Source: Octopus sinensis (lineage: Eukaryota). From it: a DNA stretch of 64,000 nucleotides. Position numbers and translations under genes: made by a program. This document shows positions 1 to 64,000 of this stretch, in pieces. The notes under the pieces are model-generated. The model worked only from the letters and a program-made list of their open reading frames with translations, did not search any database and was not told where the DNA came from. Location of the stretch: assembly GCF_006345805.1 (NCBI RefSeq), contig NC_043012.1:42532001-42596000 (forward strand). The letters are read 5' to 3'. Each line of letters opens with the position of its first letter. The stretch's first letter is position 1.

Positions 1-1955
1 TCCTACTTTAAAGACATCCGCATCTACACCATACAGGTCCCTCAGGTTCTTCGGGAGGATATTGAAGAGCTGTGGGCCTCTGAAGCCCAGGCTATCACAG
101 TATCTTGTCCTACATCTTGATGGCAAATTTGGAGTCCTTGGTACTACCCAGTGGCGCCCGGTTCTGGCATTTGTGTGACTCTCGATGCCAAAGTTTGGGA
201 CAAGTCCTTCCAGGATCTTCCAGATATATATTATGGCATATCTTTCTTGCCTACGCTCCAGGGAATAGAGCTTTAATCTCTTGAGTCTTTCCCAGTAGCT
301 TATATGCTACACAGAGGCTATCTTCGTGTAGCTTCGTTGGATCGCCTCAAGTTCTGTGATCAACTTGACACTGGATGGTGACCATAGCTGAGAGCAATAG
401 TCAAAGTGGCTTAGGACAAGTGTCTTCCAGAGGACCATCATGGTTTCTTGTTCTCTTGTTCTAAAGGTTCTAAGAATCCATCCGGCCAGCCGTCTACATT
501 TCATTGCCAGTTTAGCAACATGTACATGAAAGGTCGCGTCATCACTCATGTGAATATCCAAGTCACGCACTGATTGTGCCTCTGGGATTGCAATTCCTCC
601 GGGTCCAGTGTATTCATTGGGTATTGCATTCAGTTTTGCATGCTGATAGCATAAAGCTTGAAACTTTTCAGCATTGAACTGCATGCTATTCTTTTCGGCC
701 CACTTGTATATTTTGTCCAGCTCACATTGCAGGTGCTTAGTGTCTTCAGGGTTCTGTATTGCCTGTGAAACTTTTGTATCATCTGCATAACTTGTGATCG
801 TGGCTCTCTGCGTGGCTGAGGGCATGTCTGAGAGGTCCATTATGAACAGTAGTGGTCCCAAAACAGTGCCCTGCGGAACACCGCTCACTATTTGCGTGTT
901 AATGGCTGCTACCACCTGACTTCTATTCTTCAGAAAGTCATGAAGCCATTCTCCAAATTTTCCAACTATGCCAAGATCACGCAGTTTGTGACATATCATT
1001 CCATGATCGACTTTATCAAAGGCCTTTGCAAAGTCGAGATATATGACTTCCACATTTGAGTGGTTGAGCAGTCGTTTCAGCACCCAGTCATAGTGTTGTA
1101 GGAGCTGAGTTAAGCAGCTTCTTGCTGGTCGGAAACCATGTTGGGTGTCAGGCAGCAAGTCATTTTCTTCAAGGAAGGTGATTAGTTTCCTTCTGACTAT
1201 TCGTTCCATGACCTTGCTGATGTGTGAGGTGAGAGAGATAGGTCTGTACTTCTTGGCCTCCGCTCTGCTACCTCCTTTATGAATAGGGCATATTTTACCT
1301 TCCTTCAGTTTTCTTGGAAGTTTGCCAGTTGCAAGGAAGCTCTGAAAGAGAGACCGCAGTGGTCTTGCTAGGACTCTCTTACATACTTTTAGAAGGATTG
1401 CTGGGAATCCATCGGGGCCAGTAGCTGAGTTTGTTTTCATCTCATCTATAGCCTTTATTACATCGTCTTCCTTTATATTGATGTAATCAATCATCGCCGC
1501 CTCTGACCCCATATCTGCAGTGGTGAAGAAGTCAGTTGGATTGCTGATTTGGAAATGCCCAAGGGGTGGGGTGAAAACACTCTTGAATTGCTCATTTAGT
1601 ATTTCACTTACCCTCATTGGATTTCTTGTGAGTGTGCCATCCCTTTCAAGGAGTGGCCCTATCCTACAGTGCACCGTAGCTGTTTCTTTGGCATACCTGT
1701 AGAAAGCTCTGGGGTTAGATTTTATGTTGTCTATAGCCCAGGCTTCTTTGTCTGCTCTTTCCTTTTCATGGGAGAGTTGCAGACAGTTTTCAATTTCCAA
1801 CAGTTTCATTTTCAGGCGGGACTTTTCAGTGCTTTCCATTTGTTTGTTTAGGCGATTTGAGATTTTTGTGCGCCGTCTCATTAGAATTTTCCTCTCTCTG
1901 GGGATTTTGTTCTTGTGTACAGTGGCCTTTCTCTCTGGGACACATTTGTAGCATA
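1..1955 (-). mobile_element. CR1/L2-group non-LTR retrotransposon (LINE), 5'-truncated; RT-containing part of ORF2, running off the window start
   Basis: ORF 307-1881 has non-LTR RT motifs (KYRPISLTSHISKVMER, YLDFAKAFDKVDH, GVPQGTVLGPLLF, YADD). After the TAG stop at 307-309 the same frame continues HISYWERLKRLKLYSLERRQERYAIIYIWKILEGLVPN, a CR1-type C-terminus. No endonuclease domain is present upstream. Confidence 0.92.
307..1881 (-). pseudogene. LINE reverse transcriptase, premature in-frame stop
   Basis: 524-aa ORF containing YADD; homology continues past the stop codon. Confidence 0.88.
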
Positions 1956-2175
1956 TGGCTTACATTACAGACATGAATTGTTGAAGTTTCATGTCCATAT
2001 ATGTATAAAAATTTATAAATATAAATATAAATTAATAATTTTAAATTTTAAACTTTAAATTTAAATAATTTAAATTTTATATTTTATATATTTTGTATAT
2101 TATATTAATTAATTTTATTTCTATGTTTTGGTCTATGTTTTTTACTGCTTGATTTGCCTAATAGTGGTTTTATCT

Positions 2176-2307
2176 CTAATTTAATTTATATTTATACATA
2201 TACATATATACATATACATATACATATATATACATATATATATATACATATATATATACATATATAAATACATATACATATATATACATATGCATATATA
2301 CATATAC

Positions 2308-2342
<35 letters not shown>

Positions 2343-2936
2343 ATATATATATACATATATATATATGCATATACATATATATATATATACTTATATATAT
2401 ATACATATACATATAGATACACATATACGTATATACATACATATATATACATATATATATATACATATACATATATATATGCATATACATATATATATAC
2501 ACATATACATATATATATATATATACATATATATACATATATATATACATATACATATATATATATACATATATATATATATACACATATATATATATAC
2601 ATATATACACATATACATATATATATATACATATACATATATATACATATACATATATACATATACATAAATATACACATACATATATACACATATACAT
2701 ATATATACATATACATATATACATATATATACATATATAAATACATATACATATATATACATATACATATATATATATACATATATACATATATAGACAT
2801 ATACATATATATATATATATACATATTATATATATATATATATATAATATACATATACATATATATATACATATACATATACATATATATATACACATAT
2901 ACATATATATATACATATACACATATACATATATAC
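2176..2936. repeat. (TA)n/(TACA)n compound microsatellite
   Basis: Directly visible; it generates the spurious Y/I/C/V-repeat ORFs. Confidence 0.97.
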
Positions 2937-3448
2937 AAGTTGGTTGTTGACGTATAAAGACCTGTTTTTACTCCTCTCCGCCGGTCAGCAGCAAGCTTCA
3001 CATCTACAGACGAAATTGACCATCACATATATTCCTATATATTTGGAACCACGCGTTTCCCGACTCGTGAGTAGAATTTTCTTTAACTACAAATTATTTT
3101 TATAAATTTCAAACAACCAAATAAACAAAGCCACACACTCCTATGAGCGAGTATTTATTTATATATACACTTCGTCGACACCTTCTGATAACTAAAGGAT
3201 CATCCACACATTAAAAATTAGAAAAAGTGAAAAAAAAAAAAGAAAAGAAAGATAAAATAACTGCAAGTTCATAATTCAAATACAATCACAAATCTCTCAG
3301 TATTACAGCAAACATTCTGTACAATCTATTCTACATACGTCTCCCTGAATTATCAAGGAATCAGGGAGCCCACAAATAAATTTAAAAAATAAAAATAATC
3401 AACAAAACAAACGAATAAAATAAAATTTAATAAAATATATCCACCAGA

Positions 3449-3748
3449 ATGGCTAGCCATCAAAAATCCAAACAAAACTGGTCTGATAATGAAATCGACG
3501 TTCTAATAAACACATGGTATTGCCTTACCCAAACGGAAAACATAGGTGCTTCATGTCTGAACGAAATTGATAAACGGACAGTTCACCTTTTGCAAACTCG
3601 ATCTAAACAGCAGATTCAAAATAAATTAAAGCAAATCGAAGTTGCTTTTAAATTAATCCATAAACACTTCGATAAACTGAGATGTGTTTTCTCTTCGAAC
3701 GCATCACCGGCGCAACAACAGCAACAACAACTTCATCGGCATCAATAA
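3449..3748 (+). CDS. Short Myb/SANT-like (trihelix-type) domain ORF with Q-rich tail; possibly a retroelement ORF1 remnant or gene fragment
   Basis: ATG start; NWSDNEIDVLINTW...RSKQQIQNKLKQI fits the W-x3-E-x3-L / RS-x2-QI-x2-K Myb/SANT-like pattern. Downstream CAA and ACT triplet tracts look like a frameshifted low-complexity linker. Confidence 0.5.
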   Translation: MASHQKSKQNWSDNEIDVLINTWYCLTQTENIGASCLNEIDKRTVHLLQTRSKQQIQNKLKQIEVAFKLIHKHFDKLRCVFSSNASPAQQQQQQLHRHQ

Positions 3749-4577
3749 CAACAACCTCGGCGGCAACAACAACAACAGCAACAACAACAGTATGAACCAC
3801 TCCTTGATTCACCTACAATGGCCGATTTGTTAAACGAAACGATTGACTCCCCCAGTCACCAGAGTCTCACAGCAGGAAGCACCACCCCTTCCTTTTACTG
3901 CCCCAGCAACTCAATCATCATCACTGTCAACATCATCTCCTCTGCCTACTACTACTACTAGTACTACAACCACTATCAATCCCAAAACATCTTTGTCTAC
4001 CGCTATCTCATGGAATCCACCTCCCCAATCACGACCGCGTGTTTATTAAAGATAAGATGAGCTCTCGTCAGGGTGACTCAAACTAATAGGCATGCGCTCT
4101 GCGTGCTCAAAATTCTGGGCTATTAAAATTCCGGTTTGAACTGCATTTGAAGTTCAACTTTTCTGACTGCTCTTCTGAAAGAGCTAGGAGTGATTTTCTC
4201 TTGAGTTGGTAAGCATAGATTAAAGCAGAAAAGAAAAGGCAAACAGTTTAGCAAGACATTACAAGGACATTTAATTTAGCTATCTAATAAAAAAAAAAAG
4301 CTGTGTATAAAATATCCTAGCTATTGGAAAATCATGTCGAGCGGAAATTCCATAGGCTAAGTATGCCATCATCGGAGAGAGATAAGTTAAACATATGTGG
4401 CAGCGGAAGAAAATTCCTCATCACTGATAGTTGCTGTGGTTCATTATTGGAGGAAAAATCCCATTAAATCCAATTAGAACGGGTATTCCTTAGGTAAATC
4501 CATGATCAGAGAGAATGGTTTGATCGTAATCGATGGCGAGGGAAAATGGGTGCTAGCAGTTCCAAAGTTGGACAAAT

Positions 4578-4638
<61 letters not shown>

Positions 4639-6832
4639 TCTATGCGTGTGTGCGCGTGTGTGTGTGTGTACTGGGATCGATATCATTGCTGTATCACTCA
4701 AAATACACATTACTACAATTTTAAAACGGAGACATTGATCAGTGCATTCATAAATATATACACTTTTTTAAGAACCCATAACACAGTGGCATAACACAAC
4801 TTTTGAGTATAAGTGTATTGAAACAAAGTTGACCGGGAGCTGAACAGCAGCATGTAGACAAGTTCTATGTTAGTGATCCTTACTTAAGATTCACTTGAAC
4901 TCTTGAAATTAGTCAGAATTTACAGTTTCGACTAATTACCAGAGCTTAGTTACTAATTCACTTCTCTCAACATAACACATTTCAATCAGTTTGGATTTCG
5001 ATGTTTGGATTCCTTTGTTTTTCTTGACGAAAATTATCACCAGCCTTAAGGATTTATCGTTTTAATACAGAATTTTTCTTGATTAAAAATTCTTTGGCTC
5101 ACTATGTTAATTAATTAATTATAATTAATTAGTGACAAAATATTTAACGAATGGTGCATAAAAGATTTGTTTGTAAATTATGTTATAAAGAAAAACAGTA
5201 TTAAGCAGTATTGTTCTTCTATTCCTTCCGAAAGTAGGGAAGGCAACTTAAGATATGTTTCCGTTCTATCACATCAGCTCAGCATCTATTTTTATCGGCT
5301 CCGAATGGCTATAGGAGCGAAGTTTGTTAAAGGAGGATTTGAACGATGGAACAATGGAACGTTGGAATGAAGCTAAACTACTAATTTATTAGAGAAGTGA
5401 GATATCTTACATCTCCCCACCTATGTTAACATGAAAAGGGGAAAAAGGAATATTAAAATGAGCGCGATGACAGCAGTGACAATGATAAACGATAGGCGAT
5501 AAAAGAGTGAAGCATCTGCTTAGAAAGGTAACGCGTCTAACTAAATTCCTTACAGAATTTCCTTAACATTGTTCTTCGATAACGTGAGCTTAAATCCTGC
5601 TGGCATTGACATCTATTTCTTTCGTTCACTCGGGGATTAATGAAATATTATTATAACACATTTAATCTGTCAATCTACAGTGTGTTTTAGCTTGCACATA
5701 ATTTGTAGGTTTTATTTTAAATTTAAACCACAAATTATAGCGGAAGGATACAATCAACTGAAATAAATTCATTATATCACCGAAATTCATTTTATTAACT
5801 GCGGAAGGATATAAAATAAAGAGGTATCAGGCAGAACTTGAACGCAGAACAGGAAACTACATAAATGATAAGATAATAATTGAAATGAAGGTAAACTCGT
5901 TAACGAAGAAAAATAACTGAAATAAAGGTAAATTCTTTAACGAACAAACCGGTTTTATACTTTTTGACATTTTAAATTTATTTAACATTTATTATTACAT
6001 TTCAATCTATATTTTTATAGAGTGGTCGTCTTTACATGTATAAAATAGACTATATTGAAACTATTATAATTATTATGTAATAAGTTAAAAATATCTAAAT
6101 GTTATCTGAGTTGAACTTGTTTGATGTAAGATTATGTATTAAAGCTGAAGAAATTTACTTGGTGGTAGAGTCATTGTGAAACTCACATGCAAACTAGTAA
6201 TATTCAATGTTGCTTCGTAATAGTTTGATTTGTGTACGTATATAGCACTGGTTATATTCCACCGCCAAAATGGAACCAAACACAAAACCGGTATCTGAGA
6301 GCACCGTGTGTGAGTGGCTATATATATAGATATATACTTGTATGGGTTGAACAGACAGAACACAACAAGGAGAAAAATTTAGACGAAAGCAGAATAAAGG
6401 GGAAACTAGGCAAAAACTTAACGGACGGGAAATATAGACAAAGACTCGATGCACGGAATATTCGCAGCCGAGTTTTCCTCGTCAGTTAATTACCCAACAT
6501 ATCATAGTGGTTTCGCGCCACTACCATTGAGGTCACTCAATCTTGGAGGCACCATATCCTATATCCTATATAAAGAAAGACGTGTGTATATATGACTGTG
6601 TGTATGTATGTGAGTGAGTGTGAGCTGTCAGTTTCGTTTAATATTTAATATCCATTGAATATCATTAACAGGATAGGATGTTACAACCAGCTGCATTATT
6701 GCCCACAGAATTCGTAACTTGTTCATATTATAAATCAATGGTGTATGATATTTGTGTGTGTGTGTGTGTATCTATGTATGTATTTATGTATTTATTTATG
6801 CATGCATGTGTGTGTGCGTTGTTAATCAATAC

Positions 6833-9361
6833 TTAACATCCAATACCAAGAAAATTTTTGATATTTCTCTCAGTAAAAATCGGTTGTGGATGTCGCATCC
6901 ATCCAACAAGATCAGATATACTGATTAAGTACACATTATCGAGGTCTAATAGAAATTTTATAAACGCATCAAGGGCCCCAAAATTCGCTTTATTTTTTTT
7001 ATTAAACCAGTATTTTCTCAAGCGTACACCAAAGGGCATTTTAGATTTGTGGGCAATGAAGAAATTACTAACGAGGTTGTCAAAGGTTTCTAACGATGTA
7101 TGGGAATCATTAAAACAGTCGTCAATATAATAACATGATTTAGAAGTTTTAAAATTCGAATAAAGAATTGAAGGAATTTCCCACAGTACTTCTGATTCCT
7201 TTGTTTTGAACCGACAACTACTATTTTGGCAATTTTCATCCCAACCAAATTCTAATGTAAATGGCCATATTTCTTGTTCTCTGACGCTTGACGGTCTAAT
7301 TACAATAGAAGAATCATACGCCATATTGTATTTTTTTAAACTGTCCAGTTGTTTATGCCATTTTGATGTGTCGTGAACGTTTCTCCAGCCAGTTACATAT
7401 AAATCAGAGATTCCTGCATAGCGTTCGAGTAATTTCTTCTGAACAGGTATTTCAAGGTGCTTCATGAAGGGATCGACAATATCATTGCTAAGACCATACA
7501 GTGCTATTTCATGTCCAGCTTTATAGAGCCAATTAATCTCTTTGTAATCTGACGCCAGACCAGTTATAAAGATCGTGGCACGAATATGACACCCATTCTC
7601 GTTGGTTCTGTCCTGTGAAAAAAGATGGGCTATTTTCTTGCGGGTGATCTTGTCAACAATTCCGTCGAACGTGAAATATACGAACTGGGGTATGTTCCTG
7701 CTATCAAAACTAGGCTTTCTTCCAAAACACCAGCATGTAGGAAGTTTACAGTTAACATTCTGCTTGCACATATTTAAATCTTGATTGCCCATACCGAGGA
7801 TTAGCTCTGAATGCCCTATAAATTTGCTAAACTTTCGTCTCCATGATACATAATTTAACGGAGAAAGATTTTGCCTCTTTGCATTCGGTGATTTACCGTG
7901 AGCAAGAAGGCCTCTATATCGCAGTAGATCCCGCTTCCTTCTAGACAGCGAACTGTAATAACTACAATTTGTCAGGGATTTCTTTTTCATAGTCTGCTGT
8001 TGAGTTCTTTTGACGCTAGCATTTTCGCTTATGAATGAAGAATTACAATGAGGTTTTACCAAGTTTTTGGAAATAAAATTAAAACTAAACGCTTGTGTAG
8101 TTTTAGAATAATTTCCGATGAATGTTGGATTTTCTACAGAAGTATTGTATGTCAGTATAGCAACGCACTTTTCTTGCTCTATTGAATTAAATAATAATGA
8201 CAATGACCTGTATCTAAATTTTAAAAATGATGGCTTGGGTGTAGATTTACGAACTGGAAGCTGGTATGTAGATGTGTGGGATATTAACAAGTTTTTTAAT
8301 TTATCAAATCGTTTTTTATATTTAGATCCACGAAGCCATAGTTTATATTGAGATGTTAGAAACAATAGCTGTTTAGCAGAATTGTTCTTTATAACACCAA
8401 AGGAATCGATGCTATATGGCGTCTGACTCTTTTCCTGCGTCACCTCAAATCGATCTGCTAACAGCTCTGATTTTCGAATAGATGCGTTGTGTAGAAGACA
8501 AAATTTGGTTAAAGAAAAATTCGTAGTTTTAGCACGAAAGTATATTTCTGTTTTCAAGGAATTCAGACTATTGAGAAATACGTAACTAATATTAAAATAC
8601 TGACTGTTTCTCCACTGCAACTGGAATAGCATTGCCGGTTGATTCCATATTTTTTGAGAGATGTTACCAATACTGATACAACTTATGATAAATATATTTT
8701 CAACCATAAGATTTGAAAAAATTAACGCAGTTCTATGAAATGTTTTCATTACATAGTAATTAGAAATTCTGTTTGTGAAAGAATATCTGTAATCCAATGT
8801 AAAATGAACATGAGAATTGCTTTTTGAAAAAGTTTTGAGACAGATAAACAAAGAAATCTGTTCAATTCCATTGGTGACCATGAATCTTTGTATGGAATCT
8901 TTATGTGGAACAATACACCTGGATATAAAATGATTTTCATTTGAAATATTTGAGAAGACTAGTTCAGTATTGTCCCATTTAAATCTTTCGTAATACCTGG
9001 AATTGTTTTGTAGGAACAAGTTTATCAAAATTCTTTTTCCGTAACTGTTTATAAAAAAATACAAGGAATTTGAAAAATCGGTCGATTTTTTTCTTTTACG
9101 TTTGACCAGTCTTAAACACTTTGGGATTTTGTTTGTAAAGTTAACTTCATCAATAATTGAAAAAACACATTTTAAGCCAAATATTCGTTCTCTTGTGAGA
9201 CAACGCGGACAGTATGAATCAGTTTTAATCTTATGTTTCCCAAAGTTCTTAGGAGTTTGGCAAATACTGGTTACATTAATCTCCAATGATAACGGCGCGG
9301 TACCCAATATTAGTAAAAGTGTAAATGAATAAGCATATTCGGTTCTTAGCAGAAAAACCAT
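6833..9361 (-). CDS. Secreted chitin/polysaccharide deacetylase-like protein (CE4/NodB fold, probably catalytically inactive), 842 aa, single uninterrupted ORF
   Basis: First ATG is at 9361 (the ORF track starts at a TTG at 9388). Hydrophobic N-terminus (YSFTLLLILGTAPLS). C-terminal ~300 aa show the animal CDA signature: CKLPTCWC, PQFVYFTFDG, NGCHIRATIF, GHEIA, YDSS, WPFTL, WEIP, PFGV, NVYLISISDLVGWMRHP. TAA at 6833-6835. Confidence 0.85.
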   Translation of the reverse strand: MVFLLRTEYAYSFTLLLILGTAPLSLEINVTSICQTPKNFGKHKIKTDSYCPRCLTRERIFGLKCVFSIIDEVNFTNKIPKCLRLVKRKRKKSTDFSNSLYFFINSYGKRILINLFLQNNSRYYERFKWDNTELVFSNISNENHFISRCIVPHKDSIQRFMVTNGIEQISLFICLKTFSKSNSHVHFTLDYRYSFTNRISNYYVMKTFHRTALIFSNLMVENIFIISCISIGNISQKIWNQPAMLFQLQWRNSQYFNISYVFLNSLNSLKTEIYFRAKTTNFSLTKFCLLHNASIRKSELLADRFEVTQEKSQTPYSIDSFGVIKNNSAKQLLFLTSQYKLWLRGSKYKKRFDKLKNLLISHTSTYQLPVRKSTPKPSFLKFRYRSLSLLFNSIEQEKCVAILTYNTSVENPTFIGNYSKTTQAFSFNFISKNLVKPHCNSSFISENASVKRTQQQTMKKKSLTNCSYYSSLSRRKRDLLRYRGLLAHGKSPNAKRQNLSPLNYVSWRRKFSKFIGHSELILGMGNQDLNMCKQNVNCKLPTCWCFGRKPSFDSRNIPQFVYFTFDGIVDKITRKKIAHLFSQDRTNENGCHIRATIFITGLASDYKEINWLYKAGHEIALYGLSNDIVDPFMKHLEIPVQKKLLERYAGISDLYVTGWRNVHDTSKWHKQLDSLKKYNMAYDSSIVIRPSSVREQEIWPFTLEFGWDENCQNSSCRFKTKESEVLWEIPSILYSNFKTSKSCYYIDDCFNDSHTSLETFDNLVSNFFIAHKSKMPFGVRLRKYWFNKKNKANFGALDAFIKFLLDLDNVYLISISDLVGWMRHPQPIFTERNIKNFLGIGC

Positions 9362-10300
9362 TTTTAATTTTGCAAACAAACATTTCAAGACTGCATATTT
9401 CGACTTGACAGATAAATGTCCGGATTGTCACTATTACAATTATCAGAGATTTGCAGTTTTAGGACAATATTTTACAAAGTCTCATATTTTAAATCTGACA
9501 TACTGGTTATAGCTCCATAGTTAGATCTTCATGGTAACATTATTCCAAAACTCAAGTTATGTTTAAAAACAAGCAAATGTCCATAGTGAATCAAATAAAA
9601 CATATAATACTTGCTTTTTTTATTCCACTCAGCAATCTTGTAAGAATTTTTTCCCAAAAAATTCACAAAATCCATAACAATTACAACAAATACAAAAATA
9701 AAACTAAAACAACAAAAATACAAAAAAGGGTTTTCAATAAAGTAAGTCAGAGTCTGGAAATCTGGTAGCTAAAACCGAAATCAGGTAAGCAGTCTTACCA
9801 TAATATTTACTTGATCCATTTTGAATAAAGTCGTTAGCTTCGTTATATGAAAGCATCAGATCGTCTGCTAAATCTTCTGCCTTTATGCAAGATCGTCTGC
9901 TTCTGCTTCCCTTAAGCTCAGTAATTCACTGTGATACACATACACACACGTATACACATGCAAATACACAGATGCATTTTTATGTGCAGTAAACACGCAT
10001 TCACATATGCATATACACAAGTACTACAACACACACACACATTAACACACTGTCTCACACACATTCACACAAACACTGTCTCACACATGCTTACATACAC
10101 ATACACACATTGTACACACTATGTAATAAGAATGTGACATCATGATGGCATTATCAGAGGCTTGCATAGTTCAATGGTTTAAGAGGGAGAGGGGTGAAGA
10201 AAGAGAGGGAAAGAGAGAGACAGAGTGAGGAGGCGGAGAGTGAAAAGGGGGCGTGAAAAGAGATAGAAATCGAAAAATACATAGATTAACGCACAAACAC

Positions 10301-10343
<43 letters not shown>

Positions 10344-10953
10344 AATATATCAATGAAAAGATCTATCGATCGGTAAGACAGTGAGGAGAATAGTCAATAG
10401 GCGTGATACATAAAAATAGATGCAACTTAGAGCTTTACTTTTCCTGTAGGGACAATGGTATTGTTATTACTAGAGTGATAAACTGCTATTGTAATTGTTG
10501 TTGTTATTGCTGTGTTGATGTTATGGTTGTTATTGATGATGATGATGCTCTTCACACTACAATTTTGGCAACTATATGATGTGAAGATTAAACGATCATC
10601 GTCACAGAGGTGGTGGTGGTGGTGGTGGTGGTGGTGATGATACTGATGTGAAGAGGGAAAATACGAAAGAAAATAAATATACTTTTTCCCTATTCTCCTC
10701 CTTTCTCTCCAAATCATTGTGGTCCGGTGTATTATTATTTTTGCTGATATTGTTGTTCTTGTTATATGTTAATATGATTTTGTGTTGGTCCATTGACAAG
10801 TTAACTGTTAATCTCATAAATATTCCTGACATGTCTGAAAATACTCAGCCAGCTCTCCCGTCACCGATCGTCCCAGCAAAACCCGTTACATAAACATGAA
10901 GACACGTTCATATATAGATGTCTACACACTTATACTTACGCACAAACAGACAG

Positions 10954-11036
<83 letters not shown>

Positions 11037-12530
11037 CATGTTAAAAAAAATATGAAATGATTACGACTGTGGATACAAAAATAACAAGGTACTCCTTTCT
11101 AACATTGATAAATTCTCACTTTCCTGCTTCCTATACAGATAAGAAAATTTTCTTGTCTACTATACATATAGGAAAATCCTAATTTCTCTACTTCCTGAAC
11201 ATATAAATAAATTTTTAACACAATACTATTAAGGTCAGCTGTAGTTGTTAAAGTAACATAGGGTCTCAAATTTCCTACTATGATTAAAATATCTAACAAC
11301 ACTACAATGTCACCCCTACGTGAATGTAACTATAGAAATACAGCTAATTGTCCTAATTAGCAATAAATTTATGTAAGAGGAGCTGATGTACAGATTTAAT
11401 GTAGCAGCTGTTGATAACACAGATAAAGCATGTATCAGGCTTACCAAAAAATTCATTCAAATCTTGATGCACACATCACGTTTATTCCCTCAAACACAGA
11501 ATCAAACGTAGCTGCATTTCATTATCAAAGCACTTCTAGCATTTGAAGGACAAATAGAGAAGCCTACAATTACATAGAGTGCAAAAGTAAAGGTACATAA
11601 CGGACGAGGTTGTAAATGCTGTTTGCATGTAACCGAGGAGCTTAGGATATTGCCCCCACCCCCACCCCTGCTCGCCAGTTAATATTCTGAGCGGAAGCAA
11701 GTAACATTTTCTATTTGTTTACTTATGAGAAAATTCAAATTACTACTCTGCTTCCGATAAATTCCAACTAAAAGCCAATTGAGTCCTTGAAACTCTGGGT
11801 CTTCAATCAAAAAACTCGACACCGAAGCCAAGCATACACCGTATTTATTTCCCCTTTGCCAAGCTGATCTGCTACACAGCATATCAGTTATATTTGAAGA
11901 CGATGATGATACCCATTCTGTTCAATTTCAGATTTGATAATCCAGTTGCGGCCAAAAATTTATACGAGAGTCAATAAATGTGACACATCATTAACTAGGT
12001 CAGCTACAAACAAATATATCGATTTTTATGCGATTGACGAAGAGACACACTACCAATGGCAAGCAAAATTAAAGGCTGTTAAGGGCTATCATATTCAAGA
12101 TTTAAGCAAAACTATTGCTTAAAATCACGTGTTCTATTTTTGAAATTATAAACTGACCATTCACCGACAACAAATACAAGACCCCAGTACTAGACAGATT
12201 CTCCTGAGTGGACACATTGACATATATGCAAAAATAAGTCCCCCAAATTAAAATCTTCCTACTCTATCTATGTTCAGTGAATACCACAGATGAAGCACGG
12301 ATAAACAAAGATATCTTTATACAAAAGTACAAACTAAGACTTAACAAATAACTGCCACTTAATAAAAGGAACTTACACAGTTAAGAACTTAAACTTTAAC
12401 CACTGGACTGCATACAAACGACTCTTGTCCACTCTCCCACCAGGTAGATTAAATTTAGAGTGCCTTGATTGTAACTAAACATACTCGCTCATCTGTATCG
12501 GCTTTCATTTTAGGCACAAAATATATTGAA

Positions 12531-12758
12531 GGCGGCGAACAGGCAGAATCGTTAGCACGCCGGGCGAAAGCGTAGCGGTATTTTGTCTGTCGTTACGTTG
12601 AGTTCAAATTCCGCCGAGGTCCACTTTGCCTTTCATCCTTTCGGGGTCGATAAATTAAGTACCAGTTACGCACTGGGGTCGATGTAATCGACTTAATACC
12701 TATGTCTGTCCTTGTTTGTCCCCTCTATGTTTAGCCCCTTGTAGGTAGTAAAGAAATA
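12531..12758 (+). mobile_element. tRNA-derived SINE (octopus-type family A)
   Basis: A-box-like AGGCAGAATCG and B-box GAGTTCAAATTCC, followed by the body GCCTTTCATCCTTTCGGGGTCGATAAATTAAGTACCAG and an A-rich tail. Confidence 0.8.
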
Positions 12759-13019
12759 AATATATTATCATATGATACTATCGCACCGACATAGTGGGAA
12801 ACGTACAAATCGTAATCACGTGTCCATTCTCTACAATTACTTGACAGAAAACATTCAGAGCATTGACTGTTTGGTACTATCACTGGACTTGTTTAGTCAA
12901 CCGTGTCAGCCTTAACTTACGATCCTAAACAATGCTACTTGATATTAACACACGGACGTAGCGGGGAACCTACGAACATTTACAAGTCCTGTCATGTGAC
13001 TATCCTCTACCAATCAAAT

Positions 13020-13660
13020 TCTATACAAAACATGGTGTTAGAAGGCGTTTTGTTGGTCACTCAATTGCGACCCACACATAATAATCAAGGGGTTTGCTGT
13101 CTGGGGAGTTGGGTGGCCAGATGTTAAGGGTGATGTGGTCGCAGAAATTGTCTGACAGCCATGACTGGGTTCTCCTGCTTGTGCAGCATGGTGCAGAGTC
13201 TGTTGCCAGATACAAAGTCTTCTAGTAGCACCCTCTTGACCCAAGGCTGCTCTACCTCCTCCAAGCCCTTGATGTAGATCTCCATGTTGAGTCTGATGCC
13301 GTGTGGGAAGATGAATGGAGGCATAACATCACTAGTCATCTCTAGTGATCACTCCAAACACCATGATGTTTACTGGATGTTTGATTTTTATCACTCTCGT
13401 TTTGGGGACACGTCAAGCCAACGGCTGTTCCGTATGTTCACCATCTGCTCGTATTGGAGCCTCCGGCATGAATGCCAAGCAGTACAGTATATCGTTTCGA
13501 AATTTCTGGCAGAGTGAATTGCATCGTGGTGGTGTTTTTCTCACAGACAGTGCCCAACTGACCCTACTATACTGTGTAGTCAAGAAAATCAAACACAAAC
13601 AATGTGCTTGCGCGAAATTAAAAATATGAAATGGTGATAATTTACCAATCGCACCCTGTA
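13020..13660 (-). mobile_element. Tc1/mariner DNA transposon relic, DD37D (maT-like), internally deleted
   Basis: Frameshifted translation KHPVNIMVFGVIT..DVMPPFIFPHG..WQQ/DSAPCCTSRRTQSWLSDNF..IWPPNSPDSKPLDYYVW, with 37 residues between the second and third Asp. End TA-CAGGGTGCG at 13660-13650. The N-terminal transposase start is joined directly to the catalytic region. Confidence 0.82.
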
Positions 13661-13668
13661 TGTGTGTT

Positions 13669-13730
<62 letters not shown>

Positions 13731-14569
13731 ATATATATAGTTGAAATTTACAGAAAAGAAAGAGAGGAAGACAGGTGTATGAACAAGAAGTAGGTATATT
13801 AGTTTGACGCTTGAGAAAGTGAGAAAGTCTTTTACATTTCGAGCCTACGCTCTTCAACAAAAAGGAATAAGAGAAAATGAACAGAGAGAGTTTAAAAAAA
13901 ACTTGTGGATTTAACGATTGAGCATGGTGACTAATACACTAGAATATGAAATAGAAAGTCTTTACTACAGTATTATATATTTGAAAAAAATGAACAGAAA
14001 TGGCTTTTCTGATAATTTTTCCACTTTAATAATCAGACGTTTTTATGTGTATTTATGTGTGTGTGTGTGCGTGTGTGTATGTATGTGCGTGTGTGCGCGC
14101 GCGCGTGTGTGAATGTATGTGGTGGGGTCGTGTATGTGTGTGTCGACCAACGGCCGAGTTCGGTTCGAAAATTCAAGAATCTATCTAATTATAGATAAGG
14201 CATTTAACATACCGACTTTTAATTATGAATTTCAAAATCCGATTACAATACTAGATGTAAACAAAACACTGCACATACAAGGTGGAGGAGAATCTCTCAT
14301 GGCTTCACTTGAGCTTTTCAATAAATTTCCCTTTGGCTTTCGTATCTGCACTATGCGTAGGTCAGGAACAACTTGGACTGTATCAGTGAAATAAATGCCA
14401 TTTGTTTATAAATACCTAATTTTAATTCTACATCATATATCATGTAACTCCTTCAAGCTTTGACTCCTTAAATACACTTTGAGTATTCCCACGGTATGTT
14501 GTATTGGTATGTGCCTATTCCTAAAAACGTCTAAACCACATTCCTAGCCTAACCTAGCTTTGACCGTTT

Positions 14570-15050
14570 GATCGTTGATGACGTCGCAACCATGATGTTT
14601 CCACTTCTCTGGGGCTTCTGTTGCTCTGTGAGTTGACGGAATTGAGGTCTGTCCACTTTTTGATGTTACAAACCCAGCTTTTCCTTAGCTTCACATGCCC
14701 AGCTTTCGTCCACCTTCCACAGTACCTTGCAGGATTGTCATTGCAAGGCCGGAGTTTCTTGTGACATGGTCTTACTATTTCAGTTTCTTTGATTTTACAA
14801 TTGTCAGCAGATCTTTGTGTGGTCCAATATCCGAGGTTATTCTCATCCTCACTTCGTTATTCGTCCCGTGTTATTTGTTTGAGATCTCCAGTGCGCTAAC
14901 TTTTCTTCTCTAGTTTCGCTCTTAATGTCCGAGCCTCGCAGGCGCATATGAGATGGAAATTAGAAGTGACCACACCAGTCTGACTTTTGTGCAGAGCCGA
15001 ATGCTTCTATGTCTCCAGACTGGCCTTCCGTTTTGCGAGTGATGCCGTAT
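14570..15050 (-). mobile_element. RTE-clade LINE 3' fragment, degenerate
   Basis: Degenerate translation ..FHLICACEARTLRAKLEKKVSALE.. and ..HVTRNSGLAMTILQGTVEGGR.., typical of the RTE C-terminus. Confidence 0.7.
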
Positions 15051-15397
15051 TAATCAATCAACAAATCAATTAAATTATTACCTTGCTTTCACTTACGCGT
15101 GCAGGGTATTGAAAGCACTCGTCTTAGTTTGTTTGTCTTTGTGTTTGCAAAATTACTGGAGAGCTGCTGAACTGAATTTCACCACATTTGGCAGAAATAT
15201 TCATTGGATGAGTGGCTCGAAATGATGAACACTTGCTTTGATTGTCTTTAAAAAAAAAAAGAGTTTTAAAAAATTGAACTTACAAATTTCCCGATAAGCA
15301 AGTGGTCATGTCACTTTGTTCACCTTTTTCACATGAATCGACCCTCGTCTGCGTATTATAGATTATGATGTACCTATGCGCATAGAAACGTGTAGGT

Positions 15398-15416
15398 ACA
15401 TACATAAATACATACA

Positions 15417-15450
<34 letters not shown>

Positions 15451-15576
15451 CATATATACATACATGCATACATACATACATACATACATACATACATACA
15501 TACATACATACATGCATGCATGCATGCATACATACATACATACATACATACATACATACATACATACATACATACA

Positions 15577-15605
<29 letters not shown>
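15398..15605. repeat. (TACA)n microsatellite
   Basis: Directly visible. Confidence 0.97.
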
Positions 15606-15607
<2 letters not shown>

Positions 15608-17179
15608 GCGACTGTGTGTGTATGTGTACGCTGATGGATTCAAGGGTTTCGTTTATTTACGAGTTGACTTTTTAATTTCACCAGAGTATAAATACCTATA
15701 ATGTGATACTTAAAAAAAATAATTCAGTTCAATTAAAAAGCATGTGTAAGCAATGCATTGCAAGCCACACTATAATTTGCGAAAAAGGTTTATCTGTGTG
15801 CAGGGTATGCATCGCATTTTTTATTTATTTATGTAGCCATCAGTTATATTTATTTAATTATACAATTATCTATTAATCATCCCTGTTTTAATCATTTTAT
15901 TTATTATTATTTATTTGTTATTTTCTTAATTATTCTATTAGCATTTATTTCACAGTGTTTTAATTTGCTGTAAGTAATGCAACTTGTGCGAATAATATAA
16001 ATGTTTTGAAAAACTGAAAAATGAGAAGTTGGACAAAATAGATAATATGAATAAGCAAACACAAAGAGAGATGTTGTGTTATTTCCCGAAGACTTTCTAA
16101 TGAATCTAGAATATTCATTAAAGATTCTTTTTTCTTTTTTTATTGGAGAAATCTCTCGTGTAGGCAACAGGAGGAATGAAATACTGAAGTTTGGTTTCGT
16201 TTAGAGTGCTGCCAATTTTCACATTTTCTAACTTTAGATATTATATACTGTTTAGGATTCATTTTTAAATATTAAAAAAACTACCTGTAGTAACTGCAAT
16301 TTTTATAACTATTTTACTTTAAAATTAAATAAAGGATTGTGAGTGAAGATGTGACTTTATTTGGAAATCTATTTTAAAATTTTTAAACATTATCTAGTTT
16401 TTTTTTTCTTCATATTTTCCGAATGACACTCCTGCTTCGCACCTATTCACTTTTCAGTCAGTTTCCCCTTGGTAGCGTGTGTGATGTATTGTCTAAAGCA
16501 TTTTGTACTCAGTGTATTCACGCACATATTTTCATATTTATGTTTTAGCAATTTGTGTATTACTTGTATGTAATTATAAGATTCAAAGATTTAAGAGTAG
16601 AAAGTTTGTAAGCTTCGAACAGATTGTAGTAGCTATAAAAAAGCAACGTTTAGGAATAATAACAATTCATTGGCATCAAAGGTTTTAGGCGTTTCCTATA
16701 CAGATGTTCAATAAATAAACTTTTTTATAGCTCACGGATAGCAACTTGAGTTGCTATGAATGCGAATAAAAATCCAAATTGAGGGAGCGGGGCGAGTAAA
16801 ATCCAGGAAACATTTAGCCTGGATTTTATTTGCTCCACTCCTTCAATTGCATACAAACACACACACACACACACACACACACCACACACACACACACAAC
16901 ACACACACACACACACACATGTATGTATGTATGTATGTATGTATGTATGTATGTGTATGTATGTATGTATGTATGTATGTATGTATGTATGTATAGAAGC
17001 AAGAGTGTTTTTTCCTGCAGGCAAAAAACTACATCATACTTGTATATATCAAGTATGAAATATATTCGGTTGTTCTAAATTAATAATGCTCCAATTGCGT
17101 TCACTGAGCTTTTATTTAGTTTTGTTCTTGAAATTTTGTGTTTCTTTCAGTGGTGATGTCAATGCAAAGAAGTAAATAA

Positions 17180-17640
17180 ATAAGTAAAATACCTAGCGAC
17201 CGGATGGGAAGGTTGTCCTCTCAACAAATACGCTGCTGTGGGTGTCGCTGGATGACGGACTCTGGTGATGATATAATTCCACACTTTCTGATTCATGGCG
17301 CTGGCCTTAGCACACTTGAGGTCGAGGCGCTACGACTTCAGGTCTTCTTCAATTTTAATCGCTCATGTCTTTTTTGATGCAGTGCCCAGCGCTGAGACCT
17401 GGATCATCCTCAAACGGGACCTGAACAAACTCGAGCTGTTCCAAATGCGGTATCTTCGTCAGATCTTTGCGATCCTATTGTGCGACCGAATCTCAAACAA
17501 CATCCGAGAACTTAAGATCCCAGCAGCTGACCATTGAAGACCAAGTGCAGCAGCGCAGGTTACAGTGGTTTGGCCACGTCTGCAAGATGAGCACCGCAAG
17601 ACTACCACACCAACTTTTGTGGCCACAATGCTAAGGAGTG
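17180..17640 (+). mobile_element. RTE-like LINE 3' fragment, degenerate
   Basis: AETWIILKRDLNKLELFQMRYLRQIF..CDRISN, then in another frame IEDQVQQRRLQWFGHVCKM. Confidence 0.7.
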
Positions 17641-18049
17641 TGATGAACCAGGAGTATTAGACTGCTGTATTCAGCACTGATATCTTTGATCTAGCCTCTG
17701 AATTCAACCATCTTTTATGATAGCAAAAAATCCACGTATTCATCCCATTAGATATCCGAATAGCAAATCAATTCCGCTACAGCCATATAATAACTCGCAC
17801 ACATATATATATATATATAACTTTTTTGAATATAAAATATATAGCTTATTAGAATTTTAAAACCTTCATATGGAACGCATTTATGTGTCATACTAGATCA
17901 GATAATATAGACTTTTATAATAACAATTACAAAAAAAAAACAATAAATATTTAGCTACGACTTTAATACTTTAAATTATGACACATTAAAACTGGGATAC
18001 TGTTTGATGGACGTAAATGGTGTGTCTTAATTCTTCAATTTTTTATTGG

Positions 18050-18400
18050 ACTAGGGCCATGCTGAAGCACAACCTTGAATATGCTTAGTCAAGCAAATCG
18101 AAACCAGTACTCATGTTCTTAACCTATTTTGCCGAACCACTAAGTTACAGAGATGTAAACAAACCAACACGAGTTGTCAAGCTGTGTGTGTATGCGTGTG
18201 TGCGTGTATAATAAATACAGACACACATACACATATATATGTTTGTGCGTGTATACACATGACCGGTTTCCACATAGCTTTTCGCCTACCAAATTCACTC
18301 CCAAGACATCGGTTGTACCGGGGCTGTAGTAGAAGACCTTTTCCCAAAATGCCGAAAGTATTTGATTGCAAAGCGAGTATTTTAACCACATCGACATGCC
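18050..18400 (-). mobile_element. SINE family B copy (diverged)
   Basis: The reverse complement matches the 42485-42900 SINE, including the head, the GGTAG..AAA body, the internal (TG)n and the TTAGTGGTTCGGCAAAA tail. Confidence 0.7.
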
Positions 18401-18482
18401 CGAGAAATTATTTTCTAAAGTATATTTACCTCCATTACTTTTAACATTCACACGCATTTAAAAAGTAAAAATTGATATAAAA

Positions 18483-18501
18483 ATACTTGACTGTATCAAG
18501 A

Positions 18502-18567
<66 letters not shown>

Positions 18568-18584
18568 TTGATACAGTCAAGTAT
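18483..18584. repeat. Fold-back: perfect 24-bp inverted arms around a (TA)n spacer
   Basis: ATACTTGACTGTATCAAGAATATA ... TATATTCTTGATACAGTCAAGTAT. Confidence 0.9.
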
Positions 18585-18682
18585 ATATATTTTTTTTTTC
18601 TACATCAGTGACTGTGGTTACTGTGAAAATCCTTATATATGCAGCCTGTAGAGAGAGTCCCTCATCGAAGAACGGTGCTTAC

Positions 18683-18725
18683 CATGCGTTGATAAGAGGC
18701 AATTACCTCGAAACCGGTCCGTATG
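18683..18725 (+). ncRNA. Minimal type I hammerhead ribozyme candidate, U3-A8 core variant
   Basis: Stem I CAUGCG/CGUAUG; core UUGAUAA; stem II GAGG-CAAUUA-CCUC; GAAA; palindromic stem III ACCGGU; GUC cleavage triplet. Confidence 0.72.
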
Positions 18726-18898
18726 TAGTATCCGTATCTTCGGGGAGGCTGATCTCCCTTTACAGGCTAGCAAGGACACCGTGATGGTGTCGGTCCTTCT
18801 GGTGACGTCGATGATCGCCTGGGGCTAAATGCATCAGTAACACCCCCCACCACCCCGCCCTGTCCCTAGCCACATTCAGATGGCTGATCCCCCTTACG

Positions 18899-18936
<38 letters not shown>

Positions 18937-19104
18937 AGAGAGAGAGAGAGAGAGGGAGAGGTACGCATGTTTAATCATTACAACTTTATATCTGTAGGAT
19001 ATGTCATAATGAGATATATATTATGCGCGGGAAATGCACTTAGATCAGAATCTTACTTGACTGGCAATATATGATGTGATATAACAAGTTTGTATCAATT
19101 ATAT

Positions 19105-19246
19105 GGAATGTGCTTTCCAACCACATGGTTCCGGGTTCAGTCCCACTGCGTGATACCTTGAGTAAGTGCCATCTACTATAGCCTCGGGCTGACTGAAACG
19201 TTAGTGGGCTTGGTTAACAGAAACTAAAAGAAGCCCAACATATGTA
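19105..19246 (+). mobile_element. SINE family B 5' fragment
   Basis: CCAACCACATGGTTCCGGGTTCAGTCCCACTGCG...AGAAACTAAAAGAAGCCC matches the other family B copies. Confidence 0.75.
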
Positions 19247-21365
19247 TAAAATATTCGAGGAGGAATTTTTTCGCATAAATTCGTTAGTTATAACTATCAT
19301 GGTGGCTTAGCACACACATACACACTCTCTCTCATACTGACATGAAAAATCTCATACTCTCTTTCTCTCTCTCTCACACACACACACGCGCGCGCGCATG
19401 GACTTTCTGTCTCGCTCATACATATACTCTCTCTCTCTTTCTCTCTCTCGTAGGCTTTCTCCCTTTTTCTTGTAGACTCTCTCTTTCTGTTTCGTAGACT
19501 CTCTCTCACGTAGACGTTCTCTCTCTCTTTCTCTCACGCACACACACTCACACACTCACACAGAGTCCGTTCATTTTGCTGGCACCAACAGCTTTTTACG
19601 ATCTTGATTTGACTTAAAAGATATGCATATCGTAAATATATTATTAATAGTTCTAAAGTTCAATTCATTCTTTTGGCTTTTTTAAAAATGAATTCTAGTG
19701 TGGAAAGTATTCATTAGAATGTTTACATATAATTCAATTTCATCAGATTAATTTTTAAAATTGTTCATTTGATACACTTTTGTTTGCTGATGGCAAATAT
19801 TGCATACACAGAAATTAATAAATAATCGTGACGGTTTGTCTTCATGGGAGCAGCAAAATAGATTTAGAAGGCAGAGAAAGAGTAATCTTAATGTTATCAT
19901 CATCGGGCTGACTGAAACTATGTGTGTGTGTGTGCGTGTGTGTGTGTGTGTGTCAATGTATATGTGTGTGTGTGTGTCAATGTATATATGTGTGTGAGTG
20001 CACATGTGTATATGTTATATATACGTGAGACACATATGTGTATTATAGGTATAAGAACTCACATATACATGAGTAAAACAAGTAAACGGTGAAGTGGCAT
20101 AAAAAAATGTGTAGGAACGGAAGATGAAGAGATGATGAGGAGGAGAGAGGAAAAGGAAGAGAAGGAGGAAATGAATAGTGGTGATAATGGTGATGATTGC
20201 AATAATAATGACGAAAAAGGAGAGGCGAAGTAAAAGTACGCAAAGAGGACTAATAATAGTAATGATGATGATGATGATGATGATGATAAAAATGTTTTAA
20301 GAAGCCATCAATGAAGGATTAAAGTGAGTTTAATGACACTGGGAATACAACTTGGAGAGCTTTGATTTGGTAAGCGGATTAACGAGGTAGTGGTAGCATG
20401 GTGTTGGTGGTAGTGGTGGTACCGTGCTAGTATCGGTGTAGTTGTGGTGATGTTGATAATGGTGATGTTGGTGTGTGTGTGGTGATGGCATTTGTGGTGT
20501 GTTAATGATTGTGTTATAGTGATGGTGGTATGTTTTGTTGTTGTGGATGGGGTAGCATTGATTGCTGTGAGGGATAATTGATGGAAATTTGTTACAGATT
20601 AATTAACATCAATTCCTTAGTCATTAATTAGTGATTAGATTAGTTTCTAGAGGATTTTAAGTTTAAGTAGTAGCAATTGGTAACCACCAGTTTATCATAC
20701 AGTGTTTTAGTAACCAACTTATGTTAAATATATACACAACACTTGTTCGTCTAAGTGATAACTGTGTGGGCATAATACATGCACACCTATACATAACATA
20801 TACATATATAACTAAACAAAAATGAGCTAAACGGGACACCTTAAAGTGGTCAGTGGCATGTATTTGAACAACATAAACAAACGCCGATATAATAAATACC
20901 ATACAGCATGAATTATTGATTTATTACAATTATTTCTACCTCGAAAGGCTGTACCACAATTATTAAATGACAATTGAGAACAACTCCATATGAGAAGAGG
21001 AGATAATCTCATGAATCAAGAATTCTCCAAAATTCATGTGCCATTAAGGAAAAGAACAGCAGCTGCAGCACAATTGTCCAACAGATTCCCAACGGCCATG
21101 GGACATAGACTTATACAAAACGAGGTGAATACATTTATATTTATGGCCAAGATAATTTGCATACATATTTGCATGCATAGAAACGTACGTACATATATAT
21201 AGACACACACGCACACATATGTGTTGTATTTTTCTAGAGTTTCTTGTAAAACTGTGTACCGTGAGTTCTAACATCATTTTTTTTATTTTTTGCTGGAAGG
21301 AGACTTTTTCTTTTATATATACATATATATTTAGAGAGAGTGATTGATAGATAGATAGATAGATA

Positions 21366-21436
21366 TGTTTCTTTATTAGCCACACAGGGCTGCACACAGA
21401 TAGAACAAATTACAAGGTAGAGCTTTTCTTTTGAAG

Positions 21437-21471
<35 letters not shown>

Positions 21472-24400
21472 AGGGGGAGGTTCGATCAAAAGGGATCGTA
21501 AAAGGAGAGAAAGAGGACAAAAATAAGGGGGTTAAAAAAAAAAAAAAAAAAAAAAGAGGGGGGGGAGAGGAAAAAAAAATGATCAATAGGGATCGTTATC
21601 ACAGAAATGTCAATATGAAGTGTAAAGGGGAGGACAGGTGAGGTTTACCCGTGGAAAGAAAAGCCTGCGGAAAAGACCACGGTAACCTCGGTCAATGAAG
21701 TCACATTTTATATTTCTTTTTTTTTTTTTTTGCAAATAAGCAACTCTCTGTTTTCGATTTCTGGGTTCATAGGACTATGCTCAAGGTGGCTTCGTCATTC
21801 ATACGTGCCATTCTTGCTACATTTACCCATCTTTTTTTAAAACATTCGCTAGACAAAACTTGCCTCTCTACTCTCACTTTCCTTTTCAAGTGGTACTTGA
21901 AGAAGTTGATGAGAGATTGACCAGAGAGGAAAGTGTTTGTCTCCAATCCTTTCAGACGCGTCCACCAGATACATTCTTTCGCCATAGCCACAAGGATGAT
22001 GAAAATAGCTCTTCTTCCCGTTTGAAGGAAGGAGGTGTGACAATATTGACGATAGACTCAGCTGATAAACCGACTCGTCCCACACGTGACAGCAGTTGTT
22101 CGACATAAGCCCACAGGTCGGAAATTGTTGGACACTGAACGAGTGCGTGCAGAACGGTTTCGTCGCTCTGACCGCATCTCGGGCAGGTCGGCCCCGTGTT
22201 TCTCGAGCCGTGTCTGTAGAGCTTATCCGAACGGGTAGCGCTTCTCGGTAGCACTGCCAGGCCAGGGATCTCTGGAAGTTGTCCATGGGCCCTGGCCCGA
22301 AAGTCGTCCCGAACAGGCGGGTCAGGTACTCCTCGTCGACGTCCAGGTTCGCCCCGAGCTCGTCGTCGTACCTCCCCTCCACTAAACCCCTATAGAATGC
22401 TTTGGTTGTGTTGAAGTCACTTAAGGTCGACCCAGGACGGCAGAGTTGCTTGAGAGCAACGCGACACTCGCGGTGCCATTCGCCCTTCCTCGGCCTCTTT
22501 TTGATCCACGACTGCAGTTCGGTCATGGAGACGAGCTGCGGGAAAGCGTGCCTCACAAACGGCGACCACACCTGTTCACCGTCGTCTACATAGAGCCAGA
22601 GATGTCGCAGTCTCAGCGCGTGTCTGCGCATCATCAACCACGGCATGCCCAGCCCTCCTTTTAACGGGTGTTGACAGCAAATGGATCGCCTGACCATCGG
22701 GACGCATCCTTTCCACAAGAAGCGAAAGAGGATGCGTTGTAGTTTGGTGATGGTAGGGTCGGGACAAGGTACGACGGTCAGGCGGTAGTAGATGACGGAC
22801 GCGATGTTCGCCACCTCCGCTCGACCTTTTAGGGACAGTTTCCTCTCGGCCCATTGCCGGGCGAGAGTGACCACCCTACTCGTCATCTCGTTCCAGTTCT
22901 TCTCCACTTGGAGGTCCGGACCAAACCAGACCCCGAGCAACTCAACCGGGCCGTCGGTCCAGCGTCCCACGACGGAGGCGCTGGTGGACGGCATGGGCTT
23001 GCTTCTCCAGGTGCCTAGTCGCAAGCCCACTGACTTTTCCCGGTTGATTTTCGCTCCTGTCACCGCTTCGTAGTTTTTCAGTGTCTCGCCGACCAGCTCG
23101 ATGTGCTCGTGGCTAGACACTATGACGGTGACGTCGTCCGCGTATGCAGACACGCTCGTCCCGCATCCCAATTCTCGCGGGATGCCCCTTAGAGTCGCCA
23201 GCTTCCGCAGTAGTGGCTCAAGAGTCAATACGTATAGAAGCGCCGAGAGGGGGCATCCCTGACGGACCGAACGTGCAATGTCGAAAGGTCTCGATAGATG
23301 TCCATTTACGCGAATTACCGAACGGATGCCTCTGTACAAGGCAGCTATCCAGCCGCGGAAGACGGGACCGAAACCAGCCGCTCTCAGGACTGCCTCCAAG
23401 TATCGATGGTCTACCCTATCAAAGGCTTTTGATTGATCCAAGTTGATCAGGGCCCCACCCATGCCAGGTTCGTTAACTACCCTGTCTATGATGTAGCGCA
23501 TCAGATGGAGGTTGTCATGGATGGTCCGGCCTGGCACGGCGCATGTTTGCGCCTTGTCGACCAGTTTCTCGATGACAAGCGCCAACCTCTTGGCTAGCAC
23601 CTTGGCCAAAATTTTCAAGTCTGCATTAAGCAGAGTGATGGGCCTAAAGTTATCTATTACATTTCCCTTGTTTAGATCTTTCTTCAGCAGTGTTACGGCT
23701 CCTCGGCTCACAAAACCAGGAATGCTCCCGTTTTGCTGCCAGTTGCAGTACACCGCCGCCAAGAGATCTCCAAACAAGTCTGGCATACAATTGTAAAGCT
23801 CGTAGGGTAGACCATCCAAACCCGGTGATTTGTCCCTCGAGTATTCTGCCATCGCTTCCCGCACTTCCGCCGCCGTGATGGCACCTTCGCAGCACCCTGC
23901 CTTTCTTGTCGAGAGTCGTGGTAGGCTATGTAGGTAGGCACTGAAGTCCACCCTACGTTCTTGCCCTCCACTCGTTCCGAACAGTCGGGCAAAATGCTGC
24001 TGAAAGGCTCACACATTTTACTTGGCTCGAGCAATTCGCGCCCCTGTTCATCTACCAGTGACCGAATGGTGGCTTTGTTGCCCTGTTGCGCCTCTGCCAC
24101 CCGGGCCTCTCTCGCGGCTCCAACACCTTCGTTCCTTAGAGCACGCATCCTAGCTCTGACAGCACATCCTTCGTGTTTGGCGTTGAAGTGTTGGTCGAGG
24201 GCCAACCTCGCCGCCAAAACGTCGGATGCGATGCCGCTTCTAATTGCCTCTTCTAGCTTCTTAACTAGCTCACCCTCTACACTATTTCTATCTATGGCTA
24301 GTGCTTTGCTGTACCTAATCGCTTCTGCTTTTACTGCTCTCTTGAGGGCAAACCACCATTTGTTGTTGATGATGGCTCCCGTCAAAGCCCTCTTTACTAG

Positions 24401-24678
24401 TGTGCTAATCCGGTCTCTGAAAACTTGTCTCGATGGGAAAGACGCGTTTAGTTTCCAGTATCCGGGACCCTGCCTAAGTGTCTTACCTAAGTCTAGCGTA
24501 CATGTCACAAGTTTGTGATCCGTGTAGCTGACTATGTGGAATTGTGGACATCCTATGCTATCTCTATCTACTGTCCTACACAGTATCCTATCTAGATACG
24601 ATCTCGACGACCCGATGCGGTTGCTCCATGTCCACGTTGGCGCATTCGGGTGGTCTAGTCGAAACCTGTCAGACAGTT
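21366..24678 (-). mobile_element. Tx1/L1-clade LINE, 5'-truncated, flanked by (GATA)n on both sides
   Basis: Endonuclease C-terminus ([14 protein letters not shown]), RT (FRPITLLNADLKILAK, LDQSKAFDRVDH, SVRQGCPLS, YADD) and C-terminal CPRC..ETVLHALVQC finger, with frameshifts near 23950 and 22220. The 3' end reads AATAAAGAAACA then (TATC)n. Confidence 0.92.
21849..23951 (-). pseudogene. Tx1/L1-type reverse transcriptase ORF2 segment
   Basis: 700-aa ORF with RT motifs; frameshifted from the upstream endonuclease/linker frame and from the downstream Zn-finger frame. Confidence 0.88.
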
Positions 24679-25090
<412 letters not shown>

Positions 25091-25091
<1 letters not shown>

Positions 25092-25520
25092 GGCATGTCT
25101 GAGTGGTAAGAAGTTTGCTTCCCAACCACATGGTTCAGGTTCAGTCCCACTGCATGGCATCTTGGGCAAGTATCTTCTCCAGTCTCGGACCAACCAAACC
25201 ACATGAGTAAATCTGGTAGATCGAAACTGCAAGAAGCCTGTCGTGTATATGTATATATGTGGGGGGGGCATATGTACTTATGCACATACATACATACATA
25301 CATACATACATACATGTGCGTATGTCTGTGTTTATCTCCTACGACCGCTTAACAGGAGTTGGTAAGTTTATATTCTCGTAATTTAGTAGTTCGGTAAAAG
25401 ACGACGATGGAATAAGTACCAAGCTTAGCATAATAGTAAGTACTGGGTGGATTCATTCGGCTAAAATATTCTACAAGGCCGTACCCCAGTCTTATGACTA
25501 ATATAAGTAGAAAAGTCAAA
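25091..25520 (+). mobile_element. SINE family B copy (diverged)
   Basis: GAGTGGTAAGAAGTTTGCTTCCCAACCACATGGTTCAGGTTCAGTCCCACTG head, internal microsatellite and GAATAAGTACC tail. Confidence 0.75.
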
Positions 25521-25564
25521 AAAAAATGTATACATACATACATGCATACATACATGCACACATA

Positions 25565-25611
<47 letters not shown>

Positions 25612-26156
25612 TATTTGGTTGCGCTGCTTCCGCGGATTCCCATCGTCATCCAATTCCGTTATTATGAATTTGAATTAGGAGCCTCAGTTCTTTTGAATCT
25701 TTCCTTAGCTGATTACCCAACCACAGACGCCGTTACTTACAGTCACTCTCTTGATAGAGCTTGGTGGTTCTGATTGTTGATCTTCGATTATTCCTCCGCT
25801 CACCAACAACGTGTTGGCGGTCGGTATTATGGGACGTGATGAGCTGTGTGGTGCTGGTGGAAAGGATGACAGATGAGGTGGGCGGAAGTAGGGCTTGCAG
25901 GGATCGGCGGAAGACTTAAGGGTGCATGCGTGGGAGGAAGCGGATGTGGTCAAGGACAACACACGTGTGGTCAGCGAGGAAGCGCGGCAGTTCCAGCATA
26001 GACGGCAAAGCGACAGGACGTGTCGAATTCGTGAGAGACCGCTGATTTCACCAAGGTAAGGTCTTTTGTATTTCTTTCTCCCGTTGCTTCTTTTTTCTGT
26101 TGTCCTCTTCATCCATCACACTACAAGCTATTTCGGCTCATAAAAAAAAACCAACG

Positions 26157-26855
26157 ATGAGTGCCCGTATTTCGAACGAGATGATCAAGCCATTTTGCGG
26201 TGACACATATGTAGTCGCTTGGTTGAAGAAGGTGAAGTTAGTGGCGAAGCTCCACGGTATAAGCGACCTAGCGAGTTTTAAACCGCTGTACTTGGATGGT
26301 CCGGCATTGGCGCTGTATCTAGAGATGGAAGAGAAGGATCAACTTAGCGCAGAGAAAGTAGAAATCCGGTTGATGGAGGCCTTTGCGGAGGAAATGTTTG
26401 AGGCATACGCTCGCCTGGGGAAAACAAGATGAACTGGGGAACAGGTGGACGTATTTGCCAATGAACTCAGGAGATTGGTTAAACTGGCGGATTATGAGGG
26501 AGAGTCGCTGGACCAGACGGTTAAGTTGGTGTTTGTGACTGGCTTTCCTGTCAACATGTTGGTCGAGTTGCAGCAGCTTCAAAACATTCATTCGATGGCG
26601 ATGGCAGACATCGTATCTCGGGCACGCGTTCTAGTTTCGTGCAGCAGAACGACGTCGGTAGCAGCGACTGCAACAACGAAAAGTGGCCGAGCTAGGAGCA
26701 GCAGAGAGGGGTCAAAAAAAGAACGTGTGCGACCATTCAAAGAACAGTGTTTCTGGTGCCAGGGGCCACACATGGTGCGAGACTGCGAGTCACCTGAGGT
26801 CATTTGCTACCGGTGTCGAGAAATGCCAGCGAATGTCTGCGGGGAAACGGACTGA
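26157..26855 (+). pseudogene. Gypsy gag, interrupted by an in-frame TGA at 26430-26432
   Basis: ORFs 26100-26432 and 26445-26855 are in the same frame; CCHC knuckle at the C-terminus. Confidence 0.8.
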
Positions 26856-26934
26856 GGGAGACTACTGCGCCGGTAGTTGTCCCTTTTGATCAATAGAGGC
26901 GCGTTTATCGTCATTACCTGTAGTCGACATTCTG

Positions 26935-29737
26935 GTGAAGGGGAAGATGTTGCGGGCCCTTGTGGACACGGGCTGTACGACAACCCTGATGACTCTAGAA
27001 GTGGTAGAGACGTGGATTGGAGAAAGCAGTGTAAGAGCAGTCGACGGAAGAGAAGTACACTGTGAAGGCATTACAGATGCACAGGTTGTAGTGCATGAAA
27101 TAAGGCTGACGCTGCGAGCAATTGTAGTTGGCCACTTAGTGGACGAGATTGACGTGGTGATGGGGATGGATGCAATCACCCGTTTGGGAGGTGTCACTGT
27201 TAACGAGGCCGGTGTAACGTTCGGGTTTGCGGGGAAACCGTGTATGGCGAGACCATGCACTGGTGACAACCGTGAGGAAAAGCATGCAGCACACGCCATT
27301 GAAGACCAGGATTTTCGGGCTGTCTTCGATGGCCAGAGGTGGACAGTGGAGTGGCACTGGAAGGGAGAGCCTGCGACGTTAAAGAATAATGTGGGCTGCT
27401 AAAAGGAGATGCCAGAAGTGAGTTCGAGGGGGAGGTGGAGCGGTGGATTAAGGAGGGTATATTGATCCCTTAGGAAAAAGAAGAGAGCGGAGTCTTGCCG
27501 TTGATGGCGGTGGTACAGCCCACAAAGCATAATGTCAGGCCAGTGCTTGACTTCCGAGAGCTGAATAACCACGTATCATGTCATACGGGCGACGAGGCCA
27601 CAGATGTCTGCGGGGACACCTTGCGAGAGTGGGGGAAGATGACAGGGGCCTCCACGATCGTTGATTTAAAGTCGGCATACCTACAGGTGCATGTGGCTGA
27701 GAAACTGTGGAAGTACCAGCTTGTCAGATATAAGGGCCGGACGTACTGTCTGACCTGGTTGGGGTTCGGGCTGAATTCAGCGCCAAAGATTATGGCAACA
27801 ATTCTCAAGGCCATCCTGGGAAAGGTGGACAGAGTAAAAAGGGCCACCAATTCGTACATTGATGACATTCTGGTGGATGAAACCGTAATGCCAGCAACGG
27901 AGGTCATAGGCCACCTGAAGAGTTTTTGACTGATTGCCAAGCCACCAGAGGCAATGGAGGGAGGCGCTGCACTGGGCCTCAAGCAATGGAGAGACAAGGC
28001 CGGCGCGCTGGTGTTCCGGCGAGGGAATGAGATCCCCGAACTGGGCACCAGCATGAGTAGACGGGAACTGTTCTCTGTGTGGGGGAAGCTGGTGGGACCA
28101 CTACCCGATTGCAGGATGGCTCCGGACAGCATGTAGCTTTATCAAGAGACGAGCCGAAGGAGTGAAGTGGAACGATAGAGTGGGGGAGAAGACGACCGAC
28201 ATGATACAGGAATTCTTGGTCAGTGTAAGAGCAGAGGACCCAGTGAGGGGCAGTTGGTATGTTCCCAAATAAAAAAGCGGGATTGTATGGTGTGACGCCA
28301 GTAGCATCGCAATAGGGGTTGTCTTAGAAGTGAGAGGTGTCATGGTGGAAGATGCAGCCTGGCTCAGGAAGACGGATGACTGCAATCATATCAATGTGGC
28401 GGAGTTGGATGCCGTGTTGAAGGGGGTGAACCTAGCCTTGAAGTGGGGGTTGCACACCATAGAAATTAGGACTGATTCGGCCACTGTACTTGGTTGGGGG
28501 ACAGCAGTCATCACCAATGAACGGAGGGTGCGGACCAAAGGTGCTGCAGAGATGCTGGTAAAGCGTCGATTGGGGATGCTGCGTGAACTAACCACTGAGT
28601 TCAAGCTGAAGCTGAGCGTGATCTTTGTGCCTTCCGAGAAGAACAGGGCAGACGTCCTGACCAGGGTAAAGCGAGCCTGGTTGCAGGTGCCAGAGGACGC
28701 GGAGCAGGCTGTGGCTGCAGTATTCCGTCTGAGTGACTTGGAGTTGGGGAGATTGCATACCATGCATACCATGGGGGTGGACAGGACATTGTTCCTAGCC
28801 AGAAAAGTTGACTCCGATGTAACAAGACGGAGCGTGCAGAGAGTGGTTAGCAGCTCCGGGCGTACATGAGGCGGGAAGTATTCCAGTGGACCACGACTGG
28901 AAACGACTGGCGGTGGACATAACACACTACCGGCAGGGGACATACCTCTCAATGGTTGACTGCGGACCGGGGCGGTTGGCCATATGGAGGGAGATGAAGA
29001 CGGGGACCGCAGAGGAAATTGTGAAAGTATTGAATGAGATATTCCTGGAACGAGGCCCCGTAGATGAACTGCTTCTGGATAATGGCACTGCATTTCGCTC
29101 GGAGGTGCTTAAAGAAATGCTTGATGGGTGGAAGGCCAACCGCTTCTTCAGGGCAGCATACCGGCCAAGTGGAAATGGGGTGGTGGAAAGGCATCATCGT
29201 ACCATCAAGACCATGGCAGAGAGGGGCCACATTTCACCAATCGAGGCTGTATTTTGGTACAACATGTCGCCCAGATCAGGACAGGCTGAGGAGTCGGTGC
29301 CACACAGGGCAATATTCAGGTACGAGTGGAGGCATCCGTGTACTGCATCAATGCGACCCGGGGCAGAGGAAGAGCAAGCCTTCGTGCAGGTCGGGGAAGA
29401 AGTTTGGATAAAAACCCCAAACGCACGGTGCACATCACGATGGGGAAAGGGAACAATAACCTCTATAAATTCGAAGAACAACATCTCTGTCGATGGTATG
29501 CCATGCCGCGTTTTGGATATACGGAAGATTGTCCATGCCTCAGAGGATGGAACCAGCAGCAGTGGGCAAGAAGATGAAGACAACAACAGTAGGCAAGAAG
29601 ATGAAGACAACATCAGTAGACAAGATGATGAAGCCAGCAGCAACATGCCAGGAACCAAGGCCAGTCCTAGGGTCGCACTGCGACCACAGAGGGAACGGCA
29701 CCTTCCTCCCTGGCTGGCTGATTATGAAACCAGTTAA
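26935..29737 (+). pseudogene. Gypsy pol (PR-RT-RH-IN), fragmented
   Basis: ORF pieces 26935-27402, 27495-27929, 28330-28869 and 28886-29737 carry the successive domain motifs. Confidence 0.85.
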
Positions 29738-30266
29738 GGTGTGAGTTTGGGAGTGAGGAGTGAGTAGGAAAGCCGGTTGAGTGATATGTAGATCAGGGGG
29801 GCGTGTGGTGTTGGCGGTCGGTATTATGGGACGTGATGAGCTATGTGGTGCTGGTGGACAGGATGACTGAGGGGTGCATGCGTGGGAGGAAGCGGATGTG
29901 GTCAAGGACAACACACGTGTGGTCAGCGAGGAAGCGCGGCAGTTCCAGCATAGATGGCAAAGCGACAAGACGTGTTGAATTCATGAGTGACCGTTGTTTC
30001 TTTTTTCTGTTGTCCTCTTCATCCATCATACTACAAACGTAAGGTGCACTGTTGGTTCAGTTGAGCTATTCCGCTACATTTTCATAATCCGCCAAACTGG
30101 GATCTCATAACTTTGCCGTATCCCTGAAAGGGTGGCTCAACGCGTACTTTACCCTGCCAAAGGGCAACCCATAATGAAGCAGGGACACGGTCGTCGGTCC
30201 GTGAGGAACTTTTTAAATAGTCGCATACTCTCTATGTGTATGTATATATATATATATATCTATATA

Positions 30267-30325
<59 letters not shown>

Positions 30326-30494
30326 CATACATTATATATACATATATATATAATATACATATATATATATATATATACATACATACATACATATATATAT
30401 ATTATACATTATATATATCATATATATCATACAAATAGTATATATATATTATATATATATAATATGTGTGTGTATACATACATATATATATATA

Positions 30495-30886
30495 CTAGCA
30501 GTATCGCCCGCGTTGCTCGGGTTTGTAAGGGAAATAATTATATAAGCATTTTTAGAGATGTAAAGTATAATATCCATCTCAATATGGCTAACCACAAAGG
30601 GGGGGGGGTGTTCTGTAGCTTTTTACGTTCTGAGATTTAATAATAAATTTTAGAGAGTTACTTACCTTATATATGTCAAAAAATGGATTAAAAATGGGAA
30701 AAATTGATGGTAATTTTTTTTTAAATCGTAGACTCATCGTAGACGCGCGCTAATATCCAGACGGTCTCGATATGAATCACGACTATAAGATACCCGGTTT
30801 CGGTTAAACTGCACGCAAAATGTGGGAGTAGTTAGGAATCTAAATCGTAGGAGACAGACACACAACCTCACTTTTATATATAAAGA
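30495..30886 (-). mobile_element. Non-autonomous Helitron
   Basis: The minus strand starts with TC (TCTTTATATATAAAAG) and ends with CTAG; subterminal hairpin CCCG-AGCAACG-CGGG; inserted between A and T with no target duplication. Confidence 0.8.
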
Positions 30887-31050
30887 TTTCCTCTATTTAC
30901 ATAATATTGAGGTCTCTTTCTTTCTTTTGTTATCTTACTGTTTTTACCAATATACATATATATATATATATCTAAATTATATATAGTTACAGAGATGTAC
31001 TTGCATAGCAAGTGACTTGATCTGAGATCGTGTGCTGGAACGAAAACAGT

Positions 31051-31303
31051 TGCAGCGTTGAAGGTGTTTATAAGCCATTTAAGAAACACACAAAAATCGT
31101 TAGATTCACTTCAACATTTAAATTAATTGTCAAAATATTTTCGGCGCTTTGAGACCGCGACCTGTTAGCACGATATTTTTGTCAGTGAACAGGTCGCGGT
31201 CTCAAAGCGAGGAAAATATTTTGGCAAATTAAATTTAAATGTTGAAGTGAATCTAACGTTTTTGTGTGTTTCTTAAATGGCTTACAAGCACCTTCCACGT
31301 TGC
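31051..31303. repeat. Long imperfect palindrome (about 115-bp arms)
   Basis: 31051-31166 is the reverse complement of 31188-31303, with a ~21-bp spacer. Confidence 0.9.
31178..31228 (+). ncRNA. Minimal type I hammerhead candidate, G3-C8 core variant
   Basis: Stem I UUUGUCA/UGGCAAA; core GUGAACA plus one extra G; stem II GUCGC/GCGA(G) (the paired C is present in the inverted arm); GAAA; palindromic stem III AAUAUU; UUU triplet. Confidence 0.45.
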
Positions 31304-31384
31304 AATATATATATACACACCTATATATAGATGTATGTATGTATGTGTGTGGTATATGTGTATGCATGTAGGTGTGTGTGTGTG

Positions 31385-31600
31385 CGTGTCTGTGCTTGTG
31401 ATTGTCCTCCACCACTGCTGACAACGAATGTTGGTTTGTTTACATCCCTGTCACCTAGTGGTTTGACAAAGGAAACAGATAGAATAAGTACAATGCTTAC
31501 AAAAATAAAACTGGAGTTGATTCATTAAACTACAATTCTTCAAGGCATTGCCCCAGCATGGCCACAGACCAATGGCTGGAAAAAGCAGAAGAATAAAAGA
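31385..31600 (+). mobile_element. SINE family B 3' half
   Basis: GATAGAATAAGTAC...CCCAGCATGGCCACAG matches the tail of the 42485-42900 copy. Confidence 0.7.
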
Positions 31601-32266
31601 ATACATTGTCTGCTTTGGTCTTATGTTCAAGGCATGAGAAAGCTTGAGTTTACATGAGAAGGCCTAACAGACCTGGTAGAAACAGCAGCCAAATCTCCCT
31701 CAAATCACACCTTACTGTCTTATGTATGTATATATATATGAGCCAATGAGGGGGACCTCTACATGGCAGCTAGACATGGTAGAAATAGCAGTCAAATGTC
31801 CCTCAAATCACACCTTACTGTCTTATCTTTCTGCTACACACACACACACACTCACACACACGCACGTTAGCTTACAATTTTATTTATATATTTGCGTGTC
31901 TATGTGTGGAAAGAGGAAGTGGGAGGCAGAGTGAAAGAATCACTCACTACAGTAAGTGAATTACTTTCATTTTATTCGTTGCCCACTGTGTGTGTGCGTT
32001 TGCGTGTGTGTGTGTAAACCAGACTAAGAAAAGCATTGACACCACACCAGAATGTGTGAGTTTTCTGTAAATTTTGCTTAATTGGAGTTTAAATTTTAAA
32101 CTGGACCTGGCATGACGCGATGCATTGTACTCTTAAAAATGCTAGGTAAATTGTAATTGAAGAAATCCTATATTGTAGATTCTATAACTCCCAAAGGGAG
32201 GCAGATAAAATCTGCCTTTTATAATAAGAGATACATATATATATATAGATATATATATATATACAA

Positions 32267-32300
<34 letters not shown>

Positions 32301-32366
32301 TACATATATATATATATATATATACATACATATATATATATATACATACATATTATATTATATATA

Positions 32367-32543
32367 TTCAACAACAATTGAGGAATGGCCTTAATAGGCC
32401 ATTCGACCCACTAGAAAGAGCAGCCATTCCTCAATTGTTGTTAAATTTATATATATAGTCTATGACTATTTTCTCTTTCTCACTAGACCGCTGGTGGCGA
32501 AAAAAAATTCTATTGAATTTTTTGCTACCCTATATTGATTAAT
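32367..32543 (-). repeat. Diverged, internally inverted partial copy of the 494-bp array monomer
   Basis: 32458-32543 is a reverse-complement match to the monomer segment AATTAATCAATATAGGGTGGC...AATAGTCATAGAC; 32367-32425 matches CAACAATCAAGGAACGGCCATAATAGGCCATTCACCCACTAGAAATAACAGCC. Confidence 0.82.
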
Positions 32544-32548
32544 TGATG

Positions 32549-32606
<58 letters not shown>

Positions 32607-32640
32607 TATACGTATTATATATATATATATATAAATTATA

Positions 32641-32718
32641 AGAGGTACCACTATGTGATAGCTCTAGTGCTAAAAATAGCTCCGAGCACTAGAGCTATCC
32701 ACTTAGTGGCAACCCTCT
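32641..32718. repeat. Small fold-back element
   Basis: Perfect 15-bp core arms GATAGCTCTAGTGCT / AGCACTAGAGCTATC, extended by imperfect pairing to AGAGG...CCTCT. Confidence 0.75.
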
Positions 32719-32829
32719 AATAATTTATGTATAAATTTGTATTTTCTCCCTAGTTTTTTGTGCTAAGCCACTCGGTGTTAAATTAATGGTATTATTAAAT
32801 TAATATCGATTTTTCACCCTCATTTATAA

Positions 32830-33136
<307 letters not shown>

Positions 33137-33172
33137 CAAAAAAGTTTTGAAAATGCAATTTAAAAGATGTTT

Positions 33173-33219
33173 ATTTACTTACCGGTTTCACTTTTTGGAA
33201 AAAGATTGTCAAAAGTAAC
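33173..33219 (-). ncRNA. Degenerate minimal hammerhead candidate, U3-A8 core
   Basis: Minus strand: UUACU(U)-UUGACAA-U-CUUUUUCCAAAAAG-U-GAAA-CCGG-UA-AGUAA. Palindromic ACCGGU stem III and GUA site, but one extra U and a U-U pair at the base of stem II. Confidence 0.4.
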
Positions 33220-33799
33220 ATGTGGAAGTTTGGTGGCGTTAATTATTGGTTGTTGCAAATTGCTACATTACATATATACAGTCTTTGGTAACAGGGGCAT
33301 GTTAAGGACATAAAAAAGTTCAACAGTTCCTTAAAATATTGGGCACAAAAATATTACATAAAAATCGTTCTCAAGGACATACTTAAGATAGTTTCCAGAA
33401 GGAATTGATATTGTATTGTATCTGTATATTCAAACATGCACAGAATTGGTTGACACAGAGTACTATAATCCATATAAATATACATTCTTTGGTGACAACA
33501 GTATGTTGAGAATATAAAAAAGTTTAACAAGCTCATTGAAATAATGGGCAGAAAAGATTAAAACAAATATATTATACATCTCAAGGTAATTTCCAGGAGG
33601 AATTATTAAAAAAAGTTCAGTATACACATACAGAATATTATGTGTTCAAAAAGATTTACATTATAATAGTGGTGAAGCTAAAACTGACCTGTCCGTTTTA
33701 GGAGAAATGTGGAACTGAAAAGAATGTACCCTCTTTTTCTTTTTTTCTTTTTTTGTCTCTCCTTCAAGCATCAATGATTTTGGGATCAGGATGAGGTGA

Positions 33800-34445
33800 G
33801 TGTGTGTGTCTTTCTGCGTATATGTGTGTGCATACATACATATGTGGTGTGAATAGATGTGTCTGTGTGTCTGTAAGATCTGGTAGGATGGTGTGTCTGT
33901 TTGTCAACCGCACGTGTAGTTGTCTTGGTGTTGTGTGTGTGTGTGTGTATGTATGTGTGTGGATGGCATTTGGCATGGTGCTGCGTGTGTATATGTGTGT
34001 CTGTATGGAGGTGAGATTGGTGTGAGTGTATGTGTCCTTGTGTGTGTGCATATATATGTATACATGTGTTTGTATGTGGGGGGGCTGTTTTTGATTGGTT
34101 CCAGGGTGGTGTAAATAGATGTGTGTTGTTTAAAGAATTTTTGGGGGTAGGATGGTGTGTGTATATGTGTGCCCGTTTGTGTGTGTGTGTGTGTGTGTGT
34201 GCGTGTATGTGTGTGGTTAATGTCTATTAGTGTGTTGCGCGTGCGTTAGTGTGTATGTGTCTGTTCGATTGCGTGTCGATGTCTGTTGGGTGTATCAGTG
34301 TGGCATGCGTGTATATGTGCCCTGCGTGTGTTGGCATTGAGTATGTGCTTGTGTGTGTGCGTGCACACGGTGTGGGTGCACGCGTCCTTGTGTGTGTATA
34401 TACATGCATACATGTGTCTACGCGTGTGTGCGGGCCATACATACA

Positions 34446-34486
<41 letters not shown>

Positions 34487-35560
34487 CACACATATACACA
34501 TCATACATATACACACCACACACACACATCACACACACATACCACATACACACACCACACACACGCACACACCACGCACACACACATACAACACACATAT
34601 ACATATAATATACACACACACGCAACACACATATATATAATACACACACACACACACAACGCACACACATACAATACACACACACACAACACACACACAC
34701 ACATACACATATAACACACACACAACACACACACACATATACATACACAATATATATACAACACATATACACCTAACACATATATACATACAATACACAT
34801 ACACAGCATATATATAATACACATACACAATATATACATATAACATATATACACAATACATACATATAATATATATATAGACAATGCATATACATATATA
34901 CATATACACAATGTATACATACACATACATACACATACCAGATATACACACAATATAAATACATACAATGTATATATATATATATATACATACATATAAC
35001 ATATATACAAATAACATACACATACACAATGCATAAATATATATACATATAATGTATGTACATGTATACATGTATATACAACACACATACAATATACATA
35101 TATACAATGCATATATACACATACGTATACACATAATGTACACATACATATACAACACACATACATATAATATACATATACACAATGCACATACATATAA
35201 TGCACATATATATATAATGCACACACACACACATAATATACATACATATAACGTACACACACATACATATACATACCACACACACACAATGCATTCACAT
35301 ATACACATATACAATGCATACACATATATATATATATATATATACAATACACACATATATACATATATATAACATATATACACATATAAATACATACACA
35401 CACATAATGCATACACACACACACACAGACACATAACGCACACATACACATACATACATAACATACATATATATAATGTATGTGTGTGCGTGCTGTGTAT
35501 GTGTGTGGTCAATGTCTGCTAGTGTGCTGCATGTGTGCTGCATGTGTGCTGATGCGTGTA
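33800..35560. repeat. Degenerate (CA/TA/TG)n low-complexity tract
   Basis: Directly visible; source of many C/V/Y/M pseudo-ORFs. Confidence 0.95.
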
Positions 35561-35638
35561 TGTGTTTGTTTGCATGATACGGTGCGAGTGTGCGTGTGTC
35601 TTTGTGTGTTTGTTTTGGATGTGTGCCTGGGGGGTATG

Positions 35639-35880
35639 TTAGAGTATGTTTAGTTGTGGTCTGTATTTTTGAATAAGATTATTTTCCCTATTTATTCGTG
35701 TTTGGTCTGTGGTGTTGTCTGGAATTTGGTATAGTGGGAAGACTAAGAATTTGGGGGACTTATTGTGTGCACAAAGATCTAAGTGTCCACAAAGATCTAA
35801 GTGTCTTGTGGAGGGGTCCCTCAGTTGTTGGCGGTGAACTGTCATTCTTTCTCTGAGGTAAGGCTCGTTTGCCCTATGTC
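35639..35880 (-). mobile_element. Penelope-like element 3' fragment (GIY-YIG C-terminus)
   Basis: MTVHRQQLRDPSTRHLDLCGHLDLCAHNKSPKFLVFPLYQI...RINRENNLIQKYRPQLN resembles the C-terminal half of a PLE endonuclease (R..H, R..E...I....P.LN). Confidence 0.65.
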
Positions 35881-36010
35881 GTCTTCGTGGCAGCCTTCAC
35901 ACCTTATGACGTAGAGTAAATTTTTTAATGCGCACGTGAAATTATTTTTTATGATGAATGTGTGTCCGACCGGAACTTGTACGTCGATCCCTCAATGAGG
36001 TGGTATATAT

Positions 36011-36079
<69 letters not shown>

Positions 36080-36114
36080 ACACACACACACATATATATA
36101 TATATATACATATA

Positions 36115-36766
36115 TAAGTTATAAAATAAGGGGAAAAGAAAAATTTAAATGCCAAAAAAAAATTCTAATGCAAATATGAAATAAAATTGTCAATAACCAT
36201 TATAATTTATGCGTCTCGAAACAAGCCGATAGAAATTTCTAAAACATTCCGTTATTACCGTATTGGTCCCAATTTCAGAGTTAATTCATAAGAATTTTCT
36301 CCTCCTCAGCGATAAATACGTAAGACATAAATGAAATACTTACTCATACTCATGGAAAAAGCAACCACTAAGTCCTGAGCAGACCTAAGTACCCCAAATA
36401 TATCCAAAATAGAAAATCTTCAGCACATCTCGTGACACGTGTGACGCGAACTAGAAACTTTCACAGAGTGAGAGATTCCGGAAGTGAACACTATTAAATT
36501 TACATCTAAGGTAGGATAACATTTTTTCGAAAAAAAAAATTATCAATGGCCAGCATATTAAAAAATACCTTTAAAGTTTAAATTTATAAATAACTTATAA
36601 AATAAGGGCAAAAGAAAAATTCTAATGCCAAATATGCCAAAAATAGACAAAATTGTCAATAACCATTATAATTTATGCGTCTCAAAACAAGCCGATAGAA
36701 ATTTCTAAAAAAATTCCGTTATTACCGTATTGGTCCCAATTTCAGAGTTAATTCATAAGAATTCTA
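36115..36766 (-). repeat. Partial tandem dimer of a ~467-bp hammerhead-containing unit (second retrozyme-like family)
   Basis: 36115-36298 is repeated at about 36590-36766; the equivalent cleavage-site positions 36261 and 36728 are 467 nt apart. Confidence 0.8.
36250..36320 (-). ncRNA. Type I hammerhead ribozyme
   Basis: Stem I UUAUCG/CGGUAA, a 2x2 internal loop and 3 further bp; core CUGAGGA; stem II GGAG/CUCU capped by AAUUC-UUAU-GAAUU; GAAA; stem III UUGG-GA-CCAA; AUA triplet with cleavage after 36261. Confidence 0.8.
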
Positions 36767-36779
36767 TCGGCTTGTTTGT

Positions 36780-38930
36780 ATGAGTACAGCTTGCACCATG
36801 AATAGGGCATTGGTGAGGTTGAGCGGGACTCCACCTGTGCTTGCTTGCAATGAGTCATTCCTGAGAGTATGAGAGAATCAGGTGAGCAATATGTATTGCA
36901 TATGACTATATTATGTTGTCTTATGTATACAATTAGACTGTCACATACCGAATTTGAGTATAATAGTAAGACCTGGGGTGTGAGGTCATCACGGATGTAC
37001 ACAGCAACTTCACCATGGCTCCTTTCCCTTCTGTCTGTTCGCAGTATGGCATATTTTGGTACGTGTACTTCTGCGCCCTCTATATCAGGGCTGAGAAGAG
37101 TTTCCACGAGTGCTATGCATAGGGCTTGATTGCATGCAGTAAGATCTCTCAGGAAAGACATTTTGCTCTTATTATAATGCAACAGGCCCCCAAAATTTAG
37201 TAAATATATTGGGGTGACGACTGTGCAGGCTTTAGGGGAGGCCATCCCGTATCTGTTGACTGTGGTGGTCTTGCGCAGTGGTGGGCAAGGTTCCTTGTTT
37301 GTGGTTGGTATAGCCAGGTCAGCTGCTGTACAATTCTTTGCATCATGCACAAAAAGACTCTTGTTCAGCTGCTGCGTTGCGCAGAACATCAGAGGAGCAC
37401 ACTTCTTTTCTGAATGTTTTCCTTGGAGACATTTGTTGTCTTTCGTCAGTGGAGCTTCTCTCTTTAAGGCCCCTGTAGTTCTAGCGGGGTGTCGGGTGGG
37501 CAAACCGGCAGTTTTTGCTGTCCTCCTCATGCCAATATTTGCCCTGCAGGGAAAATTTGCAAGTTCTTGGGTGCCTTCCAGATTTCTTCTTTCCTGTAGT
37601 GTTTTGGATTACATTGGATCCTCCATGGGGTTTTCTGTTGTTTATTTGATGGGTTGGGGTTTCGGTTTTGGTTGTTTTGCCTTTTCCTTTTTCTTCCTTT
37701 CCTTCTTTATTTTTGCCTTCCGTCCTTCCTTTTTTCTTCTGTTTTTCTAATGGGGTGAGGACTGTTCCTTTGTAGGACCACCGGCACAGGGAGGCTTCCA
37801 GTTACTGCTTCCTTGGCTCCCCTATCCTTTTCTGCCTGGTCGTTCACCGGGGCGGGTGATTCATTCTCTTGAGGAACCTCTGGATTACAGAGACTTCCGG
37901 GTTTTGCTTCCTTTTCTTTTTCGTCTTCTCCATCCTTATTAGCCTTGCCACAATAATTTTTGATTATGTTATCCAAGGTGTTGATGTGTGGTCTTATAAG
38001 CATGTAAGACCGGATAAATTCACTCTTCTTCCGCTCTATCTGGACAATGGTTCTGTGAAAGCCATTGTTCTTTAGTGCAGCAGTGATGATGTTGTTTGGC
38101 GGATCGCCACTAGCAATCATACATGCTCGTAGCAGAAGATTTAATTCTTTCTTTTCCCACTTTGGTGCCATCTTTTTTTTTAAGCCCAGGGGGGAAGTAG
38201 AGGCTAGAGAGGTAATGAGAGATAGAGGGAGGTAGAGAAGGAGAAACACAGAGGGGGAATAGAGAAAGAGAGAGGGAGATATGAAGGAAAGAGAGAGGTA
38301 CCATGAAGGAAATAGAGATGGTGATATGAGGAAAGCAAGGGGGTGTGGTGTGTTAAAGAGACAGAGGAAGGGGAGAAAAAGAGAGACAGAGTGAGGGAGA
38401 GGAGGGGAATAGAAAGAGAGACAGAGTGAAGAGGAGGGGAAGAGAAAGAGAGGCAGAGTGAAGGAGAGGAGGGAAAGAGAGAGTTGGAGGGAGGAAGAGG
38501 GGGGAAAGAGAAAGAGAGACAGAGGGAGGGAGAGAATGGCAAGAGAAAGAGAGACAGAGTGAGGGAGAGACAGGAAAGGATGAAGGATGTGAGAGAGAGA
38601 GGGAGAAACGGAGCGAGAAGAATGGGCAAATGAGAAGTATATGAGTGAGAAGGTGAGGTGACAGGAGGAGAGGTAGATGTGAGATGGAAAGGAAAGAGAA
38701 GTGAGAAAAGAGGAGGATATGAAAGGGAGAAAGATGAGAAAAATAGTAAGATATGCAAGGGAGAGGGAAATAGTTGGCGTAAAGAGAGATAATGAAAGGG
38801 AGAGAGGAGCTGGAAATGGAGGAAATATGTAAAGGAGGAGAGAGGAAGAGGTAGATATGAAGACTGTGGGAGTAGGTACGAAATGTGTAGGGAAACGAAA
38901 AACACTATATAATTCTAAACTCAATACGAT
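36780..38930 (-). mobile_element. CR1/L2-group LINE 5' portion: CT-rich 5'UTR, ORF1 (Myb/SANT-like plus CCCH-like fingers) and N-terminal half of the APE endonuclease; 3'-truncated
   Basis: ATG at 38171 begins MAPKWEKKELNLLLRAC..GFHRTIVQIERK; a frameshifted TCKFSLQGKYWHE..KNCRFAHP finger follows; then the endonuclease motifs CIALVETLL, YAILRTDRRERSHGEVAVYIR and IVICNTY. Confidence 0.75.
37707..38171 (-). pseudogene. LINE ORF1 N-terminus with a Myb/SANT-like domain
   Basis: In frame with ORF-track entry 37707-38924, whose upstream 250 aa are only translated GA-rich repeat. Confidence 0.55.
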
Positions 38931-40283
38931 TTATAATTCTAAATAATTTTAATGAGATAAAGTGAAAAAAAGGAACGATAGGGTAAAGAAAGGGGCTTCG
39001 TAATTTCTAGTTTTCAAATAGATTGAAAGCGAAGTGGACGCTGTAATAGAAGTTGAAAGAAAATTATTCTCAGAAAATAAACAAAAATGAAGTCGTAATT
39101 CAGATGTTACCTTAAGTTAAAGGAAAATAAACAAATGAAAAGGATACTTATTCGCAAGAGGTAAAATTCCAAATCCTTGTTCTTGTACGAAGAAGTTTTC
39201 TTTCAAAAAGGAAAACAATTCTTTCTGCTTCTTACATACGGCTGGAAATAAAAGTACGACGAAAACTGCGTAACTGACTTTAATGTATTATATTCGGCTT
39301 GTAGCGAAATATATAAGCATTATTTCGTAAGTTTGAGCTAATAGATCGTGATATCTTGACTTGCTTTCAAAACATAATTATTAGTAACAATTATTGAGCC
39401 TAACAGACATATTCGACCCTCTAATGTACGACCTGTCTCTCATCCTTAATATAGCGGCATTAAATGTAGAATAAGTTTTTATATATATAATAAGTTTTTA
39501 TATACATCGGTAAATACCTGTGACTTTTTCTTTGTCTTGACGAAAGTGTCGATGGTATTGCGTCAACAGCTCCAGTAGCTATTATTGCACAATATTTTCA
39601 CGGAGATTCTGTCCAGAATGGTGAATTAAATTGAAAAAATTACATCAAAAAGGCGATAAATGACTTGTTTTTAAAATGTTTTGTTAAAGACAAAATTGTC
39701 AAAAATAATTTCGGTTACGAATGATGACGCACGCAATATGGAAGACAGGAATGTCTACTTTGTAAAGCAATTTACAGAAGCTGTTGGTCATCCAGTTGTT
39801 GTTTTTTTTTTTCTCTTGTATTTTACACGAGTAAGTTCTGTGTGGAAAATAATGCTTCAAATATTTCGATGTGATGACAAGGGATGTGACAAAGACAAGA
39901 CGAAAATATTAATTTTTAACTAAAGTTAAAACCATTTACGGTGGTTTACTAATGAACAATAATGTGTGTTGGTTGGGTTTTGGTTAAATACTTGTCAAAT
40001 ATTTAAGTGATATGAAACTATTTATAGGTATGAAAAGCTTGAAGCATGATATTCTTCGGTTAAATTATTTTTCTTGGTTCAGTAAATTTAGGATTGTGAA
40101 AAATTCTCAGCTCTAAATGATATAAAAAATAAACAAGACAAATAAAATAAGTCATTGCTGATATAGTAATGACTGCTAAAATAGTATGTATGCATATATG
40201 TTTATGAATAAATTTATAACTATATTTACCTTTCATGTCTACATTCATCATCCATCCACCCATCCATCCATCCATCCATCCAT

Positions 40284-40341
<58 letters not shown>

Positions 40342-40849
40342 CTCTAATCATGTGTGTGTGAGTGTGTAACTGTGTCTTTTCATTTCTGTCTGTGTGTGTG
40401 TTTGTGCGTGTGTGTGAGTGTGTGTGTGTGTGAGTGATTGCTTTCATTTCTGTTTGTGTGTGTGAGTGTGTAACTGTGTATTTTCATTTCTGTGTTTGTG
40501 TGTGTGTGTATTTTTGCGTGTGTGTGGGTGTGTGTGTGAGTGAGTGTTTTCACTTCAGTGTTTGTGTGTGCGTGTGAGACTGTTTTCATTTCTGTGTGTG
40601 CGTGTGTGTGAGCGACTGTGTTTTCATTTGATGATGTGTGCGCGACAATTACAGCTACAACAAACACACATTTTCATATCACTAACTACTAAATCAAAAG
40701 AAATTCAATTTATTGCATCTTTAGCGACTTCAGATACTGCTTCAGATATTTCTCATATGGTGCTTCAAAATTGGATAAAACAAATTATCATACTGCGGTG
40801 GGGGGGGGGGCTGAGATTTAAACTGGGAGTGCTAAGCACCCATCCCCCG

Positions 40850-41170
40850 TAGCTACGTGCCTGGACCGGCCACAATTGGTCTCATTCTGAGATCTCTCTG
40901 CTGTGGAATATTTATGACTATAGAAGTTGACTTGTTACAGGCTTCGTTTATGACCTCACTTTTGTGGATTTTGGGAAGTCCAGAGAAGTTACTGACATTG
41001 CAGTCGAATCTAGTCGAGTAATTCGTCTCCTTTTTTGTTAAATCTTGTTGGAACTGGTGGATAAGGGTAGACAGTTTGGTCATTATCTTCGATTGACTGT
41101 AGTTGTTGAATTTTAGTAGTAAGTATTGGCTTGAAGGAGGGTTAGGTGTTTATGTAGTTTTCTGATGGTA
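40850..41170 (-). mobile_element. Penelope-like element RT N-terminal fragment
   Basis: NFSGLPKIHKS...LRMRPIVAGP matches the PLE RT motif FYGLPKIHK...RPIV. Confidence 0.75.
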
Positions 41171-41174
41171 GTGG

Positions 41175-41368
41175 GGACAAACACAGGAACACAATCGTAT
41201 ACATATATACACTTGTATACGACGGGCTTTTTTCAGTTTCCGCGACCAAATCTAATCATAAGGATTCGATCGGTCCGAGGCTATAGAAGAAAACACTTGC
41301 CTAAGGTGCCACGCAGTGGGGCTGAACTTGGAAACATGTGGTTGGTAAGCATGCTACTTACCACACAC
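41175..41368 (-). mobile_element. SINE family B 5' part
   Basis: Reverse complement reads GTGTGGTAAGTAGCATGCTTACCAACCACATG...TTCAGCCCCACTGCGTGGCACC. Confidence 0.78.
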
Positions 41369-41488
41369 ACACAGATATATATATATATTCCGGTTCTTGA
41401 CAGAAGATTGAAGGCTTCGAATGTCCCGTCCGTGTTTTTTGTATCATCTTCTAAATGTTTTACGTTCTTGTCCCAGTTTGTATTTTTC

Positions 41489-41550
<62 letters not shown>

Positions 41551-41701
41551 TTTCAGTAAAAACAATTAAGATTCAAGTGAGTTCTATTGAATTCACATGA
41601 TTGCGGTACTTAACTTAGATGCACCAGAAATCTATACGGTATTAACCATAAAATAATGTGGGGTGATTATAAACAAGAAAAAGGCAACAAGAATGGATTA
41701 G

Positions 41702-41796
41702 TTGTTCAGTACAATTGTTTCACACGAAGAACAGCTTTATTAAAAGCTACAAATATTGCAGCAAATACAAGTGTCCCGTATTCATCAGCCAAAACA
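41702..41796 (-). ncRNA. Type I hammerhead with a branched stem II
   Basis: Core CUGAUGA (41788-41782); stem II AUACG/CGUGU enclosing UGCAA/UUGUA and GCUUU/AAAGC hairpins; GAAAC; palindromic AAUU loop; GUA site; wobble-rich stem I. The copy at 44057-44150 (+) has the mutated core CUAAUGA. Confidence 0.62.
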
Positions 41797-41990
41797 CATG
41801 AGTTTTCCAAACATCCTAGGGGTGAGGCCACACTCATGAAGTATCGAAGAGAGTTCTATAAAAAGCAAAGTTAGATTGTAAGCAGACTTCAAAAGTTCTC
41901 TAATGATGCACAGTTTTATAAAAGGTTTTTAGCTATAATATTAACTATAATAACGATAAATATACTCATAATAATCAGAATAGCAACAAT

Positions 41991-42386
41991 ATGGGATATC
42001 TATCCTTAAATAATTCTACATTTGAAGATGATCCCCCTAGGTGTAATTGTAGAATTAAGTCAAAATGCCCGGCACCTGGTCTGTGTGGGGTAAATAACGT
42101 AATCTATAAATGTACCATAACTACTGAGAATAGCAAATTTTTTTATTTAGTTTGTACTATAAAATTAAAACAAAGAGTTAGCAACCATATCTCCTCGTTT
42201 AAGTTACGTCATAAAGCTGGTTGCACCACACTTTCAAGTAAGATCTGGGAACTCAAAAATAATAATATTAAATATAACCTTAATTGGGAAATAGTTAGAA
42301 GAGCGATGCCTTATAGAAATAACAGGGTAGGTTGCCAACTCTGCTCCATGGAGACATATGAAATTCTAAGGCATAGAAAAAATTAA
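41991..42386 (+). pseudogene. Penelope-type GIY-YIG endonuclease domain
   Basis: CNCR...CP..GLC..NNVIYKC...FYL...LKQRVSNH..SF...TTLSSKIWELK...WEIV...CQLCSME. Confidence 0.82.
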
Positions 42387-42484
42387 AATTTGTTAAATAA
42401 ATTGTTAAAAATTAAAAATTAAAAAATTAAAATTTGTTAAATAATTTGTTAAAAATTAAAATTTGTTAAATAATTTGTTAAAAA

Positions 42485-42900
42485 GGCGCAGGAGTGGCTG
42501 TGTGGTAAGTAGCTTGCCTACCAACCACATGGTTCTGGGTTCAGTCCCACTGCGTGGCATCTTGGGAAAGTGTCTTCTGCTATAGCCTCGGGCCGACCAA
42601 AGCCTTGTGAGTGGATTTGGTAGACAGAAACTGAAAGAAGCCTGTCGTATATATGTATATATATATATATGTATGTATGTGTGTGTGTATATGTTTGTGT
42701 GTCTGTGTTTGTCCCTCTAGCATTGCTTGACAACCGATGCTGGTGTGTTTACGTCCCCGTTACTTAGCGGTTCGGCAAAAGAGACCGATAGAATAAGTAC
42801 TGGGCTTACAAAGAATAAGTTCCGGGATCGATTTGCTCGACTAAAGGCGATGCTCCAGCATGGCCGCAGTCAAATGACTGAAACAACTAAAAGAGAAAAA
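42485..42900 (+). mobile_element. tRNA-derived SINE family B, near full length
   Basis: GGCGCAGGAGTGGCTGTGTGGTAAG head (A box), GGTTCAGTCCC (B box), internal microsatellite, tail GAATAAGTACTGGGCTTACAAAG...CAGCATGGCCGCAGTCAAATGACTGAAAC. Confidence 0.85.
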
Positions 42901-44174
42901 AAGAGAGTAAAAGAGAGTATAGAATTAGGTCTATCTTGTATTCACTCGAAAATTAAGACTCTTAAATATTTTAAATAAAAATCGTATAGAATAATCGTAT
43001 GGAGCTAGGTCTATCCTGTGAGCTCTTCCACTGGTGTTCTTTCTTTCTAACTGTACCTGTTTTAGAACACAAAGAAATAAATGGTATTTGTACGTTGCCA
43101 AAAATTTTAATTGACTATATAGTTAATTTAATTTAATCTAATTTTAATCTAATTTAATTAAACCAATTTAAATCAAATAAGTTGCTAATACTTCCTAATT
43201 CTATTCTAAGTTTAATAAGTAATGCTACTCCCTTAATGATAATATAAGGAATTTTCACTATGATTTTTCACTATTTTTTTAATAAACAATACTCTCACAC
43301 CTTTTACTATAGAAATTAATTGACCTGTATAAACATTTGTATAAATAGTAACAATAATAAATAAATAAATAAGCTCCTGTTCTAGTATTGCACTTAAACC
43401 TCTTAATGTATTTTCCTCTACTGATAGCCTTTGACCCCTTTGATACTTTCTTTTGTTCTCTTTATATTCTTATATCTGCCTTTAACTCTGTAGGATTGGC
43501 TGTATGCTGGTCAAAAATAAAATTTAAAAAAAAATTTTTTTAATAATATTCTTTTATAAATCTCAGATTCCTGCAACTCTGACCTAGATTTTCTGTCACC
43601 ACAGAAATAAACTATTCTTTGTAGGTTGTGTACTTACACCCCTTCCTCTCATTTGTCCCATAATGCCCTATTTGGACGGTTTTCTGCTTCACTAATTTCT
43701 TTTAGCCAATATAGTCAATCTCTTCTTCCAACATAGTAGTTTTGTGAAATGAACAGAAATGTGATCAGCATCTTCTCATATATCAGGAAATTACATCTAC
43801 ATTATTATGGATAAATTCATCGTCTCTGAGTATGAAATATCTCCTCACATCTCCGGAAATTACACCTGCATTATTATGGATGGATTTACCTTTTCTGTGA
43901 GGCTAACAAACTTTTTTAAAAACCTTTTATAAAACTGTGCATCATTAGAGAACTTTTGAAGTCTGCTTACAATTTAACTTTGCTTTTTATAGAACTCTCT
44001 TCGATACTTCATGAGTGTGGCCTCACACCCTAGGATATTTGGAAAACTCATATGTGTTTTGGCTAATGAATACTGGGCACTTGTATTTGCTGCAATATTT
44101 GTAGCTTTTGATAAAGCTATTCTTCGTATGAAACAATTGTACTAAACAACTAATCCATTCTTGTTGCTTTTTTC

Positions 44175-44208
44175 ATGTATATATATATATATATGTACGT
44201 ATGTATGT

Positions 44209-44239
<31 letters not shown>

Positions 44240-44275
44240 ATATATATATATATTATATATATGTACGTATGTATG

Positions 44276-44313
<38 letters not shown>

Positions 44314-44316
44314 ACG

Positions 44317-44377
<61 letters not shown>

Positions 44378-44483
44378 GTATGTATATATATATATATATA
44401 TGTACGTATGTGTATATAATATATATATATATATTATATATATATATATGTACGTATGTATATATATATATGTACGTATTATG

Positions 44484-44515
<32 letters not shown>

Positions 44516-44617
44516 ATATATATATGTACGTATGTATGTTATATATATATGTACGTATTATAATATATATGTACGTATGTATGTATATATAAATATATAT
44601 ATATGTACGTATGTATG

Positions 44618-44649
<32 letters not shown>

Positions 44650-45921
44650 GTACGTATGTATGTGTATATATATATGTGGTGTGTTGTGTGTGTGTGTGTG
44701 TGGTGTGTGTGTGTGTACGTACGTATGTATATATATATATATATATATTATTGTGAATAGTTCAGGGACAGTACTTCTGACCTACTTTGCTCGGGTTGTA
44801 GTCTGGAAGTCTACGGTGTAAAGTTATAGTCCTTTGTTCTGCCATGTTCTGGAAAGAGTAACGACTTAGGAAGTGACATTTTGGCCCCTACGGTCAGGGA
44901 AAGTTCAAGAAACCACCCTTTAAAATGCGACGCGCTGTGAGCTTGTGGTCAGTCGAGAACAGAGTGAGTTGGCAACAGGTAGTTCTGCTAGAGACAGCAA
45001 AAGGAGACGAAGGAAGCGCATAGGAAGACAGACGCACAGTCATGAGAGATGACAGGCGAGATAGTGACAGGACAGCGTTGAGAACGACAGGCAGACAGTG
45101 AGAGGATGAGGGGTTGAGGAAGACATACACATAGGATTAAACAGCTAATAGAGATGGACTACGGTGTGAGGCATTGGCTGTTGTACGGTATGTGTTAATT
45201 ATTGAGTTGTGTTACTTATGTAAAAGAATTGAACAATGTGAATTGAGTAAAGAACTTGTTGATGTGTTATAAAGAACAATGCTAAAGGCTGGAAAAGAAA
45301 TGAGACAGTAAAGAGACATTGTGAATTAAGGAAAGAAAAAAAGAGTTGTTGAAATGTATTGATACGTGTTACAAATAAAGGAAGGAAAAAGACAAGAAAA
45401 GAACTCTGAACTGTATCGTTAATGTGTACGTTAATTGAACTGTTGTGACTTGAACATTGTATAATGTATTTGTTTGATTCGACGTGTACTGTTTAAATGC
45501 TGTTGTTTCCTTCTTTGATATATCTGATGTTTTCTTTAAATGTATTTGATGTTGTAATGATTGTCATAAACTGTTGTTAAATGTAGCCAATTGCCTTCCG
45601 CCGTGTCTCTGTATCTCTTCTTCCTGTTGTTGTTGTTCTCTCCGGTCCTGCCGGGTTCGCTGCCATCCCCACCGAGTTCTCTCTGTGTGGCGAATTCTCC
45701 GTTCGACTGAGCCTGGTCAATCGTCGTCGCTCGACTTGGTAGGATCCCGGGATCGAGTTTCAGCGACGGCAGGTGGGATTCCGTAACAATATATATATAT
45801 AAATATATATATGTACGTATGTATGCATATATATATATATATGTACGTATGTATGTATATATATAATATATATATGTACGTATGTATATATATATATGTA
45901 CGTATGTATATATATTATATA

Positions 45922-45956
<35 letters not shown>

Positions 45957-46037
45957 ATATATGTACGTATGTATGTATATATATATATATATGTACGTAT
46001 GTATGTATATATATATATATATGTGTGTGTGTGTACG

Positions 46038-46080
<43 letters not shown>

Positions 46081-46180
46081 GTATGTGTAATATATATATA
46101 TACATGTACGTATGTATGTATAAATATATATATATATATTATATATATATCTATATGTAGGTATGTATGTATATATAATA
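44175..46180. repeat. Compound (AT)n/ATGTACGTATGT microsatellite split by a ~1-kb insertion
   Basis: The same TACGTATGTAT-punctuated repeat lies at 44175-44750 and 45789-46180. Confidence 0.92.
44752..45788. mobile_element. Putative solo LTR
   Basis: Non-coding 1037-bp block with TGT...ACA termini, an internal AATAAA near 45374 and sharp boundaries inside a microsatellite; no clean target duplication. Confidence 0.5.
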
Positions 46181-46183
46181 TTA

Positions 46184-46460
46184 GTGACGCATATTTGCCA
46201 TTTGAATATGGCTAAACCCTAAGGGTGGATGCTACTGTAGTTTGTAGCCACAGGAGATATCTCCTCAGCTGTCTATAGACACACTATGTGTGTCCTCTCA
46301 GTATTTGTGAAGGGGAGTCATCCTCCCCGTCTTCAACTCACTGAGAGGACACAGATAGTGTGTCTATAGCCAACTGGAGGAGATATCTTCCTGGGGCTAC
46401 AAACTACAGTAGCATCCACCCTTAGGGGTAAGCCATATTCAAATAGCAAATATGCGTCAC
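46184..46460. mobile_element. Fold-back/MITE-like element with ~117-bp inverted arms
   Basis: GTGACGCATATTTGC...GCAAATATGCGTCAC; the arms pair over nearly their whole length. Confidence 0.8.
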
Positions 46461-46527
46461 GATGTGTTACCGCTACTGTTTAAAACTCGCTCTGAGATTT
46501 ATCATTATATGTATATATATATATATA

Positions 46528-46826
46528 TCACGTGACCATCACGTGACCGACCAGTCCATCAGCAGTGGTTACACATCGCTGGTCACAATGCGTTAGCATT
46601 GTTTTAGCCTTCGAATAACGCCATCACGTTGGCTAAGCGAGCAGGCCAAAAGAGTGGGAGAAAGAGTGGGGAAGGAGTACAACAGGGATCACCACACCCT
46701 GCCCGAGCCTCGTGAAGCTTTTAGGTGTTTTCGCTCAATAAACACTCACAACGCCTGGTCTGGGAATCGAAACCGCGATCCTACGACCGCGAGTCCGCTG
46801 CCCTAACCACTAGGCCATTGCGCCCC
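46528..46826 (-). mobile_element. tRNA(Arg)-like-headed SINE (family C)
   Basis: Minus-strand head GGCGCAATGGCCTAGTGGTTAGGGCAGCGGACTCGCGGTCGTAGGATCGCGGTTTCGATTCCC, with A box, B box and a TCG anticodon-like triplet, followed by a ~220-bp non-tRNA body. Confidence 0.78.
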
Positions 46827-46843
46827 CACATATTTATTATATG

Positions 46844-48165
<1,322 letters not shown>

Positions 48166-51100
48166 ATTCATAATTAATCAATATAGGGTGGCAAAAAAAA
48201 TTTTGTAGAATTTTTTGCCACCAGCGGGAAAAAATTAAATAGTCATAGACCATTTTTAAGTTCAACATCAACAATCAAGGAACGGCCATAATAGGCCATT
48301 CACCCACTAGAAATAACAGCCAAAGCTTCAACCGCAAATAAAAGTCAACTCCGTAAACAGGAGAAATTTAAAAAAACATTTACCCTGTAATTTCTTATAC
48401 GATGCACCGTTTCATCTGCTGTTTAATGGTAAACTAACCTGATTAAATTAAATCAAGCCAATCTTCCATAGGCCCTCAGATTCTTCAGTAAGAAATAGCC
48501 ACAAGTCGGAACAGATATTTTCACGAGGCATTTCCGACTCTGCCAAGGTAATATCTGACCTAAAATTTTCAAATCATCGCACTCGCGCCAAATTTATCGG
48601 CAGCAAATAAATATAAGCCGTCGATTCCATTACGGAATTAACCAGAAAATTCATAATTAATCAATATAGGGTGGCAAAAAAAAATTTTGTAGAATTTTTT
48701 TGCCACCAGCGGCCTAGTGGGAAAAAATTAAATAGTCATAGACCATTTTTAAGTTCAACATCAACAATCAAGGAACGGCCATAATAGGCCATTCACCCAC
48801 TAGAAATAACAGCCAAAGCTTCAACCGCAAATAAAAGTCAACTCCGTAAACAGGAGAAAATTAAAAAAAATTTACCCTGTAATTTCTTATACGATGCACC
48901 GTTTCATCTGCTGTTTAATGGTAAACTAACCTGATTAAATTAAATCAAGCCAATCTTCCATAGGCCCTCAGATTCTTCAGTAAGAAATAGCCACAAGTCG
49001 GAACAGATATTTTCACGAGGCATTTCCGACTCTGCCAAGGTAATATCTGACCTAAAATTTTCAAATCATCGCACTCGCGCCAAATTTATCGGCAGCAAAT
49101 AAATATAAGCCGTCGATTCCATTACGGAATTAACCAGAAAATTCATAATTAATCAATATAGGGTGGCAAAAAAAATTTTGTAGAATTTTTTTGCCACCAG
49201 CGGCCTAGTGGGGGAAAAAATTAAATAGTCATAGACCATTTTTAAGTTCAACATCAACAATCAAGGAACGGCCATAATAGGCCATTCACCCACTAGAAAT
49301 AACAGCCAAAGCTTCAACCGCAAATAAAAGTCAACTCCGTAAACAGGAGAAAATTTAAAAAACATTTACCCTGTAATTTCTTATACGATGCACCGTTTCA
49401 TCTGCTGTTTAATGGTAAACTAACCTGATTAAATTAAATCAAGCCAATCTTCCATAGGCCCTCAGATTCTTCAGTAAGAAATAGCCACAAGTCGGAACAG
49501 ATATTTTCACGAGGCATTTCCGACTCTGCCAAGGTAATATCTGACCTAAAATTTTCAAATCATCGCACTCGCGCCAAATTTATCGGCAGCAAATAAATAT
49601 AAGCCGTCGATTCCATTACGGAATTAACCAGAAAATTCATAATTAATCAATATAGGGTGCAAAAAAGAAAAAAAAAATTTTGTAGAATTTTTTGCCACCA
49701 GCGGCCTAGTGGGAAAAATTAAATAGTCATAGACCATTTTTAAGTTCAACATCAACAATCAAGGAACGGCCATAATAGGCCATTCACCCACTAGAAATAA
49801 CAGCCAAAGCTTCAACCGCAAATAAAAGTCAACTCCGTAAACAGGAGAAAATTTAAAAAAACATTTACCCTGTAATTTCTTATACGATGCACCGTTTCAT
49901 CTGCTGTTTAATGGTAAACTAACCTGATTAAATTAAATCAAGCCAATCTTCCATAGGCCCTCAGATTCTTCAGTAAGAAATAGCCACAAGTCGGAACAGA
50001 TATTTTCACGAGGCATTTCCGACTCTGCCAAGGTAATATCTGACCTAAAATTTTCAAATCATCGCACTCGCGCCAAATTTATCGGCAGCAAATAAATATA
50101 AGCCGTCGATTCCATTACGGAATTAACCAGAAAATTCATAATTAATCAATATAGGGTGGCAAAAAAATTTTGTAGAATTTTTTGCCACCAGCGGCCTAGT
50201 GGGAAAAAATTAAATAGTCATAGACCATTTTAAGTTCAACATCAACAATCAAGGAACGGCCATAATAGGCCATTCACCCACTAGAAATAACAGCCAAAGC
50301 TTCAACCGCAAATAAAAGTCAACTCCGTAAACAGGAGAGAAAATTTAAAAAACATTTACCCTGTAATTTCTTATACGATGCACCGTTTCATCTGCTGTTT
50401 AATGGTAAACTAACCTGATTAAATTAAATCAAGCCAATCTTCCATAGGCCCTCAGATTCTTCAGTAAGAAATAGCCACAAGTCGGAACAGATATTTTCAC
50501 GAGGCATTTCCGACTCTGCCAAGGTAATATCTGACCTAAAATTTTCAAATCATCGCACTCGCGCCAAATTTATCGGCAGCAAATAAATATAAGCCGTCGA
50601 TTCCATTACGGAATTAACCAGAAAATTCATAATTAATCAATATAGGGTGGCAAAAAAAATTTTGTAGAATTTTTTTGCCACCAGCGGCCTAGTGGGAAAA
50701 AATTAAATAGTCATAGACCATTTTTAAGTTCAACATCAACAATCAAGGAACGGCCATAATAGGCCATTCACCCACTAGAAATAACAGCCAAAGCTTCAAC
50801 CGCAAATAAAAGTCAACTCCGTAAACAGGAGAAAATTTAAAAAACATTTACCCTGTAATTTCTTATACGATGCACCGTTTCATCTGCTGTTTAATGGTAA
50901 ACTAACCTGATTAAATTAAATCAAGCCAATCTTCCATAGGCCCTCAGATTCTTCAGTAAGAAATAGCCACAAGTCGGAACAGATATTTTCACGAGGCATT
51001 CCGACTCTGCCAAGGTAATATCTGACCTAAAATTTTCAAATCATCGCACTCGCGCCAAATTTATCGGCAGCAAATAAATATAAGCCGTCGATTCCATTAC

Positions 51101-54100
51101 GGAATTAACCAGAAAATTCATAATTAATCAATATAGGGTGGCAAAAAAAATTTTGTAGAATTTTTTTGCCACCAGCGGCCTAGTGGGAAAAAATTAAATA
51201 GTCATAGACCATTTTTAAGTTCAACATCAACAATCAAGGAACGGCCATAATAGGCCATTCACCCACTAGAAATAACAGCCAAAGCTTCAACCGCAAATAA
51301 AAGTCAATTCCGTAAACAGGAGAAAATTTAAAAAAACATTTACCCTGTAATTTCTTATACGATGCACCGTTTCATCTGCTGTTTAATGGTAAACTAACCT
51401 GATTAAATTAAATCAAGCCAATCTTCCATAGGCCCTCAGATTCTTCAGTAAGAAATAGCCACAAGTCGGAACAGATATTTTCACGAGGCATTTCCGACTC
51501 TGCCAAGGTAATATCTGACCTAAAATTTTCAAATCATCGCACTCGCGCCAAATTTATCGGCAGCAAATAAATATAAGCCGTCGATTCCATTACGGAATTA
51601 ACCAGAAAATTCATAATTAATCAAATAGGGTGGCAAAAAAAAAAAAAAAATTTGTAGAATTTTTTGCCACCAGCGGCCTAGTGGGAAAAAATTAAATAGT
51701 CATAGACCATTTTTAAGTTCAACATCAACAATCAAGGAACGGCCATAATAGGCCATTCACCCACTAGAAATAACAGCCAAAGCTTCAACCGCAAATAAAA
51801 GTCAACTCCGTAAACAGGAGAAAATTTAAAAAACATTTACCCTGTAATTTCTTATACGATGCACCGTTTCATCTGCTGTTTAATGGTAAACTAACCTGAT
51901 TAAATTAAATCAAGCCAATCTTCCATAGGCCCTCAGATTCTTCAGTAAGAAATAGCCACAAGTCGGAACAGATATTTTCACGAGGCATTTCCGACTCTGC
52001 CAAGGTAATATCTGACCTAAAATTTTCAAATCATCGCACTCGCGCCAAATTTATCGGCAGCAAATAAAATATAGCCGTCGATTCCATTACGGAATTAACC
52101 AGAAATTCATAATTAATCAATATAGGGTGGCAAAAAAGAAAAAAAAAAATTTTGTAGAATTTTTTTGCCACCAGCGGCCTAGTGGGAAAAAATTAAATAG
52201 TCATAGACCATTTTTAAGTTCAACATCAACAATCAAGGAACGGCCATAATAGGCCATTCACCCACTAGAAATAACAGCCAAAGCTTCAACCGCAAATAAA
52301 AGTCAACTCCGTAAACAGGAGAAAATTTAAAAAAATTTACCCTGTAATTTCTTATACGATGCACCGTTTCATCTGCTGTTAATGGTAAACTAACCTGATT
52401 AAATTAAATCAAGCCAATCTTCCATAGGCCCTCAGATTCTTCAGTAAGAAATAGCCACAAGTCGGAACAGATATTTTCACGAGGCATTTCCGACTCTGCC
52501 AAGGTAATATCTGACCTAAAATTTTCAAATCATCGCACTCGCGCCAAATTTATCGGCAGCAAATAAATATAAGCCGTCGATTCCATTACGGAATTAACCA
52601 GAAAATTCATAATTAATCAATATAGGGTGCCAAAAAAAATTTTGTAGAATTTTTTTGCCACCAGCGGCCTAGTGGGAAAAAATTAAATAGTCATAGACCA
52701 TTTTTAAGTTCAACATCAACAATCAAGGAACGGCCATAATAGGCCATTCACCCACTAGAAATAACAGCCAAAGCTTCAACCGCAAATAAAAGTCAACTCC
52801 GTAAACAGGAGAAAATTTAAAAAACATTTACCCTGTAATTCTTATACGATGCACCGTTTCATCTGCTGTTTAATGGTAAACTAACCTGATTAAATTAAAT
52901 CAAGCCAATCTTCCATAGGCCCTCAGATTCTTCAGTAAGAAATAGCCACAAGTCGGAACAGATATTTTCACGAGGCATTTCCGACTCTGCCAAGGTAATA
53001 TCTGACCTAAAATTTTCAAATCATCGCACTCGCGCCAAATTTATCGGCAGCAAATAAATATAAGCCGTCGATTCCATTACGGAATTAACCAGAAAATTCA
53101 TAATTAATCAATATAGGGTGCCAAAAAAAATTTTGTAGAATTTTTTTGCCACCAGCGGGAAAAAATTAAATAGTCATAGACCATTTTTAAGTTCAACATC
53201 AACAATCAAGGAACGGCCATAATAGGCCATTCACCCACTAGAAATAACAGCCAAAGCTTCAACCGCAAATAAAAGTCAACTCCGTAAACAGGAGAAAATT
53301 TAAAAAACATTTACCCTGTAATTTCTTATACGATGCACCGTTTCATGCTGTTTAATGGTAAACTAACCTGATTAAATTAAATCAAGCCAATCTTCCATAG
53401 GCCCTCAGATTCTTCAGTAAGAAATAGCCACAAGTCGGAACAGATATTTTCACGAGGCATTTCCGACTCTGCCAAGGTAATATCTGACCTAAAATTTTCA
53501 AATCATCGCACTCGCGCCAAATTTATCGGCAGCAAATAAATATAAGCCGTCGATTCCATTACGGAATTAACCAGAAAATTCATAATTAATCAATATAGGG
53601 TGGCAAAAAAAGAAAAAAAAAAAAATTTTGTAGAATTTTTTTTGCCACCAGCGGCCTAGTGGGAAAAAATTAAATAGTCATAGACCATTTTTAAGTTCAA
53701 CATCAACAATCAAGGAACGGCCATAATAGGCCATTCACCCACTAGAAATAACAGCCAAAGCTTCAACCGCAAATAAAAGTCAACTCCGTAAACAGGAGAA
53801 AATTTAAAAAACATTTACCCTGTAATTTCTTATACGATGCACCGTTTCATCTGCTGTTTAATGGTAAACTAACCTGATTAAATTAAATCAAGCCAATCTT
53901 CCATAGGCCCTCAGATTCTTCAGTAAGAAATAGCCACAAGTCGGAACAGATATTTTCACGAGGCATTTCCGACTCTGCCAAGGTAATATCTGACCTAAAA
54001 TTTTCAAATCATCGCACTCGCGCCAAATTTATCGGCAGCAAATAAATATAAGCCGTCGATTCCATTACGGAATTAACCAGAAAATTCATAATTAATCAAT

Positions 54101-57100
54101 ATAGGGTGCAAAAAAAATTTTGTAGAATTTTTTGCCACCAGCGGCCTAGTGGGAAAAAATTAAATAGTCATAGACCATTTTTAAGTTCAACATCAACAAT
54201 CAAGGAACGGCCATAATAGGCCATTCACCCACTAGAAATAACAGCCAAAGCTTCAACCGCAAATAAAAGTCAACTCCGTAAACAGGAGAAAATTTAAAAA
54301 ACATTTACCCTGTAATTTCTTATACGATGCACCGTTTCATCTGCTGTTTAATGGTAAACTAACCTGATTAAATTAAATCAAGCCAATCTTCCATAGGCCC
54401 TCAGATTCTTCAGTAAGAAATAGCCACAAGTCGGAACAGATATTTTCACGAGGCATTTCCGACTCTGCCAAGGTAATATCTGACCTAAAATTTTCAAATC
54501 ATCGCACTCGCGCCAAATTTATCGGCAGCAAATAAATATAAGCCGTCGATTCCATTACGGAATTAACCAGAAAATTCATAATTAATCAATATAGGGTGGC
54601 AAAAAAATTTTGTAGAATTTTTTGCCACCAGCGGCCTAGTGGGAAAAAAATTAAATAGTCATAGACCATTTTTAAGTTCAACATCAACAATCAAGGAACG
54701 GCCATAATAGGCCATTCACCCACTAGAAATAACAGCCAAAGCTTCAACCGCAAATAAAAGTCAACTCCGTAAACCAGGAGAAAATTTAAAAAACATTTAC
54801 CCTGTAATTTCTTATACGATGCACCGTTTCATCTGCTGTTTAATGGTAAACTAACCTGATTAAATTAAATCAAGCCAATCTTCCATAGGCCCTCAGATTC
54901 TTCAGTAAGAAATAGCCACAAGTCGGAACAGATATTTTCACGAGGCATTTCCGACTCTGCCAAGGTAATATCTGACCTAAAATTTTCAAATCATCGCACT
55001 CGCGCCAAATTTATCGGCAGCAAATAAATATAAGCCGTCGATTCCATTACGGAATTAACCAGAAAATTCATAATTAATCAATATAGGGTGGCAAAAAAAA
55101 TTTTGTAGAATAGAATTTTTTTGCCACCAGCGGCCTAGTGGGAAAAAATTAAATAGTCATAGACCATTTTTAAGTTCAACATCAACAATCAAGGAACGGC
55201 CATAATAGGCCATTCACCCACTAGAAATAACAGCCAAAGCTTCAACCGCAAATAAAAGTCAACTCCGTAAACAGGAGAAAATTTAAAAAACATTTACCCT
55301 GTAATTTCTTATACGATGCACCGTTTCATCTGCTGTTAATGGTAAACTAACCTGATTAAATTAAATCAAGCCAATCTTCCATAGGCCCTCAGATTCTTCA
55401 GTAAGAAATAGCCACAAGTCGGAACAGATATTTTCACGAGGCATTTCCGACTCTGCCAAGGTAATATCTGACCTAAAATTTTCAAATCATCGCACTCGCG
55501 CCAAATTTATCGGCAGCAAATAAATATAAGCCGTCGATTCCATTACGGAATTAACCAGAAAATTCATAATTAATCAATATAGGGTGGAAAAAAAAAAAAA
55601 AAAAAAATTTTGTAGAATTTTTTTGCCACCAGCGGCCTAGTGGGAAAAAATTAAATAGTCATAGACCATTTTTAAGTTCAACATCAACAATCAAGGAACG
55701 GCCATAATAGGCCATTCACCCACTAGAAATAACAGCCAAAGCTTCAACCGCAAATAAAAGTCAACTCCGTAAACAGAGAGAAAATTTAAAAAACATTTAC
55801 CCTGTAATTTCTTATACGATGCACCGTTTCATCTGCTGTTTAATGGTAAACTAACCTGATTAAATTAAATCAAGCCAATCTTCCATAGGCCCTCAGATTC
55901 TTCAGTAAGAAATAGCCACAAGTCGGAACAGATATTTTCACGAGGCATTTCCGACTCTGCCAAGGTAATATCTGACCTAAAATTTTCAAATCATCGCACT
56001 CGCGCCAAATTTATCGGCAGCAAATAAATATAAGCCGTCGATTCCATTACGGAATTAACCAGAAAATTCATAATTAATCAATATAGGGTGGCAAAAAAAA
56101 TTTTGTAGAATTTTTTGCCACCAGCGGCCTAGTGGGAAAAAATTAAATAGTCATAGACCATTTTTAAGTTCAACATCAACAATCAAGGAACGGCCATAAT
56201 AGGCCATTCACCCACTAGAAATAACAGCCAAAGCTTCAACCGCAAATAAAAGTCAACTCCGTAAACAGGAGAAAATTTAAAAAACATTTACCCTGTAATT
56301 TCTTATACGATGCACCGTTTCATCTGCTGTTTAATGGTAAACTAACCTGATTAAATTAAATCAAGCCAATCTTCCATAGGCCCTCAGATTCTTCAGTAAG
56401 AAATAGCCACAAGTCGGAACAGATATTTTCACGAGGCATTCCGACTCTGCCAAGGTAATATCTGACCTAAAATTTTCAAATCATCGCACTCGCGCCAAAT
56501 TTATCGGCAGCAAATAAATATAAGCCGTCGATTCCATTACGGAATTAACCAGAAAATTCATAATTAATCAATATAGGGTGGCAAAAAAATTTTGTAGAAT
56601 TTTTTTGCCACCAGCGGCCTAGTGGGAAAAAATTAAATAGTCATAGACCATTTTTAAGTTCAACATCAACAATCAAGGAACGGCCATAATAGGCCATTCA
56701 CCCACTAGAAATAACAGCCAAAGCTTCAACCGCAAATAAAAGTCAACTCCGTAAACAGGAGAAAATTTAAAAAAACATTTACCCTGTAATTTCTTATACG
56801 ATGCACCGTTTCATCTGCTGTTTAATGGTAACTAACCTGATTAAATTAAATCAAGCCAATCTTCCATAGGCCCTCAGATTCTTCAGTAAGAAATAGCCAC
56901 AAGTCGGAACAGATATTTTCACGAGGCATTTCCGACTCTGCCAAGGTAATATCTGACCTAAAATTTTCAAATCATCGCACTCGCGCCAAATTTATCGGCA
57001 GCAAATAAATATAAGCCGTCGATTCCATTACGGAATAACAACAGAAAAATTCATAATTAATCAATATAGGGTGGAAAAAAAATTTGTAGAATTTTTTTGC

Positions 57101-60100
57101 CACCAGCGGCCTAGTGGGAAAAAATTAAATAGTCATAGACCATTTTTAAGTTCAACATCAACAATCAAGGAACGGCCATAATAGGCCATTCACCCACTAG
57201 AAATAACAGCCAAAGCTTCAACCGCAAATAAAAGTCAACTCCGTAAACAGGAGAAAAATTAAAAAAACATTTACCCTGTAATTTCTTATACGATGCACCG
57301 TTTCATCTGCTTTTAATGGTAAACTAACCTGATTAAATTAAATCAAGCCAATCTTCCATAGGCCCTCAGATTCTTCAGTAAGAAATAGCCACAAGTCGGA
57401 ACAGATATTTTCACGAGGCATTTCCGACTCTGCCAAGGTAATATCTGACCTAAAATTTTCAAATCATCGCACTCGCGCCAAATTTATCGGCAGCAAATAA
57501 ATATAAGCCGTCGATTCCATTACGGAATTAACCAGAAAATTCATAATTAATCAATATAGGGTGGCAAAAAAAGAAAAAAAAAAAATTTTGTAGAATTTTT
57601 TTGCCACCAGCGGCCTAGTGGGAAAAAATTAAATAGTCATAGACCATTTTTAAGTTCAACATCAACAATCAAGGAACGGCCATAATAGGCCATTCACCCA
57701 CTAGAAATAACAGCCAAAGCTTCAACCGCAAATAAAAGTCAACTCCGTAAACAGGAGAAAATTTAAAAAACATTTACCCTGTAAATTCTTATACGATGCA
57801 CCGTTTCATCTGCTGTTTAATGGTAAACTAACCTGATTAAATTAAATCAAGCCAATCTTCCATAGGCCCTCAGATTCTTCAGTAAGAAATAGCCACAAGT
57901 CGGAACAGATATTTTCACGAGGCATTTCCGACTCTGCCAAGGTAATATCTGACCTAAAATTTTCAAATCATCGCACTCGCGCCAAATTTATCGGCAGCAA
58001 ATAAATATAAGCCGTCGATTCCATTACGGAATTAACCAGAAAATTCATAATTAATCAATATAGGGTGGCAAAAAAAATTTTGTAGAATTTTTTGCCACCA
58101 GCGGCCTAGTGGGAAAAAATTAAATAGTCATAGACCATTTTTAAGTTCAACATCAACAATCAAGGAACGGCCATAATAGGCCATTCACCCACTAGAAATA
58201 ACAGCCAAAGCTTCAACCGCAAATAAAAGTCAACTCCGTAAACAGGAGAAAATTTAAAAAAACATTTACCCTGTAATTTCTTATACGATGCACCGTTTCA
58301 TCTGCTGTTTAATGGTAAACTAACCTGATTAAATTAAATCAAGCCAATCTTCCATAGGCCCTCAGATTCTTCAGTAAGAAATAGCCACAAGTCGGAACAG
58401 ATATTTTCACGAGGCATTTCCGACTCTGCCAAGGTAATATCTGACCTAAAATTTTCAAATCATCGCACTCGCGCCAAATTTATCGGCAGCAAATAAATAT
58501 AGCCGTCGATTCCATTACGGAATTAACCAGAAAATTCATAATTAATCAATATAGGGTGGCAAAAAAAGAAAAAAAAAAATTTTTGTAGAATTTTTTGCCA
58601 CCAGCGGCCTAGTGGGAAAAATTAAATAGTCATAGACCATTTTTAAGTTCAACATCAACAATCAAGGAACGGCCATAATAGGCCATTCACCCACTAGAAA
58701 TAACAGCCAAAGCTTCAACCGCAAATAAAGTCAATTCCGTAAACAGGAGAAAATTAAAAAACATTTACCCTGTAATTTCTTATACGATGCACCGTTTCAT
58801 CTGCTGTTTAATGGTAAACTAACCTGATTAAATTAAATCAAGCCAATCTTCCATAGGCCCTCAGATTCTTCAGTAAGAAATAGCCACAAGTCGGAACAGA
58901 TATTTTCACGAGGCATTTCCGACTCTGCCAAGGTAATATCTGACCTAAAATTTTCAAATCATCGCACTCGCGCCAAATTTATCGGCAGCAAATAAATATA
59001 AGCCGTCGATTCCATTACGGAATTAACCAGAAAATTCATAATTAATCAATATAGGGTGGCAAAAAAAAAAAAAAAAAATTTTGTAGAATTTTTTTGCCAC
59101 CAGCGGCCTAGTGGGAAAAAATTAAATAGTCATAGACCATTTTTAAGTTCAACATCAACAATCAAGGAACGGCCATAATAGGCCATTCACCCACTAGAAA
59201 TAACAGCCAAAGCTTCAACCGCAAATAAAAGTCAACTCCGTAAACAGGAGAAAATTTAAAAAACATTTACCCTGTAATTTCTTATACGATGCACCGTTTC
59301 ATCTGCTGTTTAATGGTAAACTAACCTGATTAAATTAAATCAAGCCAATCTTCCATAGGCCCTCAGATTCTTCAGTAAGAAATAGCCACAAGTCGGAACA
59401 GATATTTTCACGAGGCATTTCCGACTCTGCCAAGGTAATATCTGACCTAAAATTTTCAAATCATCGCACTCGCGCCAAATTTATCGGCAGCAAATAAATA
59501 TAAGCCGTCGATTCCATTACGGAATTAACCAGAAAATTCATAATTAATCAATATAGGGTGGCAAAAAAAATTTTGTAGAATTTTTTGCCACCAGCGGCCT
59601 AGTGGGAAAAAATTAAATAGTCATAGACCATTTTTAAGTTCAACATCAACAATCAAGGAACGGCCATAATAGGCCATTCACCCACTAGAAATAACAGCCA
59701 AAGCTTCAACCGCAAATAAAAGTCAATTCCGTAAACAGGAGGAGAAAATTTAAAAAACATTTACCCTGTAATTTCTTATACGATGCACCGTTTCATCTGC
59801 TGTTTAATGGTAAACTAACCTGATTAAATTAAATCAAGCCAATCTTCCATAGGCCCTCAGATTCTTCAGTAAGAAATAGCCACAAGTCGGAACAGATATT
59901 TTCACGAGGCATTCCGACTCTGCCAAGGTAATATCTGACCTAAAATTTTCAAATCATCGCACTCGCGCCAAATTTATCGGCAGCAAATAAATATAAGCCG
60001 TCGATTCCATTACGGAATTAACCAGAAAATTCATAATTAATCAATATAGGTGGCAAAAAAAAAAAAAAAAAATTTTGTAGAATTTTTTTGCCACCAGCGG

Positions 60101-63100
60101 CCTAGTGGGAAAAAATTAAATAGTCATAGACCATTTTTAAGTTCAACATCAACAATCAAGGAACGGCCATAATAGGCCATTCACCCACTAGAAAAAACAG
60201 CCAAAGCTTCAACCGCAAATAAAAGTCAACTCCGTAAACAGGAGAAATTTTAAAAAACATTTACCCTGTAATTTCTTATACGATGCACCGTTTCATCTGC
60301 TGTTTAATGGTAAACTAACCTGATTAAATTAAATCAAGCCAATCTTCCATAGGCCTCAGATTCTTCAGTAAGAAATAGCCACAAGTCGGAACAGATATTT
60401 TCACGAGGCATTTCCGACTCTGCCAAGTAATATCTGACCAAATTTTCAAATCATCGCACTCGCGCCAAATTTATCGGCAGCAAATAAATATAAGCCGTCG
60501 ATTCCATTACGGAATTAACCAGAAAATTCATAATTAATCAATATAGGGTGGCAAAAAGAAAAAAAAAAAATTTTGTAGAATTTTTTTGCCACCAGCGGCC
60601 TAGTGGGAAAAAATTAAATAGTCATAGACCATTTTTAAGTTCAACATCAACAATCAAGGAACGGCCATAATAGGCCATTCACCCACTAGAAATAACAGCC
60701 AAAGCTTCAACCGCAAATAAAAGTCAACTCCGTAAACAGGAGAAAATTTAAAAACATTTACCCTGTAATTTCTTATACGATGCACCGTTTCATCTGCTGT
60801 TTAATGGTAAACTAACCTGATTAAATTAAATCAAGCCAATCTTCCATAGGCCCTCAGATTCTTCAGTAAGAAATAGCCACAAGTCGGAACAGATATTTCA
60901 CGAGGCATTTCCGACTCTGCCAAGGTAATATCTGACCTAAAATTTTCAAATCATCGCACTCGCGCCAAATTTATCGGCAGCAAATAAATATAAGCCGTCG
61001 ATTCCATTACGGAATTAACCAGAAAATTCATAATTAATCAATATAGGGTGGCAAAAAAAAATTTTGTAGAATTTTTTTGCCACCAGCGGCCTAGTGGGAA
61101 AAAATTAAATAGTCATAGACCATTTTTAAGTTCAACATCAACAATCAAGGAACGGCCATAATAGGCCATTCACCCACTAGAAATAACAGCCAAAGCTTCA
61201 ACCGCAAATAAAAGTCAACTCCGTAAACAGGAGAAAATTTAAAAAACATTTACCCTGTAATTTCTTATACGATGCACCGTTTCATCTGCTGTTTAATGGT
61301 AAACTAACCTGATTAAATAAATCAAGCCAATCTTCCATAGGCCCTCAGATTCTTCAGTAAGAAATAGCCACAAGTCGGAACAGATATTTTCACGAGGCAT
61401 TTCCGACTCTGCCAAGGTAATATCTGACCTAAAATTTTCAAATCATCGCACTCGCGCCAAATTTATCGGCAGCAAATAAATATAAGCCGTCGATTCCATT
61501 ACGGAATTAACCAGAAAATTCATAATTAATCAATATAGGGTGGCAAAAAAAATTTTGTAGAATTTTTTTGCCACCAGCGGCCTAGTGGGAAAAAATTAAA
61601 TAGTCATAGACATTTTTAAGTTCAACATCAACAATCAAGGAACGGCCATAATAGGCCATTCACCCACTAGAAATAACAGCCAAAGCTTCAACCGCAATAT
61701 AAAGTCAATTCCGTAAACAGGAGAAAATTAAAAAAACATTTACCCTGTAATTTCTTATACGATGCACCGTTTCATCTGCTGTTTAATGGTAAAGTAACCT
61801 GATTAAATTAAATCAAGCCAATCTTCCATAGGCCCTCAGATTCTTCAATAAGAAATAGCCACAAGTCGGAACAGATATTTTCACGAGGCATTTCCGACTC
61901 TGCCAAGGTAATATCTGACCTAAAATTTTCAAATCATCGCACTCGCGCCAAATTTATCGGCAGCAAATAAATATAAGCCGTCGATTCCATTACGGAATTA
62001 ACCAGAAAATTCATAATTAATCAATATAGGGTGGCAAAAAAAAAAAAAAAAAAATTTTGAATTTTTTTGCCACCAGCGGCCTAGTGGGAAAAAATTAAAT
62101 AGTCATAGACCATTTTTAAGTTCAACATCAACAATCAAGGAACGGCCATAATAGGCCATTCACCCACTAGAAATAACAGCCAAAGCTTCAACCGCAAATA
62201 AAAGTCAACTCCGTAAACAGGAGAAAATTTAAAAAAACATTTACCCTGTAATTTCTTATACGATGCACCGTTTCATCTGCTGTTTAATGGTAAACTAACC
62301 TGATTAAATTAAATCAAGCCAATCTTCCATAGGCCCTCAGATTCTTCAGTAAGAAATAGCCACAAGTCGGAACAGATATTTTCACGAGGCATTTCCGACT
62401 CTGCCAAGGTAATATCTGACCTAAAATTTTCAAATCATCGCACTCGCGCCAATTTATCGGCAGCAAATAAATATAAGCCGTCGATTCCATTACGGAATTA
62501 ACCAGAAAATTCATAATTAATCAATATAGGGTGGCAAAAAAAATTTGTAGAATTTTTTGCCACCAGCGGCCTAGTGGGAAAAAATTAAATAGTCATAGAC
62601 CATTTTAAGTTCAACATCAACAATCAAGGAACGGCCATAATAGGCCATTCACCCACTAGAAATAACAGCCAAAGCTTCAACCGCAAATAAAAGTCAACTC
62701 CGTAAACAGGAGAAAATTTAAAAAACATTTACCCTGTAATTTCTTATACGATGCACCGTTTCATCTGGTTTAATGGTAAACTAACCTGATTAAATTAAAT
62801 CAAGCCAATCTCCATAGGCCCTCAGATTCTTCAGTAAGAAATAGCCACAAGTCGGAACAGATATTTCACGAGGCATTTCCGACTCTGCCAAGGTAATATC
62901 TGACCTAAATTTTCAAATCATCGCACTCGCGCCAAATTTATCGGCAGCAATAAATATAAGCCGTCGATTCCATTACGGAATTAACCAGAAAATTCATAAT
63001 TAATCAATATAGGGTGGCAAAAAAAATTTTGTAGAATTTTTTGCCACCAGGGCTAGTGGGAAAAAATTAAATAGTCATAGACCATTTTTAAGTTCAACAT

Positions 63101-64000
63101 CAACAATCAAGGAACGGCCATAATAGGCCATTCACCCACTAGAAATAACAGCCAAAGCTTCAACCGCAAATAAAAGTCAATTCCGTAAACAGGAGAAAAT
63201 TTTAAAAAACATTTACCCTGTAATTTCTTATACGATGCACCGTTTCATCTGCTGTTTAATGGTAAACTAACTGATTAAATTAAATCAAGCCAATCTTCCA
63301 TAGGCCTCAGATTCTTCAATAAGAAATAGCCACAAGTCGGAACAGATATTTTCACGAGGCATTTCCGACTCTGCCAAGGTAATATCTGACCTAAAATTTT
63401 CAAATCATCGCACTCGCGCCAAATTTATCGGCAGCAAATAAATATAAGCCGTCGATTCCATTACGGAATTAACCAGAAAATTCATAATTAATCAATATAG
63501 GGTGGCAAAAAAAAAAAAAAAAAAATTTTGTTGAATTTTTTTGCCACAGCGGCCTAGTGGGAAAAAATTAAATAGTCATAGACCATTTTTAAGTTCAACA
63601 TCAACAATCAAGGAACGGCCATAATAGGCCATTCACCCACTAGAAATAACAGCCAAAGCTTCAACCGCAAATAAAAGTCAACTCCGTAAACAGGAGAAAA
63701 ATTAAAAAACATTTACCCTGTAATTTCTTATACGATGCACCGTTTCATCTGCTGTTTAATGGTAAACTAACCTGATTAAATTAAATCAAGCCAATCTTCC
63801 ATAGGCCCTCAGATTCTTCAGTAAGAAATAGCCACAAGTCGGAACAGATATTTTCACGAGGCATTTCCGACTCTGCCAAGGTAATATCTGACCTAAAATT
63901 TTCAAATCATCGCACTCGCGCCAAATTTATCGGCAGCAAATAAATATAAGCCGTCGATTCCATTACGGAATTAACCACAAAATTCATAATTAATCAATAT
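48166..64000 (-). repeat. Tandem array of ~494-bp monomers (32 complete units, continuing past the window end), nearly all carrying a complete type I hammerhead; retrozyme-like
   Basis: The anchor TCAATATAGG recurs at 48178, 48661, 49153 ... 63492 and 63994 (32 intervals, mean about 494 bp). Units are near-identical, differing mainly in homopolymer length. Confidence 0.96.
48390..48496 (-). ncRNA. Type I hammerhead ribozyme (first of 32 tandem copies)
   Basis: Stem I AUUUCUUA/UAAGAAAU (8 bp); core CUGAAGA (48488-48482); stem II AUCUG/CAGAU enclosing three small hairpins; GAAA; stem III C-G, G-C, G.U with a UGCA loop; GUA triplet with predicted cleavage between 48398 and 48397. Confidence 0.9.

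What the first reader, a model, noticed from the sequence alone, without database searches (positions are those of the whole stretch)
48166..64000. A 16-kb satellite that is an array of 32 hammerhead ribozyme units (retrozyme-like, predicted ~494-nt RNA or circRNA source)
Seen: the minus strand of each monomer reads AUUUCUUA-CUGAAGA-AUCUG-[insert]-CAGAU-GAAA-CGG-UGCA-UCG-UA-UAAGAAAU. That gives all conserved core nucleotides, three correctly ordered stems and a GUA site (first copy 48390-48496). Established: tandem type I hammerheads spaced by a few hundred nt define metazoan non-LTR retrozymes and ribozyme satellites (newt satellite 2, schistosome Sm-alpha), which self-cleave to monomers and can circularise. 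Inference: read-through transcription would be cut into ~494-nt units. A homogeneous array of at least 32 units in a cephalopod could be an undescribed family, either integrated as a multimer or later amplified as satellite DNA.
Basis: partly seen in the sequence, partly recalled or inferred. Interest (0 to 1): 0.93.

Follow-up and report, generated by a model that had tools for sequence, protein, structure and literature searches.

The report
Octopus hammerhead-ribozyme tandem repeat (retrozyme-type)
A 16-kb stretch of octopus DNA is a tandem array of about 32 copies of a 492-base unit, each with a well-formed self-cutting hammerhead RNA motif on one strand; this fits a known class of animal repeats (non-LTR retrozymes, or ribozyme satellites), so it is a new example and not a new kind of element.

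Summary
Window 48166-64000 is one tandem array (period ~491, 32 copies, 97% alike) that runs off the window end. The motif is not chance. No strict hit occurred in 20,000 monomer shuffles or among 719 permuted decoy cores on the real sequence.

The 58-nt "insert" is a long hairpin that extends helix II. It has five G-U pairs, so it forms only in the ribozyme-sense RNA (z -4.5 against -1.1 for the other strand). Helix III is weak with a palindromic UGCA loop. Two copies co-fold into a textbook double hammerhead (ddG -14 kcal/mol).

The host is Octopus vulgaris or a close relative. The array ends in a 1.3-kb (AT)n, and an older inverted fragment ends at almost the same monomer position, also in (TA)n. 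This suggests retrotransposition of the Penelope-like type.

Against: Rfam hammerhead models do not match even at E<=10. The 10.1-11.1 pair is A-U, not G-C. No per-copy constraint is seen. No homologues or RNA data could be reached.

Verdict: new member of a known kind; moderate interest.

The parts
48166..64000 (-). Tandem array of at least 32 units (484-504 bp, consensus 492 bp, about 36% GC) that runs off the window end. The ribozyme-sense strand is the minus strand.
   Evidence: TRF; unit phasing and consensus; composition; no ORF longer than 39 aa.
48390..48496 (-). First hammerhead copy (107 nt). Helix I is 8 bp. The core is CUGAAGA. Helix II is 5 bp plus a 58-nt hairpin extension, followed by GAAA. 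Helix III is A-U, C-G, G-C, G-U with a UGCA loop. The predicted cut is between A17 (48398) and U1.1 (48397).
   Evidence: Sequence, exact match, folds; z -4.54 on this strand against -1.08 on the other.
50374..50865 (-). Representative full unit, cut site to cut site (492 nt). It carries the consensus base at every one of the 32 alignment columns where two or more units share a variant. This is the predicted linear and circular RNA monomer.
   Evidence: Alignment of 31 units. The circular MFE of the 492-nt consensus is -140 kcal/mol, z -5.2.
63223..63329 (-). Hammerhead copy with a C3->U core mutation (predicted inactive), plus 1-nt deletions in the helix II extension.
61750..61856 (-). Hammerhead copy with a C3->U core mutation (predicted inactive).
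53321..53427 (-). Hammerhead copy with a 2-nt deletion in the 3' strand of helix II (CAGAU -> CAU).
46830..48167 (.). 1.3-kb (AT)n microsatellite that abuts the ribozyme-sense 3' end of the array. The array stops at monomer position about 241 (...AUUAAUUAUGAAU|AUAUAU). It is the candidate integration target or 3' tail.
   Evidence: TRF; junction sequence.
32369..32553 (+). Older, diverged (81-87%) solo fragment of the same repeat family, in the opposite orientation to the array. It is an inverted piece (monomer positions 129->76) joined to a forward piece (about 112->244). (AT)n lies on both sides, and its 3' end is at monomer position about 244. It has no hammerhead part.
   Evidence: blastn against the consensus; junctions; pair comparison.
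36110..36777 (-). Second, unrelated ribozyme-bearing repeat: a 1.4-copy tandem of a 467-nt unit. Copy A is 36763-36586 and copy B is 36296-36110 (88% alike). A 16-nt inverted piece sits at its 5' end and (TA)n at its 3' end.
   Evidence: blastn self-comparison; sequence; junctions.
36255..36315 (-). Compact type I hammerhead-like motif of the second family: UUAUCG-CUGAGGA-GGAG-[18 nt]-CUCU-GAA-AUUG-GGAC-CAAU-A|CGGUAA.
   Evidence: Descriptor hit. Only 1 of 719 decoy cores gives any hit in the same 48 kb. Not matched by Rfam.

Best explanation
The array is a non-coding, AT-rich tandem repeat of Octopus vulgaris or a very close relative. It belongs to the class called non-LTR retrozymes, or hammerhead satellites (newt satellite 2, cave-cricket pDo500, schistosome Sm-alpha, mussel and coral retrozymes). 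Each 492-nt unit encodes one type I hammerhead ribozyme on the minus strand.

Proposed mechanism:
1. Read-through transcription of the minus strand gives a multimeric RNA.
2. A single motif tends to misfold, because helix III is weak (about -1 kcal/mol) and core bases C3-G5 pair elsewhere. Two motifs of one transcript pair through their near-palindromic helix III segment (ACGGUGCAUCGU) into a double hammerhead. This leaves every core nucleotide free.
3. Each site is then cut after GUA.
4. This releases 492-nt monomers with 5'-OH and 2',3'-cyclic phosphate ends. The 8-bp helix I holds these ends together, ready for ligation into a highly base-paired circular RNA.
5. Such RNAs would be copied by a Penelope-like element reverse transcriptase and integrated at (TA)n microsatellites, primed on an AU-rich patch about 241-244 nt downstream of the cut site.
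6. After integration the array was reshaped by DNA-level unequal exchange.

Shown here: the array, the motif and its significance, the strand-specific folds, the predicted double-hammerhead fold, the junctions, and the host.
Inferred: transcription, cleavage, circularisation, reverse transcription, and the identity of the mobilising enzyme.
For: Motif:
- Complete core and three helices in 29 of 32 units, on one strand only.
- Far beyond chance in shuffles and in the decoy-core control on real sequence.

Folding:
- The 58-nt 'insert' does not disrupt the motif. It folds as a coaxial hairpin extension of helix II, including a 14-bp helix with five G-U pairs, so it forms only in ribozyme-sense RNA.
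- The 107-nt motif has an MFE of -30.7 kcal/mol, z -4.54, with 0 of 200 shuffles as stable. The opposite strand gives -16.1 kcal/mol, z -1.08.
- The whole unit folded as a circle gives -140 kcal/mol, z -5.2, against -95 kcal/mol, z -3.6 for the antisense.
- Helix III alone is -1.2 kcal/mol, but as a two-copy duplex it is -19.5 kcal/mol.
- Co-folding two copies gives the classical double hammerhead, with the core unpaired and ddG -14.3 kcal/mol.
- This matches the published description of metazoan type I hammerheads: a short helix III, a palindromic loop, and activity as dimers in tandem repeats (PMC4209133; PMC7229834).

Class features:
- GC below 45%, units of a few hundred bp, large multimers, no ORF. 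These agree with PMC7229834 and bioRxiv 10.64898/2026.07.22.740005.
- pDo500 units are 463-505 bp (PMC2837043).

Mobility:
- The array and an older inverted fragment end within 3-4 nt of the same monomer position, both at (TA)n.
- The second ribozyme repeat in the window also ends in (TA)n.
- Penelope-like elements show (TA)n insertion bias and tandem/inverted insertion structures (PMC8557442).
- Recently active insertions of Penelope-like elements are annotated in O. vulgaris (PMC13282606).

Host: a neighbouring gene is 99% identical to an O. vulgaris protein.
Against: - No Rfam hammerhead model matches. This holds at gathering score on the whole window, at E<=10 on 1.5 kb, and at E<=10 on 136 nt.
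- The 10.1-11.1 pair is A-U. G-C at this position is among the most conserved pairs of the ribozyme (PMC3088659; PMC4209133).
- There is no canonical loop 2, and helix I has no internal loop. The usual helix I-helix II tertiary contact therefore cannot be recognised.
- The single-copy MFE is an inactive conformer.
- Substitutions are no rarer at essential ribozyme positions than elsewhere in the unit (0.0033 against 0.0032 per site per copy, p=0.81). Nothing shows selection on individual copies.
- No homologue from another locus or species carrying the hammerhead could be obtained, so there is no covariation test.
- There is no RNA evidence of any kind.
- U8-U20 tracts in the ribozyme-sense RNA would terminate RNA polymerase III, so transcription would need polymerase II, and no promoter was identified (inference from established knowledge of Pol III termination).
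- Monomer subtypes are irregularly interspersed, so the array is not simply one rolling-circle cDNA.
Confidence: 0.7

Rival explanations
1. Relic: the repeat descends from a ribozyme-bearing retroelement but is now only a DNA satellite, amplified and homogenised by unequal crossing-over. It is not transcribed, or its hammerhead is too impaired to cut.
For: - There is no excess conservation of ribozyme positions among copies.
- Three copies carry inactivating changes, two of them the same C3->U in non-adjacent units.
- Monomer subtypes (T8 against T17-20 tract, with or without an internal C) are irregularly interspersed. This indicates DNA-level exchange.
- The A10.1-U11.1 pair and the lack of a recognisable tertiary contact suggest weakened catalysis.
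- Rfam models do not match.
Against: - 29 of 32 motifs are intact, and the array is only about 0.3% diverged in substitutions. It is therefore too young for decay to be informative either way.
- Strand-specific G-U-rich structure and the clean double-hammerhead co-fold are retained.
- Mussel retrozyme hammerheads also lack most of the nucleotides of the canonical tertiary contact, yet they self-cleave and give abundant circular RNA (PMC7229834).
Confidence: 0.2
2. Chance: an ordinary satellite whose monomer happens to contain a hammerhead-like string with no ribozyme ancestry.
For: - All 32 copies are one amplified sequence, so the observation counts once.
- The first-stage scan looked at many windows, which raises the number of trials.
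- Rfam gives no support.
Against: - None of 20,000 monomer shuffles and none of 719 decoy cores reach the observed quality.
- The palindromic helix III, the coaxial helix II extension and the strand asymmetry are extra features. The search descriptor did not require them, yet they fit hammerhead biology.
- A second, unrelated hammerhead-like repeat lies 12 kb away.
- 235 Rfam hammerhead hits are reported in another cephalopod genome (PMC6962438).
Confidence: 0.03
3. Part of an autonomous Penelope-like element: the units are tandem pseudo-LTRs of such an element, not an independent non-autonomous repeat.
For: - Penelope-like elements carry type I hammerheads in their flanking repeats and form tandem structures (PMC4209133; PMC8557442).
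- Retrozymes are proposed to derive from these pseudo-LTRs (abstract of bioRxiv 10.64898/2026.07.22.740005).
Against: - There is no ORF above 39 aa anywhere in 16 kb of array.
- 32 uninterrupted units are not the pLTR-ORF-pLTR layout.
- The hammerhead has full-size helices I (8 bp) and III, unlike the minimal motifs described for metazoan Penelope-like elements.
Confidence: 0.05

Closest known systems
Metazoan non-LTR retrozymes (Cervera & de la Pena 2020, PMC7229834; mussel, coral, axolotl)
   Same: - One type I hammerhead per unit, on one strand only.
- Head-to-tail repeats of a few hundred bp, from dimers to large multimers.
- GC below 45%, non-coding, no LTR features.
- Predicted highly self-paired monomer RNA.
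- The host genome also has Penelope-like elements.
- Like the mussel ribozymes, it lacks the archetypal loop 1-loop 2 nucleotides.
   Different: - The unit (492 nt) is longer than the 150-450 bp given in that paper, though within the 51-972 bp of the 2026 preprint.
- Helix II carries a 58-nt hairpin extension instead of a small loop 2.
- The 10.1-11.1 pair is A-U.
- No expression or circular RNA data exist for the octopus repeat.
- I found no paper describing hammerhead repeats or retrozymes in an octopus.
pDo500 satellite DNA of Dolichopoda cave crickets (Rojas et al. 2000; PMC2837043)
   Same: - A satellite with almost the same unit length (463-505 bp) and one hammerhead per unit.
- Processing of multimeric transcripts to monomers.
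- A proposed double-hammerhead mode.
- Non-G-C variants at 10.1-11.1 occur there too.
   Different: - The cricket ribozyme is a compact 49-nt motif and is conserved across 12 species, with compensatory changes.
- For the octopus repeat no cross-species data could be obtained.
- There is no sequence similarity.
Newt/salamander satellite 2 hammerhead (Epstein & Gall 1987; summarised in PMC7229834)
   Same: - Tandem satellite with a type I hammerhead.
- Weak helix III capped by a palindromic tetraloop.
- Poor cleavage as a single motif and efficient cleavage as a dimer. This is the behaviour the octopus folds predict.
   Different: - Newt helix III has 1 bp. The octopus has 3 bp beyond A15.1-U16.1.
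- The newt motif has the conserved loop 1-loop 2 contacts and a small loop 2.
- The newt unit is about 330 bp.
Minimal hammerheads in the pseudo-LTRs of Penelope-like elements (PMC4209133)
   Same: - Type I motif with a palindromic helix III region and dimeric action.
- Association with tandem and inverted insertion structures.
- For some clades, association with (TA)n targets.
   Different: - Those motifs are minimal (helix I 4-5 bp, little or no helix III) and lie beside a reverse transcriptase-endonuclease ORF.
- The octopus units have full helices and no ORF.

Membership tests
Hammerhead ribozyme, type I | Conserved core: C3 U4 G5 A6 N7 G8 A9, G12 A13 A14, the A15.1-U16.1 pair, and H17 (not G) at the cut site | tested here: met
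   CUGAAGA ... GAA ... A-U ... GUA| is present in 29 of 32 units. Two units have C3->U.
Hammerhead ribozyme, type I | Three helices in the right order around the core, with helix I open-ended | tested here: met
   Helix I is 8 bp, helix II is 5 bp plus the extension, and helix III is 4 bp including 15.1-16.1. The constrained fold is -29.2 kcal/mol against an MFE of -30.7.
Hammerhead ribozyme, type I | G10.1-C11.1 pair at the base of helix II (highly conserved, not absolute) | tested here: not met
   The pair is A10.1-U11.1. Its conservation is stated in PMC3088659 and PMC4209133. Variants are known in pDo500, and a U-U mismatch occurs in the axolotl.
Hammerhead ribozyme, type I | Tertiary contact between helix I (loop or bulge) and loop 2 | tested here: inconclusive
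   There is no canonical loop 2 and no bulge in helix I. An internal loop 5 bp from the core (AGGGCCUA/UUAAACAG) could substitute. A 4-bp pairing of its GGCC with the GGCU that lies 5' of helix I is possible but not significant (read from the sequence).
Hammerhead ribozyme, type I | Match to the curated covariance models (Rfam hammerhead families) | tested here: not met
   No hammerhead family is reported at gathering score or at E<=10 on 1.5 kb or 136 nt.
Hammerhead ribozyme, type I | Site-specific self-cleavage in Mg2+ | not testable with these tools
   Needs in vitro transcription of monomer and dimer constructs.
Non-LTR retrozyme (metazoan) | Type I hammerhead in at least two consecutive units of a tandem repeat, with motif MFE below -5 kcal/mol (operational definition in bioRxiv 10.64898/2026.07.22.740005) | tested here: met
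   TRF array; runs of consecutive intact motifs; MFE -30.7 kcal/mol; definition read.
Non-LTR retrozyme (metazoan) | Unit of a few hundred bp, low GC (below 45%), non-coding, no LTR | tested here: met
   492 bp and about 36% GC. The longest ORF is 39 aa. Published ranges are 150-450 bp and 51-972 bp.
Non-LTR retrozyme (metazoan) | Expressed as self-cleaved linear and circular RNA, highly self-paired | not testable with these tools
   Only the predicted structure could be tested: circular MFE -140 kcal/mol, z -5.2, stronger than the antisense. No RNA data were reachable.
Non-LTR retrozyme (metazoan) | Co-existence with Penelope-like elements in the host genome, and sequence relation to their pseudo-LTRs | tested here: inconclusive
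   Co-existence is met from the literature: 31 recently active Penelope-like families in O. vulgaris (PMC13282606). Relation to a pseudo-LTR was not tested because no octopus genome collection was available. Possible Penelope-like fragments in the window remain unresolved.
Viroid-like / delta-like circular RNA replicon | Ribozymes in both polarities, and RNA-only existence | tested here: not met
   There is no hammerhead on the plus strand and no other Rfam ribozyme. The sequence is chromosomal DNA lying beside host genes and transposons.
Penelope-like element (autonomous) | Reverse transcriptase plus GIY-YIG endonuclease ORF between hammerhead-bearing flanking repeats | tested here: not met
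   No ORF longer than 39 aa in the array.

The most novel reading that the evidence does not exclude
The octopus repeat may represent a hammerhead architecture that current models miss: a 68-nt helix II arm in place of loop 2, A10.1-U11.1, and obligate double-hammerhead action. It may be the source of an abundant 492-nt circular RNA in cephalopod tissues. Two independent insertions share a 3' end at (TA)n. These could be direct genomic footprints of how retrozyme circles are integrated: a (TA)n-targeting Penelope-like enzyme priming by microhomology on an internal AU-rich patch of a circular template, not on the ribozyme-cut 3' end.
Probability: 0.25. Interest if true: 0.55.

Novelty: new member of a known kind. 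Interest (0 to 1): 0.36.

Why it matters
- It adds cephalopods to the animals with a concrete, well-formed hammerhead tandem repeat. A detailed 2026 repeat annotation of O. vulgaris mentions neither ribozymes nor retrozymes.
- It shows that covariance-model screens (Rfam) can miss such motifs when helix II is extended and the 10.1-11.1 pair varies.
- It offers natural controls in one locus: intact units, C3->U units and a helix II deletion.
- If transcribed, the array would give a 492-nt circular RNA. This is of interest in an animal known for unusual RNA biology.
- The shared (TA)n junctions give a testable handle on how retrozymes integrate, and on their proposed dependence on Penelope-like elements.

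Tried and rejected
- Rfam: searched at gathering score on the whole window, and at E<=10 on 1.5 kb, on 136 nt, and on the second motif. No hammerhead or other ribozyme family was found. The only hits were weak miRNA, sRNA and CRISPR-repeat look-alikes of the A/U hairpin, which I reject as chance.
- Relatives elsewhere: the full gapped hammerhead pattern found nothing in metagenome contigs. The 19-mer of the 3' half found nothing in viral contigs. The same 19-mer gave 7 metagenome hits, all bacterial-looking with no hammerhead context, roughly the number I would expect by chance for a collection that size. No eukaryotic genome or transcriptome collection was available.
- Exact look-ups of three short monomer ORFs (34, 39 and 32 aa) in public assemblies, as a route to other loci or RNA-seq contigs: nothing on record.
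- Per-copy purifying selection on ribozyme positions: no signal. The array is too homogeneous for the test to have power.
- tRNA/SINE origin (as in Sm-alpha): ARAGORN finds nothing. A box A-like string, CGGCCTAGTGG, lies on the plus strand, but a T5 run follows it and it is not kept in the diverged fragment. Rejected (read by eye).
- Penelope-like remnants near the array: the ORF at 41991-42386 looks GIY-YIG-like by eye and has 2,959 homologues. Pfam gives only one sub-threshold GIY-YIG hit in a homologue and no reverse transcriptase domain. Its only named relative is a probably mis-annotated O. sinensis protein. A short 'GLPKIHK...RPIV' fragment at 40853-41083 is suggestive from memory only. 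Left unresolved.
- Similarity between the two ribozyme repeats in the window: none.


Full report
OBSERVATION

Tandem Repeats Finder reports a single array at 48166-64000: period 491, 32.0 copies, 97% matches, 2% indels. It reaches the last base of the window, so 32 is a minimum. I phased the units on the predicted cut site. That gives 31 complete units of 484-504 nt and a 492-nt consensus. Base composition is about 36% GC. The skew is constant, making the minus strand G- and T-rich. No ORF exceeds 39 aa.

The first is at 48390-48496, as stated. All 32 units carry a recognisable copy. 29 units pass a structural descriptor. Three are damaged:
- C3->U at 63223-63329.
- C3->U at 61750-61856.
- A 2-nt loss in the 3' strand of helix II at 53321-53427.

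No hammerhead motif lies on the plus strand.

IS IT MORE THAN CHANCE?

I wrote a descriptor requiring CUGANGA, helix II of at least 4 bp with up to 120 nt enclosed, GAAA, helix III of at least 3 bp closed by A-U, then H, and helix I of at least 5 bp.
- It gave no hit in 5.8 Mb of dinucleotide-preserving shuffles of the non-array part of the window.
- In 20,000 shuffles of the monomer it gave 3 loose hits and no hit of the observed quality (8/5/4 bp).
- Shuffles destroy natural hairpins, so I also ran the real sequence with 719 decoy cores (all permutations of the core letters). Two decoys gave a loose hit in the monomer and none a strict one. Only one decoy hit anything in the 48-kb background.

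The motif is therefore significant. It still counts as one independent observation, because the array is one sequence amplified.

ANATOMY OF THE RIBOZYME

- Helix I is a perfect 8 bp (AUUUCUUA/UAAGAAAU).
- The core is CUGAAGA ... GAA.
- The 15.1-16.1 pair is A-U.
- The cut is predicted after GUA, between window positions 48398 and 48397 in the first copy.

The 58-nt 'insert' does not disrupt the motif. It folds as an extension of the 5-bp helix II (AUCUG/CAGAU): an internal loop, a 4-bp helix and a 14-bp helix. Five of those 14 pairs are G-U, which become A-C mismatches on the other strand. Accordingly:
- The 107-nt motif folds to -30.7 kcal/mol with z -4.54, and none of 200 shuffles is as stable.
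- The complementary strand gives -16.1 kcal/mol with z -1.08.
- The whole unit folded as a circle gives -140 kcal/mol (z -5.2) in the ribozyme sense, and -95 kcal/mol (z -3.6) in the antisense.

This strand asymmetry is what RNA-level structure on the minus strand predicts.

DOUBLE HAMMERHEAD

Helix III (A-U, C-G, G-C, G-U, loop UGCA) is worth only -1.2 kcal/mol on its own. The single-copy MFE is in fact a misfold in which C3-G5 pair with the helix III strand. The catalytic fold is 1.5 kcal/mol less stable.

The segment ACGGUGCAUCGU is near-palindromic. Two copies form a 12-bp duplex of -19.5 kcal/mol. Co-folding two 107-nt motifs gives the classical double hammerhead, 14.3 kcal/mol better than two separate monomers. 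It has:
- an intermolecular helix III;
- helices I and II formed;
- every core nucleotide and A17 unpaired.

This is the behaviour described for metazoan type I hammerheads in tandem repeats: a short helix III, a palindromic loop, and activity as dimers (PMC4209133; PMC7229834). I therefore predict cleavage mainly in multimeric transcripts and protection of the finished monomer.

WHAT SPEAKS AGAINST

No Rfam hammerhead model matches, at gathering score or at E<=10 even when only 136 nt are searched.
- Likely reasons (my inference, not tested) are the helix II extension, A at N7, and above all A10.1-U11.1. G-C at that position is among the most conserved pairs. Non-G-C variants are documented in natural satellites.
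- No canonical loop 1-loop 2 contact can be seen. The mussel retrozyme ribozymes also lack most of those nucleotides, yet they cleave and give abundant circles.
- Within the array, substitutions are as frequent at essential ribozyme positions as elsewhere (0.0033 against 0.0032 per site per copy; Fisher p 0.81). The array is so homogeneous that this test has little power. It shows only that individual copies are not under visible constraint.

HOST AND CONTEXT

A 319-aa ORF at 6833-7792 (minus strand) is 99% identical to 'chitin deacetylase 7-like [Octopus vulgaris]' and 62% identical to an Argonauta protein. The cephalopod attribution is therefore correct.

The rest of the window is transposon-rich: two LINE-type reverse transcriptases and an LTR-element pol. 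It is also dense in (TA)n microsatellites.

EVIDENCE FOR MOBILITY

Read in the ribozyme sense, the array ends at monomer position about 241 (...AUUAAUUAUGAAU) directly against a 1.3-kb (AT)n at 46830-48167.

The only other piece of this family in the window is at 32369-32553.
- It is 81-87% identical and lies in the opposite orientation.
- It has (AT)n on both sides.
- It consists of an inverted 5' piece joined to a forward piece.
- It ends at monomer position about 244, again directly against (TA)n.

So two insertions of different age and orientation share nearly the same 3' end. That end is not the ribozyme cut site. This argues for reverse transcription primed on an internal AU-rich patch, for example of a circular template, by a (TA)n target end. 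This is inference.

Penelope-like elements are reported to prefer (TA)n and to make tandem/inverted insertion structures (PMC8557442). Recently active insertions of them are annotated in O. vulgaris (PMC13282606). They are the proposed mobilisers and ancestors of animal retrozymes.

An alternative I cannot exclude is an old duplication and inversion of the array edge.

GROWTH OF THE ARRAY

The units fall into subtypes. A U/T tract in a 13-bp A/U-rich hairpin is T8 in 19 units and T17-20 in 12 units, 6 of which carry an internal C. The subtypes are irregularly interspersed. Other variants are shared by non-adjacent units. A single rolling-circle cDNA would give identical units. The present array must therefore have been reshaped by unequal exchange or conversion at the DNA level, or assembled in several steps.

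A SECOND RIBOZYME REPEAT

The same descriptor finds one more motif, on the minus strand at 36255-36315: UUAUCG-CUGAGGA-GGAG-[18 nt]-CUCU-GAA-AUUG-GGAC-CAAU-A|CGGUAA.
- It lies in a 1.4-copy tandem of an unrelated 467-nt unit at 36110-36777. The repeated part is 88% identical.
- It has a 16-nt inverted piece at its 5' end and (TA)n at its 3' end.
- Its unit folds better in the ribozyme sense (z -3.1 against -2.5).
- The decoy test gives about 0.1-0.3% for a chance hit in this background.
- Rfam does not match it either.

It looks like a dead insertion of a second retrozyme-type family.

COMPARISON WITH WHAT IS KNOWN

Ribozyme satellites have been known since 1987: newt satellite 2, schistosome Sm-alpha, and cricket pDo500 with 463-505-bp units. 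In 2020 they were reinterpreted as non-LTR retrozymes. These are 150-450-bp AT-rich tandem units forming arrays up to 62-mers, found in cnidarians, molluscs (mussel, 350-390 bp), arthropods and amphibians, and expressed as circular RNAs. A 2026 preprint gives 51-972-bp units and up to 300 copies. Its operational definition is met by this locus.

The giant squid genome paper lists 235 Rfam hammerhead hits. I found no paper describing a hammerhead repeat or retrozyme in an octopus.

This is therefore a new member of a known kind, with an unusual helix II arm.

VERDICT

Activity, transcription and circularisation remain untested. Interest is moderate (0.36), not 0.93.

Noticed in passing
window 36110-36777 (minus strand); motif at 36255-36315: A second, unrelated hammerhead-like motif in a 1.4-copy tandem of a 467-nt unit. 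It has a 16-nt inverted piece at the 5' end and (TA)n at the 3' end. A decoy-core control puts a chance hit at about 0.1-0.3%. Rfam does not match it.
   Followed up: yes
window 32369-32553 (plus strand): A diverged (81-87%) rearranged fragment of the array's monomer, in opposite orientation and flanked by (AT)n on both sides. It ends at nearly the same monomer position as the array does.
   Followed up: yes
window 48166-64000, hairpin GGUGGCAAAAAAA...UUUUUUUGCCACC in each unit: The U/T tract of this hairpin is T8 in 19 units and T17-20 in 12 units, 6 of which carry an internal C. The subtypes are irregularly interspersed. This could reflect unequal exchange, polymerase slippage or assembly error in long homopolymers.
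   Followed up: partly
window 6833-7792 (minus strand): A single-exon 319-aa ORF that is 99% identical to 'chitin deacetylase 7-like [Octopus vulgaris]' and 62% identical to an Argonauta hians protein. It identifies the host. Pfam gives no domain hit for it.
   Followed up: partly
window 41991-42386 (plus strand) and 40853-41083 (minus strand): A 131-aa ORF that looks GIY-YIG-like by eye has 2,959 homologues, and the domain sits at the C-terminus in the longer ones listed. Pfam support is only one sub-threshold GIY-YIG hit. Nearby is a short 'GLPKIHK...RPIV' fragment reminiscent of Penelope-like reverse transcriptases. These may be Penelope-like remnants about 6 kb from the array, but this is unresolved.
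   Followed up: partly
window 307-1881 (-), 21849-25315 (-), 26100-29737 (+), 36748-37530 (-): Two LINE-type reverse transcriptase ORFs (Pfam RVT_1), one LTR-retrotransposon gag-pol with integrase, and an ORF that by eye resembles a LINE endonuclease (no Pfam support). That last ORF stops where the second ribozyme repeat begins.
   Followed up: partly
window 2187-2937, 24679-25091, 30239-30494, 32835-33136, 34436-35475, 44178-44675, 45789-46181, 46830-48167: A very high density of long microsatellites, mostly (TA)n with some (GATA)n and (CATA)n. Exact (TA)n runs of 12 nt or more cover about 5% of the first 48 kb.
   Followed up: no
window 38363-38569: A purine-rich (GA-rich) tandem repeat with nested periods of 35, 66 and 98 nt. 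Its function or origin was not examined.
   Followed up: no
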